Shown here: one piece after another, positions 1 through 64,000 of the stretch | Layout of the letters: each line of letters begins with the position of its first letter | Position numbering within the stretch: the stretch's first letter is position 1 | Source of the DNA: Acidimicrobiia bacterium | Lineage (GTDB): Bacteria; Actinomycetota; Acidimicrobiia; Spongiisociales; ZC4RG35 | NCBI GenBank assembly: GCA_965214265.1 | Contig: CBDCBK010000010.1 | Coordinates: 678,230 to 742,229, forward strand | Direction: 5' to 3' | DNA length: 64,000 nucleotides | Translations under genes and position numbers: made by a program | The notes under the pieces: model-generated | Told to the model about the DNA's origin: nothing | Databases searched by the model: none | Seen by the model: the letters and a program-made list of their open reading frames with translations, nothing else

Positions 1-9
1 CTGTACCTT

Positions 10-1605
10 TTGTCCGCCGCGGATAGGACGCGGGTGATCGTAGGGTCGGCCAACCTGTCCGAACGGGCATTCTCGGGAAACCAGTCCGAGACGTTGGTTG
101 TTTTCGACAACGACGAACCAGCATGGAGGCACTACAGTCGCATGTTCGATTCCATCCGGAGTGCCGGCTCTGACGAGATGCCACTTCCGAGTGAGCGAAT
201 CGTCCAAGCCGAGATCGAGGTAACGGATGCCCCGGTGCTGTCGGACAACTCAACCACCGTAATAATCGAAGCTCCCGATCCTGCTGATATCGAGGTGTCG
301 GCGCCGGTGCAGATCGAGCGAGTCGAGAGGGTGGTGGCCGTGTTGAAGCCTCGCCTCGCGGCAGCCATCCCAACGTTGCGGGCCGGAAAACAGAGGATCA
401 CCCCTGTCATCAAGAGGGAATTGAGCCGCATACGCCTGGTCAAGTCGAGCGACGAAGCAGACAGTCGTTACTTCTCTATAGACAGGAGCAACGGCAGGGC
501 GGTGCTGTCCGGAAAGGAGTTCCCTCTGAGCTGGGACGCCTCGGCCGCTCGCGCTGACGCCAAGCTCGTTCTGGATTTCTTCGGGAACTACGAGGGGGCG
601 TTTGAAGGGGATGTGCCCGCTCTCCAGCGTGACTATTTCACCCTGATGGCTTGGCTGTATTTCTCTCCGCTCATTTGTGACCTCCGTTCATTGGCCCATC
701 TGAGGGACAGCGATGTGGTTCGCTACCCCTCTTTCGCCATCATCTTCGGCAAGTCCAACTGCGGCAAGACCAGCCTGGTGGACACCTTGACGACTTCCAT
801 GTTCGGTCGTCCCCACACAGTCGACAAAAGGGGTTTCACAACCGCCCAACTGCGCGGCTTGCAACACGCCTACAGGCGTCACCCGGTGGTCTTCGACGAT
901 GTGGGACGGAGAGCCTTCAATCAACATGGCAAGGACATGATCAAGGACGAGTTGCCGCCATCTGTCGCCGAGTATCCGGGGTTCGTCTTGTCGATGAACA
1001 CCGAGCCTCACTCCTTCCCCGACGAGATCGCCAAACGCAGCATGATGATCTACACCACCACCGCCCTTCCTGCTCACAACGAAGGTTTGCGGCAGACCCT
1101 ACAAAGCGAGGTACAGCAAATCCGAGGAGGGCTGACCGGTCACCTCTACCGACGCTACCTGGCGGATGTCATGGCCCGACTGGAACTGGACCGTCTTTCC
1201 GAGGACTGGTTGGCGGTCTCATCGTCAGTGCTCGCCGCCGTTCTGGCGGAAGCGGCCGAGGGCGCTCCGCCGCACTGGTGCAGGGAAGTCACCTGGCTTG
1301 ACTACGCCGACAAACGCTACGACCGGGTCAGAGACCGGGTCGTAGCCCTGCTGAGGCCGTCGGTATACGCCAAGAGGGAGGGCGACAGTCCGACCGGCTG
1401 GACCATTGACGGGAACAACGTCATAGTTTGGGAACAGCGGGACGCCTTCGGCAGGCGCGCTTTCGCCTGGGATGACCTCCCCTCCACCCTCATCGACGAA
1501 GCCGCCAGTGGCGGCGACCGAACAGTCTTGCACAAAAAGAGCCTTGAGAGTTTCCTCAATCAGCTCCTCCGACCCAAGGGACGTTGGTGGAGGCGCAGGA
1601 ATTAG
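10..1605 (+). CDS. partial ORF (5' end outside window): C-terminal half of a PLD/HKD-family nuclease-like motif followed by a P-loop NTPase domain; hypothetical defense-islet protein
   Basis: ORF has no start and runs from the window edge. 'VIVGSANLSERAF' matches the GSxN part of an HKD (phospholipase D-like) motif. Downstream are Walker A 'AIIFGKSNCGKTSLV', Walker B 'HPVVFDDVG' and a sensor-like 'FVLSMNTEP'. Confidence 0.5.
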   Translation: MSAADRTRVIVGSANLSERAFSGNQSETLVVFDNDEPAWRHYSRMFDSIRSAGSDEMPLPSERIVQAEIEVTDAPVLSDNSTTVIIEAPDPADIEVSAPVQIERVERVVAVLKPRLAAAIPTLRAGKQRITPVIKRELSRIRLVKSSDEADSRYFSIDRSNGRAVLSGKEFPLSWDASAARADAKLVLDFFGNYEGAFEGDVPALQRDYFTLMAWLYFSPLICDLRSLAHLRDSDVVRYPSFAIIFGKSNCGKTSLVDTLTTSMFGRPHTVDKRGFTTAQLRGLQHAYRRHPVVFDDVGRRAFNQHGKDMIKDELPPSVAEYPGFVLSMNTEPHSFPDEIAKRSMMIYTTTALPAHNEGLRQTLQSEVQQIRGGLTGHLYRRYLADVMARLELDRLSEDWLAVSSSVLAAVLAEAAEGAPPHWCREVTWLDYADKRYDRVRDRVVALLRPSVYAKREGDSPTGWTIDGNNVIVWEQRDAFGRRAFAWDDLPSTLIDEAASGGDRTVLHKKSLESFLNQLLRPKGRWWRRRN

Positions 1606-2067
1606 GACCGGGTGCCCTCCAGCAGCGGGTTGTTGTACTACCGCCGGGGGAATCCACAGCGAGGCCGTGCACTTTACACAGAGGCGATTGAATTGGCACG
1701 GAGAGTTCGCGACAGGAGGGCAGTCGTGCTTGCATGGACATTCTTTGCCCATGAAGAACTCTTGACCCGGACTCCCAAAACAGCTCTCGTCCAGGAGGCG
1801 CTCCAAGCCGCAAGACACCGGGAGCCGTTACCAGAGCTTTCCGTTTGGCTAGAACGGTTACAGGTACATCAGGAACGAGGCAAGGCCTGGGTCCGGGGGT
1901 TGCCCCGGTCATGAAGACGGCATCTCCTCTCCTGCCGACAATGGCGGAACCAGAAGCCAGGCGTTGAGTCTGCAATAAGGACAGACATCGTACGTGAGAA
2001 GCCATTCACGCCAACCAGCCCCGGCAACGATACGCCAAATAGCACAAACACTTGCAGTCACAGGAAC

Positions 2068-3396
2068 TCAGAACCCAGGTTCTATGCGATGAATGGCATC
2101 GGTGGTGAGGACGTACATCTCTTCTGATCCGTCGCTGCCGAAAGAGACCACGGAGCCCAGTTCGGGCGTCCATTCCCGCAGGTCGGTGGCCAGGGTGCCG
2201 TCCCATCGGAAACTGCGGAGATAGCCACCGCAGTAGTCGGAATAGAAGTAGTGGCCCTGCAGGCCGGGCATGGCAGATCCTCGGTAGACGATGCCGCCGG
2301 TTACCGAACAGGTTCCGCCGTCGTCGTGGACGATCTCCAGCACCGGCAGCGTGAGGCTCTCCGAGTTGCATCCTTGGCGGGGTTCGTAGCAGTGTAGGCC
2401 TTCAGTGATCGGCCATCCGAAGTTGAGGTCCGGTTCTGAAAGCATCGCCACGTTGATCTCCTCGTAGGCGTCCTGGCCGACGTCGGCGATGTAGGTCAAG
2501 CCGGTGGGCCCGTCGATCCAGAACCGCCAGGGGTTGCGGAGGCCGTACCACCACACCTCTGAAGTCACCTGGTCGGGGTCGATGCGCACCAGCGCCGCCA
2601 AGGGAGTATCGGGTCGCTGGCCGTGACCGTAGTAGTCGCCGGCTCGGCCGCCGTCGCCCAGTCCCAGGTAGAGATAGCCGTCGGGCCCGAACTGGATCAT
2701 CCCGCCGTTGTGATTGGTGGCGGGTTGTTGGGCAAAGAAGATGATTCTCTCCGAGTCGGGATCGGCGGTCCGTCCGTTGTCGGAAAGGGAGAATTCCGAG
2801 AGAACGGTGTGACCCTGCCGGTTGCTGTAGTGCACGAAGAGGCGAGCGGGCTGTGTGGGGTGCAAGGCGATTCCCAGGAGTCCCTGCTCTCCTCGGAACG
2901 TCACCTTTTCGGTGATGTCCAACACCGGAGCACCGGCTATCTCGTCGTTGTGTAGATAGAGGATTCGTCCCCCCTGTTCGGCCAGGTAGGAGTGGGAGGC
3001 GCCTGGTGTTGCGGCCAGGAAGATGGGATTTCTCGCTCCCTTGGCGACTTCGACGAACCGGAGGGAGTCGGGAGGCAGCGCCACAGTGGTGGTAGTCGCT
3101 TGTTCGAGTTCGGCGGGAGGCGAGGTGGCAGTGGGGAGAGAGGTAGTACTCGTGGAGGTCGTGGGCGCATCATCGCGGCCGGTGACGGAGGTTTCATCGG
3201 GCCGGGGGTCCTCTTCACCGGAGGGGGCGGTAGTTGTGGCGGTGGTGACCGTAGAGGTGGTCATGTTCGAAGAGGACGACGCGGTGGTGGTCACCGATGT
3301 CTCTGGAGGGAGAACCTCCTCCTGGGGGGAGGAGCACGCTGCGATTGTCAGCACTACGACCAACCAGGCCAGTCTCCTGCTCATCCGCCTCGGCAT
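2068..3396 (-). CDS. PQQ-dependent sugar dehydrogenase (soluble glucose/sorbosone dehydrogenase family) lipoprotein with Thr/Ser-rich linker
   Basis: Lipobox 'LTIAAC'. Family motifs 'AEQGGRILY' and 'HNGGMIQFGPDGYLYLGLGDGG' are present. 442 aa. Confidence 0.75.
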   Translation of the reverse strand: MPRRMSRRLAWLVVVLTIAACSSPQEEVLPPETSVTTTASSSSNMTTSTVTTATTTAPSGEEDPRPDETSVTGRDDAPTTSTSTTSLPTATSPPAELEQATTTTVALPPDSLRFVEVAKGARNPIFLAATPGASHSYLAEQGGRILYLHNDEIAGAPVLDITEKVTFRGEQGLLGIALHPTQPARLFVHYSNRQGHTVLSEFSLSDNGRTADPDSERIIFFAQQPATNHNGGMIQFGPDGYLYLGLGDGGRAGDYYGHGQRPDTPLAALVRIDPDQVTSEVWWYGLRNPWRFWIDGPTGLTYIADVGQDAYEEINVAMLSEPDLNFGWPITEGLHCYEPRQGCNSESLTLPVLEIVHDDGGTCSVTGGIVYRGSAMPGLQGHYFYSDYCGGYLRSFRWDGTLATDLREWTPELGSVVSFGSDGSEEMYVLTTDAIHRIEPGF

Positions 3397-3526
3397 TCGG
3401 GCGACAGCCTCCTCTCGATACGTCCGAAACTTACTGGATCAGGGGATCGATAAACCCGTTGCCGAGGTCCATGCGACAAGAGGATTGCCAGGATACCGGT
3501 CCGGGCGTGACAGACCGGGGGATTGG

Positions 3527-3928
3527 TCACACCCCGATCACCGTCAAGCCGGCAGATCGTGCGGCCTGTCCCTGTCGTATGTCGAAAGTGAGGAAAGTGG
3601 TTGCATCGCCGACGCGCCGCGCCGCAGCGATGTGCAGCGCATCCAGAGATCGGCACAGGGTCTGCTCGGCGATGCGTGCCGCCTCATTGCAGGTGACGGT
3701 ATCGAGGTCTATGAGAGCGAAGCTGTTCAGGTCGGATCGCACCAGTTGCCGGGTGCGAAGCAAGTGGTCGCCGGCGAGCAGTCGGGTAAGGTTGCGGCGT
3801 AGCTCGACCTCGGTGAGGCGGGAGGTGACCAGCACCGGATCGGACCGAATCAACTGTTCGGCGAAGTCGGAGTCCGACTCGGCGATATACCGCTTCAGCA
3901 GAGCGCTAGTGTCCACATAGAGGGTCAC
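3527..3928 (-). CDS. vapC: type II toxin VapC (PIN-domain ribonuclease)
   Basis: PIN signature 'TLYVDTSALL ... TEVE ... DALHIAAA ... FDIRQ'. Likely GTG start at 3928, overlapping the upstream antitoxin stop (GTGA). The longer ORF to 4021 is a spurious N-terminal extension. Confidence 0.8.
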   Translation of the reverse strand: MTLYVDTSALLKRYIAESDSDFAEQLIRSDPVLVTSRLTEVELRRNLTRLLAGDHLLRTRQLVRSDLNSFALIDLDTVTCNEAARIAEQTLCRSLDALHIAAARRVGDATTFLTFDIRQGQAARSAGLTVIGV

Positions 3929-4179
3929 CCGCGATCCTCGTCCAGTGCATCGGCGGTGCTCCGGCCGGCCTTGCATCGGACGATGGGTTCCAACCCGGCG
4001 CCTGAGGGAGGAGTGATCCAACCCCCGGCTATTCCCCGGTCGACCGCCGACACGCCGCCGAGGCCTACCAGTCGGGCCACGGGTTTGCCCCGGTGGGTGA
4101 CGAGGATCGGTTCCCCCCTCCCGGCTCTTCTGACGTAGTCGGAGAGATGGGCTTTCAGTTCGCGTATACCCACATTCAT
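3925..4179 (-). CDS. Phd/YefM-family antitoxin
   Basis: 'MNVGIRELKAHLSDYVRRAGRGEPILVTHRGKPVARLV' is a typical Phd/YefM N-terminus. ATG at 4177-4179, and the stop overlaps the vapC start. Confidence 0.75.
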   Translation of the reverse strand: MNVGIRELKAHLSDYVRRAGRGEPILVTHRGKPVARLVGLGGVSAVDRGIAGGWITPPSGAGLEPIVRCKAGRSTADALDEDRG

Positions 4180-4256
4180 GTAGTCACCACCGATTAGTGT
4201 AGTAACTACAGCGATAAGACCTACGGTGGGTTCAGGCGAGGCGATCATCTTTATAG

Positions 4257-5322
4257 ATGAATGACATGGAGGATCGAGTGTCCCGGCAGCCGCGCCGCCC
4301 CACCAGCACCTCCGTTTTCGGGGCAGGTCGAAGAGAGAGCCACGACTCGTCGGCCTTCTACGCCCGTTTCCAGCCACCGATCATCGATGACGACGACCGG
4401 ATAGGCTCTAGTCCTGACCTCGACGGGCCGATCCTGGGGGACGCCCGGAGAATGGAGGAACTCCCCGACCGCTCCGTCGCTCTGGTGGTTACCTCACCTC
4501 CCTATTTCGTGGGGAAGGAATATGAGGACGCGGTGGTTCAGGCGGCTCGGTCGAATGACCTCGAAGCTGAGATACCCAAGAGCTACGGTGAGTACCTCCG
4601 GCTGCTCCATGATGTCTTCACTGAATGCGTCCGGGTGCTGGAGCCGGGAGGCCGCATCGCCGTCAATGTGGCCAATCTGGGCCGAAAGCCCTATCGCAGC
4701 CTGTCGGCTGACGTCATCGGGATCTTCGAGGCTCTCGGTCTGCTGCTCCGGGGCGAGATTATCTGGCGGAAGGCTTCCGCGGCTGGCGGGTCGTGTGCCT
4801 GGGGTTCTTTCCGGAGCCTGGCCAATCCGGTGCTCAGGGACGTAACCGAGCGGATCGTGATCGCCTCCAAGGGCCGGTTTGATCGGGCTCTTAGTGCGGC
4901 CCAGCGCCGATCCCAAGACCTTCCACACCGGTCCAGCGTGGCCAATGACGAGTTCGTGGAAGCCACCCTGGACGTGTGGGAGATTCCTGCCGAGAGCGCC
5001 CGTCGGGTGGGCCATCCGGTTCCTTTTCCTGTCGAGCTTCCCCTGAGGCTCATCGATCTTTACACCTACCTGGACGATCTGGTGCTCGATCCCTTCATGG
5101 GATGAAGGGACGACATTGGTGGCTGCTCATCGAGCCGGGCGGAGGGGAGTCGGCTACGACATCAACAGCGAATACGTGGACATCGCCTTGGAGAGGCTGG
5201 AGCTTGGGTACCGCCGTCCGTTTCTGGAGGAGGAGGCGGGGCGGGCGTTGTCAGCCAACGGTGTCGCCGATGTTTTGGTTTTGGACGGCAATTCCGGGGA
5301 GGATTCCAGGCGCGGGCGGTGA
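4257..5322 (+). pseudogene. beta-class N4-cytosine/N6-adenine DNA methyltransferase (motif IV 'SPPY' precedes motif I); single frameshift between 'DPFMG' and 'GTTLVAAHRAGRRGVGYDIN'
   Basis: 'VALVVTSPPYFVGKEYED' (motif IV) then 'LDPFMG*' at 5105. Motif I continues in the +1 frame as 'EGTTLVAAHRAGRRGVGYDINSEYV' (ORF 5116..5322). The frameshift is not in a homopolymer. Confidence 0.6.
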
Positions 5323-5788
5323 GGGAGGGGAAGAAGGCGCAACGCTTGGCGCGGGACGCCTTGGAGGATGCCGGGTTCGAAATCCTCAGGACGAACCCCA
5401 GGATTGGTGGGTTGGGCATCCAGTTCAGCTTTCTCGTCGAAAACCGGTGCGGCCAGAAGTGGTATGTGGATGTCTCGGGTGCTTCACCACCGTCCGGCCG
5501 GGACTCCGGCGCACCGACACCTTGTGGAAGACGCTGGGCCGTGCTCACGTTCACTGCATGGCTGGCGATGAGACGCCGCTTCTGGTTATGACCTCTAATC
5601 TCCCCAAGCAGGGAAGCGAGGGTCGCAAGGCGCTGGAAGCGGTCGGGCCGCAGAGCGTCTTCGACGCCTTCGAGATCTACCGGGAGCGGGACAGGATGCG
5701 GCTCCGTGATTACGGAACACAGGAGAACCCTGTCCCCTTGGAGGGGTTCTGGACGCAACAGGAGATCGACCAGGCCTTTTTTCAGTAG
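5319..5788 (+). pseudogene. small hypothetical protein translationally coupled (GTGA) to the methyltransferase, possibly a PD-(D/E)XK/Mrr-like restriction nuclease; internal frameshift near 5490
   Basis: The ORF at 5319 begins with GTG overlapping the MTase stop. 'GFEILRTNPRIGGLGIQFSFLVENRCGQKWYVDVSGA' continues in another frame as 'FTTVRPGLRRTDTLWKTLGRAHVHCMAGDETPLLVMTSNL...'. The nuclease assignment is weak. Confidence 0.3.
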
Positions 5789-5835
5789 GTGCCTATGAGT
5801 CCAAGGTTGACAGGGGCGCCACACCCGCCGTTCGG

Positions 5836-6180
5836 TTGGCCGACACTAGGGAAGATCCTGTGGGTGGGTATGAGCAGGCGGCTGGCCAAACCCCGGCTCA
5901 GCGCATGGCCCTCATAGCCCGGGACCGGGGTTGTGTGGGCTGTGGCGCTGATCCGGCCTGGTGTCAGGCGCATCACCTCATCCCCTTGGGAGGTCGGGGG
6001 ACCCACCGACATCGCCAATCTGTGCTTGTTGCCGCTGTCACCACCAAGTACACGACGACGGCTGGCAAATCCAACGAACGCCTGCGGGAAAACATGTTCT
6101 CCAACCGCCCCACCCCACAAACCCCTCCCCGCTGCCCATCAAGACTCCACCCCGCCGCCGAGGGCACCGTAAACCAACTA
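5836..6180 (+). pseudogene. fragment of 13E12-repeat/DUF222-type HNH endonuclease (C-terminal HNH motif only, frameshifted)
   Basis: 'CVGCGADPAWCQAHHLIP', then in shifted frames 'GGPTDIANLCLL' and 'CRCHHQVHDDGWQIQRTPAGKH'. This is the HNH core split over three frames. Confidence 0.6.
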
Positions 6181-6247
6181 CCAAACTGATATTGTGAAAA
6201 CAGTCTCCTGGGTTTAAAGGCCTCTATTGTCGGCGGCTGCCCGGGGA

Positions 6248-6712
6248 TCAGACCGCGCCCATGTAGCGATGGTGGGACCAGGCCTCGTAGACCACGATGG
6301 CCACCGAGTTGGCAATGTTGAGGCTGCGAACGCCCGGCAACATAGGGATGCGAGCGGTCTCATCCACCCAGGGGGAGGACATGACTTCCTGAGGTAGCCC
6401 GGTCGACTCGGGCCCGAACAGCAGGGCGTCGCCCGGCGCGTAGTCGAGCGAGGAATGCCAGTTGACGCCCAGGGGCGAAAAGGCGTATACCCGCTCGGGT
6501 TGTTCGGCCTCCAGCCAATCGTCGAGGCTTGCGTGGACCTGGGTGACCACCCTCTCCCGATAGTCCATCCCCGCTCGCTTGAGGCGGGTGTCGGACATCT
6601 CAAATCCCAACGGCTCGATGAGGTGGAGAAGGCATCCGGTATTGGCGGCGAGCCGCATGATATTGCCGGTGTTGGGGGGAATCTCGGGCTGGTAGAGAAC
6701 AATGGAGAACAA
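6248..6712 (-). CDS. trmL: tRNA (cytidine(34)-2'-O)-methyltransferase TrmL (SpoU family)
   Basis: Near full-length similarity to E. coli TrmL: 'IVLYQPEIPPNTGNIMRLAANTG ... IPMLPGVRSLNIANSVAIVVYEAW'. Confidence 0.85.
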   Translation of the reverse strand: MFSIVLYQPEIPPNTGNIMRLAANTGCLLHLIEPLGFEMSDTRLKRAGMDYRERVVTQVHASLDDWLEAEQPERVYAFSPLGVNWHSSLDYAPGDALLFGPESTGLPQEVMSSPWVDETARIPMLPGVRSLNIANSVAIVVYEAWSHHRYMGAV

Positions 6713-6733
6713 GTCGGCTCTTTGCCTGGGGAC

Positions 6734-7900
6734 TCAGACTCCCGGTCCGAACACCAGCACTGTGTTGTGGCCCCCGAAACCGAAAGAATTGGAGACCGCC
6801 AAACCGGGCTCCCAGTCCTGTCGTTCGGTCACGATCCGGTGGAGGGGTATCTCGGGGTCTTGTTCGCGCATTCCGATGTTGGGAGGGATCTGTCCACGGC
6901 TGATGGCCAGCACTGTGGCCACGGCCTCTATCCCCCCACTGGCCCCCAAGGCGTGGCCGGTGGTTCCCTTGATGGAAGAGACCAGCGGCTGGCGATCACC
7001 CCAGATCGCCGAGATCACCCGTCCCTCGCCCACATCGTTGAGGGGAGTGGAGGTGCCGTGAGCGTTGATGTAGCCCACCTGTTCGGAAGTGGCCCCAGCG
7101 TCGTCCAATGCCCACCGGAGGGCTCGCCGGGCGCCGTCGCCCTCGGGGTGGGGAGCGGTGATGTGATGCGCGTCGGAAGTAGTCCCCGCCCCCAGCAGCT
7201 CGGCCAGGATGTCGGCGCCCCGCTCCCGCGCCTTGTCCCACTCCTCTAAGACCATCATGGCGGCGCCCTCGCCCACCACGAATCCGTTGCGGTCAATGTC
7301 GAAAGGCCGCGACTCATCGGTGGGAGAAAGCGCCCGGGCAGAGCGGAATCCGGCGATGGTAGCCGGTCGGATGGCCGCTTCGGATCCACCCGCCACCATC
7401 AGATCGGCGTACCCCCATTGCACTTGGCGGAGAGCGTCGCTGATGGCCTGTGCGCCTGCCGCGCAAGCCAAGGTCTGGGTGGTCGCCGGACCGAGAAAAC
7501 CAAACGTGATGGATATGGCGGCAGCAGCGGCGTTGCCCATCATCATGGGAATAGCCACCGGGGATGGCCGCTGGTTGTCACTGTTGACAGCCTTCACCAG
7601 ACCCTCAAACGATCGCATCCCTCCGATGCCGGTTCCCACGCACGCCCCAGCCCGCACGGGGTCCGTCTCATGGTCTCCCGCCATGGCCAGCGCCTCGTGG
7701 GCGGCCACCCGCGCATATTGGGAGAACAGGTCCAGGCGTCGGACCTCGCGGCGAGGAATCCAGGACGAGGGATCCCAGCCGTCAACGGTGAAGGGACCTT
7801 TTCCCGGGTCCTTGGTAAGACCTTCCCAAAAGGCATCCACTCCTACGCCCGGGCCGGTGACCACCCCCACTCCGGTGACGGCGACCCTACGCCTCTTCAC
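6734..7900 (-). CDS. fabF: beta-ketoacyl-ACP synthase II (KAS II, FabF/KasA-like)
   Basis: 'RRVAVTGVGVVTGPG...' N-terminus, active-site region 'ACAAGAQAI', and C-terminal 'SNSFGFGGHNTVLVF'. Confidence 0.8.
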   Translation of the reverse strand: MKRRRVAVTGVGVVTGPGVGVDAFWEGLTKDPGKGPFTVDGWDPSSWIPRREVRRLDLFSQYARVAAHEALAMAGDHETDPVRAGACVGTGIGGMRSFEGLVKAVNSDNQRPSPVAIPMMMGNAAAAAISITFGFLGPATTQTLACAAGAQAISDALRQVQWGYADLMVAGGSEAAIRPATIAGFRSARALSPTDESRPFDIDRNGFVVGEGAAMMVLEEWDKARERGADILAELLGAGTTSDAHHITAPHPEGDGARRALRWALDDAGATSEQVGYINAHGTSTPLNDVGEGRVISAIWGDRQPLVSSIKGTTGHALGASGGIEAVATVLAISRGQIPPNIGMREQDPEIPLHRIVTERQDWEPGLAVSNSFGFGGHNTVLVFGPGV

Positions 7901-7939
7901 TCTTGCCTTTTGTCCGACGGATTCTTCACGTTTTCTTCC

Positions 7940-8320
7940 TTACTCGCTTTCGAATGAGTTCATGTCGGCGGCTTGATAGACGCCGAAGATTATCCCCTGG
8001 GGGTCGCGGCAATAGGCGACCTGGCCCACCTCGGGGATGTCCTGGATGGGCACCACCATCTCCCCGCCGGCTGCGGAGACCTTTTCCAGCGCCTCTGAGA
8101 TATCGATCACGTCCACAGTGATCACGGTGCGGGCCTCCTGGTCGGGGGAGGGCATCAGCGCGCCGTTGATGCCCGGCCGGTCTTCGGGGCCGGTGGTGGC
8201 CAGCCAATACGGAAAGTCCCCCCACTGGGAGAAGGTCCAGCCTAGCGCTTCGGCGAAAAATTCCCGGCTGGCGGCGGGATCCGGACTTTGATACTCGAAG
8301 TGAACCGGTCGCATTGGCAT
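7940..8320 (-). CDS. VOC/glyoxalase-family protein
   Basis: 126 aa. The motif 'VHFEYQSPDPAASREFFAEALGW...GIIFGVYQ' is typical of the glyoxalase/bleomycin-resistance fold. Confidence 0.6.
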   Translation of the reverse strand: MPMRPVHFEYQSPDPAASREFFAEALGWTFSQWGDFPYWLATTGPEDRPGINGALMPSPDQEARTVITVDVIDISEALEKVSAAGGEMVVPIQDIPEVGQVAYCRDPQGIIFGVYQAADMNSFESE

Positions 8321-8340
8321 TGTCGCTTTCTATTGGGTTA

Positions 8341-10149
8341 TCAGTGGGCGGCCATCTCGGGTCTGAAATCCAGCTCATACAAAAGCCCTGATCCGCCCGA
8401 CGCCGAGGCTTCCAGAGATCCGGCTTCGGGGAGGAGTTGCTCGCAGTAGAAGCGGGCAGTGGCGACCTTCTGACCCAGCCAGTCGTCCTTTCCGGCGGCG
8501 GCGCCGATTTGGCCGAGCGCGGCCTGGGCCGATCGGACCATGAGCCATCCGCCCATCACCGTTCCGAACATGGTTAGGTAGGGGTAGGCGCCCGCCAGGG
8601 CGTCCTGATAGGCGCCCTTGGCCAAGAGCGATCCCAGGGCGCGGCTTGATCGAGCGAGAATCTGGACCGACCGGGCCAACTCCTCACCGGCTCTTTGCAA
8701 CTCGTCCACCGAGGAGGCCTCCATGGCGGTGATCCCCACCTGCTCCAGCAGCTCTTTCACCGCTCCGCCCGATCGGATGGGGAGCTTTCTCATCACCAGG
8801 TCGATGGCCTGGATGCCGTTGGTGCCCTCATAGATGGGACTGATACGTGAGTCCCGGAAGAACTGGGCGGCGCCGGTCTCTTCCACAAATCCCATCCCAC
8901 CATGGATCTGGATGCCCAGCGACGCAATCTCCACCCCCAAGTCGCTGCACCAGGCCTTGGCGATGGGGGTCAGGAGCGACACAAGTTCCTCCGAGCGGGT
9001 ACGTTCCTCCTCGGATTCGGCATAGTACGAGCGGTCAACGGTGGCGACACAGTAGAACAACAAAGCTCTCATCGCCTCGATGCGGGCCTTCATCGTGGCC
9101 AGCATCCGGCGAACGTCGGGATGGTTCACGATCAGGGACTGCTCACCCGGCGGGGCGCCCACCGCTCTTCCCTGGCGGCGTTGCCAGGAGAACTCCAACG
9201 CCTTCTGATAGGCGCGCTCGGCGACCGCCAGCCCGCCTTGTCCCACCGCGATCCGGGCGGCGTTCATCATGGTGAACATCCGGGCCATTCCTCCGTGTTC
9301 GGGGCCCACCAGATAGCCGATTGCACCGCCGTTCTCGCCATATGAGAGCATGCAGGTGGGACTTCCGTGAATGCCCAGCTTGTGCTCGAGGGAGACGGTC
9401 CGGATGTCGTTCAGTTCGCCCGGTTTTCCATCCGGGCCCACCAGCCGCTTGGGCACCACGAACAGGGAGATCCCCTTGGTGCCGGGAGGTGCGTCGGGGG
9501 TCCGCGCCAGGACGGTGTGAATGATATTGTCCGACATCTCGTGATCGCCCCAGGTGATGAAGATCTTGGTTCCCGTGATCCGGTAGCTTCCGTCCGGCTG
9601 GGGTACGGCCTTGGTGGTGAGCGCTCCGACATCGGAGCCGGCGTGGGGCTCGGTGAGGTTCATGGTTCCCGACCACTCGCCACTGATCAGCTTCTCCAGA
9701 TAGAGGCCCTTTTGCTCGGGCGAGCCGTGCATGCTCAGCAGGTGGACGGTTCCCGCGGTGAGGGTGGAGCACAGCGAGAAGGCCAGACTTGAGGAGATCA
9801 TCAGCTCATCCACCGCGAAACCCACCACCTGGGGCATGCCTCCTCCGCCCCAGTCAGCGGGCAGGGAGATCCCCTGCCATCCCGCTTCGACTAGCAGCCG
9901 ATAGGCCTCGGCGAATCCGGTGGGGGTCTTTACCGTTCCCTCCGCGGTGAGGACCGATCCTTCGGCGTCGCCCACCGGGTTGAGAGGCGCTACCACCTCG
10001 GAGAAAAAGCGCCCGGCCTCCTCCAGAAGATCGCTTACCGTCCCCGGGTCGGCGTGCTGGAATCCGTTCAGCTTGGACAAGGACTCCAAATCCACGATGT
10101 GTTGCAGCACGAATCCGACATCCCGAAGCGGGGGCTGATAAACACTCAT
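8341..10149 (-). CDS. long-type acyl-CoA dehydrogenase (FadE-like, about 600 aa)
   Basis: ACAD N-terminal, middle and C-terminal domain signatures ('GFAVDELMISSSLAF', 'TEPHAGSDVGALTT', 'IYEGTNGIQAIDLVMRKL'). 602 aa. Confidence 0.8.
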   Translation of the reverse strand: MSVYQPPLRDVGFVLQHIVDLESLSKLNGFQHADPGTVSDLLEEAGRFFSEVVAPLNPVGDAEGSVLTAEGTVKTPTGFAEAYRLLVEAGWQGISLPADWGGGGMPQVVGFAVDELMISSSLAFSLCSTLTAGTVHLLSMHGSPEQKGLYLEKLISGEWSGTMNLTEPHAGSDVGALTTKAVPQPDGSYRITGTKIFITWGDHEMSDNIIHTVLARTPDAPPGTKGISLFVVPKRLVGPDGKPGELNDIRTVSLEHKLGIHGSPTCMLSYGENGGAIGYLVGPEHGGMARMFTMMNAARIAVGQGGLAVAERAYQKALEFSWQRRQGRAVGAPPGEQSLIVNHPDVRRMLATMKARIEAMRALLFYCVATVDRSYYAESEEERTRSEELVSLLTPIAKAWCSDLGVEIASLGIQIHGGMGFVEETGAAQFFRDSRISPIYEGTNGIQAIDLVMRKLPIRSGGAVKELLEQVGITAMEASSVDELQRAGEELARSVQILARSSRALGSLLAKGAYQDALAGAYPYLTMFGTVMGGWLMVRSAQAALGQIGAAAGKDDWLGQKVATARFYCEQLLPEAGSLEASASGGSGLLYELDFRPEMAAH

Positions 10150-10673
10150 ATGCGCTAATAGAGAATATCAAGATGCTGCCTTTAGGGATAAAAGGAACCC
10201 AGAGGATGCCTGGGGAGGGATGGTGGAGAGGGGTCGGCGGCGCGAGTTGTGAAAATCCGGGGCTATTCGCGAAAAAAGGGGCGATGAATCCCCGGAACAC
10301 ACTGGCAGAGTCACTAAACACCTCCGGTCCGTTCCGACGTCGTCCGGACCGCAGAATCCCAGAGGTTATATGCCGCGAAACACCCCTCACCGGGGCTCGG
10401 ATTTTCACGACTTCACAGATGACGGCGGTGGCGGGGAGAGGGCCTGAGGGGTGAAAAGTGGCCAGCCGATTTTCGTGATTTAGGGTTCCCTTTTCGCGAG
10501 TTTGGGGTACCGTTTCGGTGCTCGTTGCATAGGGTTCCCGCTCCCCATTAATAGGGGACAGGGCATTCTTCGAGTGGCGGGACGTACGAGCCGGCCCAAA
10601 CTCCTGTCCGATGAGATCCGGGCGGTCTATTCTTGACAGAGCTACCCCTCTTTCGCGAACTGCCTGCCCATCG

Positions 10674-12728
10674 ATGTCGATGACCACCTTAAATCAAATA
10701 TCACGCTTCTTCAACCGGGAGCTTTCCTGGCTGGACTTCAATAGCAGGGTGATTGCGCTGGCCGAGCAGGAGGAGACGCCGCTTTTGGAGAAAGTGCGGT
10801 TCCTCTCCATCTGGGCCTCCAATCTGGATGACTTCTTCCAGATCAGGGTGGCGGGGCTCAAGGAGCAGGTTGCCCACGGCGTGAGAAGAAGAAGCCCCGA
10901 CGGACGCACCCCTGGCCAACAGCTCTCCGCCATCCGCGCTGAGACCTCCGAGCAGTACCTGCGGGCCTCCAAAATATTCTGCGATCAGCTGGTTCTGGGT
11001 CTGGCCGAGGCAGGCCTAGGCCTCAAATCCTATGCTGAACTGGACGAAAAGGCCGCCACCTATCTTGACAAATACTTCCAGGACACCGTCTTCCCGGTGT
11101 TGACCCCCCTGGCGGTGGATCCCTCTCATCCCTTTCCCCACATCTCCAGTCTCTCTCTCAACCTGGCGGTACATGTGCAGGAGAGCCAAAGCGGGGCGGT
11201 CCGATTCGCCCGGGTCAAGATCCCACCCATCCTCCCCGCCTTCGTGCCCCTGTGGGACAGCGGATGGTTCGTCCCGCTCGACGATCTGATCGCAGCGCAT
11301 CTCGATGAGCTTTTCCCGGGGATGCGGATTTTGGGCTATCACCTCTTCCGTGTCACTCGCAACGCCGACTTCGAACTGGAGGAGGACGCGGGCGGCGATC
11401 TGTTGGCCGCCATCGAGTCGGAGTTGACCCGGAGAAGGTTCGGGCGGGCGGTCCGTCTGGAGGTGGCCGGGACGATGAGCAGTGAGGTGCTGGACATGCT
11501 CACCCGCGAACTGGAGATATCGGAATCCGACGTCTACGTCATGGACGGGGTGTTGAACATGGTCGACATCGGGTTCATGGCCGCTCTGCCCCGACCGGAG
11601 CTGCAATATCGGCCCTGGACATGGGTGCCCCACCCCCGGCTGGCGGGACGCATCAGTGAGAAACTGGACATGTTCGAGGTGATCAGGGAAGGGGACATCC
11701 TGGTGCATCACCCCTATGACTCGTTTGCCTCCTCGGTGGAGGAGTTCATAGTACAGGCGGCTTCGGATCCCAACGTGCTGGCCATCAAGCAGACCCTTTA
11801 TCGCACCGCCAGTGACAGCGTGATCATGAACGCCCTGATGGAAGCCGCCACCCGAGGCAAGCAGGTGGTGGCGCTAGTGGAGTTGAAGGCCCGCTTCGAT
11901 GAGGACCGCAACATCACCTGGGCGCAGAGGCTGGAAGACGTTGGTGTGCACGTCGTCTACGGAGTGGTGGGCCTGAAAACCCATACCAAGGTCGCCCTGG
12001 TGGTCCGGCGGGAAGGGGAAGAGATCCGACGCTACTCCCATATCGGCACCGGCAATTACAACGAGCACACCGCTCGCATCTATGAGGATCTGGGGCTGTT
12101 CACCTGTGATGAGGCGGTGGGCGCCGACCTGAGTTTCCTCTTTAACTATCTGACCGGATACAGCCGTCACCCCGCGTACCGCAAGCTCCTGGTCTCTCCC
12201 ATTTTCACCCGGCCTCGCATCCTCAAGCTCATCGAGTCACAGGCCAACCCGGGGGGCCGCATCACCATGAAGATGAACTCTCTGGTCGATTCGGTGATGA
12301 TCGAGGCTCTTTACGCTGCTTCTGTCGCCGGGGCGAAGATCGATCTGGTGGTCCGGGGCATTTGCACCCTGGTGCCGGGCGTGGAGGGGATGTCGGAGAA
12401 TATCAGGGTGCGATCCCTGGTGGGTAGGTACCTGGAGCACTCGAGGATCTACAGATTCGGTGGTCGGGAGAGTCGGGTCTACTACATGGGGTCGGCCGAT
12501 CTGATGACTCGCAATCTCGACAACCGGGTGGAGGCCATGGTGCCCATCGAGGATCCTGATCTGCAGTTCCGCATCGATGAGGTCTTCGAGGTGCTGATGG
12601 CCGACGACACTCTTGCCTGGGAACTGGAAGCGGACGGGAAATGGACCAAGGTGAAGGAGCGGCAGGGCCTCACCACCCATCTCGAGCTGCAGTACCTCGC
12701 CGAGGCGAGGTCCCAGGCCCGTTTCTGA
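10674..12728 (+). CDS. ppk: polyphosphate kinase 1
   Basis: Collinear with mycobacterial PPK1 ('NRELSWLDFNSRVIALAE', 'FRVTRNADFE', 'HTKVALVVRREG', 'RSLVGRYLEHSRIY'). The start is taken at ATG 10674 inside the longer ORF. Confidence 0.9.
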   Translation: MSMTTLNQISRFFNRELSWLDFNSRVIALAEQEETPLLEKVRFLSIWASNLDDFFQIRVAGLKEQVAHGVRRRSPDGRTPGQQLSAIRAETSEQYLRASKIFCDQLVLGLAEAGLGLKSYAELDEKAATYLDKYFQDTVFPVLTPLAVDPSHPFPHISSLSLNLAVHVQESQSGAVRFARVKIPPILPAFVPLWDSGWFVPLDDLIAAHLDELFPGMRILGYHLFRVTRNADFELEEDAGGDLLAAIESELTRRRFGRAVRLEVAGTMSSEVLDMLTRELEISESDVYVMDGVLNMVDIGFMAALPRPELQYRPWTWVPHPRLAGRISEKLDMFEVIREGDILVHHPYDSFASSVEEFIVQAASDPNVLAIKQTLYRTASDSVIMNALMEAATRGKQVVALVELKARFDEDRNITWAQRLEDVGVHVVYGVVGLKTHTKVALVVRREGEEIRRYSHIGTGNYNEHTARIYEDLGLFTCDEAVGADLSFLFNYLTGYSRHPAYRKLLVSPIFTRPRILKLIESQANPGGRITMKMNSLVDSVMIEALYAASVAGAKIDLVVRGICTLVPGVEGMSENIRVRSLVGRYLEHSRIYRFGGRESRVYYMGSADLMTRNLDNRVEAMVPIEDPDLQFRIDEVFEVLMADDTLAWELEADGKWTKVKERQGLTTHLELQYLAEARSQARF

Positions 12729-12899
12729 GGCCCGGCGGAAGTAACACCAAGAATTTACGTTCCGTTCACAAAAAACCTCGATCTGTGTTCATTTAGCTCT
12801 CTTAGCGTGGGCGCCATGAGATGGACCCGCGCCCGGAGGCTGTTTTTGCCTCTCAGCGGGTCACGAACGTGTCATCGAGTTCAGGAGTCTGGATATCAG

Positions 12900-13940
12900 A
12901 TGAACTTTGCCAACAAACGTCTTTTCCGCTTGGGAGCAGCCCTGGCAGCCTTGCTTTTGGCGGCGGCGGCCTGTGGAGGAGATGATGGCAGCGCGGCGCC
13001 CGTTACCACCGAGGCGTCCGAGCCCGGGGGATTGTCGGGTTCCATTGAGGTGTCGGGTTCTTCGACGGTGGAGCCGATTACGGCTTTGGTGGCGGAGGAG
13101 TTCAATGCTATGAACCCGGGTGTGGGGATTTCGGTTGAGGGTCCGGGGACGGGGGATGGTTTCCAGCGGTTCTGTGCTGGTGAGACCGATATTTCGGATG
13201 CTTCTCGGGCTATCAAGCAAAAGGAGATCGATGCTTGCGCTGAGGCGGGGATCGAGTGGGTTGAGTTGAAGGTCGCCTTTGATGGGATCAGTGTTTTGAC
13301 TTCGCCTGAGAACACGGCGGTCAATTGCTTGGATCCTGGTGATCTGTATGCGTTGGTTGGTCCGGAGTCGGAGGGTTTCTCTTCTTGGTCTGACGCCAAT
13401 GGTTTGGCTGGCGAGTTGGCGGCGGCTGGTTTGGGTGGTTCGGGTGCTCCGTATCCGGATGCCTCGTTGGTGGTTACCGCTCCGGGTGAGGAGTCGGGTA
13501 CTTTCGACGCTTTCGTGGAGTTGGCGTTGGAGGACATCATCGAGGAGCGTGGTCAGGAGGAGCCGACTCGTGCCGATTATCAGGCTTCGGCCAATGACAA
13601 TGTGATTGTGGACAACATCAGTTCCAACCCGACTTCGTTCGGTTGGGTGGGGTTTGCGTTCTTTGCGGAGAACAGTTCGGTGTTGAAGGCGATCGAGGTG
13701 GATGGTGGTGACGGTTGTGTTGCGCCTTCGGTCGAGTCGATCGCGGATGGGTCTTATCTGTTGTCTCGTGCGCTTTATATCTATGTGTCGCTGAACCGGT
13801 TGGCGGAGTACCCGGCTTTGGGTCCGTTCGTGGACTTTTACCTGGGTGAGGGCCTTTCGTCGGTTAGCGAAGCCGGCTATGTGGACCTTCCCGCCGACAT
13901 AATCGCAGACACCCAATCCGCCTGGGGGGCCATTGGGTAA
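12900..13940 (+). CDS. pstS: phosphate ABC transporter substrate-binding lipoprotein PstS
   Basis: Lipobox 'LLAAAACGG' and PstS motifs ('GSSTVEPI', 'GTGDGFQRFCAGETDISDASR'). Sits upstream of pstCAB. Confidence 0.85.
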   Translation: MNFANKRLFRLGAALAALLLAAAACGGDDGSAAPVTTEASEPGGLSGSIEVSGSSTVEPITALVAEEFNAMNPGVGISVEGPGTGDGFQRFCAGETDISDASRAIKQKEIDACAEAGIEWVELKVAFDGISVLTSPENTAVNCLDPGDLYALVGPESEGFSSWSDANGLAGELAAAGLGGSGAPYPDASLVVTAPGEESGTFDAFVELALEDIIEERGQEEPTRADYQASANDNVIVDNISSNPTSFGWVGFAFFAENSSVLKAIEVDGGDGCVAPSVESIADGSYLLSRALYIYVSLNRLAEYPALGPFVDFYLGEGLSSVSEAGYVDLPADIIADTQSAWGAIG

Positions 13941-13985
13941 ACATTTGGAACGAGACTGATCAAGCAAACAGGTAGAAAAAAGGAC

Positions 13986-14927
13986 ATGCTCAGCACTCCG
14001 GGTTCACTGGATCTCTCCGGTGATCCGCGGCGCTTGCGCCGCGAGCGCAACATGCGTTGGGTGTTCATGTCGGCCGCTGTCTTCACGATCCTGGTGAGCA
14101 TCGCCATCGTGTTCAGCCTGGTCGGGGAGGCGGTTGCCTTCCTGCAAAGCATCGCGTCGGAGACCGATGAAGGCCTGGGTTCGCTGATCGCCGACGGGTG
14201 GTTTCCTCGCCGGGACCGCTTCGATCTGCGAACCATCGTCTGGCACACTTTGATGGTGTCGGCCATCGCCATGGTGGTGGCCACTCCGCTGGGCCTGGGT
14301 GCGGCGGTCTACCTGAGCGAATACGCCAAACCGGGGGTGAGGAGGGTCCTGAAGCCCGCCCTGGAGGTCCTGGCAGGGATTCCCAGCGTGGTGCTGGGTT
14401 ACTTCGCGCTGCGTTTCATCACCCCTGACATACTCCGCTCCTTTTGGGACACCACCCAGCAATCCAACCTGATGGCGGCCGGGATCGGAGTGGGGATTTT
14501 GATCATTCCCCTGGTGTCGTCGGTCTCCGAGGACGCCATGGCGGCGGTGCCTCGCGCTCTCCGGGAAGCCTCATACGGACTGGGCGCCAAGAAGTGGCAC
14601 ACCTCGCTGCGGGTGGTCTTCCCGGCGGCCCTGTCGGGAATTGTCGCCGCACTGATCCTGGGGTTGTCGCGGGCGATGGGGGAGACCATGGTGGTGGCCA
14701 TCGCCGCCGGGGCGACCGGAGGGTCGCTCCTGCAGTTCAATCCCCTATACGGCGGCCAGACCATGACGGGCGCCATGGCTTCGCTCGCCATCGGCTCCGA
14801 TCAGGTGGCGGGAGGGGTTGCAGCCTTCCAGAGCCTCTTTTTCGTGGGGTTCCTGCTGTTTTTGATGACCCTGGTTCTCAACATCGGAAGCGAGCGGCTG
14901 GTGCGTCGTTTCCGACAGAAGTACTAG
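13986..14927 (+). CDS. pstC: phosphate ABC transporter permease PstC
   Basis: Multi-TM permease with the 'EAS...G' ABC signature loop. Position matches the pst operon order. Confidence 0.85.
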   Translation: MLSTPGSLDLSGDPRRLRRERNMRWVFMSAAVFTILVSIAIVFSLVGEAVAFLQSIASETDEGLGSLIADGWFPRRDRFDLRTIVWHTLMVSAIAMVVATPLGLGAAVYLSEYAKPGVRRVLKPALEVLAGIPSVVLGYFALRFITPDILRSFWDTTQQSNLMAAGIGVGILIIPLVSSVSEDAMAAVPRALREASYGLGAKKWHTSLRVVFPAALSGIVAALILGLSRAMGETMVVAIAAGATGGSLLQFNPLYGGQTMTGAMASLAIGSDQVAGGVAAFQSLFFVGFLLFLMTLVLNIGSERLVRRFRQKY

Positions 14928-14946
14928 GACTTCGGGAGGAAGACGA

Positions 14947-15909
14947 ATGGCCACGCGCACCATAGGTTCCGGCATCACCCAGGAGATGCTCCGCCGGGCT
15001 CTGGAAGGCCGCAAGGTCAACATCATCAACCCCCTGGTCGCCCTGATGCTATTGATCTCACTTCTGGCATCCCTGGCGATTCTGGTAGTGCTCTTGTGGG
15101 ATGTGGTGGCCAAGTCGCTTCCCGTCTGGGAGGAGCGGGGGTGGTCGGTGATCACCAGCGATCTCTCACCCCGACCCGCCGAAACGGGAATCATCCAGGG
15201 AATCTTCGGGTCGGTGATGCTGACCGCGGTGGTGGTGGTGCTCTCCTTCCCACTGGGAGTGGCGGCCGCCATATATCTGGAGGAATATGCCCGCGACACC
15301 AGGATCACCCGGATCATGGTGGCCAACATCCGCAACCTGGCCGGGGTTCCCTCCATCGTCTACGGACTGTTGGGCTTGAGCGTTTTCGTGAAGCTGATCC
15401 TCGAGGGACTGGTGGGCCAGGTCAGCGGTCGGACGCTGATCGCAGGAGGCCTTACCCTGTCGATGCTGGTGCTGTCGATTATGGTGATCACTACCCAGGA
15501 GGCGCTGCGCGCCGTTCCCCTTGCGATTCGCGAGGCCTCCTTCGGGGTGGGGGCCACCCGTTGGCAGACCATTCGCCACCATGTGCTGCCGGTGGCCAGC
15601 CCGGCCGTCTTCACCGGTTCGGTGCTGACCCTGGCCCGCGCTTTCGGGGAATCGGCGCCGCTGCTCCTGGCCGGTGCGGTGCTCTCCACCTTTTTCGCCG
15701 CTCCCGAGGGGACTCCGATCACCGGACTGGTCTTCGGAGAGAAATACACGGCTTTGCCTATCATCATCTACAACTGGTCACGCCAGCCCCAGCAGGAATA
15801 TGTTGCCTTGACGGCTGCCGCCATCGTGACGTTGCTGGTGGTGCTGCTGGTGGTGAATGCCGGGGCGATAATGGCTCGAGACGCGCTGGAGCGGCGCAAC
15901 AGGATGTGA
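14947..15909 (+). CDS. pstA: phosphate ABC transporter permease PstA
   Basis: Second permease of the pst operon; '[14 protein letters not shown]' loop. Confidence 0.85.
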
Positions 15910-15944
15910 AAGTCATCAGGCAATACTTTGGACAAGGAGAAAAC

Positions 15945-16811
15945 ATGTCGACCCTTGTGGAAACGGCGCCCGTTGTGGTAGAGGATGGGGTTTCGCCCGG
16001 CCCTGCGCCGCGTTCTTCCGCCGCGTCCCAAAGCAGGCCCGTTATCTTCGATATCAAGGACTTGAATGTCTATTACCGAGATTTTCATGCGGTGGCGGAC
16101 ACCTCTCTGAACATATATCAGAACGAGATAACCGCTTTGATCGGCCCTTCAGGATGCGGCAAATCCACCGTCCTGCGCTGCCTGAACAGGATGAACGATC
16201 TGATCGACGGAGCGCGCGTGGACGGCGAGGTTCTCTATCACGGGATCGATCTGTACGGAGCATCGGTCGATGCCGTCGAGGTTCGCCGTCGGATAGGGAT
16301 GGTGTTCCAAAAGCCCAATCCCTTTCCCAAGTCAATATACGAGAACGTCGTGTTCGGCCCGAAGGTGGCCGGATGGAAGGGCGACTTCGACGAGTTGGTG
16401 GAAGAGTCCCTGCGACGGGCCGCCCTGTGGGAGGAGGTCAAGGACAAGCTGGGAGACTCGGCCTTTGATCTCAGCGGCGGCCAGCAGCAGAGACTGTGCA
16501 TAGCCCGGGCCATCGCCACCAGCCCGGATGTGGTGCTGATGGACGAGCCGTGCTCGGCGCTCGACCCGATCGCCACCTACCGGATCGAGACTCTCATGAG
16601 GGAGTTGAAAGAGCAGTACACCATCGTGGTGGTCACCCACAACATGCAACAGGCCGCCCGGGTGAGCGACCGCACCGCCTTTTTCTCGGTGAACGTGGGA
16701 GAGAGCGGCCAGCGCACCGGCCGGCTGGTCGAATACGACTCCACCGATCAGGTCTTCACTGCCCCGACTTTGAAGGAGACCGAGGATTACATCACCGGGA
16801 GGTTTGGATGA
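15945..16811 (+). CDS. pstB: phosphate ABC transporter ATP-binding protein PstB
   Basis: '[11 protein letters not shown]', '[14 protein letters not shown]' and '[11 protein letters not shown]'. The true start is ATG 15945; the longer ORF from 15096 is an out-of-frame overlap with pstA. Confidence 0.9.
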
Positions 16812-17497
16812 CGACCGACCAGCGCCCTGATTTCCACGCCGCGCTGAACAGCCTCGAGGAGACCACTCTCAGCATGGCTGACCGGGTGGAGAGAATGGTG
16901 TCCATGGCGGTCAAGGCGTTGGTGACATCCGACGATGAGCTGGTCTCGGAGGTGATCGCCTCCGATGAGATCGTCGACGATCTCTACATGGACATCCGGG
17001 GCAGATGGATGCAGATCATGGCTCGCCAGCAGCCCGTGGGAAGAGACCTGCGGATGATGGCCGCCATTCTGGAGCTCAACAACACCTTGGAGCGCATGGG
17101 CGACCAGGCGGAGAACATCGCTCGCATAGTTCGGGCCACCGCCGGGCTGCCCCGTGAGGAGACCATCGTGGCCAAGCTGGCAGAAATGGGCGATTTACTG
17201 AAGCCGATGATCCGCACCGCCATCGACGCCTTCGCGCGCCGGGACGCCGATGAGTGCCTGCTGCTGCCGGCCATGGACGTTCCGGTGGATGTCCTCTACC
17301 GCGGCTTGTGGAAGCATGTGGTGGCATGCGGGCACGACCAGCCGCTTCTGGAATGGGCGACCCGAATGGTTCTGGTGTCGCGGGCCTTGGAGAGAGTCGG
17401 TGACCAGGCGGTCGACATCGGAGAGCAGGTTGCTTTCCTGAAGACCGGCGATCACCAGGAATTCACTCGCATACCCGAAGATGGCTCGGACCACTGA
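16808..17497 (+). CDS. phoU: phosphate signaling complex protein PhoU
   Basis: 230 aa with two PhoU repeats ('VSMAVKAL...DDELV', '[14 protein letters not shown]', '[14 protein letters not shown]'). ATGA overlap with the pstB stop. Confidence 0.85.
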
Positions 17498-18194
17498 GGT
17501 GGCCTACCGAGTTCTAGTGGTGGAGGATGAGCCCGCCATCTCCGAGTCCATCGCCTATGCGCTGGAGACGGAGGGGATGTCGGTGGAGGCGGCCTACACC
17601 GTCTCCGAGGCGCTTGCCCGGGTGAGGAATCGTCCTCCCTCTTTGGTTTTGTTGGATGTGATGCTCCCCGGCGGCTCGGGCTTGGATGTCTGCCGGGAGA
17701 TCAGGACCTTCTCCGATGTTCCCATCATCGTGCTGAGCGCCCGCGACTCGGAGGCCGACAAGGTGGCCGGTTTGGAACTGGGCGCCGACGACTATGTGAC
17801 CAAGCCGTTTTCCATGAGGGAGCTGATCGCCCGGGTCCGCTCTCACATTCGCCGGGCAGCGCGCTCGGGACTGATGTCGGAAACCAACGAGGTGCTGCGG
17901 GGCGGGCCGGTGGAGTTGGATGTGGACGCCCACGAGGTGAGGATCAAAGGAGAGGTGGTCCCTCTTCGACCCAAGGAATTCGATCTTCTGGAGACGCTGA
18001 TGCGCAGAAAGGACCGGCTGGTTACCCGGGAAACTCTGCTTGGCGAGGTGTGGGGCGCCTCTTTCTACGGAGACACCAGAACGCTGGATGTCCATGTCAA
18101 GCGGCTCCGCCACAAGATCGAGGAGGACTATTCGACGCCCCGCTACCTGGTTACGGTTCGGGGTCTCGGTTACAAGTTCGTCGATGCGCCCTAG
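17481..18194 (+). CDS. OmpR-family response regulator (PhoP/RegX3-like)
   Basis: Receiver domain 'VLVVEDEP...LLDVMLPGGSGLDVC' and winged-helix C-terminus 'RGLGYKFV'. An alternative GTG start at 17499 lies just after the phoU stop. Confidence 0.85.
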   Translation: MARTTEVAYRVLVVEDEPAISESIAYALETEGMSVEAAYTVSEALARVRNRPPSLVLLDVMLPGGSGLDVCREIRTFSDVPIIVLSARDSEADKVAGLELGADDYVTKPFSMRELIARVRSHIRRAARSGLMSETNEVLRGGPVELDVDAHEVRIKGEVVPLRPKEFDLLETLMRRKDRLVTRETLLGEVWGASFYGDTRTLDVHVKRLRHKIEEDYSTPRYLVTVRGLGYKFVDAP

Positions 18195-19539
18195 CAGACG
18201 TCGGGGACACCGCCTGATCCGACGTCTGGTTTTGACCCTGGTGGTCGTGGCGGGGGTCTCGGCGATCTTGTGGTCGGTGTTGAGCGCAGTGCTGGGAGTG
18301 CCCTTCTGGCTGGCCGGCTTGATCTCTGGGAGTTTGGGTCTCACGGTCTACGGTGTGGTGCTCTTGCGGTTGCGCAACGCCCTAGTGGGGTTGGGCGAGG
18401 CGGCGGCCGGCCTGTTGAAGGGGGACCCCCAACTCGCCCAGCACCCCCTGGGAATTGAAGAGGTGGACCGCCTGGCTGCCGCCCTTCGGGAAGCGGGGCG
18501 CCATTTCCAGAACACCGAGGACGCCCTCCGGAGGGAGCAGGGTCTTTTGGAGGTGGTGCTGGAGGCCCTGCCCGGGGGGGTCCTGTTGGTGGAGGCCGAT
18601 AGTCAGGTGGCCTATTCGAATTCGGCCTGTCGTCAGATGCTGGGGGTGGTGGGAGACCCTTCGGGCCGTCTGGCGTTGCGTCCGATCAGGAGGCTGGTGA
18701 AAAGGGCCCGGGAAAGTGATCAGGCCTATGAGGAGACCCTGACCCGCGGCTATCCCCAACGCACTCTGGGAGCCAGAGCCTTCACGATAGATGCCGAGGA
18801 CCGGGTGCTGGTCATTGTTCTGGACCTCACCGAAACTCGGCGGGTGGAGACCATGCGGCGGGATTTCGTGACTGACGCCTCTCACGAACTCAAGACTCCG
18901 GTGGCTTCTATTCTTGCCTCCGTCGAGGCCTTGGAGATGGCCTTGGAGCGCGATCCGGAGTCGAGCCGGCTGTTCGCCGAGCAGATCTCGTCCTCGGCTC
19001 TGCGCTTGGCCCGATTGATCTCCGATCTGTTGGATCTTTCCCGTCTGGAGGCACAGGAGCCGGCCCCGGATAACTTCGATCTGGAGAAGGTGGTGACCGC
19101 CGAGGTGAAGCCGTTTGTGCAGGCCGCCCGCCAAAAGCGCATCGAGTTTACGGTGCGTACCGTGCCGGCGGCGGTGAGAGGATCGTCTGCCGAACTCGGT
19201 CTGGCCATCCGGAACCTGTGCGACAATGCTCTCCGGTATACCGAGGAGGGCGGGAGGATCGAGGTGGCGCTCTACGAGGGCCATGGCGAGGCGGCCTTGA
19301 CGGTCACCGACACCGGAGTGGGGATCCCGGGCCGGGATCTGGGACGGATTTTTGAGAGGTTTTACCGGGTGGACGTGGCCCGCTCCCGGCGGACGGGCGG
19401 CACCGGCCTGGGTTTGGCGATCGTCAAGCATGTGGCTGAGCGGCACGGCGGCACGGTGATGGTGGAAAGCTTGCTGGGGGAGGGATCCACTTTTATCCTG
19501 CGGGTTCCCCTGGCGGAAAGGGGGACCGCTTCTCTCTGA
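18184..19539 (+). CDS. sensor histidine kinase (PhoR/SenX3-like)
   Basis: Two TM helices, a HAMP-like segment, the H-box 'DASHELKTPVASI' and the ATPase G-boxes 'DTGVGIP' and 'GGTGLGLAIV'. ATG 18184 overlaps the regulator stop. Confidence 0.85.
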   Translation: MRPSRRRGHRLIRRLVLTLVVVAGVSAILWSVLSAVLGVPFWLAGLISGSLGLTVYGVVLLRLRNALVGLGEAAAGLLKGDPQLAQHPLGIEEVDRLAAALREAGRHFQNTEDALRREQGLLEVVLEALPGGVLLVEADSQVAYSNSACRQMLGVVGDPSGRLALRPIRRLVKRARESDQAYEETLTRGYPQRTLGARAFTIDAEDRVLVIVLDLTETRRVETMRRDFVTDASHELKTPVASILASVEALEMALERDPESSRLFAEQISSSALRLARLISDLLDLSRLEAQEPAPDNFDLEKVVTAEVKPFVQAARQKRIEFTVRTVPAAVRGSSAELGLAIRNLCDNALRYTEEGGRIEVALYEGHGEAALTVTDTGVGIPGRDLGRIFERFYRVDVARSRRTGGTGLGLAIVKHVAERHGGTVMVESLLGEGSTFILRVPLAERGTASL

Positions 19540-19602
19540 GGGAGGCTGTCCCGGGGACGGGATCAGGCGGTAGGGAGGGTTTGGCTATCGTGAAAAGCGG
19601 GT

Positions 19603-21021
19603 ATGTCCTATGACGCGGTAGTGATCGGAGCGGGACCGAACGGCTTGGCGGCCGCGGTCGTCCTGGCAGAGGCGGGGTGTTCGACGCTGGTTGTGGAAGC
19701 CGCCGAGACCATCGGTGGCGGATGCCGGACTTCGGAGTTGACTCTTCGGGGGTTTCGTCATGATGTCTGTGCGACTGCTCACCCTCTCGGGCGGGGTTCT
19801 CCCATCTTTCGGCGCCTTCCCCTGGCAGAGCACGGGTTGCGCTGGATTCATCCGCCGGTCGCTCTCGCCCATCCGCTCGACGACGGCGAGGTGGTGGTGC
19901 TGAAGCGTTCCATCGAGGAGACCGCGGAGGGACTGGGAGTCGACGCCGGGCGCTATCGAAGGAAGGTCGAGGGCATCGACCGGATGTGGCCTCGGATAGA
20001 GGGCCGGCTCATGGGACCGGTGCTCAAGTGGAGGCCTGACCCCTGGGCGGGGCTGAGGCTGGCGCCCCTGTCCTGGCCGGCCTCCTGGGATATCCGGAAG
20101 TTCAAGAGTCCGGCGGCCCGCTCCCTTCTGGCCGGCTGCGCCGCGCATGTGGTGATGCCGCCCCAAAAGGTGTTCACTGCCGGGGTGGGATGGCTCCTGT
20201 TGGTGGGAGGCCATCGGTACGGTTGGCCTTTCGTCGCCGGAGGCTCCCAGGCGTTGGTGGATGCCCTGGCCTCCTGCTTTCGGGCGATGGGCGGCGAAAT
20301 CGAGACCGGGCGGCGGGTAGCGGCCTTGGCGGAGCTTCCTCCTTCCCGGGTGGTGCTGGCCGATGTGGCGCCCTCAGCGCTGGTCGGGATGCTCGGGGCG
20401 GAGGGGCCGGGTCGGGCGGCGCGGGTTAGGAGGGGCTTCCAGCACGGGCCGGGGGTGTTCAAGCTGGATTGGGCTCTGTCCCGACCGGTGCCTTGGAGAG
20501 ATGTCCGGATGGCGACAGCCGGGGTTCTCCATCTGGGAGGCGACTATCGACAGATCGCCTCGTCGGAACGGATGGTGTGGCGGGGCGAAACCCCCGATCG
20601 ACCTTTTGTGGTGGCCGCACAGCCCTCCCGGTTCGACCCGTCCCGCGCCCCGGAGGGAAAGCACACACTGTGGGCCTACGCCCATGTCCCCTCTGGCAGC
20701 ACGGTAGACATGCGGACGGCGGTCGAGGCCGAGATCGAGCGGCACGCTCCGGGCTTTCGGGACACCATCCTGGCCTGTCATAGCATGGCGGCCTCTCAAT
20801 GGGAGAGCTACAACCCCAACTACGTGAGGGGCGATATCGGCGGCGGGGTGTTTGGAGTGAGGCGAGCGCTGTGGGGGCCTTTCGGAGGGTGGTCACCGTA
20901 TGCGACGGGAATCGACGGGGTCTACTTGTGCTCTTCCTCTACTCCTCCCGGGGGAGGCGTGCACGGCATGTGCGGCTACCACGCCGCCCAAGTCGCGTTG
21001 CGTAGGATCAAATCTGTTTGA
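19603..21021 (+). CDS. NAD(P)/FAD-dependent oxidoreductase (phytoene desaturase/CrtI-like family)
   Basis: Dinucleotide-binding motif 'YDAVVIGAGPNGLAAAVVLAEAG'. 472 aa. Confidence 0.7.
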   Translation: MSYDAVVIGAGPNGLAAAVVLAEAGCSTLVVEAAETIGGGCRTSELTLRGFRHDVCATAHPLGRGSPIFRRLPLAEHGLRWIHPPVALAHPLDDGEVVVLKRSIEETAEGLGVDAGRYRRKVEGIDRMWPRIEGRLMGPVLKWRPDPWAGLRLAPLSWPASWDIRKFKSPAARSLLAGCAAHVVMPPQKVFTAGVGWLLLVGGHRYGWPFVAGGSQALVDALASCFRAMGGEIETGRRVAALAELPPSRVVLADVAPSALVGMLGAEGPGRAARVRRGFQHGPGVFKLDWALSRPVPWRDVRMATAGVLHLGGDYRQIASSERMVWRGETPDRPFVVAAQPSRFDPSRAPEGKHTLWAYAHVPSGSTVDMRTAVEAEIERHAPGFRDTILACHSMAASQWESYNPNYVRGDIGGGVFGVRRALWGPFGGWSPYATGIDGVYLCSSSTPPGGGVHGMCGYHAAQVALRRIKSV

Positions 21022-21393
21022 GCTTCCGGCAGGTCCTTGGCGCCGGGTTGGGCTGGTTGGACCATGAACGACGCAGCAAACGGGCACTTGTCGCGAAAAT
21101 CAATAACAACACGCGAATTCTGCAAAACCGGGTTTTCTCCGTTGGGCCCGTCCCCCACCACCACCTAACCGTTGTAGGGCGCGAGAATCCGCGGCCCGGC
21201 TAAGGGTTCGGTTTCGCTTGACCTCTGGATTGTCTCAGCTGGGAGAGCTCTGGTCCGGCTGGAGGGTTTTGTGCAGCAATGGACAGTGTGTGATTGAGCA
21301 TTTGGGAAAGTCAACCTCCGGATCAGTGGTTTTTTCCCACTCTCGCTGATTGGCGGGGCGCTTGAGGTAGCTACTACTCCTTATGAAAGAGTC

Positions 21394-22164
21394 CTACTCG
21401 TGGGGCTCGAAGATGGTGAACGTTCCTTTTTGGTCGTCGTTGACCACCGCGAAACGCCCCACCGAGATCTCGGTCACCGGCACACAGACATCGCCTCCCA
21501 GGCTCGTCACCTTGGCGGCCGCGGCATCGGCGTCCTCGACCTGGATGTTGACCATCCAATGAGGAGGCATCTCGCCCCAGTTCTCATCCATGACCATCAC
21601 TCCGGCAACCTGGAATTCTCCCAGGTTTGCCAGGTGGTAGTCCCCGCCCTGGGGTATGGGCATGCTGCTCCACTCCCAGTCGAACAGGGCACTGTAAAAG
21701 CTCTGGGTGGCTTCCAGATCCCTGGTGTAGAGATCGTTCCAAGCCAAGGAGCCGGGAGCGCGCATTATCTCCGCTCCACCGAACTCGAGGGCCTGCCAGA
21801 GAAAGAACCCGGCGCCGGCCGGGTCCTGCAATAGGGCCACCCGCCCGTTCCCTGCGTCGGCGGGTCCCATGAGGAAGGTCGCTCCCAAAGCTCTCGCCCG
21901 TTCGGCGGTGGCGTCCAGGTCATCAGTGGCGATGTAGGAAAACCAGCAGGGCGGCACCCCTTCGGGGAACATCCCCGGCATCTGCGGTCCGAGAGCTCCC
22001 ACGCTCTTTCCGTCCAGGTTGAACATGGTGTATGACATCCCCGAACCGCCCATGGGAACATCGGTCCAGTCCCAACCAAACAGGGCACCGTAGAAAGCTT
22101 TGCCTCGTCCCGGGTCGGGCAGGTAGATGTCCATCCAACAGAAAGTGCCGTGGGGATGTTTCAT
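21394..22164 (-). CDS. tandem two-domain VOC/glyoxalase-family protein
   Basis: Start 'MKHPHGTFCWMDIY' at 22164. There are two glyoxalase-like repeats (256 aa). The upstream part of the long ORF is an extension with no support. Confidence 0.65.
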   Translation of the reverse strand: MKHPHGTFCWMDIYLPDPGRGKAFYGALFGWDWTDVPMGGSGMSYTMFNLDGKSVGALGPQMPGMFPEGVPPCWFSYIATDDLDATAERARALGATFLMGPADAGNGRVALLQDPAGAGFFLWQALEFGGAEIMRAPGSLAWNDLYTRDLEATQSFYSALFDWEWSSMPIPQGGDYHLANLGEFQVAGVMVMDENWGEMPPHWMVNIQVEDADAAAAKVTSLGGDVCVPVTEISVGRFAVVNDDQKGTFTIFEPHE

Positions 22165-22985
22165 TGTTGCTCCTTTGGGTGCTGGGGCGAGATTAGCCCC
22201 TCCTGGGGTAACGTCCACGGAAGGGTAGACACGTGCTGGATCCGCCTGGCGCGTGGCAGCGGCAGCCGGGATTGGGCTATGACCCGGGCCGCCTCCCGAA
22301 GTTGTTCGGGGCTCGGCACGATGCGGGAGAGAGGAGCCGGGCGCCGCAGCACGACGTCGTCGCGTTCCACCAAGGCCTCGGGCGGAACCTCGATCAGAAC
22401 GGGGCGGGGACAGCCGGTACGCATCTGTCTGAACGCTTCTGAAACGGCGCCCGGGATTTCCCGGGGGGTGAGCACCTGCCGTCGCCACTTGGTCACGGGG
22501 CGCACGACCTCGCACTGGTTCGAGATTTCATGAACACCCCCGAGGTTCTTCCCGATCTGGCCGCGGGGGATTTGGCTGGCGATGACGAGGACGGGTGAGC
22601 ATCGGGCGTATGCAGTGGCCAAGCTGGCGGCTGCGTTGTAGAGACCTACGCCCGGAACCACCATGGCCACTCCCGGTTTTCCCGATGCGCGTGCATAGCC
22701 GTCGGCCATGTAGGTCGTGGCCTGTTCATGCCGGGTTGTGATCATGCGGATGCCCGGCTCATCCCGCAGCGCGGCGACCATCCCGTCCATCTATATGCCC
22801 GGAGGCCCGAATATGACCTCGGCGCCCTCGCTGATCAGCGATTTCACCAGAGCTTCGCCGCCGCTCATTTTCACCATTGTTGGCCTATCCAGGCAGGTCG
22901 TTTCCCCACAGACCTCATTCAGGATAACTGTCCCAGGCTTGCCAAGCACGGGGTGCGTCAGGGGCACTCCTCGCTCCGAGAGCAC
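22161..22985 (-). pseudogene. N-terminal remnant of a thiamine-diphosphate-dependent enzyme (acetolactate-synthase-like Pyr domain) with an in-frame TAG and 3' truncation
   Basis: 'MVKMSGGEALVKSLISEGAEVIFGPPGI*MDGMVAALRDEPGIRMITTRHEQATTYMADGYARASGKPGVAMV'. TAG at 22791-22793. The gene ends after about 250 aa, where the VOC gene starts. Confidence 0.6.
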
Positions 22986-23084
22986 TTCATTTCAGTCTCG
23001 GATGCGTGTCGGCTTGGCGAATACCGAGACTCCCCGTCGGGCTGCTTCCTCCGGTTCCTGGTGTTGTCAAGCGATGAGATTCGG

Positions 23085-23159
23085 CACGCCCGGAGGGACT
23101 CGAACCCCCAACCTTCTGATCCGTAGTCAGACGCTCTGTCCAAATTGAGCTACGGGCGC
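23085..23159 (-). tRNA. tRNA-Arg (anticodon ACG)
   Basis: Reverse complement folds as a cloverleaf: acceptor GCGCCCG, anticodon stem TCTGA/TCAGA with loop CTACGGA, T-arm GGGGG-TTCGAGT-CCCTC. Confidence 0.85.
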
Positions 23160-23548
23160 AAGGGCTTTTACAGCAAAGCATAAGCTTAGCCGGAAACGGG
23201 ACCATCGGACGAAGAATTCGGCCAATCAAGTCGTGATGCGGGCTGGGAAGGAGACCGCCACCACGGAGTTCGCTAAAAACCTGTCCTGATTCGCCGCTAC
23301 GGACGCCAACTGGGCCAGATTCTATTTGAGATAGGTGAGGGTTTTGCGAATAGCTGACCACAACTGGTACACCTATCGGGTAACGGGTATCCGGACTGAC
23401 TGGCGGTATCTCCTTCGGCCCGGTGTATCTTCATGCATAATGAGTAGGCACAAGAGCATTCTTCCGCGGCGGCCTCGGACTGATCGTGCGCACGGCGGGG
23501 CGGCCGGTGCATGGTCCGTTCCGATACCCCTGGCGTTACAGCTGATCG

Positions 23549-25666
23549 ATGACGGACCGGGAGCGGGCAGGTGGTGAGATGACCGCCGGAACCGCCGTGG
23601 CCGGGCACGGACCCCCACAGGACGCTGCGGCCGTCCGTCCGAATCTGCTCGACATTGAGAACCTGGTGGTGCGCTTTGAGTTGCCTGCCGAGACAGTCCG
23701 TGCGGTCAGCGGTGTGAGCCTCACCGTGGCTCCGAGCGAGACGTTCGCCCTGGTGGGTGAGTCCGGATCCGGCAAAAGCGTGTCAATGCTGTCCGTCATG
23801 GGTCTCCTTCCTTCACCGCCCGCGGTGGTATCGGGGTCCATCCGGCTGGAGGGCCGGGAAGTCCTGGGAATGTCCGGACGCCGACTGAAAAGGTTCCGTG
23901 GTCGGGACGTGGCCATGGTCTTCCAAGAGCCGATGTCGTCATTGAACCCTGTCTACCGCGTCGGTCGGCAGATCGGCGAGAGCCTCCGCATCCATCGCGG
24001 TGCTACCCGGGCCGAGGCACGGCGCCACGCCATCCGCCTCCTGGACCGCGTTGGGATACCGTCGGCGAAGACCAGGGTTGACGACTACCCGCACGAATTC
24101 TCGGGGGGTATGCGCCAGCGCGCCATGATTGCTATGGCGTTGGCGTGCGAGCCGAAACTGCTGATCGCCGATGAACCGACCACGGCCCTCGATGTGACCG
24201 TCCAGGCCCAGATCGTGGATCTGGTCCGTGAACTGCAAGCCGAATACCGCTTGGCGGTGGTCTGGATTACCCATGACCTCGGGGTGGTGGCCGAGATAGC
24301 CGATCGGGTGGCGGTCATGTACGCAGGGAGAATACTCGAGACGGGCCAGGCATCCGACGTCTACCGGGCCACCCGCCACCCCTACACATCCGGATTGCTC
24401 CGCTCCATACCCCGACTGGACCGCCCTGTCACCACCAGCCTGGCAGAGATACCGGGTGCACCCTTCCGGGTCGTTAAGGAGTTGGAGGCGTGTCCTTTCG
24501 ACGACCGTTGTCCGCTAGCTGGAGAGGGCTGCCAGGATGCTCTCCCGGAGTTGGACACGGTTGGGCCTGGCGGGCACCAGTCGGCGTGTATTCACCACCA
24601 CCAGATGGGACCCGCCTCCGCGCTCTGGCCGGAAGGAGCAGCATCCGGTTTCCACACGCCCGCCGATCAAACCGGCGATGTTGTCATCTCGGTCCGGGAC
24701 CTGCAGGTCCATTTCCCGGTCATCCGAGGCCTAAGCCAGTCGCGCAAGGGGGCTATTCGGGCCGTGGACGGTGTCTCCCTCGACGTGACCCGGGGACAGA
24801 CCTTGGGGATTGTCGGCGAGAGCGGCTGTGGGAAGACCACGCTGGGTCGGGCTCTGGTAGCGCTGGTACGGCCCACCGGAGGAACGATCGAGATCAACGG
24901 GGCGCCGATCGACCACCGTAGCGGAAGGCATCGGCGGGTGGTGCAAATAATCTTCCAGGATCCCTTCTCGGCCATGAACCCCGGGATGCGGGTAGAGGAT
25001 GTCGTCGCCGAGCCCCTCCGCATCCACCGACTCGCGGACGCCGCAGCCGTCCGCGACCGCGTGGCCCAACTCCTGACCCAGGTGGGTCTACCTCCTGACT
25101 CGGGTGAACGCTATCCGCACGAGTTCAGCGGAGGGCAGAGGCAGCGGATCGCCGTCGCCCGCGCCCTAGCGGCCGACCCTGAGGTCGTGGTGTGCGACGA
25201 ACCCGTATCGTCCCTGGATGTATCGGTGCAGGCTCAGGTAGTAAACTTGCTGGCCGATCTGCAGACACGAACCGGCATGGCGATGGTTTTCATAGCGCAT
25301 GACCTGGCAGTGGTGCGCCACGTCTCCCACGAAGTGGCGGTGATGTATCTCGGAGAGATCGTGGAGAAAGCGCCGCGCGACCAGCTTTACGAGGCTCCCC
25401 TTCACCCGTACACCAAGGCGCTTCTGGAAGCGGTGCCGGTGCCCGAGCCCGACAACGACACAGCCAGGCGGACCAGGCTGGTAGGGGATGTACCGAGCCC
25501 GGCCGATCCCCCGTCCGGCTGTCGTTTCCATACCCGTTGCCCGGTGGCTGTTGAAGGGCTGTGCTCGACTGTCAAGCCGCTGCTGCAAGAGGTGGCCCCG
25601 AGCCGATGGGTCTCGTGCCATCTCGTCAGTCCACCCGCTGGGCTCAGCAAGTCCCGCGGGGCCTAG
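23549..25666 (+). CDS. fused double ABC ATPase of a peptide/oligopeptide transporter (DppD/OppD-like + DppF/OppF-like)
   Basis: Two complete ABC cassettes ('GESGSGKSV...LSGGMRQRAMIA', 'GESGCGKTT...FSGGQRQRIAVA') and the C-terminal oligopeptide-ABC domain 'HPYTKALLEAVP'. Confidence 0.85.
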   Translation: MTDRERAGGEMTAGTAVAGHGPPQDAAAVRPNLLDIENLVVRFELPAETVRAVSGVSLTVAPSETFALVGESGSGKSVSMLSVMGLLPSPPAVVSGSIRLEGREVLGMSGRRLKRFRGRDVAMVFQEPMSSLNPVYRVGRQIGESLRIHRGATRAEARRHAIRLLDRVGIPSAKTRVDDYPHEFSGGMRQRAMIAMALACEPKLLIADEPTTALDVTVQAQIVDLVRELQAEYRLAVVWITHDLGVVAEIADRVAVMYAGRILETGQASDVYRATRHPYTSGLLRSIPRLDRPVTTSLAEIPGAPFRVVKELEACPFDDRCPLAGEGCQDALPELDTVGPGGHQSACIHHHQMGPASALWPEGAASGFHTPADQTGDVVISVRDLQVHFPVIRGLSQSRKGAIRAVDGVSLDVTRGQTLGIVGESGCGKTTLGRALVALVRPTGGTIEINGAPIDHRSGRHRRVVQIIFQDPFSAMNPGMRVEDVVAEPLRIHRLADAAAVRDRVAQLLTQVGLPPDSGERYPHEFSGGQRQRIAVARALAADPEVVVCDEPVSSLDVSVQAQVVNLLADLQTRTGMAMVFIAHDLAVVRHVSHEVAVMYLGEIVEKAPRDQLYEAPLHPYTKALLEAVPVPEPDNDTARRTRLVGDVPSPADPPSGCRFHTRCPVAVEGLCSTVKPLLQEVAPSRWVSCHLVSPPAGLSKSRGA

Positions 25667-25877
25667 GAGCAAACGCCCGGACTCTCGGCGGCGGTGGTTC
25701 TTTTGACAAGGACAGCCGCAGTCGAGTGGTTTCGAGGCCCAGAGGCTCAGGATGTTGCGGCCTCTAGCAGACGCCATGCCGTTGCTTTGGCTAGGATGAT
25801 GTCAGTTGAGGGACAAGTCCCTCGCAAATCGTGATTTCCGCTACCTGTTGGCGGGGAAGAGAAAAGAGGAACAAACA

Positions 25878-27638
25878 ATGCAACGCTTGACGAAGTTCAA
25901 GATAACTCTCCTTCTGGTCGTTCTCGCGCTGGCAGCCGTTGGCTGTGGCGACGACGATGCCGAACCAGACGAACCCACGACCACTGTGGCCGCACCGGCG
26001 CCGACTACCACAGAAGCGCCGGCGCCGTCCGACACGGACGAGGCGCCCGAACCCGCGCCCGAGACCACAACTACCACTGCGGCGCCGGCCCCCCCACCGG
26101 AACCAGTCACGGTTCGGGCTGCGGTCACAGGGGATGAAGGAACCCTTACCCCCTACACGTACATCAGCGGCTTCCCCGGGTGGAATATCATGATGCTCCA
26201 GTACGACTCTCTGATGCAGCTTGACTCGGCCGGAATTCCCCAGCCCTGGCTGGCCTCGAGCGTCACCGTCAGCGACGACCTCACCGAGTGGTCGGTAACT
26301 CTGGTCGAGGGCGTAACTTTCCATGACGGGGAGCCTTTGACCTCCGATGACGTGTCCTTCAGTGTTGACTACTACGTGAACAACCCTGAGGCGAGCCGTT
26401 TCGCACGCGACTTCAGCGGCGTGGCGGACGTAGTGGTACACGATGACTACAATGTCACCTTCGTTCTCAACGGTCCCAGCGCCGGATTCGACGTGGGAGC
26501 GCTGGCCGATGCACCCATTATCCCGCGCCACATCTGGGAGTCGGTGGAACTTCCGTCGGAGCACCAGTTCGAGGGCGGTACCAACATCGGGTCGGGTCCG
26601 TACAAGTTGGTCCAATACGTCGAAGGCCAGAGTTACCGATTCGAGGCCAACCCCGACTTCTTCCGGGGCGCCCCGGCGGTTGACGAACTGGTAGTCATCG
26701 TCTTTGCCGACGACGCAGGCACTCAAGCCGCCATCCGTACCGGGGAAGTCGACGTGATCTTCGAACGGATACCCCCCGAGCAGATCGATCTGCTGGACTC
26801 CCAGGACCCGCTGGACATCGCCTTGGGACCCGAGTTCACCACCCAGATGATTAACTACGACGCTTCGAAGCGCCCGTTCGACGACGTTGCAGTCCGTCAG
26901 GCCATCAACTTGGCTATGGACCGCCAGGACTTCGTCGACACCGTGTACCTGGGGGCAGCCACAGTGGGGAGTCCCGGCTGGATCCATCCCGGGCATTCGT
27001 CTTATAACCCCGCCATCGTCCCCGTGTACGACGTGGCCGCGGCCAACGCGCTATTGGACGGCGCCGGCTATGCCGACACCGACGGCGATGGCGTCCGAGA
27101 GTTCGACGGGCAGCCGATGTCTTTCGAGATCATCACCAACTCTTCCGACTCGCTACGTCTGCGGATCGCCGAGTTGACTACGGAGATGCTGGCTGTGATC
27201 GGCATCGAAACCGAGATCGTACCCGTCGACACCGGAGTCTGGGAGCAGGCCGTGTGGCCGAGCTTCGATGTCAACAATGGTCGCAACTACGAGATCGCCA
27301 TGTGGGGATGGTCGGCGCCCGTTCAGGCCGACCCGCTACGGCTTCCCTGGTTGGTCCACAGCTCAACGGATTCAGGATTCCTCAACCTGACCGGCTACGG
27401 CAACGCCGAGATGGATACCCTTTCCGAGGCCCTGTCTGTCGAGCCTGATCCGGCGGAGCGCAACGCTATCTTGGGTCGAATGCAGGAGATAATCGCCGAG
27501 GACCTGCCGTTCGTGCTATTGCTGTATCCGGATGGCGCCTATGTGTACGACTCGAGCGTCTACTCGGATTGGGAGTTCATCGCCGGCCAGGGCATCGTCA
27601 GCAAGCTGTCGCTGCTCCCGCCTTCCGCCCGCCCGTAG
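25878..27638 (+). CDS. ABC transporter substrate-binding lipoprotein, family 5 (peptide/nickel type)
   Basis: Lipobox 'LALAAVGCGDDD', a Thr/Pro/Glu-rich linker, then the family-5 SBP fold. Start ATG at 25878. Confidence 0.8.
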   Translation: MQRLTKFKITLLLVVLALAAVGCGDDDAEPDEPTTTVAAPAPTTTEAPAPSDTDEAPEPAPETTTTTAAPAPPPEPVTVRAAVTGDEGTLTPYTYISGFPGWNIMMLQYDSLMQLDSAGIPQPWLASSVTVSDDLTEWSVTLVEGVTFHDGEPLTSDDVSFSVDYYVNNPEASRFARDFSGVADVVVHDDYNVTFVLNGPSAGFDVGALADAPIIPRHIWESVELPSEHQFEGGTNIGSGPYKLVQYVEGQSYRFEANPDFFRGAPAVDELVVIVFADDAGTQAAIRTGEVDVIFERIPPEQIDLLDSQDPLDIALGPEFTTQMINYDASKRPFDDVAVRQAINLAMDRQDFVDTVYLGAATVGSPGWIHPGHSSYNPAIVPVYDVAAANALLDGAGYADTDGDGVREFDGQPMSFEIITNSSDSLRLRIAELTTEMLAVIGIETEIVPVDTGVWEQAVWPSFDVNNGRNYEIAMWGWSAPVQADPLRLPWLVHSSTDSGFLNLTGYGNAEMDTLSEALSVEPDPAERNAILGRMQEIIAEDLPFVLLLYPDGAYVYDSSVYSDWEFIAGQGIVSKLSLLPPSARP

Positions 27639-27775
27639 GAGAAAAACCGAATAATGACGGCTAGTGGCGGCCTGCCGCTCGCTCGGGCATAGCGTGTTTG
27701 AGTTGCTGCCCGGTAGGGACAGTTCAGCACGCTCCGAGAATCGCGGCAGGCCGCGGGCTAGGTCGAGTTGATGGC

Positions 27776-28750
27776 TTGACAAGGCGCATCGACCTCCGTC
27801 GGGTGGTCCAGTACGGGGTAGTGGTAGTGGTGGCGGTGACGCTCAACTTCCTGCTACCCCGGCTGATGCCGGGAAATCCGCTGGCGCTGATCGCTGGAGT
27901 GGATGTCGGGCTCCTGGACCCGGCGCAACGGGCTGAGATCGTCGCCCGGGTCGGTCTTGACGCGCCTTTATGGAAGCAATATCTACGGTATTGGGGCGGT
28001 ATTCTCACCGGCGATTTCGGGTACTCGTTCCGGGCTAGCCGTCCCATCGTCGAGATGATCTGGGACCGGCTCCCTTGGACTCTCTTAATCACAGGCCTTT
28101 CGCTGATGGTATCGGCAATCTCAGGTGTGTTGCTGGGCGCCCTCTCGGCTTGGCGGAGAGGCACGAAGGGCGACTTGAGTCTGCTTTCGGGGATGATCTC
28201 GATCGAGTCGTTGCCCTCTTTCTGGTTGGGTATGGTCCTGATCTCGGTCTTCGCCGTCCAATGGGGGTTGCTGCCCTCGTTCGGCGCGGTGACCCCCGCG
28301 TCCGATCTGGAGGGTTGGGCCGTTACCTGGGACATCATCCGCCACGCCATAATGCCGGTGGCCGCCCTGTCCATTGTCGGGACGCCGGGCGTTTACATGA
28401 CCATGCGCTATTCGATGCTCGAAACGTTGGGAGAGGACTACATCCGAACCGCCAGAGCCAAAGGCGCCGGCGAGCGCAGGGTGCTGTTCGGGCATGTTGC
28501 CCGCAACGCCATCGCTCCGGTGATAACAGTGCTAGCCCTACGTCTGGGGTTCGCGTTCGGGGGCACGGTCATCATCGAGACGGTGTTCTCCTATCCAGGG
28601 CTCGGTCGTCTGGTCTTCGAAGCGGTCTCAGGGCGTGACTATCCCGTGATGCAGGCGGCCTTCCTGGTCTTCACGGGGGCGGTGTTGGTGGCGAACCTGG
28701 CGGCCGACCTCTTGTATCCGCTGATAGACCCCAGGACCAGAGCATCGTGA
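27776..28750 (+). CDS. ABC transporter permease (DppB/OppB-like)
   Basis: Six TM helices with the 'EDYIRTARAKG' EAA-like loop. The start is uncertain (TTG 27776 proposed). Confidence 0.75.
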   Translation: MTRRIDLRRVVQYGVVVVVAVTLNFLLPRLMPGNPLALIAGVDVGLLDPAQRAEIVARVGLDAPLWKQYLRYWGGILTGDFGYSFRASRPIVEMIWDRLPWTLLITGLSLMVSAISGVLLGALSAWRRGTKGDLSLLSGMISIESLPSFWLGMVLISVFAVQWGLLPSFGAVTPASDLEGWAVTWDIIRHAIMPVAALSIVGTPGVYMTMRYSMLETLGEDYIRTARAKGAGERRVLFGHVARNAIAPVITVLALRLGFAFGGTVIIETVFSYPGLGRLVFEAVSGRDYPVMQAAFLVFTGAVLVANLAADLLYPLIDPRTRAS

Positions 28751-29613
28751 CGGGGACCAGCGGCGAAGACAGGAAGGTGAGACGGGCCTTACGGCGACGC
28801 TCCCGGCTCCCCACCATCCTCGGGCTGGCGGGGGTGGCGATCGTTGGGGCTCTGCTGTTCACGGCTGTGTTCGCCTCGTGGGTGGCGCCGTACGACCCCA
28901 CCGAGCGGGTATCCAGACCCTTCCTGCCGCCCAGCGCCGAACATCTGTTGGGTACCAACGATGTCGGCCATGATCTCCTCTCGGAGATCATCTTCGGATC
29001 GCGGGTGTCTTTGTTGGTGGGGCTCGTCGCGGCAACGGTGGCGCTGCTGATCGGTACGACTGTGGGGGTGGTGGCCGGCTATTACCCCAGACGGCTGGGG
29101 TCGACTCTGATGCGCGGGGTTGACGTGATCTTGATCCTGCCGTTCCTCCCGCTGCTCATAGTGCTGGCTGCCTACTTGGGCAGGAGCCTTCTGAACACGA
29201 TCCTGGTCATCGGGGTGCTGATCTGGGCGGAGCCGGCCCGGATCATCCGATCACAGGTCCTATCCCTCCGCTCGCGAGAATACGTGCTGGCAGCCCGTTC
29301 GATGGGCGCACCTGACCGTTGGACGATCCTGCGGCACATCGTTCCCCGCACAGCCCTGCTCGCTACGGGCTCGTTCGTCCGGGCGGTGTCCGGGGCGATT
29401 CTGCTGGAGGCTGCGCTCAGCTTCCTGGGTCTGGGCGACCCGATCCAAAAGAGCTGGGGCTCGACGCTGTACTGGGCCCAGACTCGGGGGGCCTTCCTGA
29501 CCCCGGCATGGAAATGGTGGGTGCTGCCGCCCGGCCTGCTGATCATGCTGGCGTCCCTCGGATTCGCTCTCATCGCCTTCTCGCTCGAGGAACGAATCAA
29601 TCCCCGGTTGTAG
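28747..29613 (+). CDS. ABC transporter permease (DppC/OppC-like)
   Basis: 'REYVLAARSMGA' EAA loop. Stop/start overlap with the upstream permease. Confidence 0.8.
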   Translation: MTGTSGEDRKVRRALRRRSRLPTILGLAGVAIVGALLFTAVFASWVAPYDPTERVSRPFLPPSAEHLLGTNDVGHDLLSEIIFGSRVSLLVGLVAATVALLIGTTVGVVAGYYPRRLGSTLMRGVDVILILPFLPLLIVLAAYLGRSLLNTILVIGVLIWAEPARIIRSQVLSLRSREYVLAARSMGAPDRWTILRHIVPRTALLATGSFVRAVSGAILLEAALSFLGLGDPIQKSWGSTLYWAQTRGAFLTPAWKWWVLPPGLLIMLASLGFALIAFSLEERINPRL

Positions 29614-29747
29614 CCGGTGGCTCCAAGTCCGGGCGGCTCCCTGGATACGGGAATCAAGAGATGGAGACAGACTGAATGCTCAGAGCTTTGAACAGACGCA
29701 TCAAAGAGACTCTGGACGGTTCACGCCAGAGTTAACGATGCAGAACC

Positions 29748-30692
29748 TCATCCACCGGTGATGATCCCGATCTCGACCAGTTCGCGGTCGGTCAGGTGCC
29801 AGTCGGCTCCCTTCGAGTTAGTGAGAACCTGCTCGGGTGAGCTTGCGCCGGGGATAACTGTCGAGACATCTGGTTGTGCAGCCAGCCAGCTAATAGCCAG
29901 TTCGATTAGGGTCCGGCCGTGGTCGGCCGCGTACTCTTGGAGTTTCTCCACGATGTCGAGGTTCCGATCGCTCAAGAAGCCCCGGTCGGTTGTCGCCGGA
30001 TCGTTCCGGACCCATTCCATCCGCGAACCCTTGGGGGGTTCCTTCCCTCGTCGGTACTTTCCAGTCAGCACGCCGTTGGCGAGTGGGCAGTACGGCATCA
30101 CAGAAAGACTGTTGCGTGTGCAAGCGGGAATAACGTCTCGTTCTACCGTACGGGCGAAGAGACTGTAGTGATTCTGGGCGCTGACGAAGCGAGGGATTCC
30201 GCGGTGCATGCTCACCGCGGTTGCTTGGTCGATTTGGGCGCCAGTGAAGTTCGAGCATCCGATCTCGCGAACTTTGCCTTGTTCGACCAGGCGATGCAAC
30301 GCATCCAGCGTTTCCTCGATCGGAACCGAGGGATCTGGCGTATGCATTTGGTATAGATCGATGTAATCGGTCCCGAGACGCTGGAGACTGTCCTCGACGG
30401 CCAAGGCGACCCATCGGGCGCTGCCGCCCGCCTGGGCGTCGTTCAGCATTTTCATCCCGAACTTGGTGCCCACAATCGCTTGGTGGCGTCTGCCTCGTAG
30501 CGCTGCGCTCAGATACTCCTCGGATAGTCCTTTGCCCCCGTAGATGTCGGCCGTGTCGAAATAGGTAATTCCTTGTTCGAGCGCGGTCAAGACAACTGTC
30601 TCGGTCTGCTTTTTATCGAGTCGGGCACCGAAGTTGTTGCAGCCCAAACCGACCTTCGAAACCCGTAGGCTTCCTATGAGAGCAGTGCGCAT
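29748..30692 (-). CDS. aldo/keto reductase
   Basis: 'MRTALIGSLRVSKVGLGCNNFG...GITYFDTADIYG'. Start ATG at 30692. Confidence 0.8.
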   Translation of the reverse strand: MRTALIGSLRVSKVGLGCNNFGARLDKKQTETVVLTALEQGITYFDTADIYGGKGLSEEYLSAALRGRRHQAIVGTKFGMKMLNDAQAGGSARWVALAVEDSLQRLGTDYIDLYQMHTPDPSVPIEETLDALHRLVEQGKVREIGCSNFTGAQIDQATAVSMHRGIPRFVSAQNHYSLFARTVERDVIPACTRNSLSVMPYCPLANGVLTGKYRRGKEPPKGSRMEWVRNDPATTDRGFLSDRNLDIVEKLQEYAADHGRTLIELAISWLAAQPDVSTVIPGASSPEQVLTNSKGADWHLTDRELVEIGIITGG

Positions 30693-30848
30693 CGTCGCCT
30701 CATTTCTCTCCAGACATCCCGGTGTGTAGCTCAAACCGGACTTCCCTTGTCCCGTTACTCAAGAGGAGCATACGCCGACGCCGGTCGCTATGGCCAGGGG
30801 ACAGGCTTGATGGTCAGACCGACCAAGGTCGACGAGCGGATGTCCAGT

Positions 30849-31298
30849 TCATGGGCGCCAGTCGGACTCGATCGGTGGGCAGGTCTGAATCAGGTGGGGA
30901 TAGCCGCGGAGGCCGTCTTCCAAGGAGTGATCAGCCCCCGCTCTGATTACTTGATCATCGCAGGCGGGGATGACCCCGGCGCCCAGCAGGTCGATGTTCT
31001 CCATCCAGCGGTCGAAGGAGAGCCGCAGGTCGAAGACCAGGTGGTCGACGCCCACTTCCGGGAACTTGGCGGTTGCGGTCACCACCTCGTCGGGGTTTCT
31101 GGCGATCAGTGAACCCTCGATGTCCTCGGCGGTCTCGAAGCGACCCGACAGAGGCTTCACCCACCACTTGCCGCGCGTGTTCGCCCAGGCCAGGAGGCCC
31201 TCGATGGATGTACCGGCGATGGCCTCCTCGGTGGTCTCGGCGATGCTGGTAGGAGGTATGCAGGCCACGGTCGGCATCGGGCGGCCGTTCTCCCGCAA
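30849..31298 (-). pseudogene. possible C-terminal fragment of an LLM-class flavin-dependent oxidoreductase
   Basis: 'NPDEVVTATAKFPEVGVDHLVFDL ... DLLGAGVIPA' resembles LLM C-termini. No N-terminal TIM-barrel portion lies upstream. Confidence 0.3.
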
Positions 31299-31475
31299 GA
31301 GTCACCCCGGGTTTAGCGGAGAGTGTGATGGTCTCCCGCAGCGGGTTAACCTCACCAGAGCCAAGCGACCTCAGAGCACCGACAACTCCTAGAAGATCAG
31401 TGGCTCGTCGATGCTCCTAGGGGGGTCTCCTCATGGGCAAGCCGTCCGCGGTCGCCAACCGTAGTATCGACCGGT

Positions 31476-32357
31476 ATGGGCCGTTTCACACAGCCGCAGC
31501 GCCGCAGTTCAGGACGTCAGGTTGTACGGTTCGCAGAGGAGCTTCGCCTCGACTGGTCAAGGGCTCGGGTGGGTGGGCTGTCGGCTGAGATCGCTTTCTT
31601 CGCGCTCCTCGGGCTGTTCCCGGCTGTGGTGGTATTCGCTGCCGCGCTTGGTTCGCTTGACGTGGTGATGGGCGAAGACGCGGCTGCCGACACCGAGCAA
31701 TGGCTACTCAATCAGGTGCATGAGATCTTCGGCTCCGACAACACGCTGCGCTCTACCATCGCGGAGCTCTTCGAACGGTCGAATGCGGGACTGATCACGG
31801 TTGGCATCGTTTTGACGATGTACGCCTCGTCGCGGGGCTTCGTCGCCGTGGTACGCGCTCTGGACGTGGCATATGGCCACGATCAGCGCAGAAGCTGGCT
31901 GTCGACCCGGGTTCTGGGTTTGGGCCTGACGGCTTCCACGATTCTGGTTGCCGCGCTGGTTGCCGCGATGGTGGTGGTCGGTCCCTTGCTGGGCGGCGGG
32001 GAGGAGGTGGCCGAGCGTCTGGGGGCCGGCTCCGCGTTTACCACGGCTTGGGGGTGGTTGCGCTGGCCTGTGGTGTTTGCAGTTGTGGTCTTGTGGGCCA
32101 CCTCCGTCTACCACATAGCGTCCCGCAGGCGGGCGCCATGGCGACGGGAGTTGCCAGGAGCGGTGGTGGGAACCGTGTGGTGGCTGGTCGTGTCGGCAGG
32201 TTTCCGCGCCTACCTCGAGTTGGCCTCCAGCGGTGTGAACGCGGTGTTCGGGTTGCTGGGTGGGGCTCTGAGCCTGCTGCTGTGGTTGTATCTTCTGGCG
32301 ATGGGCCTGCTCGCCGGGGCTGGGTTGAACATGGTGCTGGCTCGCCGCCGGCGGTGA
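31476..32357 (+). CDS. YihY/BrkB-family membrane protein
   Basis: 293 aa with six TM segments and family motifs 'YASSRGFVAVVRALDVAYG' and 'LLWLYL'. Confidence 0.75.
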   Translation: MGRFTQPQRRSSGRQVVRFAEELRLDWSRARVGGLSAEIAFFALLGLFPAVVVFAAALGSLDVVMGEDAAADTEQWLLNQVHEIFGSDNTLRSTIAELFERSNAGLITVGIVLTMYASSRGFVAVVRALDVAYGHDQRRSWLSTRVLGLGLTASTILVAALVAAMVVVGPLLGGGEEVAERLGAGSAFTTAWGWLRWPVVFAVVVLWATSVYHIASRRRAPWRRELPGAVVGTVWWLVVSAGFRAYLELASSGVNAVFGLLGGALSLLLWLYLLAMGLLAGAGLNMVLARRRR

Positions 32358-32867
32358 TCCGGCAGGGCACCGGCCCTATTGGATGCTCTCCGCATCGGGT
32401 CGAACTGGCTGCAGATGTCTGGTCGGGCACACCAAGCCCACCGTCGGGTCTCAGCCTTCCGGACCTGGCTGGGAACGATTCCGAGCATCGCTGGTTCGGC
32501 GCACCTTGGCGCGTCGTCGAGGACCTACCGGTAGGTGCTGGTGGCTAACCGGGATTCCGTCCGGGGAGGTCGATAGCACCAGGTCCGGTTCTTTCGTAGC
32601 CCCAGTCCCCCAAGATCTTGAGCGGAAGTCCCGGCCACTAGTTTGAGGGGGTGTTGCCGATCACTGAACCTTCCCATCTCAATTGACCGAACTGGACCGA
32701 AGAATTGCATGCCTTCTCCGACCGCTGGGAATCTCTCCTCAGTTATTATGCTCCGGGCCAGCGAACGGCGCGTTGGACGTCCTGTAATAGCAAGCAGACA
32801 TCGTTCGCAGTCAATAAGAGAACTCTCGACTCCCCGGTAACCAGACTCAAGAGATGACGAAAGACCC

Positions 32868-33737
32868 TCAGTATCCTCGGCCTGATTGTTGTGTATACCA
32901 CTCCCATCGCGACTTCATGCCTTCTGGATCCGACGTGACCTTTTCAGGAGCGAAGTCGAACTCCCATCCTTCGGTTGCTATGGTATCTACTATCTTTCCC
33001 GCATTAAAGCAGAGTCCAGTGAATCTGTTTGGAGGCTGGCTTGCCAGCCAGACAAAGGCCTGACCCAGTTCGGTAGGATCCGTCCAGGTTGATTTCACGT
33101 CTTCGGGCACCAGCTCTGCCTCTGCAACAGTTACCCCCGATGGCTTGATTCGCTTTCCAGGCCCCACAGCGTTGATAGCTATGTTGTGAGGCACTGCCTC
33201 TATGGACAGGGATTTGGCAAACCCTTCTTGGCCGTGTTTTCCGACACCATATGCAACCTCATTGGCAAAACCGTGAAAGCTGGAGAGGCTGGCCACAGAC
33301 ATGATATGGCCACCACCTTGCGCCTTCATTACCTCCCACACCGCTTTTGTGCCATTAAACAGACCACCCAAATTAATGAAGACCTCATGCCACCAAGCCG
33401 CATGAGATGTTTTCTCAAAACTGATCACCGGCATTATCACAGCAGCATGAACCAACACATCTAACCTGCCCCATTCATCAACCACTTTGTGGACGACGTT
33501 GTCGAACATTTCAGGGTTGGTTACATCCAAAGGCAGATTGAGCAGTTGGGTTCCACTCATCTTCATCCCCTTGAAAGAAGCTTCCATCTCCGCTTCATCC
33601 ACATCGGTCGCGCACACCTTCACACCGGCTCGTCCGAAGGCCTTGGCAATTCCGCTGCCGAGACCTCTGCCAGCGCCTGTCACCAGTGCAACGTTCCCCT
33701 CCAGTCCGGGTATGACTGGGTTGCCTTTGAGGATCAT
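32868..33737 (-). CDS. SDR-family oxidoreductase with long C-terminal extension; markedly lower GC than surrounding DNA
   Basis: 'VALVTGAGRGLGSGIAKAF' Rossmann motif and catalytic 'YGVGKHG'. Local GC is visibly lower (about 50%) than the flanks. Start ATG 33737 ('MILKGNPV'). Confidence 0.7.
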   Translation of the reverse strand: MILKGNPVIPGLEGNVALVTGAGRGLGSGIAKAFGRAGVKVCATDVDEAEMEASFKGMKMSGTQLLNLPLDVTNPEMFDNVVHKVVDEWGRLDVLVHAAVIMPVISFEKTSHAAWWHEVFINLGGLFNGTKAVWEVMKAQGGGHIMSVASLSSFHGFANEVAYGVGKHGQEGFAKSLSIEAVPHNIAINAVGPGKRIKPSGVTVAEAELVPEDVKSTWTDPTELGQAFVWLASQPPNRFTGLCFNAGKIVDTIATEGWEFDFAPEKVTSDPEGMKSRWEWYTQQSGRGY

Positions 33738-34198
33738 GACGAACCTAGCCGGTTGGAGAACCCAGTGCAGTCGCCACCGGTTGCACCGCATCCATGACGA
33801 ACTCGACATGCTCTTTGTCTCGGCAAAGGAACCACGAACCTATCTTCTCACGCCTCGAACTGCTGTGCGCGGCCGCTGCATTTGGGGAGCAACCCCGAAG
33901 GACTACCCGCGTCGTCACTCATCTAACTCTACCAGACGGCTGCAACAGCGCCACCTGCCGCTGGCAACAGCAACCCAACGACCGCAAGCCACGGAAATCG
34001 CCCGCTACTAGTGGTTTGACCAATCGTCTACCCAATGGCTTTGGACACGGCAAGTCCGAAAAATTCCCGGGTCGGTTCACCACACCTCAAAGCAGGTCGA
34101 TGGGACTGATATCTGCTGAGTACCCGTCATACGGATCGTTTTCGTTATCTCAGGTCTTGGGTTGGTGGGGGTTGCCGACCTTCGTTCGTAGTCGCCGG

Positions 34199-37140
34199 TT
34201 ACTGGCATTGTGCCGGGGTACTGTCCTCTTGGGACACCGCGAGGACGTATGTGCCCTTGAAGCCGCCTTGGGAGTCGATCTTGACGTAGTGCGAACCGGT
34301 GCCTGCTGCGGTGAACTCCAACCTCGCGTCATTTCCCGGGCCGCTGTCTAAGTCGTAGGAATCTTCTATCCGGCCTCCGCCCTTGGAATGGAGACGGCCG
34401 GCGGTCTCGTAGGCGCCGTGCAGCGCCGTGTCATCAGGGTCGACGTAGATGCCGAGCAGCTCCGGATCCGGCAACGTTGCAGTGCCGGAGCTGAGCCCGC
34501 GTACTTCGAGCACATACGTCTCCCCGGCGATGAGTTCGACGCGTATCCAGTCGATGTCCCACGACGGGTCGATTCTCGCTTGCGTCGGGTCGCCGAAGCA
34601 ACTGCCGACTTCCACCGACGCGGAGGTGCTGAAATCGGGAACCGGGTCGTTTGCCTGCGGTGACGTGCTTGCCATCAAGAACATCGACTTCAACGAATGG
34701 GTGCCGGGTGACTGAACTCGTACGTAGTAGATGCCTGAGGGGACCACGGCATTCACGTATTCTTCGGTGTTCGACTCATTTGTGCTCGAGGCGAGAACCG
34801 CCAGCGTCGAGTCGGACTGTGGCTGCTCGAGGAACACATCTGCATCACGGGAGATGTCCAACAAGACGGCCGCGACGAATCGTTCTCGTGTCAACGTAAA
34901 CTTGAAATAGTTCGATCCAGAACTCAGCCAGTCATGCCACACGAGGCTCAGAGCGCCCTGCGTGGTCATATCTCCAAGGTCAAGCGCGCCGACGGGTCCC
35001 GCAGCATCGTCATCGGCCACCGTTGCCGACACTTGCGCCGACAGCCCGGCATAGTTCGCGTCAGCCGATGTCGCGGTCGCTGTCACCGACACCGTCTCGA
35101 AAGCATCGTCGTTGTCGTCGACACCGGCAACCGTGACGGTCTGGGCCGTGTCCCATGTCGCCGGGGTGAAGACCAGCAGCGCCCCGCTGCTCACCTTCAA
35201 CGCCCCGTTGTCACCCGAGGACACCACAACGACGACATCCGCCGACGGGGCAGTGGCGAGTCTCACCGAGAACTCCCCGGTGCCTGCCTCGCCCACGCGC
35301 ATCTGCGTGGGGTCCACTACCAACCCGGAATGATCGTCGTCTTCGACATTGACCTCCAACTCCACGCGTGTCTCGTCGTAGGCAGCATCGGTGGACGAAG
35401 CCACCGCGGTGACGGTCACGTTGTCATCGTCAGCGTCGTTGTCGTCGACACCGGCAACCGTGACGGTCTGGGCCGTGGCCCATGTCGCCGGGGTGAAGAC
35501 CAGCAGCGCCCCGCTGCTCACCTTCAACGCCCCGTTGTCACCCGAGGACACCACAACGAGGACATCCGCCGACGGGGCGATGGCGAGTCTCAGCGAGAAC
35601 TCCCCGGTGCCTGCCTCGCCCACGCGCATCTGCGTGGGGTCCACTACCAACCCGGAATGATCGTCGTCTTCGACATTGACCTCCAACTCCACGCGTGTCT
35701 CGTCGTAGGCAGCATCGGTGGACGAAGCCACCGCGGTGACGGTCACGTTGTCATCGTCAGCGTCGTTGTCGTCGACACCGGCAACCGTGACGGTCTGGGC
35801 CGTGGCCCATGTCGCCGGGGTGAAGACCAGCAGCGCCCCGTCGCTCACCTTCAACGCCCCGTTGTCACCCGAGGACACCACAACGAGGACATCCGCCGAC
35901 GGGGCAGTGGCGAGTCTCAGCGAGAACTCCCCGGTGCCTGCCTCGCCCACGCGCATCTGCGTGGGGTCCACTACCAACCCGGAATGATCGTCGTCTTCGA
36001 CATTGACCTCCAACTCCACGCGTGTCTCGTCGTAGGCAGCATCGGTGGACGAAGCCACCGCGGTGACGGTCACGTTGTCATCGTCAGCGTCGTTGTCGTC
36101 GACACCGGCAACCGTGACGGTCTGGGCCGTGGCCCATGTCGCCGGGGTGAAGACCAGCAGCGCCCCGCTGCTCACCTTCAACGCCCCGTTGTCACCCGAG
36201 GACACCACAACGAGGACATCCGCCGACGGGGCGATGGAGAGTCTCAGCGTGAGCTCTGCCGTGCCTGCCTCGCCCACGTTCAGGCCGGTAGGCACGGCAA
36301 GGAGTCCCCGCTGCTGCCTCCACCGCTGCTGCCTCCACCGCTGCTGCCTCCACCGCTGCTGCCTCCACCGCTGCTGCCTCCACCGCTGCCGCCTCCACCA
36401 CCACTGAAGCCCCCGCCGTCTCCGTCGTCTTCTTGCTCCCCGCTGGCGCTGGGAAGTTCTGGCGAGTGTGCCAAGGCGCGTGCGAGGAACGTGGCCATCT
36501 CTGCCCTGGTCACAGGCTGGTCCGGGCAGAACATGGTGTCTTCGCATCCTTTGGTGATGCCCGAAGCGGCGAGCTTGGCGACACTTGCCGCGTACCAAGC
36601 GTCGGAAGGCACGTCGCTGAAACCAGGGTCGGGTCCTTCATCCAGCCCGAACGCTCGGGACAGGAAGGCAGCCATCTCGGCGCGGGTCGTAGTCCGATCG
36701 GGGCAGAAGACACTGCCGTCCCCGCATCCCTTGGTGACGCCAAGTGCCGCCAGGCGCTCAATGAAAGCTACGTGAGGATGCGCCGCGTCCACGTCCCCAA
36801 AGCGCCTTGACGCAGCCGGCCAGGGGTCCGCTCCGTCCAGGACGCGAACAGTCCACACCGCCACCGTCGCGCGATCTATGTCATCCCCGGGGCAGAACCC
36901 CTCATCGCACTCAGTGCCCACAAACACCCCGGCGGCGGCAAGAGTGCTGACCGGCTCCGCGTAGTAGGCGTCGGAGGGAACATCCGAATACGGCGCACCC
37001 TGTTGCGCCACGGCCGCCGACGTTGCTGCCCCCAGTACCGCAGCCACCATGGCCACAAAAGCCAACCCCCAAACCACCCCAACACGAACGCCACTCAACC
37101 ACAACCGCACTAAAACGAACCCCCACCGAGGCCGACACAA
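34199..37140 (-). CDS. large surface protein: signal peptide, 3 SLH domains, (GGGSS)n linker, 4 near-identical ~109-aa Calx-beta/cadherin-like repeats, 2 PPC (pre-peptidase C-terminal) domains. Currently split by a -1 frameshift in a C4 run near 36306
   Basis: SLH motifs ('FSDVPSDAWYAASVAKLAASGITKGC...VTRAEMATFLARAL' x3) in ORF 36280..37140. The repeats 'GEAGTGEFSLRLATAPSADVLVVVSSGDNGALKVS.GALLVFTPATWATAQTVTVAGVDDNDADDDNVTVTAVASSTDAAYDETRVELEVNVEDDD' occur x4, followed by the PPC-like region, in ORF 34199..36598. The two ORFs overlap and join if one C is added at 36306-36309. A likely ATG start is at 37050. Confidence 0.7.
34977..36285 (-). repeat. four tandem 327-bp coding repeats, nearly identical at DNA level
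   Basis: Identical spurious antisense ORFs start at 35391, 35718 and 36045 (period 327). The protein repeats are about 95-100% identical. Confidence 0.85.
36311..36400 (-). repeat. 15-nt microsatellite (ctgctgcctccaccg)x5 encoding (GGGSS)n linker
   Basis: Direct reading. Confidence 0.9.
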
Positions 37141-37280
37141 TTACTACAGATACAACTCATTTACAGAGCAGAAGTTAGCACTATATACCGGCACTCGCAT
37201 TGTTACCTCACAATCGCCTCATAAATGTACCACAGCGGGGCAGCGTCCCATTGATGTGGTGGGAATGATCCTTACCGCAG

Positions 37281-39010
37281 TGAACGCGTTTCGTCTTCGA
37301 CAATGGGACTGCGCGCTGGGAAGGAGTCCCGTTGAGAGGGAAACGACCGAGAAGAGAGTGCTCGGAGGAGTTCAAATGTGACGCGGTGGAGATCGTGGGC
37401 AGTTCTGGCAAGCCAATACACCAGGTCGCTAACGAGTTGGGGATCTATGACTCGACGTTGGGGAACTGGGTACGTCAGGATGAGATCAACCGGGGAGATC
37501 GGGAAGGGCTGAGTACCGATGAGAGGGAACGGCTCCGCGAACTCGAGCTGGGCTTCCCCCCGTATCGTGGAGGCTTGCTCTTTGAGGAGGAGCTTATGTC
37601 TGAGATACGTAGAAGGTATGACCCGGAGTTCAAGTCTGGGGCGGTACGGATTGTTCTGGAGACTGGGAAACCGATTGCCCGGGTGGCCCGGGATTTGGGT
37701 CTTCAATGCGGGTACGTTGGGGAACTGGGTGAAGCAGCAGCGTGTTTCCCAGGAGGGCAACGGGCCGTTGGGCGAGGACGGCTTGGCTGAGCTTGTTCGG
37801 CTGCGGAAAGAGGTGGCGGAGTTGCGGACGGGGGCGTGATGTGCTCAAACGATCTGTGGTCCTGTGGGTCAAGGAGGCGACACGATGAGCGTGGTATCCC
37901 ATATCGCCGCCCAGAGGACCAACCACGGTGTTCCCCACGCGGTTTCCTGTCGGCTTCTGGGGGTGAGCGAGTCCTGGTTCTACAAGTGGCGCAGCCGCCG
38001 CCCGACCGCCACCGAACAACGCCGGGCGGAGTTGGATGTGAGGGTAAGGATCGTGTTTGAGACATCTGCAAGGACCTACGGTTCTCCCCGGGTTTGTGCT
38101 CAGCTGCGCTCCGATGGTGAACGGGTCTTTAGAAAAGACCGTGGCCCGGTCTATGCGCACCCAAGGGCTCGTTGGCACGGCAGAAACGGCGCCGGCGAGG
38201 GCTGACCCGCCCCGACAAAGCCGCTCCTGTGGCGCCTGATCTGATCCGCCGCGATTTCACCGCCCAAAGACCTAACGAGAAATGGTGCGGCGATTTCAAA
38301 CAGATCAACACCCAGGAGGGTCCCGTCTACCTGGGAACGGTCGAGGACCTGTACTCCCGGCGGATGCTGGGGTTCGCTCTCAGTTACACCTATCCCACCG
38401 CCGAGCTGGCCAAAGCCGCGGTGAACATGGCCATCGCCACCCGAGGCGGAACCGTCGAGGGAGTGATTTTCCACACCGACCGAGGCTCTCAAATACAACG
38501 CCGAAGCGTTCACCAAAGCCTGCGCGCGGCTGGGGATCGTCCAGTCCATGGGAAGAGTAGGCTCCGCCTTGGACAACGCCGCTGCCGAGTCGTTTTTCTC
38601 CACCCTCCAACAGGAACGGATCAACAACCGACGGTACGCCACCAGAACCCAAGCCAGACAAGACATCGCTAACTGGATCCACACCTGGTACAACCAACAC
38701 CGACTACATTCCACCCTCGACATGACCAGCCCCATCAACTACGAAAAAACCCACGAAACAACCTAACCAACTCTCCACGATTTGGGGGGAACCTCAAGCG
38801 GGGAGAACGCTCGGCTGCGGATGGAGCGTGAACTCTTGAAACGAGCTGTGGCCTTCTGGGTGAGGGAGTAGAACGAGTGATGCTGTATCGCTTCGTCGAT
38901 GCCCAGAGAGCCGAAGGGTTCCCCGTCAGGATGGTGTGTTCGGTCGTGGGGGTTTCCCCCTCGGCCTACTACGGGTATGGGAAGCGGGTCCGGCTCAGCT
39001 GGCCGAGGCC
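37281..39010 (+). mobile_element. IS3-family element 'B' (IRL near 37281 starting TGAACG; orfA N-terminus at 37332..37548; orfA C-terminus and orfB N-terminus at about 38797..39010), interrupted by nested IS 'A' and 3'-truncated
   Basis: orfA-B N-terminus 'RGKRPRRECSEEFKCDAVEIV...DERERLRELE' resumes after element A as 'ENARLRMERELLKRAVAFWVRE*' followed by orfB 'LYRFVDAQRAEGFPVRMVCSVVGVSPSAYY'. No right inverted repeat was found before integrase homology begins. Confidence 0.6.
37549..38796 (+). mobile_element. IS3-family element 'A' (~1.25 kb) nested inside element B; 3-bp AGC target-site duplication; orfA (HTH) and orfB (DDE) with several frameshifts
   Basis: Inverted repeats TGGGCTTCCCCCCGTATCGTGGAGGCTTG (left) and TGAGGTTCCCCCCAAATCGTGGAGAGTTG (right, reverse complement), flanked by AGC on both sides. 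orfA reads 'MSEIRRRYDPEFKSGAVRIVLETGKPIARVARDLG...ELVRLRKEVAELR' then (+1 in a G5 run at 37830) 'RDVLKRSVVLWVKEA'. orfB reads 'VSHIAAQRTNHGVPHAVSCRLLGVSESWFYKW' ... 'HTDRGSQ' ... 'GRVGSALDNAAAESFFSTLQQE', spread over three frames. Confidence 0.7.
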
Positions 39011-39019
39011 AACGTCAGA

Positions 39020-39934
39020 GCCGTCGCACAAGGCCGAGACCCCCGAAGCCACCGGGACATCACCTTCAAGACAATCGCCATGGAATACATCGACTGGTGC
39101 GCTTTGGGGGGCACATGGAGTCCCGGAGGTCGGCGCCGCCAGTCCTGGACAAACAGTCTCACCACCTATGCCTTCGCAGTCATAGGCGCAATGCACCCCC
39201 GGGATATAACCAGCCTCCATATCTTTGAGATCCTAAAACTCATCTGGATCACCAAACACAAGGCCGCCGTGGACCTCGGAGGCCGGATCAGCAAGATAAT
39301 GAAATACGCCATAGCCCTGGGTCACTGCGACACCGATCCCGCCCAGAGAGCCCTGGACGGTATGCCTCCCGTTCACATAGAAACCAAACACCGCAGATAC
39401 ATCCATTACAAGCATCTCGGAGAAGCCCTCAGGATCGTGGCAGCGTCCGACGCCGACCCCATCGCTGTCAACGCTCTTATCTTCGCGGCCCTCACCGGTG
39501 TCCGCAGCGGCGAACTCCGGAAAGCCACCCGGGACCAGTTCCACATCGAGGAGCGCAGGTGGCACATACCTGCGGCGAATGTCAAGAACCGCCGCTAGCA
39601 TTTCGTGCCACTATGCGACATCGCCATAGCGGTGCTGGAGGACACCTTCGAACGCACAGGCCCCGACAGCGAGTGGGTGTTCCCCGCGCCTCGGGGAGGG
39701 ATGATGCACTCCGACAACCTCAAGAAACCCCTCCGGGATTGTGGACTCGACACAGACGTCCACGGGTTCAGATCATCTTTCCGCACCTGGGCGGCCGAAA
39801 ACAACATCGACGAGAAAGCCGCGGAAGCCGTCCTCGCCCACAAAGAACCCAGCCCTCGGTCGAAACTGACACCTGGAATGACACAGCAACCAAATGGATC
39901 CCCGAATTATGCCTCTGACCAGGCCAAACACTGA
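39020..39934 (+). pseudogene. P4-type tyrosine recombinase/integrase remnant: 5' end replaced by IS3 sequence, in-frame TAG at 39596-39598, degenerate catalytic-Tyr region
   Basis: 'ALTGVRSGELRKATRDQ' (catalytic Arg box), 'KNRR*HFVPL' (K...H.VPL box split by TAG), 'HGFRSSFRTW' (H..R box). Ends 11 nt from the 3' end of tRNA-Ser. Confidence 0.65.
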
Positions 39935-39943
39935 TGGGGTCTC

Positions 39944-40034
<91 letters not shown>

Positions 40035-40074
40035 TTTGGGCCAGCGTCGGACGAAAAGACTCTCCCGACGCTGG

Positions 40075-40166
40075 CGGAGGGAGTGGGATTTGAACCCACG
40101 AGGGAGCTACAAACCCCCAACGGCATTTCCAGTGCCGCGCACTAGACCAGACTATGCGATCCCTCC
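40075..40166 (-). tRNA. tRNA-Ser (anticodon GGA)
   Basis: Reverse complement: acceptor GGAGGGA, anticodon stem CGGCA/TGCCG with loop CTGGAAA, long variable arm, T-arm GTGGG-TTCAAAT-CCCAC. Confidence 0.85.
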
Positions 40167-40251
40167 ATTACCCAATAACTGGTATAGGTTAAGAAAGCGC
40201 TCAGTTCGCCTAAGACATTAGCAAACCGCTCAACGGAGATAAACAAAGAAT

Positions 40252-40728
40252 ATGCTCGACTCAACGGATCACGACCGATTCATGGAACTGGCTCTGCGCG
40301 AGGCGGCCAACGCCCCGGCTCATGGGGATGTGCCGGTGGGGGCGGTGATCGTCGACTCCGCCGGGAGACTGGTGGCCGCCAACCACAACCGTCGGGAGGA
40401 AAGGGGGGATCCCACTGCACATGCTGAGGTGCTGGTTTTGGCCGAGGCCGCCCACCGGGCGGGGTCCTGGCGTTTGCTGGGGCACACTCTGTATGTGACT
40501 CTGGAGCCATGCTCGATGTGTGCCGGGGCCGCGGTCTCCGGCCGAATCGCCCGGATCGTGTACGGCGCCGCCGACCCCAAAGCCGGAGCGGTGTTGAGCC
40601 TCTACAACATTCCCGGCGATCGGCGTCTCAACCACCAGTGCGAGATAGTGGCAGGGGTGGGTGCCGACCAGAGCGCCGAACTGCTCAGGTCGTTTTTCAG
40701 CAGCAAAAGGGGTCGCGACAGCGAGTGA
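40252..40728 (+). CDS. tadA: tRNA adenosine(34) deaminase TadA
   Basis: Zn-binding 'HAEVLVL' and 'PCSMCAGA' motifs of the CDA fold. 158 aa. Confidence 0.85.
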   Translation: MLDSTDHDRFMELALREAANAPAHGDVPVGAVIVDSAGRLVAANHNRREERGDPTAHAEVLVLAEAAHRAGSWRLLGHTLYVTLEPCSMCAGAAVSGRIARIVYGAADPKAGAVLSLYNIPGDRRLNHQCEIVAGVGADQSAELLRSFFSSKRGRDSE

Positions 40729-40877
40729 TCCCGTCCTTTCGTCATCTCGGATCGTGCTAAGGTCGGGATGCGTGCTAAGTGGGGCGCTAGGGGTTCCCTG
40801 AACCCGAAATCCTCTACATGCGGGGCCGAATTCCCCGCCTGAGGATGCCGAGCCCCGGGCAGGCGGCAAGAGCGCAG

Positions 40878-40982
40878 TGATGACGGCCGGGTCCCGTGAG
40901 TCGGGGTGGTCGTGAACCGGGTCAGATCCGGAAGGAAGCAGCCCTAAGCGGGTGTCCCGGTGCCACGGGGGCGCCTGGTCTG
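40878..40982 (+). ncRNA. ffs: signal recognition particle RNA (small bacterial 4.5S-type)
   Basis: The conserved domain IV motif 'GGTCAGATCCGGAAGGAAGCAGCC' (40919-40943) sits inside an extended hairpin (cccgtg...cacggg). Overlapping ORFs 40896..41402 (+) and 40922..41227 (-) are rejected. Ends are approximate. Confidence 0.7.
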
Positions 40983-41069
40983 AGCAAGCGGCTTGTCAGC
41001 CGACCGGAGGTGTCGAGTCCGAAGGCGGGGTGCACGCTTGGGCGGAAGGCGGCATGGCCCGCGGCGCCG

Positions 41070-41708
41070 TTAGGACTTGAGCAGGGCCGCTCCGTAAACG
41101 CTTCCCCATATCCCCATTCGCCACAGCTTGCCGACTTCGAACGGACCGTCTCGAAACATCTCTTCAGGATGAGGGAGCTTGTCCATCGAACGATGGAAAT
41201 ACCAGTATTCCCGCACCGCACCGGCAAGCATTCCCACCACTGGGGTCACCATCGCGGTTCCCGTGCGGTGAATCGGTGCGGCCAGCCGGTTGAGGGGTCG
41301 TCCCGCGTCCACTACCACCATCACGCCTCCCGGGCGGAGCACCCTGGCTGCCTCGACCAGGGTTTCTTCCACCGACTGAAGATTGCGAAACACGAAGGCT
41401 GACCATATTCCGTCAAAAGTGTTATCAGCAAAAGGGAGACGCTCGCCTTTCCCAACTACCCGTTGGGGAGCGGGATTGATGGAGAGCATCGGCCAGACCG
41501 GATCGAGCGCCACCACCTGCTGGCGTTCGTTGAAGAGCGGCATGGCCACGCCGGTCCCCGCTCCCAGATCCAGGATGAGACCGTCGGGAAGACAGGAGAT
41601 ACCCTGTCTTCTCCAAGCCTGGTCCTGACCCAGGGAGAGGACCCGGTTGAGTCGGTCATACCGCTGGTATATCCGCGAGAAAATGTGTTCGGGTGAAGGT
41701 GCGGTCAC
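41070..41708 (-). CDS. class I SAM-dependent methyltransferase (UbiE/MenG demethylmenaquinone methyltransferase family)
   Basis: 'ILDLGAGTGV' motif I and 'LRPGGVMVVVD'. 212 aa. Confidence 0.7.
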   Translation of the reverse strand: MTAPSPEHIFSRIYQRYDRLNRVLSLGQDQAWRRQGISCLPDGLILDLGAGTGVAMPLFNERQQVVALDPVWPMLSINPAPQRVVGKGERLPFADNTFDGIWSAFVFRNLQSVEETLVEAARVLRPGGVMVVVDAGRPLNRLAAPIHRTGTAMVTPVVGMLAGAVREYWYFHRSMDKLPHPEEMFRDGPFEVGKLWRMGIWGSVYGAALLKS

Positions 41709-41713
41709 TGTCT

Positions 41714-42973
41714 CTACGGTGGGTCGATACGATCAAAGCTCAGATAAGGCCGGAGCGCTTCGGGCATCACCACCGAACCGTCGCTTTGCTGATGGTTCTC
41801 CAACAGGGCAATGATCACTCTGCCTACCGCTACCGCCGTTCCGTTTACCGTGTGTACCAATCGGTTGCCTCTCGGCGCCTTCATGCGGATCTTGAGTCGT
41901 CGGGCCTGGTAGTCAGTGGTGTTGGAGCAGGAAGTTATCTCCCGGTAGGTGTTCCAAGAGGGAAACCAAGCCTCGATGTCGTACTTCTTGGCGGCGGAGG
42001 CGCCTAGGTCGCCGGCGGCCACGTTGACCACCCGGTAGGGAATTTCCAACTCCCTGGTCAGCTTCTCCTCCAGCTCCAGAATCCGCTCGTGCTCCTCGGA
42101 CGAGTCTTCGGGACGGGTGAAGGAGAACATCTCCACCTTGTCGAACTGGTGAACCCTGAAAATCCCTCTGGTGTCCTTGCCGTGGGTTCCGGCTTCGCGA
42201 CGGAAGCAACTGGAAAAGCCAGCATAGCGGATGGGAAGCTGGTCGGGGTCCAGGATCTCGTCGGCGTGGTAGGCGGCCAGGCTGATCTCGGATGTGGCGG
42301 CGAGGAACAGTTCGTCGGCGGGAATTTCGTAGACCTGCTGGCGGTCCCCGGGGAAGAATCCGGTGCCGAACAGCGCCATCTCCCGGACCAGCACCGGGGT
42401 GACCATAGGGACCAGACCGGCCTTCACGAGGTGATCCATGGACCAGTTGATCAGACCGAATTCCAGCAAGGCCGCCTTGCCCTTCAGGTATCCAAAGCGC
42501 GACCCCGCGATCTTGGCCGCCCGCTTGGTGTCAATGACATCCAGCCGTGCTCCCAGGGTTTCGTGATCGGCGGGCCTGAAGCCGAAGAGGGGGATCTCCC
42601 CCACCCGCCTGACCTCCTGTGCGTCATCCTCGGTGAGCCCGTCGGCGGCGGTGGGATCGACCAGGTTGGGCAGTGTGTTCCACTCCTCATAGAATCGGTC
42701 GGAAGAGGCCTCGGCCTGGGAGTTCAACTCCTTGATCCGGCCGGCCAGCGAAGCGGCCCGCTCGATGGCTTGCCGCTTTTCATCTCCTTCCAACTCGGCT
42801 ATCTCCCTCCCCAGGGATCGTTGGGCGGCTCGCATTTGCTCGGCCTCGTGGCGCAGTCTCCGGATCCGGGCCTCGGTCTCCACCAGGCCTTCGATCGGGA
42901 TATCCAGGCCCCGACGAGCCAGGGATTGGCGGATCGTCTCCGGGGAGGAGCGGAGTATGGCGAGGTCGAGCAT
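41714..42973 (-). CDS. serS: seryl-tRNA synthetase
   Basis: N-terminal coiled-coil 'MLDLAILRSSPETIRQSLARRG', class II motifs ('FRREAG', 'GTGFFPGDRQQ') and 419 aa. Confidence 0.9.
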   Translation of the reverse strand: MLDLAILRSSPETIRQSLARRGLDIPIEGLVETEARIRRLRHEAEQMRAAQRSLGREIAELEGDEKRQAIERAASLAGRIKELNSQAEASSDRFYEEWNTLPNLVDPTAADGLTEDDAQEVRRVGEIPLFGFRPADHETLGARLDVIDTKRAAKIAGSRFGYLKGKAALLEFGLINWSMDHLVKAGLVPMVTPVLVREMALFGTGFFPGDRQQVYEIPADELFLAATSEISLAAYHADEILDPDQLPIRYAGFSSCFRREAGTHGKDTRGIFRVHQFDKVEMFSFTRPEDSSEEHERILELEEKLTRELEIPYRVVNVAAGDLGASAAKKYDIEAWFPSWNTYREITSCSNTTDYQARRLKIRMKAPRGNRLVHTVNGTAVAVGRVIIALLENHQQSDGSVVMPEALRPYLSFDRIDPP

Positions 42974-43037
42974 TAGGCTCCTATGCTAAAACAAGGCTAC
43001 TGGTGGGGAAGCGATCACACTGTGGGGTGAAGAATCC

Positions 43038-44024
43038 CTATTCACCGACCCGCAAGGTGAAGTTGTAGCTGTTGTCATCCAGGTATTGCTCCTCTTTGGC
43101 AAAACCCAGGCGTACCTCCACCTGATAGGAGGTGTCGGGGGTCACTGCCAACTCATAGAAGGCAACGGTGGTCTTTTCTCCCGGCGCCAAGGGCGGCACT
43201 ACCAGCACCCGGGATTGAATGACCTCTCCCGGTGGCCAGATGCTCAACTGCAGGGAAGTTTCTTCGACCACCTCCACGTTGCCTCGGTTGGCCACCACCA
43301 CCAAGAGATCGAAGCTGTCGGTGGGAATTATCACCGGATGCCCATCCAGGTCGGAGACCCACTCGGGATAGGAGGTAACCTGTTCTATCCCCAGGTTGGC
43401 GGTGAGTTCCAGCGTCGGCCGGGACAGCCGGGCGAAAGTGGCCAGGAACTGGGCGGTGTCCACCACCGGGTACTCGGGAGGCAGGAAGACCGCTGTTCGG
43501 AAGTCGGAGAAGGACTGGATATCGGGATCAGTGACGGTTTTCTCCAAAAAGACTTGATACATTCGGTCACCGCTCCGGACGCTGACCAACGCCGTGGTTA
43601 GCTGTTCCTCCACTACGTAGTTGAACGGGTCGTCCACCGCGGACAGGAAGGCGTTCTCGAAGCGCTCCAGGCCCTCGTCCCACAGGTCGAGGGAGGTATC
43701 CAACAGAATGGCCAGGCTGTTATCGGGCTCGGCCGACTCGTCCAGAGCTGCAGAGACTGCGCCGATCGACTCTCGGGATTGGGTGATGATCGATGCCAAC
43801 TCGGATCGGTCCACCCTGTCGATCTGTTCGATCAGCCTGACGAAGGAGCGGGCTGCCCGGTCCAAGGTGATGGTGTGGCTGCGGAGTTCCTCGGCGAGGG
43901 TGGTCTCGGTGCGCGAGGTATTGACGAGTGAGTTGAATGCCCACCCCAGACCCAGCGCCAAGGCGAGCGCCAGCAGCCACCACTTTCCGCGGGATGGGCG
44001 GGGTCGGAAGTGATAAGAAGCCAT
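43038..44024 (-). CDS. hypothetical membrane-anchored protein with C-terminal CARDB-like domain
   Basis: N-terminal TM 'WWLLALALALGLGWAF'. The C-terminus 'VANRGNVEVVEETSLQLS...VEVRLGFAKEEQYLDDNSYNFTLRV' resembles CARDB. Confidence 0.5.
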   Translation of the reverse strand: MASYHFRPRPSRGKWWLLALALALGLGWAFNSLVNTSRTETTLAEELRSHTITLDRAARSFVRLIEQIDRVDRSELASIITQSRESIGAVSAALDESAEPDNSLAILLDTSLDLWDEGLERFENAFLSAVDDPFNYVVEEQLTTALVSVRSGDRMYQVFLEKTVTDPDIQSFSDFRTAVFLPPEYPVVDTAQFLATFARLSRPTLELTANLGIEQVTSYPEWVSDLDGHPVIIPTDSFDLLVVVANRGNVEVVEETSLQLSIWPPGEVIQSRVLVVPPLAPGEKTTVAFYELAVTPDTSYQVEVRLGFAKEEQYLDDNSYNFTLRVGE

Positions 44025-44186
44025 GCGCTCTGTTCGTAGGTTAAGGTGTCACGGATGTTTATTGACATTCTCGATCGGTCCTTATCGGCTCACAACCTTG
44101 TTCGGCGCCTGCAAACTTTGATCTTCCCGGCAGCGGGCGGGACCTGACTGCGGGCACGCTCCGTGCGTTAGCATCCTGGGGCGAAA

Positions 44187-44873
44187 ATGACGGAAGCGCA
44201 CTTTACTCCGCACCTCTTTGAGTTTCTCCTCGACTTGGCAGCCAATAACAACCGTGAATGGTTTCAGATCAACAAAGATCGATACGAACAACGCGTTAAG
44301 GAACCACTGCTCCGGTTCATAGAAGACTTCGGACCGAGGCTGGGCTCGATCAGCGCGCATTTCGTTGCCGACGCGCGGCCCCACGGCGGGTCGATGTTCC
44401 GCATTTATCGGGATGTCCGGTTTTCAAAAGACAAGAGTCCCTACAAGACCCAGGCCGCTGCGCACTTTCGTCATGAAGCCGGGAAGACAGCCCATGCTCC
44501 GGGCTTCTACCTTCATCTGGCGCCCGGAGAAGTTGGGGCGGGGGTGGGAATCTGGCGGCCCAACACGCCTGCATTAACCAAGATTCGCAACGCCATCGTT
44601 TCGGACCAGGGCGGATGGGAGAAAGCCGCAAAGGACCCCAGTTTTCTGGGTGAATTCTCGATCGGTGGGGACTCACTGAAACGCCCGCCCAAGGGTTTCA
44701 ATGCGGATCACCCCCATCTCGAAGACCTCAAACGCAAGGACCACATCGCATGGTTCGAATTGGACGAGGATGACGCGGTCTCGCCGGGTTTCCTGGACGA
44801 CTTTGCTGACATCTGCCACCGATCCGTGCCTTTTGTGAGGTTTCTGACCACCGCGGTGGGCCTGCCTTTTTAG
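44187..44873 (+). CDS. TIGR02453/DUF2461-family protein
   Basis: 'FTPHLFEFLLDLAANNNREWFQINKDRYEQRVKEPL' family N-terminus. 228 aa. Confidence 0.7.
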   Translation: MTEAHFTPHLFEFLLDLAANNNREWFQINKDRYEQRVKEPLLRFIEDFGPRLGSISAHFVADARPHGGSMFRIYRDVRFSKDKSPYKTQAAAHFRHEAGKTAHAPGFYLHLAPGEVGAGVGIWRPNTPALTKIRNAIVSDQGGWEKAAKDPSFLGEFSIGGDSLKRPPKGFNADHPHLEDLKRKDHIAWFELDEDDAVSPGFLDDFADICHRSVPFVRFLTTAVGLPF

Positions 44874-45084
44874 GAGCCCCGAACAGAAACCTTCGGTTCT
44901 CGGCCATGGGGCACGGCAAGGCTGGGCTACCCAGCCTCTGAAATCCCGTCATTCACCTGGGGTTTGAATCCCATCTATCCCTCTTGGGTAACCAGCTGCA
45001 GTTCTAGGGGCGACTTACGCTTATCGGTTACGAAATGGGTAGAAGACTGGTGGTGTTCCCGCCGATGGCGATCACACCGGTGGC

Positions 45085-45863
45085 GCTCGCCACGAACACT
45101 ATTTGGCGCACGTCCTCGGGCTGAGACCCGGGATGGTCGTGGCTGACCTCGGTTGCGGCGTTGGCGGACCGCTAATTGAGATTGCTCGATTGTCCGGCGC
45201 CAGGATCGTGGGAATTAACAACAATGCTTACCAAATCGAACGCGCCCGAAAACACACCGAAGAAGAGGGCCTGACTCATCTGGCTGAGTACATGCAATGC
45301 GACTTCCAGGACGTCGATGCTCTGGACAACTCGTTCGACGCGGTCTACGCCATCGAGTCAAGCTGCCATGCGCCGGACAAACTCAGCGTATATGGCGAGG
45401 TGTTCGCTTGCTGAATCCGGGCGCGTGCTTTGCTAATTACGAGCGGTGCCTGACGGATCGCTTCGACGCGAGTAATCCCCACCACCTCAAGATCAAGGCT
45501 GACATCGAGCTAGGAGGCGGCCTGCTAGACATTGACTACCGTCATGCTGTTGATGACGCACTTCGAACGGTGGGATCCGAGGTGTTGGAAATACGAGATC
45601 TTGCGGAACAGTCAGGTCCGTCCATCCCTTGGTATCAACCGCTGATCGGTTCAGGTCTATCCCTGGCCAGCTTTCGCAGTTCATTGATCGGACGCTTTGT
45701 CACCCACATCTCACTGCGAGCGCTTGAGGCGTTTCACGTTGTGCCGCAAGGAACGGTTCGCGTATCGAAGACTTTGAATCTCTGCGCGGCTGCGATGGTC
45801 GAGGCGGGCCGGCTGGGTATCTTCACGCCAATGTACTTTTTGCACGCTCGCAAGCCGGCGTAG
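45085..45863 (+). pseudogene. sterol 24-C-methyltransferase (Erg6/SMT)-like SAM-dependent methyltransferase remnant: 5'-truncated and frameshifted near 45400
   Basis: Homology begins at 'ARHEHYLAHVLGLRPGMVVADLGCGVGGP...GINNNAYQIERARK...AIESSCHAPDKLSVYGEVF', then in the next frame 'LLNPGACFANYERCLTDRFDASNPHHLKIKADIELGGGL...IPWYQPL...LGIFTPMYFLHARKP'. It is collinear with Erg6 (ARHEHYLA..., EIELGDGIP, LFTPMMLFVARKP). Confidence 0.65.
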
Positions 45864-45993
45864 CGCGGTCCGAACTTGGCGTTCGAGTCCCTCAGCCAGA
45901 ATTTCAGGCGCCGACAGCACCCCCTACTGTCGCTTTCACCGCGTCCGGAAACCTCCGCTTCTCCCAGAGCGCTGTTGAACCACCCCCCACATT

Positions 45994-46110
45994 TAGGTCA
46001 AAAGCCATCCGAAAACACCCCACTGACGGCCTGACGCCCCCAACGCCGGCAACCCCGGTGGACATGGGGCTTCGCTAACTAACAGGCCCGTAAATCGCCG
46101 ATCTGAGGGG
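45994..46110 (+). repeat. DR0: degenerate copy of the tRNA-Leu 3'-flank repeat ('aaaacaccc..aacggcctga.gcccc')
   Basis: Alignment by eye with DR1/DR2. Confidence 0.4.
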
Positions 46111-46261
46111 TCCCTGGGGAGTGCGGGGAATGGCTGAAATGCCCTTGATCCCGCTGGCCCCGGCTGTGTCGGCAGCCGTCTTTGATGCCGTGGGGGTATG
46201 GTTCGACGAGTTGCCCCTCACTCCGGAGCGAATCTCCGCTTGCAATCCAAGCAACACGGCC

Positions 46262-46382
46262 CCCGACCAGCCAAAAACACCCTCCGCAACGGCCTGAAAC
46301 CCCCAAAACAGGAATAATCAGCGCGTCCGACGCTAAATCGCTAATACACAGCGTCCTAAATCGCTAATACTTCATGGTGGGC
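46262..46382 (+). repeat. DR1: ~115-bp direct repeat of the sequence that flanks tRNA-Leu(CAG), ending in the tRNA 3'-terminal 8 nt (tggtgggc)
   Basis: 'gaccagccaaaaacaccctccgcaacggcctgaaacccccaaaacagg...gcgcgtccgacgctaa...catggtgggc' versus 51803..51908 'gaccagcctaaaacaccctccaaaacggtcgcgaacccctaaaaccagg...gcgcgtctgccgctaa...gatggtgggc'. Confidence 0.7.
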
Positions 46383-46465
46383 TGTTAGCGACCACCCCTG
46401 ACCTGCACCCTAGCTGAGGGTTCCGAGAGAGCTCCACATTTCAAAGGGGTCGTGCTCCACATTGC
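46375..46465 (+). repeat. R1: ~90-nt repeat-family element (GGCTGTTAGCGACCACC...TGACCTGCACC...GGTTCC...GCTCCACATTT...GGGGT.G.GCTCCACATT)
   Basis: One of three copies (R1-R3) plus a short R-like sequence at 45968-45998. Contains an internal direct 11-mer GCTCCACATTT x2 spaced about 25 nt apart. Confidence 0.7.
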
Positions 46466-46573
46466 GGGAGCATTGATGACGGGTCACTCCTGAAAGCGGC
46501 CGACCTCCCCCGTCGACGCTAGATGGCCACCAGGCAAGGAAGGTGGGGAGAGGCCGCTGGAGGCGCGGTTGTC

Positions 46574-46972
46574 TTAACGAATGATCCAGTCGATATCGAA
46601 GTCGAACTTGCCACCCTCGTCCCTGGCGAATGGACTTAGATCGCAAACCTGATTTCCTTTTGTATTCCAGGAAATCTCTCCGCCGTCGATCTCGCAGGCC
46701 ACCTCCTTTGCCCTTTGATGCTCAAGGGACTCGTTCTGGTTTTCGATCATCGCTCCTTGGTTTTCAACGATCACCTTCTGGTTTTCGATCATCACATAGA
46801 GGATGCCGGCCAGGACGAGAAGTATTCCTGTCAAGAGAACGGCTATGAACCGAAAGGGTCCTGATCGGGAATCTGACAATCTCTGAACATCCGCGCCCGC
46901 CGGGGTGGACCCTTGGTTAGGGCTGCTTTCACTCATTGGAGAATCCATCTTTTCTGGTCTGCCCAGATACAA
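46574..46972 (-). CDS. hypothetical single-pass membrane protein (lower GC; internal short repeat MIENQ...)
   Basis: TM 'FRFIAVLLTGILLVLAGILYVMI'. Flanked by the R1 and R2 repeats. No recognisable domain. Confidence 0.4.
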   Translation of the reverse strand: MYLGRPEKMDSPMSESSPNQGSTPAGADVQRLSDSRSGPFRFIAVLLTGILLVLAGILYVMIENQKVIVENQGAMIENQNESLEHQRAKEVACEIDGGEISWNTKGNQVCDLSPFARDEGGKFDFDIDWIIR

Positions 46973-46997
46973 ACGCCTGAGTCATGTGGTTAGGGTA

Positions 46998-47090
46998 GGC
47001 TGTTAGCGACCACCGTTGACCTGCACCTTGGGAGTGGTTCCCTGAGGTGCTCCACATTTCGGAGGGGTGGGGCTCCACATTTGGGAACTC
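46998..47090 (+). repeat. R2: second copy of the ~90-nt repeat-family element
   Basis: 'ggctgttagcgaccaccgttgacctgcacc...ggttccctgaggtgctccacatttcggaggggtggggctccacattt'. Confidence 0.7.
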
Positions 47091-47275
47091 CGATTTATGC
47101 CGAAGGGTGGCATCGAGGTGGTTATGGACTTACACCAGCACCGAAGTTAACCCTTCCCGATGGTTCCCCCCACCGGGACTAGCTGATAGCACGCCGGTTG
47201 ATGGGCCGAAACGCAGATGGGGTCAATGAAGCAACTGGCCTGTGCTGCCCCTCCATGGGTTTGGCTGTGCAGTTA

Positions 47276-47788
47276 CTATTCGATTGAGGAGTACAGTTTT
47301 CGATGCGTCACCGAAGGCGATTCATATCCGTCGTCTATTTGAAGATCCTGCCCACGGGCAGCTTGGACCGCTAGCTGATCACACCGCTCGTTTTCTGGGT
47401 CGCCAGCGTGTCCGCGTACCCACCGAAACTCCACCTCGTGCTTCTCGCATAGGTCAAGGAGCCTCCCCCAGAGGTCTGGGTTCACAGCCCGTTCCCGCTT
47501 ATTGCGCATCCAACCGTTCTCCCGCCAACGTTTAGCCCAACCCTCCTGAATGCCTCCCACTACATATTGTGAGTCGCTGTGCAGGATCACCTGGCAGCTC
47601 TGGTTGAGGACTTCGAGACCTTTTATCGGTCCCATCAACTCCATGCGGTTGTTGGTTGTGCGTCGGTAGCTCCCGCGAAGCTCACGGCGGTGAGCCCTGT
47701 GTGACAGCACCACTCCATAGCCGCCTGGACCGGGATTGCCGACGCATGCGCCATCCGTGTAGATGATGACTTGCTTTTTGGGTGCCAT
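47276..47788 (-). CDS. rnhA: ribonuclease HI
   Basis: 'IYTDGACVGNPGPGGYGVVL', 'TNNRMEL' and 'HSDSQYVV...WVRGHAGDPENERCDQLA' (DEDD catalytic residues). 170 aa. GC is lower than in core genes. Confidence 0.85.
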   Translation of the reverse strand: MAPKKQVIIYTDGACVGNPGPGGYGVVLSHRAHRRELRGSYRRTTNNRMELMGPIKGLEVLNQSCQVILHSDSQYVVGGIQEGWAKRWRENGWMRNKRERAVNPDLWGRLLDLCEKHEVEFRWVRGHAGDPENERCDQLAVQAARGQDLQIDDGYESPSVTHRKLYSSIE

Positions 47789-48138
47789 CAGCCTGATACC
47801 TTGGCTATAGAACCGGGATCGAGTTCGAATCCGGCCTCCCCAAGCCGCTGGCAGAGCTTTGCCGCTGCCTCTTTGACATGGTTGTTGAAGGGCAGGTAAA
47901 TGATGCCGCTGGCATCTGAGGGAACGTCGACATGGCCTTTCTTCAATATGGCAACTCGAGGTCTTCCGAACGCCGCTATCAACATTCCCATTTCCATAAC
48001 AACATTCTGTCTGGCGCGAGGTGCAGCGTTTGCTGGATTATCCCCCTGCTCGTATCCCATGTCATCAGGGGTGAGCAACACGATCCCGAATCGCATCCCC
48101 TTTGATGGAGATACGATTTCGCGTTCCAATGCATCCAA
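47788..48138 (-). CDS. TIR-like nucleotide-binding domain protein (COG4271/PF10137-like), N-terminally short/truncated; stop overlaps rnhA start (TGATG)
   Basis: 'FGIVLLTPDDMG...APRARQNVVMEMGMLIAAFGRPRVAILKKG' matches the conserved core of the TIR-like (MTH538-type) domain. It begins with TTG and there is a stop two codons upstream. The usual N-terminal 'VFIvHG' strand is absent. Confidence 0.5.
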   Translation of the reverse strand: MDALEREIVSPSKGMRFGIVLLTPDDMGYEQGDNPANAAPRARQNVVMEMGMLIAAFGRPRVAILKKGHVDVPSDASGIIYLPFNNHVKEAAAKLCQRLGEAGFELDPGSIAKVSG

Positions 48139-48589
48139 TCCTGCTCAACTGGATTTTGCTGCTCATCTGTGTCGTTGCGCACCTCGGGGATCATCTTCAT
48201 TTAGCCACTCCAATTCGGACCTTCGCCGCTTACTCAATGATATACCTTGATGCTTAGCCTGTCGTGCTCTAGGGTCACCAACGGCCAATCGCCAATTCCG
48301 GATGTGCTTCCCGGCCCGATGTCAGCGACCAAGAGAGAACCAGATGCCGTTCCCTCCGATTTGGTGCAACGGGAACTAGACGATACCAGGACCAGTTTCG
48401 CTGATAAGTGCCCACTCATTAAAGAAACGCTCCTGCCTTGCGGGAGTGGGAACGGTTGTCGCCGGAGCAGCAGAACCGTTGCCGCGTGGCGCTGGCGCGA
48501 CCGACCGCACCGCCCCCCGATGCGCTCGTGAACCAGAATGACAATCCCCGTGTTTCTGCTACTGTTACTATCCGCCCTAAGCACGGGGA

Positions 48590-49294
48590 ATGGTGGTCAC
48601 AGCTACGAATATCTCAATCCTTGAACGCCCAACCTACGGGATTTCAGAAGCCGCCAAGCACTTGGGCATCCGCCGTGACCGTGTTCGCGCTTGGCTTGAT
48701 GGCTACATACGGCGGGGCAAGGCATATCCGCCGGTAATCCGCCCACAGGCCACAGGCGAAGACACGGTGACTTGGGGAGAGTTCGTCGAACTCGGTTATC
48801 TCCGCGAGTACCGTCGCAAAGGAGTGTCGCTCCAGTATCTGCGTCCGGTCATAGACGAGTTGCGTAACGTGTTCGAACTGCCCTATCCGCTGGCGACAAA
48901 GAACCTGTACCTCAATGGCCACGAGATAGTTTGGAAGCTGCAGGTTGAAAACAATCTGCCTTCCGCTCTTGCCATGGTGGTGCGGTCGGGACAAATGATG
49001 ATGCTGGCTGACGAGGCTAGCAGTTTCTTCAACAAAATTGAGTTTGATCCCAATGGCGATGCCTTAGGCGAGGCTTGCCGCATATACCCGGGAGGCGTGG
49101 ATGCGTATGTGAGCATCGACCCACTGGTGTGCTTTGGCCGCCCGGCCATTGGAGGCGTGGCCACTGAGCGACTTTGGGAACTACGAGTAGCTGGAGAAGA
49201 GGTGAGCGGGATCGCAGCAGACTATGAAATGCAGGAGTACCTGGTGAGGGCAGGCGTTGCCTTCGAGGAGATGCAAAGGGTCTTAGCGGCATAG
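48590..49294 (+). CDS. DUF433-domain protein with N-terminal HTH-like extension (antitoxin-like partner of DUF5615)
   Basis: The C-terminal 'CFGRPAIGGVATERLWELRVAGEEVSGIAADYEMQEYLVRAGVAFEE' fits DUF433. Confidence 0.55.
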   Translation: MVVTATNISILERPTYGISEAAKHLGIRRDRVRAWLDGYIRRGKAYPPVIRPQATGEDTVTWGEFVELGYLREYRRKGVSLQYLRPVIDELRNVFELPYPLATKNLYLNGHEIVWKLQVENNLPSALAMVVRSGQMMMLADEASSFFNKIEFDPNGDALGEACRIYPGGVDAYVSIDPLVCFGRPAIGGVATERLWELRVAGEEVSGIAADYEMQEYLVRAGVAFEEMQRVLAA

Positions 49295-49303
49295 CCAGCG
49301 CCT

Positions 49304-49708
49304 ATGCCACACCGGTACTTCGCAGACGAGACAGACTTAGGACTCGGTAAGCGACTGGACGACTTCCTGCCGGGAGAGGTTGTTTATCCCGGTCATCCTG
49401 ACCTTCCAGAGATTCCTCGAGGGTGCCCGGACGACAGATGGTTAGAATTCGTAAGCCGTCGTCGACTTGTTGTGATCACTCGTGACAAACGTATACGAAC
49501 GCGGCCTGTACAAAAAGCAAAGTGGATCTCTTACAAGACGCGGGGCTTCGTATTGACCGGGAGAAAGAACCAAACAAGCACCGCAAGTCTCCTAACCCTC
49601 AAGAAGCACTGGACATCGATCCTCGAGCAGATACAAAACGAGCCTGATGGTCCATGGATGTTCGCAGTGACCGAGGCAGGCGGACTCCGAAGAGTGCCCT
49701 TGGAATAA
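49304..49708 (+). CDS. DUF5615 (Mut7-C/PIN-like RNase) family protein, toxin-like partner
   Basis: 'RYFADETDLGLGKRL...RRRLVVITRDKRI' fits DUF5615. It lies 10 nt downstream of the DUF433 gene. Confidence 0.55.
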   Translation: MPHRYFADETDLGLGKRLDDFLPGEVVYPGHPDLPEIPRGCPDDRWLEFVSRRRLVVITRDKRIRTRPVQKAKWISYKTRGFVLTGRKNQTSTASLLTLKKHWTSILEQIQNEPDGPWMFAVTEAGGLRRVPLE

Positions 49709-49956
49709 GGACGGGGATTCTGAGGTGGATTGTCAGTAGGCACTTCCCACTTGCATTGTTAGTCGCTTGGCCACTGCCTGTGTTTCCTGTCGGCCCCCAA
49801 CTCCAAACCTTCGTCCCCGCTTCTCCCGTCTTCCAGAAAAAAAAATGGGCTTCTCCCGAAGCTTCCCTACACAATTGACGTCCCAAGAACTCCAGGTTCC
49901 CGCGGCGCGCGCAATGCTGGGACTCGTGCATCCTGCCCCGGCCCGGGTCGGTGTGG

Positions 49957-50052
49957 TGGTGGGGTGGGCTGTTAGCTACCACCTCTGACCTGCGCCTTAG
50001 AAAAGGGCTCGCAGAGGGTTCCACATTTGAAGGGGGTGGGGCTCCACATTTC
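49957..50052 (+). repeat. R3: third copy of the ~90-nt repeat-family element
   Basis: 'ggtgggctgttagctaccacctctgacctgcgcc...gggttccacatttgaagggggtggggctccacattt'. Confidence 0.7.
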
Positions 50053-50316
50053 AGCAGAGTAGGTGTGGTTGGGTTTCCCGACGGGGGGGTGAAGTCGTCG
50101 ATGCAGGAAAATCCGAAGGTCTCGGCAAAGAAACCTTCCTCCTGGAGTTCTAGCACTAAGAGGCGGGTGCGACAGACTATCTCTTGTAGTGATTCTTCAA
50201 GAGTGGCCTGCGTTGCCATGCGGCGTTGGGAATAGTAGACGCGTGGGGGCGGATCCTGGGGCACTGTCGGGGCGGCATCGGCGAGTTCGGCGAGCCACTC
50301 CAAGGAGTATGTCAAA

Positions 50317-51588
50317 ATGGATCCTCATATCGGGCGTAGGTGCTGGTATCTGGCGGATTCTTCACGCTACGAACGAAGTCCTCCGCTGGTACCCCTGACT
50401 GAACGCCTGACGCGCCGAGCCGGTTGTTCGGCGGTTCGTAGATGGCCGGGCTCCCAGCATAGGCTAGAGGCACTAATGACCTGTCAGGGCTCTTCCGTAT
50501 CCGTTGCGCGCCAACCGGGGCGGTACGCGCCGGTGAGGTGGCAACTAGGCGCGGTGTTGTTGGCCTCCCTGTTCCCCATATTCGTTGAGGTCATGCCCCA
50601 TGAGGACGCTTTTCTGTTGTCGGGAATGATTTTCGTGGGCAACTCCGCGGGTGTCGCGTTGAATCTGGCCCTTTTCCACAAGAACCTGGTGGCCGACAGG
50701 ACCGTTCTGCGGTTGCTGCTCCGCAGGGCCGCCCCTTGGCGGATCGGACGGGGCGAGGGCACGGCCGACCGGGAACGCCAGATGTTGCTGTCCCGCTTGA
50801 GCTTGGTGTGTATCTGCGCTCAGATCAGCATGATCCCTTATGTGTTGTCCACCAACTATGTGGATACTGCCGTCACCGCCATACTGAATGCCGCTGCGCC
50901 GATTCTCTTTGTGGTGCTGTTGTCAAGACAGGATCGTACCGTGGGCAGATACCGCAAACTGACCGCGGGTACCTTTGGGGTGCTGTTGCTTGCTTTCGCG
51001 GGTCTGACGTTGGTCGTGCTGGGAACGACCGACCTGGCCTCCTCTACTCGGCCTGCACCTCTCGGAGGTTTGGTTATCGGATTGCTCCTGGCGTTGCTGG
51101 CCCCCGTGTTGATATCGTTCAGTGCCAGGGCATTCCGATGGGGATCCGAGATGGCCTCCGATCTGTGCACCATGGGCCATGCATCAGCCACTGACCGGCA
51201 GCGAACCGAGTCGGCGTGCGTGCTGTTGGCGATTGGGGTGGGCAGCCTCGGCGCGTCGGTGCCCACACTCGTGATCGCTCTCGGCACGGGAGAGCGCATG
51301 GGCATTCTGCCTCTTGCCGCCGCATTTGCTTACGGGCTGATAGTGCAATGTGGCACCGCCGTATGTCACCGCACTGCGATGCTCCGCACCAGATCGCTGT
51401 CCATCAGCGCCCTCTCCTATGCCACTCCCCTTTTCGGCCTGCTGTGGTTGTGGGTGTTCTCGGACATACAAGTGGCGAACATCGACTATGTGCTGATAGG
51501 TGCCGTGGGGATTGTCACGGCGAACCTGTTGCTGGCCAGAGTCATTCCCTCCAGGAGTTCCCCAAGGGCATGTTCCTCCTCCCGATAG
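50317..51588 (+). CDS. DMT-superfamily (EamA-like) membrane transporter; start uncertain
   Basis: About 10 TM helices. The C-terminal 'LSYATPLFGLLWLWVF' is an EamA-like signature. A plausible internal start lies near 50472. Confidence 0.5.
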   Translation: MDPHIGRRCWYLADSSRYERSPPLVPLTERLTRRAGCSAVRRWPGSQHRLEALMTCQGSSVSVARQPGRYAPVRWQLGAVLLASLFPIFVEVMPHEDAFLLSGMIFVGNSAGVALNLALFHKNLVADRTVLRLLLRRAAPWRIGRGEGTADRERQMLLSRLSLVCICAQISMIPYVLSTNYVDTAVTAILNAAAPILFVVLLSRQDRTVGRYRKLTAGTFGVLLLAFAGLTLVVLGTTDLASSTRPAPLGGLVIGLLLALLAPVLISFSARAFRWGSEMASDLCTMGHASATDRQRTESACVLLAIGVGSLGASVPTLVIALGTGERMGILPLAAAFAYGLIVQCGTAVCHRTAMLRTRSLSISALSYATPLFGLLWLWVFSDIQVANIDYVLIGAVGIVTANLLLARVIPSRSSPRACSSSR

Positions 51589-51800
51589 TAGGTCCCCATG
51601 AAGGTTGGTTCGGAACTCGCCACCCCCGGGTCATTGGTCCGGCCCCGGCCGACTGCGCTACCCAGACGACGTTCTCAACCGGCGATGATCCTCTAGCCTG
51701 TACCATCCCCACCGCTCCCCTGAACCGACAGTAACCCCTACTGTCGGCCACGCCGGTCCGAGAAAGCAGGCCCTTCCCCCAAGCCGCCGGATCACGGCTG

Positions 51801-51908
51801 CTGACCAGCCTAAAACACCCTCCAAAACGGTCGCGAACCCCTAAAACCAGGGAAATCCAAGGAGAATCGGCGCGTCTGCCGCTAAGTGGCTAACAGTCGA
51901 TGGTGGGC
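51801..51908 (+). repeat. DR2: native copy of the flank repeat immediately adjoining the tRNA-Leu 3' end
   Basis: See DR1. Confidence 0.7.
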
Positions 51909-51989
51909 GAGGGGGGACTTGAACCCCCACGGGTGTTAAAGCCCACAGGATCCTGAATCCTGCGCGTCTGCCAATTTCGCCACTCGCCC
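51901..51989 (-). tRNA. tRNA-Leu (anticodon CAG), CCA encoded
   Basis: Reverse complement: acceptor GGGCGAG, anticodon stem CAGGA/TCCTG with loop TTCAGGA, long variable arm, T-arm GGGGG-TTCAAGT-CCCCC, then ACCA. Confidence 0.85.
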
Positions 51990-52124
51990 CCGGGGGGTGC
52001 CCATTGTACCTCATCGCAAACGGGGCTGGAGAAAAATAATGGGAAATAGTGTGGGCGCTAGAGGCCGGGGCCGACATACACTAAACAACATGTATGGTGG
52101 AGACCCGTCGGGGAGGGTCCATCC

Positions 52125-52538
52125 GTGACCGATTTTGTGTTTACGGCGCTTCGGTTGATTTTTCTGGCATTGATCTACCTGTTCGTATGGTATGTCGCCA
52201 AGGGTCTCACCGATCACTTGGGGCTGGGGTTTTCTCTCCGTGCTTCTCGGCGCGGGTCCAGGCTGGTGTTCATCCGCTCGGAGTCTCAAGCCGGTATGCA
52301 TTTCACCGTAGCCGACTCGGTGGTGTTGGGAAAGAGCCCCGAGGCCGATATCCCGATAGACGACCCTTATGCATCGGAGTTTCATCTTCGTATAAGCCGT
52401 CGTCAGGGAAAGTTGTCAGCCAGCGACCTGGGAAGCGACAACGGTACCTATCTCAATGGCCGTAGGCTGCGGACCCCGGTCGACCTGGCTCGCGGAGATG
52501 CTTTGCAGGTGGGTCGAACGGTCCTGGAGGTTCGATGA
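52125..52538 (+). CDS. fhaB: FHA-domain membrane protein FhaB/FipA-like
   Basis: N-terminal TM then FHA core 'VVLGKSPEADIPIDDPYASEFHLRI...SDNGTYLNGRRL'. Confidence 0.8.
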   Translation: MTDFVFTALRLIFLALIYLFVWYVAKGLTDHLGLGFSLRASRRGSRLVFIRSESQAGMHFTVADSVVLGKSPEADIPIDDPYASEFHLRISRRQGKLSASDLGSDNGTYLNGRRLRTPVDLARGDALQVGRTVLEVR

Positions 52539-53236
52539 TTTGTACATGGGCAGCCGCCACCCATTTGGGATTCGGCCCCGAAATCAATCAGGATCGCATG
52601 CATCCCGCCGGATCGGGCAGATCTTCGGAGCCGGCGGTGATCATGGTGGCGGACGGATTGGGAGGAGAAAAATTCGGGCATGTCTCCGCGGAGTTGGCGG
52701 TTACCACCGCCCGGGCCGCGACCGGATCGCCCGCCGATCGGGTAAGGGCCGCAAATGAGGCCATTTTGGAGTTGGTTAGGCACGAGCCCCGTTGGGAAGG
52801 CACCTACACCACGCTCACCTTGGTGGAGTTCACCGGTGGGATGGCCCGGGTGGCGCATGTTGGGGATACCCGGGCCTATTTGTACCGGCAGGGTCGGATC
52901 ATGGAGTTAACCAACGACCACACCGTTGCCTGGCAGTGGGTACAGAGGGGAATGGATCCGATCAGAGCTCAGAATCTCCCCAGCTCGGGGAGCCTGGTGA
53001 GGGTACTCGGTTTTGACACCGGGCTGGAGGTGGAAGAGACGAAGATGTCTCTCAAGGACGGCGACCGGTGGGTGGTCTGTTCCGACGGGCTGTACAGGAT
53101 GCTGTCGGACCAAGATTTGAGGAGAGTGCTGGAGAGCGGTGACGCCGAGGAGTGTGTATGGGGTTTGGTGGAGATCGCACTGGGCAGAGGCGCCTCGGAC
53201 AACGTCACGGTAGTGCTGACTGACATCTCGTCATGA
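52535..53236 (+). CDS. pstP: PP2C-family Ser/Thr phosphatase (PstP catalytic domain only, 233 aa)
   Basis: 'VADGLGG', 'VGDTRAYL' and 'CSDGLY...ASDNVTVVL' metal-binding motifs. Confidence 0.8.
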   Translation: MICTWAAATHLGFGPEINQDRMHPAGSGRSSEPAVIMVADGLGGEKFGHVSAELAVTTARAATGSPADRVRAANEAILELVRHEPRWEGTYTTLTLVEFTGGMARVAHVGDTRAYLYRQGRIMELTNDHTVAWQWVQRGMDPIRAQNLPSSGSLVRVLGFDTGLEVEETKMSLKDGDRWVVCSDGLYRMLSDQDLRRVLESGDAEECVWGLVEIALGRGASDNVTVVLTDISS

Positions 53237-54504
53237 GACGGATCAGCGAAGCGGCCCTGTTGGCCGGTTCGGCAGCGGTCGCCGGCTTGGGTGCGGCGTT
53301 GGTCGACTTCGGAAAGACCGGGCAAATAAGTTGGGCGGCCGCGGTGGTTTTCCTGGTTTTTGGGTGTTGTCTGGCCGCGCTGGTGGTAGCGGTGCGCCGT
53401 TGGGCACCGGGCGCCACCTCGTTTCTGGTCTCGCCCGCCGCCTTGCTCATTGCCCTGGGACTGGTGGAGATCTATCGCATTGATCCCATCGGAGCGCCCA
53501 TCCAACTGTGGTGGGTTGTGGCGGGCGTCGTGGCCGCCATCGGCGTCCTGGTGGTGTTCCGCTCGGGGATGGGAAGGCTGATGTCGGTTGGCTACTGGCT
53601 TGCCGTCGGCGGGTTGTGTCTGATCGTCTTGCCTTTCCTGCCTCGGCTGCTGGGCGGCGGTTCTGAGGCCCGGGCCGGGCTCTGGTTGACCATCGGGTGG
53701 GGGCGCGTCTCTTTTTTGGCCCAGCCTTTTGGATTGGGTGCGGTGCTGTTGGCGGTTGGTCTGGCCGGCATCCACTCGCGGTGGGCTTTGAATCCGCCCT
53801 CTGCGGGGGCCGACACCCGGTTGGCCTCCGTCAGGAATCTCTTGTTGATGGCGGCGGTGTGGGTGGCTACGTTGCCGCTGCTCTGGGCGACGGGCGACCT
53901 CACCGCCTGGGCGATGCTGGTGGTTCTCTCGGCGAGCATCGCCTACATGGCGACCGGCGCGGGTCGGGTTATCTGGACGGGTTTGGCGCTCTTGGGAGTC
54001 GGCGTCGCTTTGGGGTTGACTTCTTCCCGGGTTCGGGAGACCCTGGGGATTTGGCTGGATCCGTTCGGCGCTGGTGAAGCGGGCGCCGGGTTGAAAGAGA
54101 GTCTGCTGGCGTTGGGAAGCGGACATTTGTCAGGTTCCGGATTGGGGATGGGTGATCCCGAGTTGGTTCCTCACGCCACCAGCGACTGGATCCTGGCCGC
54201 CTTGGGTGAGGAACTGGGATTGGCGGGAACGGTGGCGGTGATAGTGCTCTACGCATTGGTGGCTGCGACGGGAATAGGAGTGGCGATCGGTTCCCGTGAT
54301 CTCTTCTGCAAACTGGCCGCCGCGGCGCTCTCGGTTCTGTTGGGCCTGATGTTTTTGGCCAGCGCCGGGGGATTGGAGCGTCTGCTGCCGCCCACCGGGA
54401 TGGGTTTGCCGTTCCTGGCCTACGGGGGCATCCCCCTCGTGGCGGGCTGGTTGGCGACGGCGCTGTTGCTGAGGGTCAGCCATGAGGAGCGTGGGTCGCT
54501 GTGA
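53233..54504 (+). CDS. rodA: FtsW/RodA/SpoVE-family peptidoglycan glycosyltransferase (RodA-like)
   Basis: 423 aa polytopic protein in the conserved position between pstP and pbpA. Confidence 0.8.
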   Translation: MRRISEAALLAGSAAVAGLGAALVDFGKTGQISWAAAVVFLVFGCCLAALVVAVRRWAPGATSFLVSPAALLIALGLVEIYRIDPIGAPIQLWWVVAGVVAAIGVLVVFRSGMGRLMSVGYWLAVGGLCLIVLPFLPRLLGGGSEARAGLWLTIGWGRVSFLAQPFGLGAVLLAVGLAGIHSRWALNPPSAGADTRLASVRNLLLMAAVWVATLPLLWATGDLTAWAMLVVLSASIAYMATGAGRVIWTGLALLGVGVALGLTSSRVRETLGIWLDPFGAGEAGAGLKESLLALGSGHLSGSGLGMGDPELVPHATSDWILAALGEELGLAGTVAVIVLYALVAATGIGVAIGSRDLFCKLAAAALSVLLGLMFLASAGGLERLLPPTGMGLPFLAYGGIPLVAGWLATALLLRVSHEERGSL

Positions 54505-55871
54505 ATCGCCCTATCCGCCGGGTTGCCCTGTTTCTGATGGTCGGGATGCTCGTGTTGGTGGTGGGGGCGACCTGGCACCAAATGGTGGCCGCTGATCGCT
54601 ACCGGGACCATCCCGACAATCGACGGATTGCCCTTCTTCAGGCTGGAAAAGAACGAGGGATGATCAGCACTGTGGGGGGCACGGTTTTGGCTTTTTCCTC
54701 CCAGGATCCCGATAGCTTCCGTTCCTATAACAGGAAGTATCCGGCGGGGGAGGCCTTTAGCTCAGTGGTGGGAACGGAAGCCTCGCCGGGTGGATTGGAG
54801 GAGATATATGCCGACGAGTTGCGTTCCCGTCGTGATCTCAGTGTCTCGGACCTGATGGCGGCCCTGTTCGGTGAGGATCTTCGTCCGCGGGGACTGCAGA
54901 TAACCATAGACGCCGACCTCCAGCAAAGGGCTTATGAAATTCTGGCCCGCCGTCGGGGTGCGGTGGCGGCTGTTCGTCCCGACACCGGCGAGGTGCTGGC
55001 GCTGGTTTCCTCATCGGGGTCTCCGGTGACGGAGAGGGCTGCCGACGCCCTCTATCCATTGGGTTCGGTGTTCAAGATCGTCAGCGCCGCAGCCGGGATC
55101 GATACGGAGACCGCCGGCATCGAGAGCTTGTTCGAGGACCGCGCCGTATGGCAGATCCCGGAGGTCTCTTTGACCGTCGCTAACCCCGGGAATGTTCCCT
55201 GTGGGGAATCGTCGCAGGTCAGCTTGCTCACCTCATTCGTGCTGTCTTGTGACTTGGCCTTCGCCGAACTGGCTTTGGAAATGGGTTCGGAGATCCTCGA
55301 GTCCTATGCTGCCGCTTTCGGATTCGGGGCGGCGATGGAGTTTCCCCTGCAGACTCCGATCCCGGTCTTCGGAGCGGAGAGATCCTCCGATCCCGGTCTG
55401 CTGGCTTCCGCCGGAACAGGCCGACTGGCTTTTTCTTCCCCCCTCCACATGGCTTCGCTAGCTGCGGTGGTAGCCAACGGCGGGCGGATGGCCCCACCGC
55501 ATCTGGTGGCGAGTTGGACAGACGCAGACGGTGAGGTCATCGAGAGGGTGGTTGCTCCTCCGGAGAGGCGGGTGGTCGCCGCGGAGACCGCGGCCGAGCT
55601 GGCCCGCATGATGGAACGGGTGATCACCGAAGGCACGGGTCAGGAAGCCACGGTGGCGGGGTACCGGGTGGCCGGCAAGACCGGCACCGGACGGGATTCG
55701 GATGGGCGAAATCACGCCTGGTTCGTGGGATTCGCCCCGGTGGATTCTCCCACCATCGCCTTGGCGGTGATGATCGAGCCGGGCGGGGAGTTCGGAGAGT
55801 CGGTGACCGGAGGCACCGCCGCGGCGCCGGTCGCCTCGGAGTTGCTTTCCTATTGGCTGCAGCGAAACTAG
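54501..55871 (+). CDS. pbpA: penicillin-binding protein (class B transpeptidase, PbpA-like)
   Basis: Transpeptidase motifs 'SVFK', 'SCD' and 'KTGTG'. Confidence 0.8.
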   Translation: MNRPIRRVALFLMVGMLVLVVGATWHQMVAADRYRDHPDNRRIALLQAGKERGMISTVGGTVLAFSSQDPDSFRSYNRKYPAGEAFSSVVGTEASPGGLEEIYADELRSRRDLSVSDLMAALFGEDLRPRGLQITIDADLQQRAYEILARRRGAVAAVRPDTGEVLALVSSSGSPVTERAADALYPLGSVFKIVSAAAGIDTETAGIESLFEDRAVWQIPEVSLTVANPGNVPCGESSQVSLLTSFVLSCDLAFAELALEMGSEILESYAAAFGFGAAMEFPLQTPIPVFGAERSSDPGLLASAGTGRLAFSSPLHMASLAAVVANGGRMAPPHLVASWTDADGEVIERVVAPPERRVVAAETAAELARMMERVITEGTGQEATVAGYRVAGKTGTGRDSDGRNHAWFVGFAPVDSPTIALAVMIEPGGEFGESVTGGTAAAPVASELLSYWLQRN

Positions 55872-55939
55872 CCCAGAAGCCTCGGAACGGGCGAAACGAC
55901 GCCTGTTAAGCCTGACTGGTTTCTATTATCGGCTAGGAG

Positions 55940-58204
55940 ATGGAACTCCCCTACACCATGGCCGATCGTTACCGATTGGTGAGTCATTTGGCCAAAGGGG
56001 GCATGTCGGATGTCTACCTGGCGGTGGATGTTGCCCTGGGGAGACGGGTGGCTGTCAAACTTCTTCCCAAATCGCACAGCGAAGACGAATCTTTCGTGCG
56101 ACGATTTCGCCGCGAAGCTCAATCCGCCGCCAATCTGAACCATCCCAACATCGTGGGCATTTACGACTGGGGAGAGGCGGAAGGGTCGTACTACATGGTG
56201 ATGGAACTGGTGGAGGGGGACAGTCTGAGTGATCTCATCCGCGAGGGAAGACCTATTTCTCCCCGGCGGGCGGTGGAGATAGCCCGCCAAGTGGTCCTGG
56301 CCCTGGCCACAGCGCACCGTTTGGGGGTGATCCACCGGGATGTGAAGCCGGGAAACATCATGCTCACCACCGACGGGACGGTGAAGGTCGCCGATTTCGG
56401 GATCGCCCGGGCATGGAATCACTCCACCGACTTGACTCAAACCGGCTCGATCATCGGGACCGCCACCTACTTCAGTCCTGAACAGGCTCAAGGTCGCTCT
56501 GCCGATCGACGCTCCGACATCTACTCGTTGGGGGTGGTTCTTTACGAGATGTTGGTGGGCCGACCTCCTTTTCAGGGCGAGACTCCCATGGCCGTCGCCT
56601 ATCAGCATGTCTCCACAACAGTCCCTCCTCCTTCCTCCCGGAACCGTGAGATCCCTCCCGAGCTAGACACCATCGTGCTGCGGGCCCTCGCCAAAGACCC
56701 CGATAGCCGCTACCAGGATACCGAGCTGTTCCTCGGGGATTTGGAGGCATGGCTGAGGGGAGAGAGGATTCCCACGGGCGCGCCCTCTCAACCATCGGTG
56801 ACTCCGAAGCAGGAGCAGGTGATGGTGCGCCAGCCCATTGCCGTGTCTCGAGTGGGCGGGCGCGGGGCTCCCAGGGGAGGGAGGGTAATTCCCCAGAGCT
56901 ATTACCCGCACATGCAGGAGCGCCGTTCGGTGCCCCTGCCCTTCGTGGTGGGGGTATTGGTGCTTCTGGCCGCCTTGGCCGGTTTGAGTTGGGTGGTCTG
57001 GTCCCTGCTCCAGGCGCCGGAGCCGACGCCCGACGCGGTGGTTGTCGCCATCCCCGATGTGGTGGGAAGATGGGAGACCGACGCCTTTTCCTCCATACAG
57101 GAATCGGGGCTTATCGTTCGGGTCGTCCGCCAGAATAGCCAGGAGATGCCCGAAGGAAGGGTGATCGCCACCAACCCCGCGGCGGGGGAGCGGGTGGAGT
57201 CTCGCACCGAGGTGGAAGTGGTCGTCTCCAGCGGCCTGGAGAAGTTTGCCGTTCCCTTGGTGATCGGCCAAACCCAGGGCACGGCTGAAAACCTCATCCT
57301 GGCACAGGGATTAGCGGTGGGTCAGATCGAATTCGTCGAGGACAGCGGTTTCCAGGTGGGGACGGTCATCGACCAGGATCCCCTGCCGGGGCCGCTTTTG
57401 CCATCAGGAACTCCGATCGACCTGGTGGTGGCGACTGGCCCCGGATTGCTGGTGGTCCCCGATGTGGCGGGGCTGCCCGGCAGTGAGGCTCTCTCGGTTC
57501 TGGCGCAGTCGGGTCTCAGGTGGGCCGAGACAACTGAGATTTCCGATACGGTGGCGGTGGGCGATGTGATCAGGACCGAACCGGGCGCAGGTGGGGGTAT
57601 TACCGCTATCGAGCAGGTGGTGGTGGTGATCTCCGAGGGCCCGGAACTGCTGGTGATTCCTGACGTGGTGGGGCTGTCAAGTAGTGAGGCTCTCTCGGTT
57701 CTGGCGCAGTCGGGTCTGAGGTGGGCCGAGACAACTGAGATTTCCGATACGGTGGCGGTGGGCGATGTGATCAGGACCGAACCGGGCGCAGGTGGGGGTA
57801 TTACCGCTATCGAGCAGGTGGTGGTGGTGATCTCGAGTGGCGTCGCGTTGCCGGTCGTGCCGGATGTGGTGGGGTTGCCCAGCAGTGAGGCGCTCTCGGT
57901 CTTGGCGGATCTGGGCTTGGATTGGGTGGAGGTGGTCGAGGCTTCCGATACGGTCGTGGTGGGTGGGGTGATCAGGACCGAGCCGGGGGCGGGTGAGCAA
58001 GTGGAGGAGGGCAGCCAGGTGGTCGTGGTGATCTCCGAAGGCCCCGAGATCACCACGACAATCGAGACCACCACGACAATCGAGACCACCACGACAATCG
58101 AGACCACCACGACAATCGAGACCACCGCTCCGGAGGGAACAGGGACCACCGTTCCGGAAGAGACGGAGACGCCCGACGACACCACGACAACCACGGCAGG
58201 TTGA
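55940..58204 (+). CDS. pknB: Ser/Thr protein kinase PknB with five PASTA domains and C-terminal (TTTTIE)n tail
   Basis: Kinase subdomains ('GGMSDVYLAVD', 'HRDVKPGNIM', 'DFGIA', 'GTATYFSPEQ') and a TM near aa 335-360. Five PASTA repeats follow; the third and fourth are identical. Confidence 0.9.
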   Translation: MELPYTMADRYRLVSHLAKGGMSDVYLAVDVALGRRVAVKLLPKSHSEDESFVRRFRREAQSAANLNHPNIVGIYDWGEAEGSYYMVMELVEGDSLSDLIREGRPISPRRAVEIARQVVLALATAHRLGVIHRDVKPGNIMLTTDGTVKVADFGIARAWNHSTDLTQTGSIIGTATYFSPEQAQGRSADRRSDIYSLGVVLYEMLVGRPPFQGETPMAVAYQHVSTTVPPPSSRNREIPPELDTIVLRALAKDPDSRYQDTELFLGDLEAWLRGERIPTGAPSQPSVTPKQEQVMVRQPIAVSRVGGRGAPRGGRVIPQSYYPHMQERRSVPLPFVVGVLVLLAALAGLSWVVWSLLQAPEPTPDAVVVAIPDVVGRWETDAFSSIQESGLIVRVVRQNSQEMPEGRVIATNPAAGERVESRTEVEVVVSSGLEKFAVPLVIGQTQGTAENLILAQGLAVGQIEFVEDSGFQVGTVIDQDPLPGPLLPSGTPIDLVVATGPGLLVVPDVAGLPGSEALSVLAQSGLRWAETTEISDTVAVGDVIRTEPGAGGGITAIEQVVVVISEGPELLVIPDVVGLSSSEALSVLAQSGLRWAETTEISDTVAVGDVIRTEPGAGGGITAIEQVVVVISSGVALPVVPDVVGLPSSEALSVLADLGLDWVEVVEASDTVVVGGVIRTEPGAGEQVEEGSQVVVVISEGPEITTTIETTTTIETTTTIETTTTIETTAPEGTGTTVPEETETPDDTTTTTAG
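57483..57835 (+). repeat. exact tandem duplication of a 201-bp PASTA-domain unit within pknB
   Basis: 152-nt blocks at 57483-57634 and 57684-57835 differ by 1 nt. Confidence 0.85.
58049..58131 (+). repeat. 18-nt tandem repeat x4 (accaccacgacaatcgag) encoding TTTTIE
   Basis: Direct reading. Confidence 0.9.
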
Positions 58205-58415
58205 CGAAAGCGTCGGGGAACCAAGCGGTTATCCGAGCAGCCGTTTCGTTATCTCGGACGGCCCTCGGAGTCTTATCTCGGCATGGTCTTTCGTCACGAC
58301 GGGTTCTCTGGGTTCAGGATCCCAGGGGGATGGAACCCTCGAAGTTGCCCGGAGTTGGCCGTGACCACCGTCATGTTGGTGTGCCATGACCGCGGCGGTG
58401 ATGCCCCGGAGAGCG

Positions 58416-59837
58416 TCAATAGCCTTGGTAAACGTCGGGTGGGGCGGGACCGGCATGGTTGCGGAAGAGTGTGTACTCCTTCGAGAAGGTGGTGAGCACT
58501 TTCCCGGTGGGCCCGGAGCGGTGCTTGGCGATGAGAACCTCGGCGAGGTTTTGGGCCGCCTTGTTGTTCTCGTTGTAGTATTCGTCCCGGTACAGAAACA
58601 GCACGATGTCGGCGTCTTGTTCGATGGCGCCCGATTCCCGCAGATCCGAAAGCATGGGACGCTTGTCCTTGCGAAGTTCCACCGCCCGGTTGAGCTGGGA
58701 GATCCCGATCACGGGGATTTCCAACTCCCTGGCCAGGCCTTTCAGGGAGCGCGATACCTCGGCGATCTCCTGTTGGCGGTTCTCGAAGTTGCGTGACGAG
58801 GAGCCTCCCGTGGAGGGCATCAACTGCAGATAGTCGACGATCACCAAGTCGAGTCCCTCTTCATACCGCAGTCTGCGGCATTTTGCCCGGATCTCCGTTA
58901 CGGTCGGCTCCGGGGAGTCATCCAGATATAGCTTCCAGTCGTGGATTTTACCTCCCGCCTCCAATAGCCGGTCCCACAGTTGCTGGTTGTTGGCCACTCC
59001 CGAGCGGATGCGAGCCGAGTTCACCTCGCCCACCATGGAAAGCAGGCGGGTCAGCACTTCATCCTTCGACATTTCCAAGGAGAACAGGGCGACCACCCCG
59101 CCGTCCTGGGCCGTGTTCGAGGCGAGGGTCTGGGCGAACGCCGATTTGCCCATGGACGGTCGTCCCGCCACCACCACAAAAGTTCCCGGCTTGAGGCCCA
59201 TCAGCTTTTCATCGAGATCAGTGAGCCCGGTGGGGAGGCCGGGGAGCTGGTCGCCCTGGCGCTCGATGCCCTCGAAAACGCTTCTCATCAGGTCTCTGAC
59301 GGGCTGAAGTCCTTCCTCGACCGCATCGTCGTTGACTTCCAGCATCATCCGCTCGGCCTGATCGACCACCACCTCCGTTGTTGTGTCGAGATTCATGGCC
59401 AGATCGGTGACCCGCTGGCTCACCGCGATCAGTCGTCTCCGCTGGGAATGCTCCGCCACGATGGCGGCATAGCGGTCAGCGTGAGAGATGTTGGGGACGC
59501 TCTGGCTCAGGTCTGCCAGCCGCTCATGTCCGCCGATCCGCTCGAGGGAGTCGCTGCGTCGCAGCTCCTCGGCCAGGGTGAGCACGTCGATGGCCCGGCT
59601 CTCGTTGAAAAGCCGGCGGGCCGCCTCGAACATCAACCCGTGGATCGGCTCGTAGAAGTCCTCCACCTCCAGCATCTCCATCATTCTGTTGGTGGCGTCC
59701 CTGCTCAAGAGGATGGCGCCCAGCACCGACTCTTCCGCTTCCCGGGAGTGGGGGGGTATCCGCCCCACGCGACCTTTACGTGGTTCCGAGGGAGGCTGGT
59801 CTAGATATTCGTCTTCCTCATAGCGGTCATACGCCAT
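58416..59837 (-). CDS. dnaB: replicative DNA helicase DnaB (no intein)
   Basis: 'REAEESVLGAILL', Walker A 'GRPSMGKSAF' and 'IVDYLQLM'. 473 aa. Confidence 0.9.
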   Translation of the reverse strand: MAYDRYEEDEYLDQPPSEPRKGRVGRIPPHSREAEESVLGAILLSRDATNRMMEMLEVEDFYEPIHGLMFEAARRLFNESRAIDVLTLAEELRRSDSLERIGGHERLADLSQSVPNISHADRYAAIVAEHSQRRRLIAVSQRVTDLAMNLDTTTEVVVDQAERMMLEVNDDAVEEGLQPVRDLMRSVFEGIERQGDQLPGLPTGLTDLDEKLMGLKPGTFVVVAGRPSMGKSAFAQTLASNTAQDGGVVALFSLEMSKDEVLTRLLSMVGEVNSARIRSGVANNQQLWDRLLEAGGKIHDWKLYLDDSPEPTVTEIRAKCRRLRYEEGLDLVIVDYLQLMPSTGGSSSRNFENRQQEIAEVSRSLKGLARELEIPVIGISQLNRAVELRKDKRPMLSDLRESGAIEQDADIVLFLYRDEYYNENNKAAQNLAEVLIAKHRSGPTGKVLTTFSKEYTLFRNHAGPAPPDVYQGY

Positions 59838-60140
59838 ATGGGAGGGGCCTTCTGGTTGGGGGGTACGTCTGGTGAAAGCCGTTGTCTTCTACGGTAAATA
59901 ATCGGGGCCTCGGGGTCACAAGTGGGTTCAGTCCTTCTGTTGTTCCTGATAGACAGGGAGTTGTCTCCCTCTGTCCGTCTCGGGGTCACCGGTTGGTTTT
60001 TTCGCGAGCCAGAAAGTCTTTTCACACACTCCAGCGTAAAGCAGGGGTGTGACAAATACGCGGCCCGACAAGCCTTGACCGATCCTTATTAACCCGAGCG
60101 GCTGCTGAGGGTCGTCGGCGGGGGAGGCGGTGCTGCGGGG

Positions 60141-60520
60141 ATGGTCCAGTCGGAAGCGTCGGTCCGTTCCGTGTCGGCCCAGGGCGAAGCCCGTCACATA
60201 CTCACCCACCACCGGCCCGTGCTTGTAGAGATATGTCCCGATCCCCCTGTCACCAGCACTATGTTCTCGTGGTCGGGGCCGACGAGGAGCGCTTGGTATG
60301 GATGGCAGCCGGGGATCATGCTCGGTTCATCAGGACGATGCCCGATTACCTGCCTCATGAACCCGAGGCGGGGTTCGGTCATTACCTGGCCACGGTGGCC
60401 TCGGTAGGAGGGGATCGATGCCGGGCGCCAGGCTCCCAATTCTCAGACTACGAGAACGCCACCGGCACCAGCCAGGTACACGTCTGGTTCGACCGCCCCT
60501 CTGGAGGCTGGACAGGGTAG
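60141..60520 (+). CDS. hypothetical small protein, split by a frameshift in a C5 run (~60243-60247)
   Basis: ORF 60141..60407 ('...HILTHHRPVLVEICPDPP') and ORF 60233..60520 ('CHQHYVLVVGADEERLVW...') join in frame if one C is added. No family was recognised. Confidence 0.3.
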
Positions 60521-60522
60521 TC

Positions 60523-61517
60523 CTAGCCGTTATCCGGTACCCGTCCCAGCACCCTGTAAAGTTTTCTTTCGGACGCTCGCACTTCATGGGCCATGTTCAG
60601 CGCCCTCACCCGGTTGAACTCCGGGAATCCAGCCTGCTGTTCCGCTGTCCACTCCCGGGCGAAAGAACCGTCTTGGATATGGGAGATGATCGCTCTCAGC
60701 CTAGCCCCCTCGGTTTCCTCCTCCTCGGGAGAGAGCCGGCTGGTCACTTCCTGCCCGTACTGGCTGGTACGGGAATGTAGCGTGATCTGTTCCCAGAGCC
60801 CGATGTCACGATATGCTTTGGCGGTCTCGATGCCTTCACCCGAGGCATAGAATTCCAGCATGGCCGCCTCGGGGCTGCAACCGGCCTCCACCAGGACTTC
60901 GCAATAACGACGCACCGCGTAGAGATAACCCACCTGCTCGGCGAATAGATCCACTGTTGTCTCCTCGAGGAAACTGGATTCGATCACCCCCATCCTTGTG
61001 GATCCTATCCCTTCGCAAAGGGCCAGCATCCGCCCGAATGCCGTTTCGGTGGCGGAGTGGTGAACGGCGATGGACTGGGGAAGCCCTCACCGCTCAAGAA
61101 GGTGTCCCTGACTCCTGCGCCGATCATTCGAGGAGCGATCAAAACCACGTCTATGTCGGAGGGAGCCTTGATCAGACCGAAGGTGATGTTGTAGCCGCTG
61201 GCGAAAACCAACATGTTGCCCGATGCCAGGTGCGGGGCGATATCCTGCTCGAAAACCTGGGGCATCACCTCGTCGGGGACCAGAAGAAAGATGATATCGG
61301 AACGCGCTACCGCTTCATCAACTCCGAACACCGCGAAGCCATCCTGTAGGGCCGTCTGGTAGGACGCATCCCGACGGCTCCCTACAATTACACTAAGCCC
61401 GCTGTCCCGCATGTTGAGGGCCTGAGAGCGACCCTGGTTGCCATACCCAACGATGCAGATGGTCTGCCCGGCCAGATACGTTAGGTCGGAATCCTCCTCG
61501 AAGTACATACGGGCCAT
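60523..61517 (-). CDS. ilvC: ketol-acid reductoisomerase IlvC, interrupted by a 1-nt deletion in a C/G4 homopolymer at 61077-61080 (likely sequencing error, otherwise pseudogene)
   Basis: N-terminal 'TICIVGYGNQGRSQALNMRDSG...VRDTFLSGEGFP' (ORF 61005..61517) continues as 'QSIAVHHSATETAFGRMLALCEGIGSTRMGVIESSF...' (ORF 60523..61029) after the +1 shift. Confidence 0.8.
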
Positions 61518-62103
61518 CAGATGCTCCTTCTGTTGGTATCGGCCACCTCGATCATGACCTTAACAGCTCCAAATGTACCGTTTCAGAGCGATATCCATAG
61601 CTTCAGCGGTGGCGCCCAAAGGAAGGATGGGTGATGAGCCCAATGCACCACCACTGGCGAGTCGGTATCGCAGCGGGGAAGGTAAAGGCATCTGAGGCGT
61701 AGTGTTCCGGATGCGAAGTCGCGCGTAAAGCACAGTTCGGTTTAAGACCGACCTCGCTGGTTTGACCGTAGGATTCTGCGGCCTGGTGAGTTCGGACGAG
61801 GCCGAAGGTTGTTGTGCTGCCATCCCAGCATGAAGCGAACGAGAGGGTAGGAGTCAACCCTGTTCGAGGGGTTTTAACGAACTTACCGACCTTTAGGGGA
61901 AGGTCAAGTGTCACTCCGGGACGGGTTTGCTAGCGGTCTGGAGTGGATCGGCTTACTCTGCCTTATTCGGGTTGGGAGAATATCCCTATCAAACGAAGTG
62001 CCATTCAAGCTCCACTAATCCCCGCAGCAGGGTAGCTTTGCCATAAGAGGGTAGCTTTGCCATAAGTAGGAGAATGTACAGGAACTTGAGGAAGGAGACT
62101 GCG

Positions 62104-64000
62104 ATGAGAACGAGACGATTGCTTTGTTTGTTCGCGGCGTTGGCTTTGGTAGTCGCGGCGTGCGGGGACGATGAGGGGGCTTCTCAGACCACTGCCGCCC
62201 CGGCGCCGGAAACCACCGCCGCGGCGGCCCCTGAAACGACTTCGGCTCCTGACGCCATGGACGAGGAAGAAGAGCCTGCTATGGATGAGGAGGAGGAGCC
62301 TGCTATGGATGAGGAGGAGGAGCCTGCCATGGATGAGGAGATGCCGATGGGCGCCACCTACCGGCTGGGTATCTTTTCCGCTCCCACTACCGACAACCCC
62401 TGGGCGGCGCTTGACACCGAAGCCGATATCTGGAACTCCTACGTGATTCCCGGCCAGATTTCGCTTTACACCTATCAGGGACCGACCTACACGGTGGTCC
62501 CGGCGCTGGCCTCCGATCCCAGTCCCCCTCAAGTGGAGGCTGATGGGGACGGTTACTCCGTCACCGTGAACCTGCGTTCGCGCGTCACCTGGTCGGACGG
62601 CTCTCCCATAACGGCCCATGATGCGGTGTTCACCTTCAACACCATCGCCAAGTACGACGGTCTGGGTGGTAATTTCCCCAGCATCTGGCCTTTGGCCCGG
62701 GACGATGACCCTGCCACCGAAGATGACGAGTCATCCCAGGGTGTCTCTTCTGTGGAGGCCTTGGATGATCTGACTGTCAAGATCAGCTTCAACTTCGAGC
62801 CGGGGCTGGCCATCTGGCCGCTGTCAGTGGGTCTGGCTTCCATCTTCCAGCAGGCCTTCTGGGGACCGATCGTTGACGGTTCCGACGATCCCGAGACTCT
62901 CTACGCCGCCTCCGGTCTGGGCGCTCCCAACGCATCCGGTTTCAACTCCGCTGAATGGGAACCAGGTGCTTTCTGGCGCAACGTGGCTTTAGGGGATTAC
63001 TGGGACGCTGGCAGCCAGTACACGGTCTACAGTTCCGGAGCGGTGGAGTACACCAGTGACGGCGCCACCGAGAACTGGGGTGGTGAGCCTGGCGGCGATG
63101 TTCTGGCTGACTACACCGAAGGCCCGTTCGTCTCCGAGAGTATCTATTCCATCTACACGGACCAGAACGCAGCGGTGCTGGCGTTGACCGAAGGGGATGT
63201 GGACTTCCTGCTTAACCCGCTCGGTTTGCAATCCGGATTGCGCAACGAGATTTTGGCGGCGCCCAATCTAGAAGTGGCGGTCAACGAGCAGAACGGTTTC
63301 CGGTACCTGGCCTACAACACCCGTAAGTTCCCGATGAGCGAGACCGCCTTCCGGCAAGCGCTGGCCTGCCTGATCGACAAGGACTTCATGGCCAACACGG
63401 TGCTGGGTGGCACGGCCATCTCGATCAACTCGCTGGTGCCGCCGGGCAACGCCTACTGGTACAATCCCAACCTGACCGCCCCCTGTGCCGGGCAGAGCAC
63501 CCAGGAAAGGGTGGCGTCGGCGGTGCAGATGCTGAAGGACGCGGGCTGGACCTGGGATGTGGAGCCGGTCTGGGACGAGGGCAACCGTGACGTGATTCCC
63601 AAGGGAGAAGGCTTGCGCGGCCCCGGCGGGGAGAGCATAGATCCGCTCACCCTGCTCGCTCCCGGACCCGGTTACGATCCGATGCGGGCCACCTACTCGC
63701 TGTTCATCGAGGAGTGGGCCACCGATCTGGGCATCCCGCTCTCTGCTGATCCCACCGGGTTCTCGGTGATCGTGGATAAGGTGTTCCCACCGGCTGACCC
63801 ACTCGGGTTCGACATGTACATCCTGGGGTGGGGACTCACTCCGTTCCCGGACCACGTGTTCGACTTCTTCCGGTCCTCCGCCGACTCGGCGTTAGGAGGG
63901 TTCAACACCCCTGGGTATTCCAATCCCGCCTTCGACGAACTGGCCGATCAGTTCGACAGGGCCAAGACGCTGGCAGAGGCGCGTGATCTGATACATCAGG
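62104..64000 (+). CDS. ABC transporter substrate-binding lipoprotein, family 5 (peptide/nickel type); 3'-partial, runs to window edge; acidic (MDEEEEPA)x3 repeat after lipobox
   Basis: Hand translation from ATG 62104: 'MRTRRLLCLFAALALVVAACGDDEG...' with no stop to position 64000. SBP-5 fold features ('FNTRKFPMSETAFRQALA', 'YILGWGL'). 24-nt repeat at 62257-62340. Confidence 0.75.
   Translation, partial: MRTRRLLCLFAALALVVAACGDDEGASQTTAAPAPETTAAAAPETTSAPDAMDEEEEPAMDEEEEPAMDEEEEPAMDEEMPMGATYRLGIFSAPTTDNPWAALDTEADIWNSYVIPGQISLYTYQGPTYTVVPALASDPSPPQVEADGDGYSVTVNLRSRVTWSDGSPITAHDAVFTFNTIAKYDGLGGNFPSIWPLARDDDPATEDDESSQGVSSVEALDDLTVKISFNFEPGLAIWPLSVGLASIFQQAFWGPIVDGSDDPETLYAASGLGAPNASGFNSAEWEPGAFWRNVALGDYWDAGSQYTVYSSGAVEYTSDGATENWGGEPGGDVLADYTEGPFVSESIYSIYTDQNAAVLALTEGDVDFLLNPLGLQSGLRNEILAAPNLEVAVNEQNGFRYLAYNTRKFPMSETAFRQALACLIDKDFMANTVLGGTAISINSLVPPGNAYWYNPNLTAPCAGQSTQERVASAVQMLKDAGWTWDVEPVWDEGNRDVIPKGEGLRGPGGESIDPLTLLAPGPGYDPMRATYSLFIEEWATDLGIPLSADPTGFSVIVDKVFPPADPLGFDMYILGWGLTPFPDHVFDFFRSSADSALGGFNTPGYSNPAFDELADQFDRAKTLAEARDLIHQ

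Follow-up and report, generated by a model that had tools for sequence, protein, structure and literature searches.

PLD enzymes act via a covalent phosphohistidine intermediate, and a single HKD motif constitutes half of a PLD active site, as in Nuc, BfiI, SauUSI and MtsD. Among the described systems closest to the protein analysed here, SauUSI (Type IV, PDB 7CLG) and MtsD of MANTIS/Gao_RL likewise combine a PLD nuclease and a motor in one protein, the motor being a two-lobed SF2 helicase in a dimer, and MtsD, as a PLD-motor effector, requires a methylation module. R.NgoAVII/R.CglI, BfiI and Nuc carry a B3-like DNA-binding domain or none. Zaremba et al. 2014 is said to describe the NgoAVII/CglI ATPase as a separate N-protein of another family. 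DISARM DrmC is a small PLD-only nuclease of defence islands, and MADS is an 8-gene operon in which Mad6-8 are mandatory. Cch of SCCmec and the SaPI Rep helicases are without a nuclease domain and are found in replication modules next to their own origins and iterons (PMC9371898), and for the SaPI Reps the role of the C-terminal winged helix has been described (PMC9371898). A literature search on PLD plus AAA+/SF3 defence proteins returned SauUSI, MtsD, DISARM and CoCoNuT CnuE as analogues and did not find the architecture described below, and a search on Aq_aa27/PF27394 found only unrelated papers.

The window (the whole stretch of 64,000 nucleotides of DNA that was analysed) begins inside a gene that fuses a PLD nuclease to an Aq_aa27 AAA+ ATPase. 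Frame 1 is open from base 1 up to a stop at 1603-1605 (window 1-1605, + strand), so that the window carries the 3' part, namely the last 534 codons plus stop of a gene of about 664 codons, and the first ~130 codons, among them those for the HxK half of the HKD motif, lie beyond its left edge. An earlier note, made from this DNA alone, had taken the ORF as partial and listed it with a TTG start at position 10; the ORF is indeed partial, but the TTG is an artefact of ORF listing and not a biological start because the gene runs off the left edge. The same note had read the protein as a fusion of a PLD(HKD) nuclease and a P-loop NTPase, and this domain reading was borne out by invariant residues and by the predicted fold. 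The window protein is 94% identical to the full-length orthologue P0001 (664 aa) across all 534 aa, and the full gene is present in the syntenic loci L002 and L113. With a dN/dS of 0.09-0.13 against orthologues, the gene is, by this codon comparison, under strong purifying selection.

Full-length relatives fall into 830 clusters at 50% identity, with identities to the window protein of 94% and below, and share one common architecture in which a single Nuc/BfiI/NgoFVII-type PLD domain is followed by Pfam PF27394 "Aq_aa27". Precomputed Pfam matches to PF27394 were present on essentially all relatives, including P0001 (94%) and P0018 (98% identical), and we know of no function that the family name Aq_aa27 implies. 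Some members carry an extra N-terminal HTH of the Xis/excisionase type. Across 40 aligned members the invariant positions are, in P0001 numbering, H128, K130, G145, S146, N148, S150, E160, G380, G385, K386, P425, D430, N463, R476 and D532, and as far as an alignment can tell the catalytic residues of both predicted enzymes are all invariant.

The C-terminal third of the PLD (HKD) nuclease domain occupies positions 1-156 on the + strand. The GSxN half of the HKD motif, which the earlier note had placed in the N-terminal fragment, is GSANLS (window residues 15-20, nt 43-60) and is followed by a conserved Glu at nt 88-90. The HxK half lies directly upstream of base 1, where the P0001 sequence reads ...VAHAK and then LYLLSAGDRTRVIVGSANLS. 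The PLD residues H, K, G, S, N, S and E were invariant in the 40 aligned members at identities down to 23%, and the 'D' position of the consensus HxK(x)4D(x)6G(S/T)xN is variable in the family, as it is in several PLD nucleases. Profile matches and the alignment both indicate one HKD motif per chain. Against Pfam PLDc_2 the window fragment alone scored 21.3 bits, under the cut-off of 27, P0001 exceeded this cut-off with 28.4 bits, and more distant relatives exceeded the RE_NgoFVII cut-off with up to 34.3 bits. Together, profile and fold place the nuclease domain in the Nuc/BfiI/NgoFVII-type branch of the PLD superfamily, with restriction-type nucleases as its nearest relatives, and the protein is not a housekeeping PLD enzyme of the cardiolipin synthase kind, one of the two readings that the earlier note had said would defeat its own. 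R.NgoAVII/R.CglI, BfiI and Nuc differ from the window protein in that it carries an AAA+ fusion.

A linker and a small helical/beta-hairpin domain (157-612, + strand; AF2 models, Foldseek) precede the ATPase. This domain matches in position the N-terminal tier of the Cch-type helicases, although its first part was modelled at low confidence: AF2 pLDDT was 42-69 for P0001 residues 211-240 and 271-290 and 52-68 in the first 60 residues of the window model, and structured elements were seen at P0001 residues 233-325. The AAA+ ATPase core follows at 613-1080 on the + strand. Within it, and on the same strand, Walker A is GKSNCGKTS (residues 250-258, nt 748-774), with G, G and K invariant in 40 members, and Walker B is VVFDDV (residues 296-301, nt 886-903), in which the second Asp (window D300) and a Pro five residues earlier are invariant and the first Asp nearly so. 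The clean Walker motifs reported earlier were upheld by these residues, while their distance from GSxN is about 230 aa and not about 200. The strand VLSMN (residues 329-333, nt 985-999) comes after Walker B in the model and had been likened to an SF3/AAA sensor 1 (SF3 'motif C'); its Asn is invariant, the Ser two residues before it is nearly so, and the predicted fold matches AAA+ ring helicases, all in agreement with that assignment. An invariant Arg in IAKRS (nt 1027-1041, 40-member alignment) stands at the end of the post-sensor-1 helix in the models, and from its position after sensor 1 this residue (R476 of P0001) is predicted to be a trans-acting Arg finger. The AAA+ set of GxxxxGK[ST], hhhhDD, S-x-N and K-R is thereby invariant or nearly so throughout, which gives the NTPase, the other point on which the earlier note had said its reading could fail, the backing of conserved residues as well as of a fold. 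The remaining part of the gene (1081-1602, + strand; secondary structure of the models) encodes a helical lid with an invariant Asp at nt 1204-1206 and a C-terminal alpha/beta domain that sits where Cch and SaPI Rep have their winged-helix DNA-binding domain and that is, by its place in the models, probably a winged helix itself.

The predicted fold of the ATPase part was closest to the AAA+ ring helicases Cch, SaPI Rep, MCM and SF3 in Foldseek, and the alignment to Cch was co-linear over 406-420 columns of the 435-residue query. With its N-terminal tier, AAA+ core and C-terminal alpha/beta domain the modelled module resembles a whole self-loading helicase of the Cch/SaPI-Rep type. Sequence similarity was not significant: whether the PDB was searched with the protein, with the family profile or with a profile of the ATPase alone, only P-loop noise came back (Cch E=0.15). 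The window fragment scored 17.9 bits against Pfam RNA_helicase, under the cut-off of 21.5. Between Walker B and the sensor-1 strand, DSSP assigned to the models a helix and a loop of 12 residues, the loop being preceded by an IK motif (nt 934-951) whose Lys is nearly invariant, and because no pre-sensor-1 beta-hairpin was evident in the model, translocation on DNA is not assured.

Since the predicted structure is most like the self-loading initiator helicases of SCCmec and SaPIs (background in PMC9371898), the protein could serve a mobile element in replication or mobility, in the manner of HUH-Rep proteins; the PLD domain would then nick via phosphohistidine and the Cch/Rep-like helicase would unwind from the nick or origin. 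The covalent His intermediate of PLD chemistry, the Xis/excisionase-type HTH of some members and the occurrence of family members on plasmids and on IMG/VR contigs fit such a role. However, the gene was recovered as one copy per genome in all cases but one MAG, and it occupies syntenic chromosomal positions within Acidimicrobiia and likewise within Latescibacterota. Comparison of the neighbours across loci revealed no integrase, primase or other element gene conserved beside it, and pairwise blastn of the loci revealed no conserved non-coding termini, homology either running on into syntenic flanks or ending within a few bases of the ORF. The carrier plasmids have their own replicons and relaxases; a replication initiator and a relaxase are annotated on one Acetobacteraceae plasmid, and typing assigned replicon and relaxase classes to both plasmids. 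No iterons or origin-like repeats were found 3' of the stop in the window, only two short imperfect inverted repeats. A tblastn search of 50,697 phage genomes returned no match, and the conserved neighbours on IMG/VR contigs were mostly without a PHROG match. We therefore did not place the protein among the initiator helicases represented by SaPI Rep and Cch, and consider a replication or mobility role highly improbable. A more specific version, in which a PLD nickase forming a covalent phosphohistidine-DNA link is fused to a Cch/Rep-like self-loading helicase as a previously unknown kind of initiator, appears far-fetched; such a protein would be a functional parallel to the HUH-Rep/SF3 proteins of rolling-circle replicons and of Helitrons, with a different nicking chemistry.

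The family is patchily distributed, and amino-acid identity between phyla is 58-70%, far above expectation for vertical descent, and therefore points to horizontal transfer. Many of the MAG names carrying the family suggest sponge and coral holobionts. Many loci, mostly of Dehalococcoidia, have only housekeeping or metabolic neighbours, and together with the strong purifying selection and a syntenic position that is stable within lineages these metabolic flanks would suit a housekeeping enzyme of host DNA repair or processing, for example one that couples Tdp1-like adduct removal to a helicase. The patchy distribution and the cross-phylum identity weigh against such an enzyme, as do the Acetobacteraceae plasmids on which the gene lies amid toxin-antitoxin modules, the DNA immediately flanking the gene, which is a hotspot of variable cargo, and the closest PLD relatives, which are nucleases of the restriction type. 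We judge a housekeeping repair function to be very improbable.

The surroundings in the window had been described as a vapBC pair, a DNA methyltransferase and an HNH fragment, a context of the defence type. Pfam confirmed a PIN toxin at ~3527-3928 (PIN E=1.7e-13) and a Phd/YefM antitoxin at ~3925-4179 (PhdYeFM_antitox E=8.3e-10), which overlap by 4 nt on the - strand (3527-4179); the same pair is found in L002 and L113, and it is treated here as context only, as any functional tie to the PLD-ATPase gene would be putative. Pfam also confirmed the methyltransferase as a member of the N6_N4 family (E=2e-26 for the first piece). When its intact 511-aa orthologue from L002 was compared with the window by tblastn, this N4/N6 DNA methyltransferase gene (4257-5788, + strand) showed three frame disruptions. 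The 'HNH fragment' at 5836-6189 had no Pfam match at E<=0.01. Beyond the window, restriction-modification, DISARM-like, SIR2 and toxin-antitoxin genes recur around the gene, and about 1 in 10 of 106 non-redundant flanking proteins matched PADLOC R-M, SIR2 or PDC models, a rough count from family lists and a raw share. In Acidimicrobiia the gene lies in a variable island that holds the PIN/Phd pair and the methyltransferase in the window, L002 and L113, DEAD-MZB and SNF2 genes in L001/L007, and a DUF4011-helicase-MTES_1575 nuclease in L043, and in L001 the PLD-ATPase gene adjoins DrmA/B-like and SNF2 genes. In Latescibacterota the order is AlbA_2 gene, PLD-ATPase gene, hsdM, cargo and hsdS, with SIR2-TPR and OLD-like ATPase genes in some islands. 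A 1068-aa gene after hsdS in L025 was considered as HsdR and rejected, being an AlbA_2-domain protein. The defence-type context is thus present in several independent lineages, but the HNH gene has no family support and the defence role remains circumstantial.

In the window, and likewise in five related loci, a DNA methyltransferase gene lies 2.6 kb downstream, which raises the alternative that the protein is the nuclease-motor subunit of a multi-gene methylation system, R-M-like or DISARM-like, in which the nearby methyltransferase would mark self and the protein would restrict unmarked DNA. Several other observations lean the same way, namely hsdM directly after the gene in nine Latescibacterota loci, an SNF2 helicase and an Eco57I-type methylase flanking it in L041, DEAD-MZB plus SNF2 in L001, C5 and N4/N6 methylases near distant homologues on IMG/VR contigs, a PLD tail weakly like DrmC, and MtsD of MANTIS as a precedent for a methylation-dependent PLD-motor protein. 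However, the methyltransferase of the window occurs in only 5 of 60 compared loci (L002, L003, L004, L006 and L029) besides the window and L113, all of them from Acidimicrobiia or from unclassified MAGs syntenic with them, and in L001/L007 and L043 other cargo takes its place. Overall the methyltransferases come from several unrelated families (N6_N4, HsdM, Eco57I, C5), vary in distance and orientation, and are absent from most loci. In the window a GSDH gene and the opposite-strand toxin-antitoxin pair intervene between the PLD-ATPase gene and the frame-disrupted methyltransferase, and the Type I loci have a full logic of their own. ORF clustering of 58 genome loci and 52 IMG/VR loci revealed no partner gene shared across lineages, so that the suggestion of co-occurrence with methyltransferases in other genomes did not hold for any conserved partner. 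Given neighbours this inconsistent, we rejected both a cognate methyltransferase and a DrmC role as a general explanation, and we consider a multi-gene methylation system unlikely.

The earlier note had not recognised the protein as a named defence protein, and no family-level match emerged from PADLOC, NCBIfam or PHROGs. PADLOC and NCBIfam gave weak matches to single motifs only, in PADLOC to ZacB over the PLD motif and to mad8 over the ATPase core (E about 1e-5). The GSxN tail matches DrmC weakly (E 0.0015-0.05), but the NCBIfam DISARM_DrmC_I score of 15.4 bits is far under the cut-off of 133, the window contains no DISARM operon, and most loci of the family are without DISARM genes. Similarity to Mad8 of MADS (22.6 bits, E=1.5e-5 for the window protein; 7 of 40 members match) is confined to the P-loop core, and none of the operon is present. 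The protein shares with SauUSI a PLD domain and its stand-alone status; however, its motor is not an SF2 helicase but one AAA+ domain (Cch/MCM/SF3 type) whose predicted Arg finger implies a ring oligomer, its C-terminal domain was not identified as a reader of modified bases, and it shows no sequence similarity to SauUSI or MtsD beyond the PLD motif. Though no member of this group, the protein may by analogy work like SauUSI-type enzymes.

The explanation we favour, with confidence evenly balanced between belief and doubt, is that the gene encodes an autonomous ATP-dependent DNA nuclease directed against foreign DNA, with a single-gene defence or restriction-like function. The constant architecture, the invariant residues, the stand-alone gene, the defence-type surroundings in several independent lineages, the plasmid and toxin-antitoxin setting, the cross-phylum identity and the precedent of SauUSI and MtsD argue for this function. 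Against it stand closest structural relatives that are replication proteins and not defence proteins, a dN/dS of about 0.1 that is unlike the fastest-evolving defence genes, the many loci with housekeeping neighbours only, and PADLOC matches that reach no family beyond single motifs. The oligomeric state, substrate and trigger that we infer for such a nuclease would be as follows. The AAA+ module would form a ring on DNA whose subunits share active sites, as the invariant Arg finger implies, and the ring would spend ATP to load onto or travel along DNA. As a single HKD motif is half an active site, cleavage would need two PLD domains together, and assembly on DNA could license cleavage by pairing them. 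Target recognition might come from the C-terminal domain, plus the Xis-type HTH in some members. Since no methyltransferase is consistently linked, the distinction of self from non-self would rest on a property of the invader DNA, which could be its modified bases, the cue used by Type IV enzymes, or its replication intermediates or origins, in keeping with the helicase ancestry. In a milder and likelier form of the initiator reading, a mobile-element initiator helicase may have been domesticated into a self-loading ring nuclease that senses the replication intermediates of invaders and not methylation, a possibility we hold only tentatively.

On the ordinary side, the protein joins other uncharacterised fusions of a nuclease and an NTPase that are found around defence islands; Pfam already has entries for its parts (PLDc_2, PF27394), and no new principle is demonstrated. 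If it is a defence gene, it would make up a compact system of one gene, its PLD nuclease powered by an AAA+ ring motor that derives from mobile-element replication helicases, where the known PLD restriction enzymes SauUSI and MtsD use an SF2 helicase instead, and it would pose the question of how self is recognised without a cognate methyltransferase. The function is directly testable because the family is also found on plasmids of cultivable Acetobacter and Komagataeibacter strains, with WP_035362896.1 on a plasmid of Acetobacter pasteurianus 386B and WP_275881107.1 on pKNA08 of Komagataeibacter nataicola. The identity between phyla and the holobiont names of the MAGs would make the gene a marker of gene exchange in sponge and coral communities.

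Frame 1 of the plus strand is open from base 1 of the window to the stop codon at 1603-1605, and the target gene extends past the window's left edge. A TTG start at base 10 was rejected as an ORF-listing convention, as the frame is already open from base 1. The motifs on which the earlier note based a partial PLD (HKD) nuclease / P-loop NTPase ORF were all present on the plus strand, with key residues in each invariant across 40 family members: GSANLS (PLD motif, window residues 15-20, nt 43-60), GKSNCGKTS (Walker A, residues 250-258, nt 748-774), VVFDDV (Walker B, residues 296-301, nt 886-903) and VLSMN (sensor 1 or SF3 motif C, residues 329-333, nt 985-999). In profile searches the window fragment alone scored below threshold against PLDc_2 (21.3 bits, E=2.5e-4), the SF3-family RNA_helicase model (17.9 bits) and several generic P-loop models, and the motifs were therefore validated through relatives. 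The best relative, P0001 (664 aa), shares 94% identity across all 534 window residues, placing about 130 N-terminal residues of the target protein outside the window and four-fifths of the gene inside. Across the junction the P0001 sequence is ...RYVAHAK|LYLLSAGDRTRVIVGSANLS, which puts the HxK part of the HKD motif directly before window base 1. A second full-length relative, P0018, shows 98% protein identity, and the loci carrying the two genes (L002 and L113, respectively) are both syntenic with the window. The dN/dS of the window ORF against nine orthologues was 0.09-0.13 (Nei-Gojobori) and every invariant family residue within the window is intact; purifying selection on the gene is strong. 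Residue conservation and dN/dS rule out chance motifs and a pseudogene, and the PLD / P-loop NTPase reading of the earlier note holds.

Searching 5.8 billion proteins returned 991 relatives, and an exhaustive HMMER scan of 50%-identity representatives gave 830 clusters at E<=1e-3, 200 of them reaching E<=1e-30, with full-length hits of 600-800 aa whose alignments started at about residue 10-30 and reached the end. All relatives carry an N-terminal PLDc_2 and/or RE_NgoFVII domain together with PF27394 'Aq_aa27', whose name suggests a family founded on an uncharacterised protein, aq_aa27, presumably encoded by the Aquifex plasmid. The family is uncharacterised yet already catalogued as PF27394, and NCBI gives its members generic names ('phospholipase D-like domain-containing protein', 'NgoFVII family restriction endonuclease', 'restriction endonuclease PLD domain-containing protein'). 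Invariant columns were determined from 40 full-length members, down to 23% identity (window residue numbers are P0001 numbers minus 130). These comprised, in P0001 numbering, H128, K130, G145, S146, N148, S150 and E160 of the PLD active-site motif, G380, G385 and K386 of Walker A, P425 and D430 of Walker B, R476 (a basic residue at the Arg-finger position), D532 in the lid and N463, the Asn of VLSMN, in keeping with the earlier suggestion that this motif is sensor-1-like. The PLD domain belongs to the Nuc/BfiI/NgoFVII nuclease branch.

An AlphaFold2 model of P0001 built on the 40-member alignment had a mean pLDDT of 85.7, and a second model covering window residues 100-534 reached a pLDDT of 87.9 and a pTM of 0.81. 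Foldseek with the C-terminal model independently placed Cch, the self-loading initiator helicase of SCCmec, first (E=3e-6), and the alignment spanned about 410 of 435 query residues; the Aq_aa27 part was therefore read as a whole Cch-type module. In the predicted model this part has a Cch-like layout of N-terminal tier, AAA+ core and C-terminal alpha/beta domain, and it looks like an entire Cch-type self-loading helicase with a nuclease added in front. Kinship with Cch was undetectable by sequence searches (E=0.15) and the predicted models had no clear pre-sensor-1 beta-hairpin, and 'helicase' therefore denotes resemblance rather than demonstrated activity. In predicted fold and motifs the ATPase falls within the AAA+ ring-helicase group, closest to Cch and SaPI Rep, although their genomic setting is missing. 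In function, SauUSI and MtsD (MANTIS) come closest, each coupling its PLD nuclease to an SF2 motor; the target motor differs from SF2 and the protein is therefore a member of neither. DrmC (score 15 bits, cut-off 133) and Mad8 (22.6 bits over the P-loop core only, operon absent) were ruled out. No PADLOC v2 family covers the protein, bearing out the earlier view that it is not a named defence protein, and a literature search found no paper describing this PLD-ATPase architecture.

One genome per species was scanned, yielding 58 loci, all in MAGs (Acidimicrobiia, Dehalococcoidia and other Chloroflexota, Latescibacterota, Caldilineaceae and one Pseudomonadales), with 51-88% amino acid identity to the query. 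Between phyla, the Acidimicrobiia, Dehalococcoidia, Latescibacterota and Pseudomonadales MAGs (L003-L060) share 58-70% amino-acid identity, which is far too high for vertical descent and indicates that the gene moved horizontally. Record titles suggest that many of the MAGs come from sponge or coral holobiont projects and others from groundwater or sediment, and the high cross-phylum identity together with the holobiont-type names suggests gene exchange in a shared habitat. Family members also occur on nine plasmid records from Acetobacter, Komagataeibacter and Thermus. Both plasmids that were inspected carry a lone family gene amid toxin-antitoxin modules and were typed with replicon and relaxase classes, and the Komagataeibacter record also annotates replication initiator protein A and a TraA relaxase. 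On the Thermus oshimai JL-2 plasmid NC_019388.1 (33155-35919) the match to the homologue is split in two over an annotated transposase family protein, apparently because an insertion sequence has entered the gene. A housekeeping repair enzyme is very unlikely, since the distribution is patchy and shaped by horizontal transfer and the gene is found on plasmids and among toxin-antitoxin modules.

No match to the family was found among 50,697 phage genomes. Full-length members at 25% identity were present on 52 IMG/VR contigs (L061-L112), whose conserved region encodes two tandem C5 methylases, an N4/N6 methylase, a VWA-domain protein and a 625-aa HTH_3 protein. Of ten conserved neighbours tested on these contigs, eight were without a PHROG hit; the 'viral' contigs may therefore represent other mobile elements or the flanks of prophages. 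Occurrence on plasmids and viral contigs, like the structural relatives, would suggest a PLD-nickase protein for replication or mobility. However, a single copy was recovered from all but one of the MAGs, the chromosomal positions are syntenic and without accompanying element genes or iterons, and the host plasmids own separate replicons, making this role very unlikely.

Clustering of all flanking ORFs revealed no neighbour common across lineages, flanking genes are mostly metabolic or transport genes, and the unit is the single gene. Its position is stable within lineages, homology between close relatives often stops a few bases from the ORF start or stop, and the DNA directly beside the ORF is a cargo hotspot. 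About a tenth of 106 non-redundant flanking proteins matched R-M, SIR2 or PDC families in PADLOC, a rough count without a background rate. In Acidimicrobiia an HD-domain gene and a GSDH gene flank the target, with variable cargo beyond it, and the slot downstream is a defence-cargo hotspot. It holds PIN/Phd, an N4/N6 methyltransferase and a 344-aa protein in L002, a DISARM-like pair of a 1742-aa DEAD/Helicase_C/MZB (DUF1998) protein and a 952-aa SNF2 helicase in L001/L007 (13316-21415), and a 1577-aa DUF4011/AAA_11/AAA_12/MTES_1575 helicase-nuclease in L043 (13030-17763). Several Acidimicrobiia also have a 119-aa retropepsin-like (gag-asp_proteas / Asp_protease_2) gene just upstream on the opposite strand (L002 8361-8720, L113 8483-8842), which would fall outside the window's left edge. 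In L041 an SNF2 helicase and an Eco57I-type methylase lie downstream of the gene.

Most Latescibacterota loci have the order AlbA_2/HATPase_c_4 gene, target, hsdM, variable cargo, hsdS, after which come more defence-type genes coding for either an OLD-like ATPase or a giant AlbA_2 protein, and in ten loci the AlbA_2/HATPase_c_4 stop overlaps the homologue's start by 4 bp. Some islands have a SIR2-TPR gene upstream; this gene, the 1068-aa AlbA_2 protein and the OLD-like ATPase are variable neighbours. In L023-L034, L046 and L055 (about 8300-21000) the homologue lies immediately 5' of the Type I R-M hsdM, and hsdR was not found in the 10-kb flank of the Latescibacterota loci.

The window carries the L002 cargo set without the 344-aa gene, including the methyltransferase neighbour reported earlier, an N4/N6 DNA methyltransferase at 4257-5788 (plus strand). 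Compared with the intact 511-aa L002 orthologue, whose C-terminal extension of about 160 aa has no family match, it is disrupted in frame near 5105, 5300 and 5480. The L113 copy is broken elsewhere and that locus has many other split genes (31 gap openings across 5 kb of alignment), so long-read indel errors are as likely as real decay. A subunit role in a methylation-based multi-gene system would account for the methyltransferases often found near family genes. But these methyltransferases come from unrelated families at variable distances and are missing at most loci, and the window's own copy has three frame disruptions; we consider such a role unlikely. In L002 (region 15652-17090) a 344-aa ORF without a Pfam match follows the methyltransferase, of which it might be the restriction partner. 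The window lacks this ORF and has roughly 500 bp of unrelated sequence (5754-6248) at its position. The Cys/His-rich ORF within that sequence, at 5836-6189, previously called an HNH fragment, could not be upheld as such, with no Pfam match at E<=0.01 and a 31-aa match in L006 only. The 460-bp stretch from the target stop to the convergent GSDH gene (1606-2096) is not conserved with L002, and a 100-aa ORF within it (1612-1914) that weakly matches a TPR-like model (E=1.4e-4) may be left over from earlier cargo.

One HKD motif supplies half of an active site, and Nuc and BfiI cut through a dimer of PLD domains, as reportedly described by Stuckey and Dixon in 1999. An Arg finger implies a ring or spiral whose subunits share ATP sites. 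SauUSI and MtsD likewise cleave through a dimer of PLD domains, and the C-terminal domain of SaPI Reps is an origin-binding winged helix (PMC9371898). The target protein joins, in a single chain from a stand-alone gene, what look like a competent PLD nuclease and a competent oligomeric AAA+ ATPase. From genomic context and structure we read it as a defence nuclease, a single-gene, ATP-dependent PLD enzyme against foreign DNA, a reading about evenly poised between right and wrong and held with less confidence in each mechanistic detail than in the whole. The Cch-like module would assemble the protein on DNA, with ATP binding or hydrolysis driving loading or movement, and assembly would bring the PLD domains together and license cleavage. 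Target choice would lie with the C-terminal domain, at the place of the SaPI Rep winged helix, and with the extra Xis-type HTH present in some members. No methyltransferase is consistently linked, so the target is probably told apart from self by something in the invading DNA, such as modified bases (Type IV logic) or replication intermediates, neither being favoured. Together these data make a role for this family as single-gene ATP-dependent PLD nucleases against foreign DNA plausible and testable.

Follow-up and report, generated by a model that had tools for sequence, protein, structure and literature searches.

SLH-anchored surface proteins (PF00395), described for instance as SbsB in Geobacillus and as the S-layer-associated enzymes of Bacillus and Clostridia, have in common with the gene presented here three SLH motifs with TRAE, followed by a passenger, and, by prediction, an N-terminal signal peptide. 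The passenger recalls two further systems. Its stalk repeats share with the Calx-beta (PF03160), fn3_6 (PF17766), LapA (PF20579), and SbsC S-layer domains a beta-sandwich of ∼105–110 aa, acidic DxD-rich loops, and a tandem arrangement in large surface proteins. Its head resembles the PPC/collagen-binding domains of bacterial collagenases (PF04151; ColG s3b, 1nqd; ColH s3, 3jqw; B. anthracis, 5sv5), as its first domain, scanned alone, exceeds the Pfam cutoff and its second carries a motif shared with PPC repeat proteins. A comparative-genomics paper, useful as context only, reports sponge-symbiotic Acidimicrobiia to be enriched in Calx-beta, fn3, and cadherin domains (PMC11706023). The closest relatives of the Acidimicrobiia bacterium studied here are sponge-associated lineages; our literature searches on Poriferisodalis, and on SLH in sponge Acidimicrobiia, yielded nothing, and relatives of the protein are already in NCBI as 'S-layer homology domain-containing protein [Acidimicrobiia bacterium]'.

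Architecture of the split gene

The locus is a single minus-strand gene whose predicted product is a modular surface protein, secreted and anchored by SLH motifs; a frameshift where the linker ends cuts the gene in two. It is a gene of an ordinary kind, probably inactive in this strain. It consists of two overlapping minus-strand ORFs, ORF-A (36280–37140, 286 aa) and ORF-B (34199–36598, 799 aa), the former comprising a putative signal peptide, three SLH motifs, and a Gly/Ser linker followed by an out-of-frame tail of nine codons (GDSLPCLPA*). As originally predicted, adding one C to the CCCC run at 36306–36309 fuses the frames, yielding a single product of 980 aa from TTG 37140, or of 970 aa from GTG 37110, which is likely the true start, as in the ortholog P0001. 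This is shorter than the approximately 1050 aa first proposed, and the word 'giant' was an overstatement. Orthologs encoding SLH motifs, linker, repeats, and PPC domains in one frame exist (P0001/L001, 844 aa; L008; L009), and the two ORFs are therefore halves of one gene; the comparison with SLH proteins of related taxa advised in the original prediction thus supports its joining of the two. A promoter and terminator scan gave no match exceeding shuffled expectation.

From the likely start, the translation of ORF-A (coordinates of the encoded modules refer to the minus strand) shows a hydrophobic stretch and AVA before QQ, read as a predicted Sec signal peptide (VRLWLSGVRVGVVWGLAFVAMVAAVLGAATSAAVA preceding QQ; 37003–37110). 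The SLH region (36433–37002) was recognized by Pfam PF00395 over three stretches (93.9 bits, cutoff 20.8), confirming the three SLH domains first proposed, and by a local HMM built from orthologs (361 bits); it belongs to the sole SLH gene that this model found in the window, i.e., the whole 64-kb stretch analyzed. TRAE-type motifs can be read from the translation in motif 2 (TTTRAEMAAFL) and motif 3 (VTRAEMATFL), motif 1 being IDRATVAVW. An NCBIfam scan returned only an SLH-containing partial match, far under its cutoff. The linker (36305–36432) is acidic, then rich in Gly/Ser, EDDGDGGGFSGGGGGS(GGGSS)5, and contains a 15-bp tandem array (36308–36399; 6.1 copies, 98% matches, five perfect units) encoding (GGGSS)5, in keeping with the (GGGSS)n linker originally noted.

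Four Ig-like units of 109 aa follow (repeat 1, 35978–36304; repeat 2, 35651–35977; repeat 3, 35324–35650; repeat 4, 34997–35323), corresponding to a 327-bp tandem array (35107–36278, 97% matches). Their number and length agree with the original prediction, and the near-identity it claimed holds for repeats 1–3, which share 97–107 of 109 residues pairwise (89–98% identity; 107 of 109 between repeats 2 and 3), but not for repeat 4, whose last third is diverged and which shares 72–82 of 109 residues with the others (66–75% identity). The label 'Calx-beta/cadherin-like' was not supported: a single unit had zero matches to Pfam at E ≤ 10, and the weak matches of 80 family members were scattered over fn3_6 (19), LapA (12), Big_2 (3), Calx-beta (3), and Cadherin-like (1, E 0.006), so that by HMM the repeats are neither Calx-beta (PF03160) nor cadherin. 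An AlphaFold2 model of one unit reached a pLDDT of 96.9, and its fold, an Ig-like sandwich of generic type, is matched equally well by PapD/MSP, SbsC, and Calx-beta structures. Within the Ig-like (E-set-like) fold class, the stalk repeat has no assignment; it falls outside the Calx-beta family and belongs to a large family captured by no Pfam model.

Both PPC domains of the original prediction stand, the second as a probable one, when profiles and fold are considered beside the Pfam PF04151 scores (cutoff 25.9 bits). PPC1 (34646–34996), which also agrees with the family in fold, is over the cutoff when scanned alone (27.7 bits) but under it in the whole protein (22.0 bits), while PPC2 (34202–34645, with the stop codon at 34199–34201) stays below it both as such (16.3 bits) and after removal of an insertion of ∼25 aa (23.6 bits), the insertion accounting for its sub-threshold score. 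PPC2 is linked to the family by profile: a search with the A2 profile retrieved 6586 relatives, the best of which carries 22 Pfam PPC domains, and the PPC2 half of that profile matches the repeat units of P0256, which themselves pass the PPC cutoff (30.9 bits). The motif D.DW..V.L.AG..Y...GTL.DP.L...FTA..G.YY....G.Y.L is common to PPC2 and PPC repeat proteins. Comparing the PPC1 and PPC2 sub-alignments with hhalign gave no significant match, and the C-terminal model is of medium confidence (pLDDT 66.5), low in the PPC2 part. Searching PDB sequences with the protein, with its repeat profile, or with its C-terminal profile produced no significant match. A word-index search with the C-terminal 265 aa had found four proteins, as if the module were rare, an impression overturned by the exhaustive HMM search with its 6586 matches.

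The gene indeed lies in an IS/integrase neighborhood, as the original prediction had it. On the plus strand, degenerate pieces of an IS3-family transposase (HTH_Tnp_1 twice, HTH_21, rve, and rve_3) occupy 37332–38766 in several frames, and a tyrosine integrase remnant lacking its N-terminus (38936–39934; Phage_int_M and Phage_integrase in the same frame with an in-frame stop between them) adjoins a minus-strand tRNA-Ser(gct) (39944–40034); a second tRNA-Ser(gga) is located at 40072–40166. A repeat search of 31000–42000 found no att-like direct repeat. Decay is thus visible nearby, in the in-frame stop of the integrase and the fragmentation of the IS3 element.

The lesion at the linker end

The break was first ascribed to a homopolymer frameshift. 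A syntenic contig, L010, 99.39% identical over 11.6 kb in pairwise alignment, has instead 22 additional bases precisely where the window shifts frame and stays in frame through the site (...GGGSREAAGLLAVPTG...), and P0125 has one frame across it. The bases missing from the window (GTGGAGGCAGCAGGGAAGCTGC on the coding strand) encode part of ...GGGSREAAG... and lie between GCGG microhomologies, the CCCC run (36306–36309, plus strand) being the junction in the alignment with L010. Judging from this alignment, the lesion is a 22-bp microhomology deletion and the CCCC/G4 run its apparent scar. The practical lesson is that a 'homopolymer frameshift' called from a single sequence was the scar of a 22-bp deletion.

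As ORF-B is separated from the signal peptide and shifted in frame, the gene is most likely a pseudogene. We favor, with some reserve, the view that it is a very recent one, expressing at most an SLH-only stub. The dN/dS of the passenger (0.4–0.8) is based on small counts and distinguishes neither relaxed from diversifying selection nor a functional gene from a pseudogene of recent origin.

The window looks like a better assembly than L010: its SBP_bac_5 gene (25806–27638) is intact, whereas two 1-nt insertions are present in the version of L010 (2.85x coverage), and its pst/phoU/phoBR genes are whole. Frameshifts suspected in other genes of the window, among them the pst operon, proved to be false: the ORFs concerned simply have long upstream extensions. 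The 22-bp gap is a feature of the assembled sequence and could be a consensus artefact in a 15-bp tandem array with strain heterogeneity.

Related loci and competing readings

Ten homologous loci cover the gene, nine of them (L001–L009) with unrelated flanks and one (L010) syntenic with the window. Among 11 loci, eight are broken, and six of the eight breaks fall in the linker, which is hypervariable (180–572 nt, of unequal length in every locus pair), is built of units that are multiples of triplets (15, 18, and 21 nt), and has no long homopolymer. At least five independent linker frameshifts occurred among the 11 loci, both halves being otherwise open; repair takes a shift of +1 in L002, L005, and L006 and of −1 in L003 and L004, at differing positions, and the lesions of L005 and L006, from two different samples, are identical. 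Related metagenome assemblies clearly contain indel noise, seen in L010, in two shifts of P0121 that cancel each other, in two losses of 2 nt each in L004, and in numerous short SLH ORFs whose tails are in another frame, so the high broken fraction is partly artefactual. Certain breaks resemble the noise of a low-coverage assembly, as do the lesions of L004 and L007, which are two strains of the same sample covered 8x and 10x. Many of the split SLH genes in long-read metagenome assemblies represent both real lesions and consensus noise. A homolog search confined to the SLH region returned only proteins of at most 345 aa, which provide examples and no unbiased truncation rate.

The main competitor of the recent-pseudogene reading, to which we give roughly one chance in four, is that the organism has an intact gene and that the 22-bp gap arose in assembly, through collapsed array reads or through strains differing in linker length. 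The position of the lesion inside a perfect tandem array and the unequal linker lengths would suit this explanation, as would the noise-like lesions of L004 and L007, the several 1-nt indels of the thinly covered L010, and the commonness of frameshifted SLH ORFs in such assemblies. However, a clean loss bounded by GCGG is the pattern of replication slippage and atypical of long-read error, the window is elsewhere the more intact member of the near-identical pair, and the same linker lesion in the independent samples of L005 and L006 indicates that real linker frameshifts occur in this family. Those recurrent frameshifts between otherwise open halves, in a surface protein of a lineage with host-associated close relatives, could also evoke a reversible on/off contingency locus in which a hypermutable linker toggles the protein within the population. 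We consider this improbable: the repeat units are triplet multiples, neither a long homopolymer nor a non-triplet short repeat is present at the site, a loss of 22 bp does not easily revert, and dN/dS in locus group B is ∼0.67 in both halves, as expected for decay.

Two further readings would keep both halves functional. The SLH half is under stronger purifying selection (dN/dS ∼0.2), and in seven related loci gene callers report two genes, as if one wall protein made of SLH motifs only and another, independent one with the repeats and PPC domains were encoded; yet intact fusions exist, ORF-B has no start preceded by a signal peptide, what lies upstream of it in frame is SLH sequence read out of frame, and the called starts are internal Met codons within repeats, which makes two working genes very unlikely. 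Least credible of all is that a full-length protein arises through programmed −1 frameshifting of the ribosome or through slippage during transcription of the G-run. The ORFs overlap and a −1 shift at AGC GGG GAC would formally join them, but an X XXY YYZ heptamer is absent from the site, three orthologs are in a single frame, and L010, nearly identical in sequence, differs here simply by 22 additional bases; ribosomal slippage was rejected since relatives are broken at sites that differ from one another and in both directions.

Synonymous divergence reveals a second feature of the family. Between locus groups, dS is 0.4–0.83 in the SLH region and 0.05–0.10 in the C-terminal module, i.e., ∼10-fold lower in the passenger than in the anchor, and the gene is thus a mosaic. 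The passenger is probably a recently exchanged module on much older SLH anchors, and the linker DNA a hypervariable slippage hotspot at which most related copies have also broken. A tentative generalization, which we hold to be rather doubtful, is that the Gly-codon-rich linker of Acidimicrobiia SLH proteins acts as a hotspot of recombination and slippage, allowing passengers to be swapped between anchors and repeatedly throwing the genes out of frame. If true, it would yield strain-level presence/absence of single surface proteins in host-associated populations.

Proposed function and comparison with known systems

In the intact protein, the Sec signal peptide would direct export and the three SLH motifs would hold the protein non-covalently on a cell-wall polymer, the Gly/Ser spacer and the four Ig-like repeats forming a stalk that would push the head, made of the two PPC-type domains, outwards. 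The head is the probable ligand-binding part by prediction, and by analogy with the collagen-binding domains of clostridial collagenases, whose fold it shares, it may bind host matrix. In the present strain, the GCGG-bounded loss of 22 bp at the 3' end of the linker would shift the frame, end ORF-A after a nonsense tail of nine residues, and leave stalk and head in ORF-B without a start codon preceded by a signal peptide, presumably abolishing function.

The locus adds one concrete example to the known picture of sponge-associated Acidimicrobiia as carriers of many modular, repeat-rich surface proteins. Its predicted domains indicate that such proteins can be wall-anchored through SLH motifs, and the collagen-binding-domain fold of the head suggests a role in host-matrix adhesion. 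These genes break in the low-complexity linker, which is probably also the site of module exchange.

Compared to the known SLH proteins, this one stands apart in its host, an Acidimicrobiia (Actinomycetota) lineage, in its passenger, an unclassified Ig-like stalk with two PPC domains that is neither lattice-forming nor catalytic, and in being encoded by a gene that is broken in this strain. As for the Calx-beta domains, their likeness to the stalk repeat is not specific, PapD/MSP-type domains scoring equally high structurally. Unlike the collagenases, finally, the protein has no protease or collagenase domain, and its PPC pair, of which the second member has an insertion and scores below the cutoff, is predicted to form the tip of a stalk anchored by SLH motifs.

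A split gene and its intact relatives

The minus-strand surface-protein gene is carried in the window by two overlapping ORFs, ORF-A (36280-37140, 286 aa) and ORF-B (34199-36598, 799 aa), and genuine coding in the latter starts at '...GLLAVPTGLNVGEAG', everything 5' of this point being the SLH region read out of frame. Intact relatives exist: the ortholog on locus L001 recovered by homolog search (P0001, 844 aa, 95% identical) has a signal peptide, SLH domains, linker, three repeats and a PPC-PPC end in a single frame, and one-frame copies with five and four repeats are found in two chromosome-level MAGs from a species-representative collection, L008 (OZ242187.1, Candidatus Aldehydirespiratoraceae) and L009 (OZ244034.1, Acidimicrobiia). 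Judging from these sequences, we therefore regard the ORF pair as the split form of one single gene.

The architecture originally predicted is mostly correct, and errs in the family label of the repeats and in the nature of the frameshift. Adding one C to the CCCC run at 36306-36309 does fuse both frames, but the product has 980 aa (970 aa if it starts at GTG 37110, the start codon used by P0001) instead of the expected ~1050. The (GGGSS)n linker was also rightly recognized: Tandem Repeats Finder detects a 15-bp array (36308-36399, 6.1 copies, 98% matches) that encodes (GGGSS)5, as well as a 327-bp array (35107-36278, 97% matches). An antisense ORF of 613 aa (34934-36775, plus strand) lies opposite the repeats and linker; its low-complexity translation mirrors the repeat periodicity, and the most likely explanation is that a high-GC gene casts a shadow ORF here.

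Anchor, stalk repeats and C-terminal head

The three SLH domains are retrieved by Pfam (93.9 bits, three stretches), and TRAE motifs are seen in SLH motifs 2 and 3. There are indeed four 109-aa repeats, yet only units 1-3 are near-identical (97-107 of 109 residues), as unit 4 has 72-82 of 109 residues in common with them. Their designation as 'Calx-beta/cadherin-like' loosely fits the fold class but fails as family membership: a single unit has no Pfam match even at E<=10, and the 80 non-redundant units aligned in A1, taken from 365 full-length units cut out of distant homologs, have scattered weak matches (fn3_6 19, LapA 12, Big_2 3, Calx-beta 3, Cadherin-like 1). Since AlphaFold2 also predicts from A1, with very high confidence, a 9-strand sandwich (pLDDT 96.9), the stalk repeat is an unclassified Ig-like module. 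Relatives of the repeat region (34997-36304) are found in proteins of many phyla (P0007-P0093) as units of 105-110 aa in up to ~15 tandem copies, with the consensus ..EG...tftV.L...P.a.VtV...S.....tvsP..LtFt..NW.t.QtVtVt...D.D...; no Pfam model reaches threshold on these proteins or A1, and the repeat looks like an uncurated domain family.

Two PPC domains had been proposed at the C terminus. PPC1 scores 22.0 bits within the whole protein and 27.7 bits when scanned alone, above the Pfam cutoff of 25.9, while PPC2 stays below it (16.3 bits, or 23.6 without its ~25-aa insertion). An exhaustive HMM search with A2, the alignment of this C-terminal module, matched 6586 representative proteins at E<=1e-3, of which 687 still pass E<=1e-30, and giant proteins with 10-33 copies are numerous among them; the best match has 22 Pfam PPC domains, and the profile's second half aligns with the repeat units of protein P0256, which pass the PPC cutoff with 30.9 bits. 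The hhalign match between the PPC1 and PPC2 sub-alignments, both shallow, is not significant. Because of the profile matches to PPC repeat proteins, the score of the P0256 units and that of PPC2 without its insertion, a head of two PPC-type domains is supported, the second domain less strongly. A word-index homolog search had found four relatives of this module versus the thousands above; a divergent repeat domain that an indexed search misses need not be rare.

A probable 22-bp deletion and other linker breaks

Searching with the SLH region led to P0125, which matches the SLH part in the window at 99% identity; its contig, L010, shares synteny with the window (IS pieces, SLH gene, SDR gene, BrkB gene, ABC transporter) and is 99.39% identical to it across 11.6 kb. 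In the pairwise alignment, 22 bases at the linker end are present in L010 (...GAGGCAGCAGCG GTGGAGGCAGCAGGGAAGCTGC GGGACTCC...) and absent from the window (...GAGGCAGCAGCG GGGACTCC...). With these bases kept, a single frame gives the protein sequence ...GGGSSGGGSREAAGLLAVPTGLNVGEAGTAEL..., a junction identical to that of L001 and L009. GCGG is common to both breakpoints (CAGCGG / CTGCGG), and the G4 run (CCCC on the plus strand), originally taken for a homopolymer frameshift, is a product of the deletion junction; a loss of 22 bp is 1 modulo 3, so one added base 'repairs' the frame.

The gap could also be an assembly artefact, as the lesion lies inside a perfect tandem array. We find this unlikely, though by no means negligible, given that the window is the better sequence: L010 carries several 1-nt indels, one in repeat 1 and two splitting an SBP_bac_5 gene that is intact in the window (ORF 25806-27638), and its contig is labelled with 2.85x coverage. 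The pst/phoU/phoBR genes are likewise whole in the window. This sequence quality favours a real 22-bp deletion, and the window gene has probably become a pseudogene very recently. Among the eleven loci compared, window included, L001, L008 and L009 are intact, the window and L002 to L006 are broken at differing positions in the linker, requiring a shift of -1 (window, L003, L004) or +1 (L002, L005, L006), and in L007 and L010 the frame is lost within a repeat through a 1-nt indel, a pattern that rules out programmed frameshifting. A classical contingency switch is unlikely, because the repeat units are triplet-multiple and what breaks the gene is a deletion of 22 bp.

Linker length ranges from 180 to 572 nt, no two loci being alike. 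Consensus noise appears to explain some of the lesions. In one sample, a single species is represented by two strains, L004 (8x) and L007 (10x), and L004 has two adjacent 2-nt losses; in protein P0121, two frameshifts separated by 110 nt compensate for one another. In similar ENA long-read metagenome assemblies, numerous short SLH ORFs (P0125-P0244; P0121, P0122, P0124) finish on out-of-frame tails, Gly-codon linkers read through as Arg/Gln/Trp-rich sequence being one example, and indel noise is common in low-coverage contigs of those assemblies. L005 and L006, however, share an identical lesion in two different samples with unequal linker lengths; real linker frameshifts therefore occur.

Mosaic divergence, surroundings and putative role

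Nei-Gojobori dS between locus groups is 0.4-0.83 for the SLH region (dN/dS 0.15-0.28) versus 0.05-0.10 for the C-terminal module (dN/dS 0.4-0.8, from small counts). The passenger, i.e., repeats and PPC pair, is thus far younger than its SLH anchors, and the gene is a mosaic joined at or near the linker. In group B, where every copy is broken, dN/dS is ~0.67 in both halves, compatible with decay. L001-L009 are homologous to the window only across the gene (from 34191 up to about 37060-37550), which is consistent with mobility; IS and integrase genes abound in their unrelated flanks, and L010 is the sole syntenic locus.

Upstream of the window gene lie fragmented IS3-family pieces (37332-38766, plus strand; at least four ORF pieces, HTH_Tnp_1 twice), two tRNA-Ser genes (39944-40166) and, adjoining tRNA-Ser, a tyrosine integrase remnant lacking its N-terminus (38936-39598 and 39605-39934, plus strand, same frame with an in-frame stop between). 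Downstream, an SDR (adh_short) gene (32868-33809, minus strand), syntenic in L010, occupies the lowest-GC kilobase of the window (GC 0.548 vs about 0.62). The proposed island between these features is supported as an island-like, decaying neighbourhood with undefined borders; a search of 31000-42000 found no att-like direct repeat. Elsewhere in the window, an N6_N4 DNA methylase ORF (4257-5105, plus strand) covers its profile up to position 191 of 221; a truncation or frameshift at the 3' end is possible. Among the related loci, a DarT-Macro (DarTG-like) pair neighbours the surface-protein gene in L002 (8800-10499), and a 3376-aa cadherin/fn3/PPC protein lies 1.9 kb downstream of it in L005 (9656-13722), its counterpart in L006 being interrupted by a DDE transposase.

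Beyond the domain order, deletion and mosaic divergence that we observe, established knowledge of SLH and PPC/collagen-binding proteins suggests how the protein may work. Sec would export it, its SLH triad would anchor it non-covalently to a secondary cell-wall polymer, and a PPC pair, carried outwards on the spacer and Ig-like stalk, would bind an external ligand; in the window strain, the frameshift would reduce the product to an SLH-only stub and render the passenger untranslatable. The relatives fall within Aldehydirespiratoraceae and Poriferisodalis-type Acidimicrobiia, and since such lineages are described as sponge-associated and as rich in proteins with Calx-beta, fn3 and cadherin domains (PMC11706023), host-matrix adhesion would be a reasonable putative role for the intact protein.

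The same MAGs hold many SLH paralogs with anchors 60-76% identical and differing passengers (P0046, P0061-P0119), e.g., RCC1 repeats, CAP/SCP, fn3/purple-acid-phosphatase-N, LRR, trypsin-like protease or L,D-transpeptidase, which form an expanded SLH-plus-linker-plus-variable-module family. What is modestly interesting here is the linker, a recurrent break point and probable point of module exchange; the gene itself is of an ordinary kind, a further SLH-anchored surface protein.

Follow-up and report, generated by a model that had tools for sequence, protein, structure and literature searches.

The repeats beside tRNA-Leu(CAG) in the analysed window, a contiguous stretch of 64,000 nucleotides from an Acidimicrobiia bacterium, represent the two termini (left and right) of a mobile-element family, and the islet that they delimit is probably made up of decayed site-specific transposons of one family, arranged in tandem. 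The evidence consists of the anatomy of the array, polymorphism among strains, a conserved gene pair with its residues and fold, and an association with tRNA and tmRNA genes. The array comprises three copies each of the left and the right end, a single unit that retains both (unit C, 49966-51900), and gene remnants. All units in the window are remnants lacking a transposase, and the autonomous member is absent from it. Given that the window holds neither the transposase gene, nor its partner gene, nor a remnant of either, the link to a transposon is drawn from homologous ends found elsewhere, in other genomes.

Element ends and cargo beside tRNA-Leu(CAG)

The features of the interval, in order of position, are:

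45908..46086, plus strand: DR0, the oldest right-end remnant, truncated at ~46086 (flank profile, E 3.9e-13; alignments)
46087..46240, plus strand: what remains of a CoxL-type molybdopterin dehydrogenase gene (C-terminal part), former cargo (DNA match and translation)
46252..46373, plus strand: DR1, right-end remnant (flank profile, E 4.5e-20; repeat families D2, D5, D13)
46374..46378, no strand: junction 5-mer ATGGT where right end DR1 meets left end R1 (from sequence)
46379..46470, plus strand: R1, left end, 11-mers at 46431-46441 and 46454-46464 (repeat search, R profile)
46574..46972, minus strand: 132-aa ORF with a hydrophobic stretch, cargo of a unit without a right end
46997..47088, plus strand: R2, left end, 11-mers at 47049-47059 and 47072-47082 (repeat search, R profile)
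47276..47788, minus strand: RNase H gene, cargo (PF00075, E 4.3e-44)
47788..48138, minus strand: truncated TIR-domain defence gene, C-terminal half of PDC-S35 (PF10137, E 2e-21)
48590..49708, plus strand: two-gene pair, 234-aa HTH protein (48590-49294) and 134-aa PIN_10 protein (49304-49708)
49966..50057, plus strand: R3, left end, 11-mers at 50018-50028 and 50041-50051 (repeat search, R profile)
50317..51588, plus strand: 423-aa hydrophobic protein, cargo of unit C
51716..51900, plus strand: flank A, right end of unit C (flank profile, E 5e-42)
51901..51905, no strand: junction 5-mer ATGGT, the insertion point, complement of the tRNA ACCA plus 1 nt
51901..51989, minus strand: tRNA-Leu(CAG), intact target gene (ARAGORN; Rfam tRNA, 56 bits)

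The repeat family reported by the first-pass annotation, here termed R, is real and corresponds to the left ends. Its three 95-nt copies (46376-46470, 46994-47088 and 49963-50057) are 76-80% identical, and an nhmmer profile built from 13 R copies matches the 64-kb window exactly three times (E 8e-29, 1.7e-25 and 1.2e-26), with no further copy at E<=10. An R-like stub formerly placed at 45968 is not detected by this profile. The tandem 11-mer described within each R was borne out: GCTCCACATTT, allowing one mismatch, occurs six times in the window, always within R and paired at 23-nt spacing, against a chance expectation of 0.74 (0 of 100 shuffles reach six). These 11-mers are possible protein-binding sites. 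R1 carries a terminal GGGCTGTTAGCGA and a ACCACCCCTGACCTGC block; R2 lacks one 23-nt unit in the near-identical assembly L002; and R3, which bounds unit C, the window's sole two-ended unit, on the left, is 99-100% identical in L005, L015 and L017. Each copy is fused, as had been proposed, to a tRNA-end-like core, in which a 5-mer (ATGGT at R1, AGGGT at 46992-46996 for R2, GGGGT at 49961-49965 for R3) is followed by GGGC or AGGC. The orientation of R relative to neighbouring genes is not fixed.

The similarity of DR1 and DR0 to the tRNA flank was recovered independently by a profile built from other genomes only, with both repeats left out; it matches the window at 51716-51895 (E 5e-42), 46252-46380 (DR1, E 4.5e-20) and 45908-46101 (DR0, E 3.9e-13). 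Flank A contains a hairpin, CCGACAGTAACCCCTACTGTCGG (51725-51747), conserved A/C-rich blocks and a terminal ...GGCTAACAGTCG; DR1 holds two CTAAATCGCTAAT repeats spaced 23 nt, and DR0 the hairpin CCGACAGCACCCCCTACTGTCG at 45911-45932. Homologues of flank A lie 3' of the transposase gene in L001, L003, L034-L038 and L040. Between strains that agree to 99% on the tRNA side, the ~170-nt flank reaches 70-72% identity, which means that it is the right end carried by each element and not, as first supposed, duplicated chromosomal DNA. The 3' part of DR0 (from 46087 onward, 'CTGGGGAGT'), initially read as a tRNA-end core, is the CoxL-type remnant; 46087..46240 has a 73% DNA match to the end of a coxL-like gene 3' of an R copy in L010.

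The cargo calls of rnhA and a TIR-like fragment were upheld, the latter matching positions 132-244 of the 245-position PADLOC profile PDC-S35 (E 1.7e-52). The HTH and PIN_10 genes look like a toxin-antitoxin pair and also occur in the arrays of L015 and L017. The DUF433 annotated in the HTH protein is only a weak, sub-threshold match, and the domain previously called DUF5615 is PIN_10. The 132-aa ORF matches no family and the 423-aa protein no Pfam or NCBIfam family; neither database supports the EamA-like transporter of the earlier annotation. As noted there, GC is lower in the interval, if modestly (0.52-0.59 vs 0.60-0.66), and a gene and domain search finds no integrase within the repeat interval beside tRNA-Leu.

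Junctions and strain polymorphism

The window diverges from L005 and L003 exactly at the junction 5-mer of the tRNA end, the same ATGGT that lies between DR1 and R1. In this sister strain (L005 + L003), a ~24-kb element is inserted exactly at ATGGTGG of the tRNA end. L005 is identical to the window through flank A up to GATGGTGG, past which the tRNA is replaced by a new copy of R together with a DISARM-like island. This new R adjoins flank A. The earlier proposal of serial integration at tRNA-Leu stands in so far as insertion is serial and site-specific, with R and DR as element ends. Its other part, that the repeats are integrase att scars, is not supported, since complete elements in L034 and L036 lack an integrase and their conserved mobility module comprises a DDE transposase and a tyrosine-less recombinase fold. 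On the tRNA side, L001 and L003 match the window at 99% identity as far as ~51890, beyond which they carry other islands, with flanks only 70-72% similar.

The flanking 5-mers match across the element in L034 (GTGGT), in L005 + L003 and unit C of L005 (both ATGGT), and in unit C of L017 (AGGGT); they differ in L036 (CTGGT/GTGGT) and in unit C of the window (GGGGT/ATGGT). NTGGT is a putative target-site duplication. The two ends co-vary within an element, as GGTCCGTTAGTGA / GGTCCGTTAGGGA in L034, GGTCCGTTAGCGA / GGTCCGTTAGGGA in L005 + L003, CTGTTAGCTACC / CTGTTAGCCACT in unit C and GGCCTCTGGGCCA / GGCCTCTGGTCCA in the tmRNA-type L036. Junctions at the same 5-mer beside the tRNA end are found for unrelated elements at five different tRNA/tmRNA genes.

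Pattern scans find one or two loci, with one to three R copies, per matching large Acidimicrobiia chromosome or contig (2.6-3.1 Mb), not a genome-wide REP-like pattern. Loci with readable context lie beside tRNA-Leu or within the same syntenic stretch.

Strains differ by whole blocks bounded by R and flank copies that are 75-100% identical.

The two-gene module of complete relatives

The complete element of L034 (11.85 kb, positions ~175-12013) begins with R and ends with genes for a 253-aa partner and a 595-aa transposase, the flank and tRNA-Leu. That of L036 (5.1 kb, positions 6861-11981) is ordered R, DUF2971, HTH_3, 309 aa, 589 aa, flank and tmRNA. Neither contains Phage_integrase, Resolvase, Recombinase or a serine recombinase. 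In L005, L015 and L017, flank copies directly adjoin residual C-terminal portions of the 595-aa gene. The gene pair also lies at the 3' end of tRNA-Ser(TGA) (L035) and tRNA-Leu(TAG) (L040); at tRNA-Val(TAC) (L037) the transposase gene is present with IS21 in the partner's place, and no partner gene was called. The left ends of L035 and L037 are weak matches. The family numbers 315 cluster representatives at E<=1e-30, and its cargo is mostly anti-phage defence.

The ~590-aa DDE transposase adjoins the right end in complete elements and is the gene most tightly linked to it. An alignment of 37 sequences shows an intact, invariant triad (D189, D340, E515) and a Y(2)R(3)E(6)K motif. Matches to PF01609 are weak (13 of 37 members), as are those to IS1182 (24-36 bits vs a family cut-off of 270). 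The best PDB match of its AF2 model (pLDDT 82.6) is Tn5 transposase (E 7e-4, prob 0.98); the Foldseek TM-scores of 0.25-0.31 are low, which is usual when a model has several domains, and are not decisive alone. The ~308-aa partner is modelled (AF2, pLDDT 91.6) as a tyrosine-recombinase fold without the catalytic tyrosine. In the PDB it most closely matches XerA, Cre, XerH and Tn1549 Int (prob 1.0, E 2e-7), and 9 of 44 members match PF00589 weakly. The C-terminal third has no conserved tyrosine across the 44 aligned members, AGP stands in place of the canonical LGH, and just 17 members have Arg at the Arg-I position; an R253/R254/R256/H263 cluster is conserved. No description of a module pairing a Tn5-type transposase with a disabled tyrosine-recombinase-like protein was found in the literature.

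Proposed mechanism, alternatives and related systems

The autonomous member would begin with a ~95-bp left end, R, in which a terminal inverted repeat GG(G/T)C(T/C)GTTAGCGA is accompanied by the conserved ACCACCYCTGACCTGC block and by a pair of GCTCCACATTT 11-mers at 23-bp spacing. Its interior would carry cargo, mostly anti-phage defence genes and often an Xre-type HTH gene, then a gene for the ~308-aa tyrosine-recombinase-fold protein overlapping that for the ~590-aa transposase, a putative PF01609-type DDE enzyme (IS4/IS5/IS1182 superfamily, Tn5-like). The ~200-bp right end, the 'flank', would start with a hairpin directly after the transposase stop codon and finish with two 23-bp-spaced CTAA(A/G)TCSCTAAC repeats, the last being the inverted terminal repeat. 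Insertion would occur in a single orientation, the right end abutting the 3'-terminal ACCA of the tRNA or tmRNA target, which is left intact, with the 5-nt NTGGT on both sides of the element and between successive elements. Each new insertion would reuse the same site and so displace older copies from the tRNA; the newest elements would adjoin the tRNA, and older copies would then lose portions of their ends as well as the transposase module.

Points that weigh against a transposon include the following: a short common core with inverted repeats around it is formally the anatomy of a site-specific recombinase site, and a 5-bp duplication is short for IS4-type enzymes. The repeats could instead be classical att sites of integrase-driven islands, with R-core-flank as a ~280-bp attP bearing arm-type sites, served by a tyrosine integrase encoded elsewhere or by the 308-aa protein with a non-canonical nucleophile. 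The short core TGGTGG between inverted TCGCTAAY ... GTTAGCGA, the repeated motifs in both arms, the recombinase fold with its Arg/His cluster encoded by full-length elements, and an integrase pseudogene ~6 kb away at tRNA-Ser all fit such an origin. It is nonetheless unlikely, given the integrase-free complete elements, the missing C-terminal tyrosine and mostly missing Arg-I, and a DDE transposase with an intact triad as the gene closest tied to the right end; the tRNA-Ser integrase is a pseudogene abutting tRNA-Ser.

Quite improbable is a recombination hot spot without present-day machinery, in which homologous exchange between conserved flanks (tRNA/FHA side, R, flank) acts on repeats that are old duplications. 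The R and flank copies, 75-100% identical, that bound strain blocks, the absence of mobility genes from the window units and the 23-bp unit slippage in R2 agree with it, yet unrelated elements share one junction 5-mer at five tRNA/tmRNA genes, ends co-vary within elements, and a conserved transposase module travels with them. Secondary reshuffling of arrays by homologous exchange may well occur but leaves their origin unexplained. That R is a small RNA, terminator or REP-like repeat, an option the first-pass annotation had raised, is the least credible account: R is conserved over 95 nt, intergenic and contains a short GGTGG...CCACC palindrome, but it matches no Rfam family, its fold z-scores span -1.2 to +0.24 on both strands, the RNAalifold consensus scores -9.7 kcal/mol and its covariation term is unfavourable (+0.93), its orientation to genes varies, and none of its few loci with readable context lies far from tRNA arrays.

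A site-specific transposon family would share features with several known systems. Like tRNA/tmRNA islands and prophages with tyrosine integrases, these elements target 3' ends, preserve the gene and accrete in tandem, older copies decaying to leave element-end repeats. Unlike them, they have no active integrase, the segment common with the tRNA is only 5-8 nt, and the long 'flank repeat' is element DNA rather than a duplicated tRNA 3' half. The DDE triad, Y(2)R(3)E(6)K motif, Tn5 fold match, short terminal inverted repeats and short flanking direct repeat resemble the IS4/IS5/IS1182 superfamily (PF01609; Tn5 structural model), whose family cut-offs lie far above the similarity seen here. In contrast to that superfamily, long, asymmetric ends (95 and ~200 bp) bear subterminal repeats, the elements have another conserved gene and 5-25 kb of cargo, and insertion is strictly site- and orientation-specific rather than scattered. 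Type V-K and other CRISPR-associated or Tn7-like transposons are DDE elements that home beside tRNA genes and carry defence cargo; they rely on TniQ/TnsD or a guide RNA, and their insertions lie tens of bp downstream. The present elements insert at ACCA itself, and no Cas or TniQ family is among the called genes of L034 and L036.

In Tn6022-type Tn7-like transposons, TnsF, an inactivated tyrosine-recombinase domain, acts as a target selector (Faure et al. 2023, PMC10293859). The likeness lies in a DDE transposon homing to one conserved host gene with such a protein. The called genes of L034 and L036 differ in including no TnsA, TnsB, TnsC or TniQ family; the transposase is a single PF01609/Tn5-like protein, unlike the Mu/retroviral-type TnsB; and tRNA/tmRNA 3' ends are targeted instead of comM. 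The partner, at ~308 aa, lacks the zinc-finger N-terminus of TnsF, and its role is a predicted one. By analogy with TnsF, this dead recombinase-fold protein may select the tRNA end or bind the element ends, and the DDE protein is predicted to catalyse insertion.

Repeats and cargo of the islet at tRNA-Leu(CAG)

The islet beside tRNA-Leu(CAG) is best explained as a decayed array of site-specific transposons at that gene, and this reading is probably correct. Of the element family, the window itself carries nothing but fossils: no transposase gene or remnant was found in it, and no integrase was found in the islet interval. The elements have a left end of ~95 nt (R) and a right end of ~200 bp (the flank), and the copies of both are as follows.

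Repeats of the islet and the adjoining tRNA gene
45908-46101, DR0, older right-end copy (flank profile, E 3.9e-13)
46252-46380, DR1, older right-end copy (flank profile, E 4.5e-20)
46376-46470, R1, left end, 95 nt (repeat search)
46994-47088, R2, left end, 95 nt (repeat search)
49963-50057, R3, left end, 95 nt (repeat search)
51716-51895, flank A, right end adjoining the tRNA gene (flank profile, E 5e-42)
51901-51989, minus strand, tRNA-Leu(CAG)

The three R copies, 76-80% identical, form a real family, since a profile from 13 R copies of several genomes matches these three sites with E-values of 1e-25 to 1e-29. It has no other match in the 64-kb window at E<=10, and all three copies lie in the islet. 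The additional R-like stub proposed at 45968 is unsupported, because the profile matches the three R sites alone at that threshold. The 11-mer GCTCCACATTT, with at most one mismatch, occurs six times in 64 kb against 0.74 expected by chance, always inside R and in pairs 23 nt apart. Local slippage is seen in R2, which differs by a 23-bp unit between two near-identical assemblies: the window has two 11-mer units (47060-47082) and the other assembly one (L002 4884-4990). The difference is a clean deletion of one unit, so that either the subterminal repeat number is polymorphic or the assemblies differ.

The flank profile was built from other loci and flank A only. The 3' portion of what the first-pass annotation called DR0 (46087 to ~46240) stems from a CoxL-type gene, of which it keeps the C-terminal end; it resembles the end of a coxMSL operon located after an R copy in another genome. 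From left to right, the array starts with the right-end remnant DR0, the CoxL remnant with right end DR1, and ATGGT. R1 with one ORF follows, lacking a right end, and then R2 with RNase H, a TIR fragment and an HTH-PIN pair, also lacking a right end. The last unit, unit C (49966-51900), consists of R3, a 423-aa gene and flank A, with both ends kept, and is followed by ATGGT and tRNA-Leu.

The islet has a slightly lower GC content, and most of the cargo calls made at first sight are borne out. RNase H belongs to PF00075. The TIR-like gene is present and truncated; it matches PF10137 and keeps the C-terminal half of PADLOC PDC-S35. The DUF433/DUF5615 call corresponds to a pair of genes, one for an HTH protein that weakly matches DUF433 and one for a PIN_10 protein, and the supposed membrane protein and EamA-like transporter are two membrane-like ORFs, neither with a family match. 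A 238-aa ORF of the public annotation (49599-50315, minus strand) overlaps R3, has no family match and is probably spurious. Likewise, overlap with R alone accounts for the matches of a 109-aa ORF of the sister contig L005 (10387-10716) to other loci.

The sterol/CMAS-type methyltransferase gene (45103-45863) that borders the islet on the left reads as two ORFs that overlap, 45103-45414 (methyltransferase domain) and 45297-45863 (Sterol_MT_C), which points to a pseudogene or a frameshift. Another decayed island, unrelated to the first, occupies 37332-39934, next to tRNA-Ser(GCT) at 39944-40034. Its tyrosine integrase (PF22022) is a pseudogene split into 38936-39598 and 39605-39934 that ends 10 nt from the tRNA-Ser 3' end, and its N-terminal side is broken by IS3-type transposase fragments (37332-38766). 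This integrase was considered as the recombinase of the array and rejected because it is a pseudogene abutting tRNA-Ser. Self-BLAST also revealed internal tandem repeats of ~200 nt, 74-83% identical, at 57437-58044 in a large ORF downstream of a PBP gene; the counterpart of this ORF in the relative L034 has Pkinase and PASTA domains.

Element ends, junctions and target genes

Contigs of close relatives were obtained by exact-protein look-ups; those with TadA and PP2C gave no further strains, and the proteins P0019 and P0035 were without record. Sister contigs L001 and L003 share 99% identity with the window from the FHA/PP2C/FtsW side, across the tRNA, to ~51890. Beyond this point their islands differ, with an Eco57I/MmeI-type methylase, SNF2 helicases and unknown genes. 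Beside the tRNA, ~170 nt are only 70-72% identical to the window, against 99% on the tRNA side; the flank therefore moves with each island and is not duplicated chromosomal DNA. The contig L005 equals the window on the left side through the R1 core, and again from R3 through flank A. After ...GCTAACAGTCGATGGTGG, where the window has the tRNA, L005 shows a fourth R copy (TCCGTTAGCGACCACC...) with a large helicase island, so a new element has inserted exactly at the tRNA end with R tRNA-distal. In the array of L017, complete units lie beside tRNA-Leu, each consisting of core, R, cargo, flank and core.

Complete elements were found in two relatives, and neither contains a tyrosine or serine integrase. 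The L034 element, 11.85 kb with both ends on one contig, has a transposase of 86% identity. It follows an older flank and GTGGT, and comprises GGTCCGTTAGTGACC... (R), a trypsin-like protease, a Hachiman-type helicase, an AbiJ-like gene, HTH_3, a 253-aa partner, a 595-aa transposase, and a hairpin with flank to ...CTAACGGACC, then GTGGT and tRNA-Leu. The L036 element (5.1 kb; transposase 43% identity) lies at the 3' end of a tmRNA gene, preceded by an older right-end remnant, and runs from an R-like end through DUF2971, HTH_3 and proteins of 74, 309 and 589 aa to the hairpin and flank. The gene pair is likewise arranged and oriented in L035 (67% identity), at tRNA-Ser(TGA), and in L040, at tRNA-Leu(TAG), where a distant 619-aa member stands with a 320-aa partner. 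At tRNA-Val(TAC), L037 (36% identity) keeps this arrangement for the transposase gene, hairpin and flank, with an IS21 where the partner gene is expected and no partner called. In L038, TTGGT alone separates the right end from the left end of another element. The hairpin directly follows the transposase stop codon in all of these elements, and its changes are compensated (CCGACAGT...ACTGTCGG, CCGACAGC...GCTGTCGG, CTGACGGTC...GACCGTCAG). A role of the long conserved right end with its hairpin could extend beyond transposase binding.

A ~24-kb element of one sample (L003 1-5739, L005 11412-16170) has a DISARM-like gene set: an SNF2 helicase, a 1415-aa Eco57I-type methylase and a 1609-aa DEAD/MZB helicase. 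We infer from the protein P0001 on a 34.4-kb contig that the two contigs hold one element.

The outermost 10-13 bp of both ends are inverted repeats, which vary between elements and match within them in the four elements compared. With the ends read in this way, a 5-mer NTGGT, the complement of ACCA plus one nucleotide, stands on each side of an element.

Element ends (left end; right end as reverse complement) and adjoining 5-mers (left / right)
L034: GGTCCGTTAGTGA; GGTCCGTTAGGGA; GTGGT / GTGGT
L005 and L003: GGTCCGTTAGCGA; GGTCCGTTAGGGA; ATGGT / ATGGT
Window unit C: CTGTTAGCTACC; CTGTTAGCCACT; GGGGT / ATGGT (no match)
L036 (tmRNA type): GGCCTCTGGGCCA; GGCCTCTGGTCCA; CTGGT / GTGGT (no match)
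L005 unit C: 5-mers ATGGT / ATGGT
L017 unit C: 5-mers AGGGT / AGGGT

The 5-mers match in four of six elements, a pattern that the overlap region of a recombinase would give as well, and the (TGG)n context would allow a duplication of 3-7 bp. An insertion that duplicated ATGGT (or ATGGTGG) without losing any base fully explains the difference between the window and L005/L003. Sequence shared with the tRNA is limited to TGGTGG(GC), 5-8 nt, and the element itself brings the longer repeat found downstream of the gene. The junction was judged by eye to be unlike dif, and a XerCD/dif-type (IMEX) site was rejected. For the long right end, RNA guidance was also considered and dropped, a non-rigorous look having shown no tRNA match beyond the core. 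Together, the data show that elements with these ends insert at tRNA and tmRNA 3' termini in one orientation and accumulate in tandem. The repeats reported by the first-pass annotation are confirmed, and its interpretation as serial integrations leaving att-like scars is partly supported.

The distribution of R was examined with an exact pattern of 19 specified bases in one genome per species. True matches occurred only in Acidimicrobiia-type MAGs (OZ253443.1, with two loci; OZ244034.1; CBDFJY010000002.1; an OM1-clade bin; RHO1_bin_22), and half of the matches (L006, L007, L009, L011, L012, L016) were discarded as chance. A JGI metagenome scan added just two copies, of the OM1-type R, and two viral-contig scans with two R patterns gave no real match. 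Each matching large Acidimicrobiia chromosome or contig has 1-2 loci with 1-3 R copies, a count from which the exact pattern may miss diverged copies. The readable contexts are beside tRNA-Leu or in the syntenic stretch from tRNA-Ser to tRNA-Leu. One OM1-clade MAG has a minimal CBASS (SMODS cyclase and S_4TM effector) with a partial R copy on one side and a full one on the other (L026 4114-5876, equal to L008 1063-2825); a PDDEXK_4 nuclease and a Schlafen/AlbA_2 protein lie across R.

Readings of R as a small RNA, a terminator or a REP element, the first two raised in the first-pass annotation, find no support. The few loci of the exact-pattern scan, near tRNA genes where the context is readable, mean that R is not a dispersed REP/MITE-like repeat, and the window copies are confined to the islet. 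An Rfam scan of the whole window found tRNAs and SRP RNA only and nothing for R; single-sequence folding of both strands gave no notable z-score (-1.2 to +0.24), and alignment folding gave no covariation. An integron cassette array was dropped because IntI is absent and R, conserved in sequence (75-100%) with no fold signal, does not show the structure-only conservation of attC.

The transposase and its recombinase-fold partner

In L001 and L003, a 595-aa ORF abuts the flank and is preceded by one or two paralogous ORFs of 279-314 aa; C-terminal remnants of the 595-aa gene stand directly before flank copies in L005, L015 and L017. Pfam searches with the 595-, 308-, 279- and 150-aa proteins returned nothing even at E<=1, nor did profile searches against PDB sequences, and family assignment took homologues and structure prediction. 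The 595-aa protein has 54 homologues in a database search, five with a precomputed PF01609 domain. In an alignment of 37 sequences, D189, D340 and E515 are invariant among full-length relatives, and the C-terminal block reads Y-x2-R-x3-E-x6-K, or Y(2)R(3)E(6)K, which is the signature of IS4-type transposases. PF01609 is reached by 13 of the 37 members (best E 6e-6). Matches to NCBIfam IS1182 are weak, at 24-36 bits against a cut-off of 270, with none for the member P0002; no cut-off of a named IS family is reached, the scores lying far below. The AlphaFold model (pLDDT 82.6, pTM 0.82) has Tn5 transposase as its top fold match (E 7e-4, probability 0.98), followed by RNase-H-fold transposases and integrases. 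A profile search of 1.84 billion representatives gave 315 proteins at E<=1e-30 and 1458 at 1e-3. Residues ~440-480 (L001 7767-9554 and homologues) hold an invariant cysteine cluster, CPQC ... CC, inserted after the second Asp and before the Glu, possibly a zinc-binding domain absent from Tn5.

The partner has 89 homologues, all unnamed. Its predicted structure (pLDDT 91.6) matches XerA, Cre, XerH, the Tn1549 integrase and IntI with a Foldseek probability of 1.0, and PF00589 is weakly matched by nine of 44 members. Alignment of the 44 shows no conserved tyrosine in the C-terminal third, AGP at the canonical LGH, and Arg at the Arg-I position (G-L-R-x-x-E) in only 17, positions mapped by motif comparison and not by superposition. 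We read the partner as a predicted tyrosine-recombinase fold that appears to have lost catalysis. The L001 element has three paralogous recombinase-fold genes, 52-88% identical: a 167-aa fragment (3402-3905), a 279-aa copy (6008-6847) and a 308-aa copy (6844-7770). Near them are ORFs of 150 and 237 aa with no family. The data show that a DDE transposase whose catalytic residues are intact is conserved in the elements, together with a recombinase-fold partner without the nucleophile.

Alternatives, mechanism and significance

tRNA-linked genomic islands are usually attributed to integrases, and a classical integrase att site is the main alternative for the islet. The recombinase fold of the partner and the attP-like layout of the ends agree with it, and junction anatomy alone does not separate a target-site duplication from a recombinase overlap. 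The encoded enzymes tip the balance: the partner lacks the nucleophile tyrosine, complete elements occur without any integrase, and it is the transposase that is conserved, which together make an att site unlikely. Homologous exchange probably reshuffles arrays, but as the sole process it is very improbable, since it gives no account of the same junction at five different tRNA-like genes.

Site-specific transposition shares the logic of a homing DDE transposon with Tn7 and Tn6022. The TnsB, TnsC and TniQ Pfam families of Tn7-like elements are absent from the L034 and L036 gene sets. TnsF, an inactivated tyrosine-recombinase-domain protein, selects comM for Tn6022 (PMC10293859). A protein of this kind is also present here, and by analogy it may have a selector function. 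Integrase-driven tRNA islands have a similar outcome, but no integrase was found in the islet interval or in the complete elements L034 and L036. The relatives have the D/D/E triad, YREK and terminal inverted repeats of PF01609-type DDE transposons (IS4/IS5/IS1182).

In the proposed mechanism, the DDE protein would bind the inverted termini and catalyze insertion. The partner, given the analogy with TnsF, would recognize the tRNA end or the subterminal repeats (11-mers or CTAA(A/G)TCSCTAAC repeats). Reuse of the same site would push older copies outward, where deletions would remove the module. On balance, though with considerable reserve, we favor a class of homing transposons not described before, of which R and the flank would be the ends: a Tn5-superfamily DDE transposase with a catalytically dead recombinase-fold partner, oriented insertion at the ACCA of tRNA and tmRNA genes, and a target re-assigned between lineages (Leu-CAG, Leu-TAG, Ser, Val, tmRNA), acting as builders of tRNA-linked defence islands in Acidimicrobiia. 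Literature searches, with incomplete full-text coverage, found neither the gene pair nor tRNA-end-specific PF01609 transposons described; TnsF was the nearest precedent.

An integrase-like outcome, namely gene-preserving insertion at tRNA and tmRNA 3' ends, tandem accretion and defence cargo, thus appears to be due to a different, two-gene transposase module. If so, this would be a second, independent recruitment of an inactivated tyrosine recombinase by a DDE transposon, after TnsF of Tn6022. A module working as proposed would be compact (~2.7 kb of genes with 95-bp and 200-bp ends), site- and orientation-specific, and re-assigned among at least five tRNA-like genes; target recognition would therefore be directly testable, and use as a small homing-insertion tool may be possible. 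For annotation, the module would account for islands that lack an integrase and for orphan repeats next to tRNA genes in an actinobacterial class that has been little studied.
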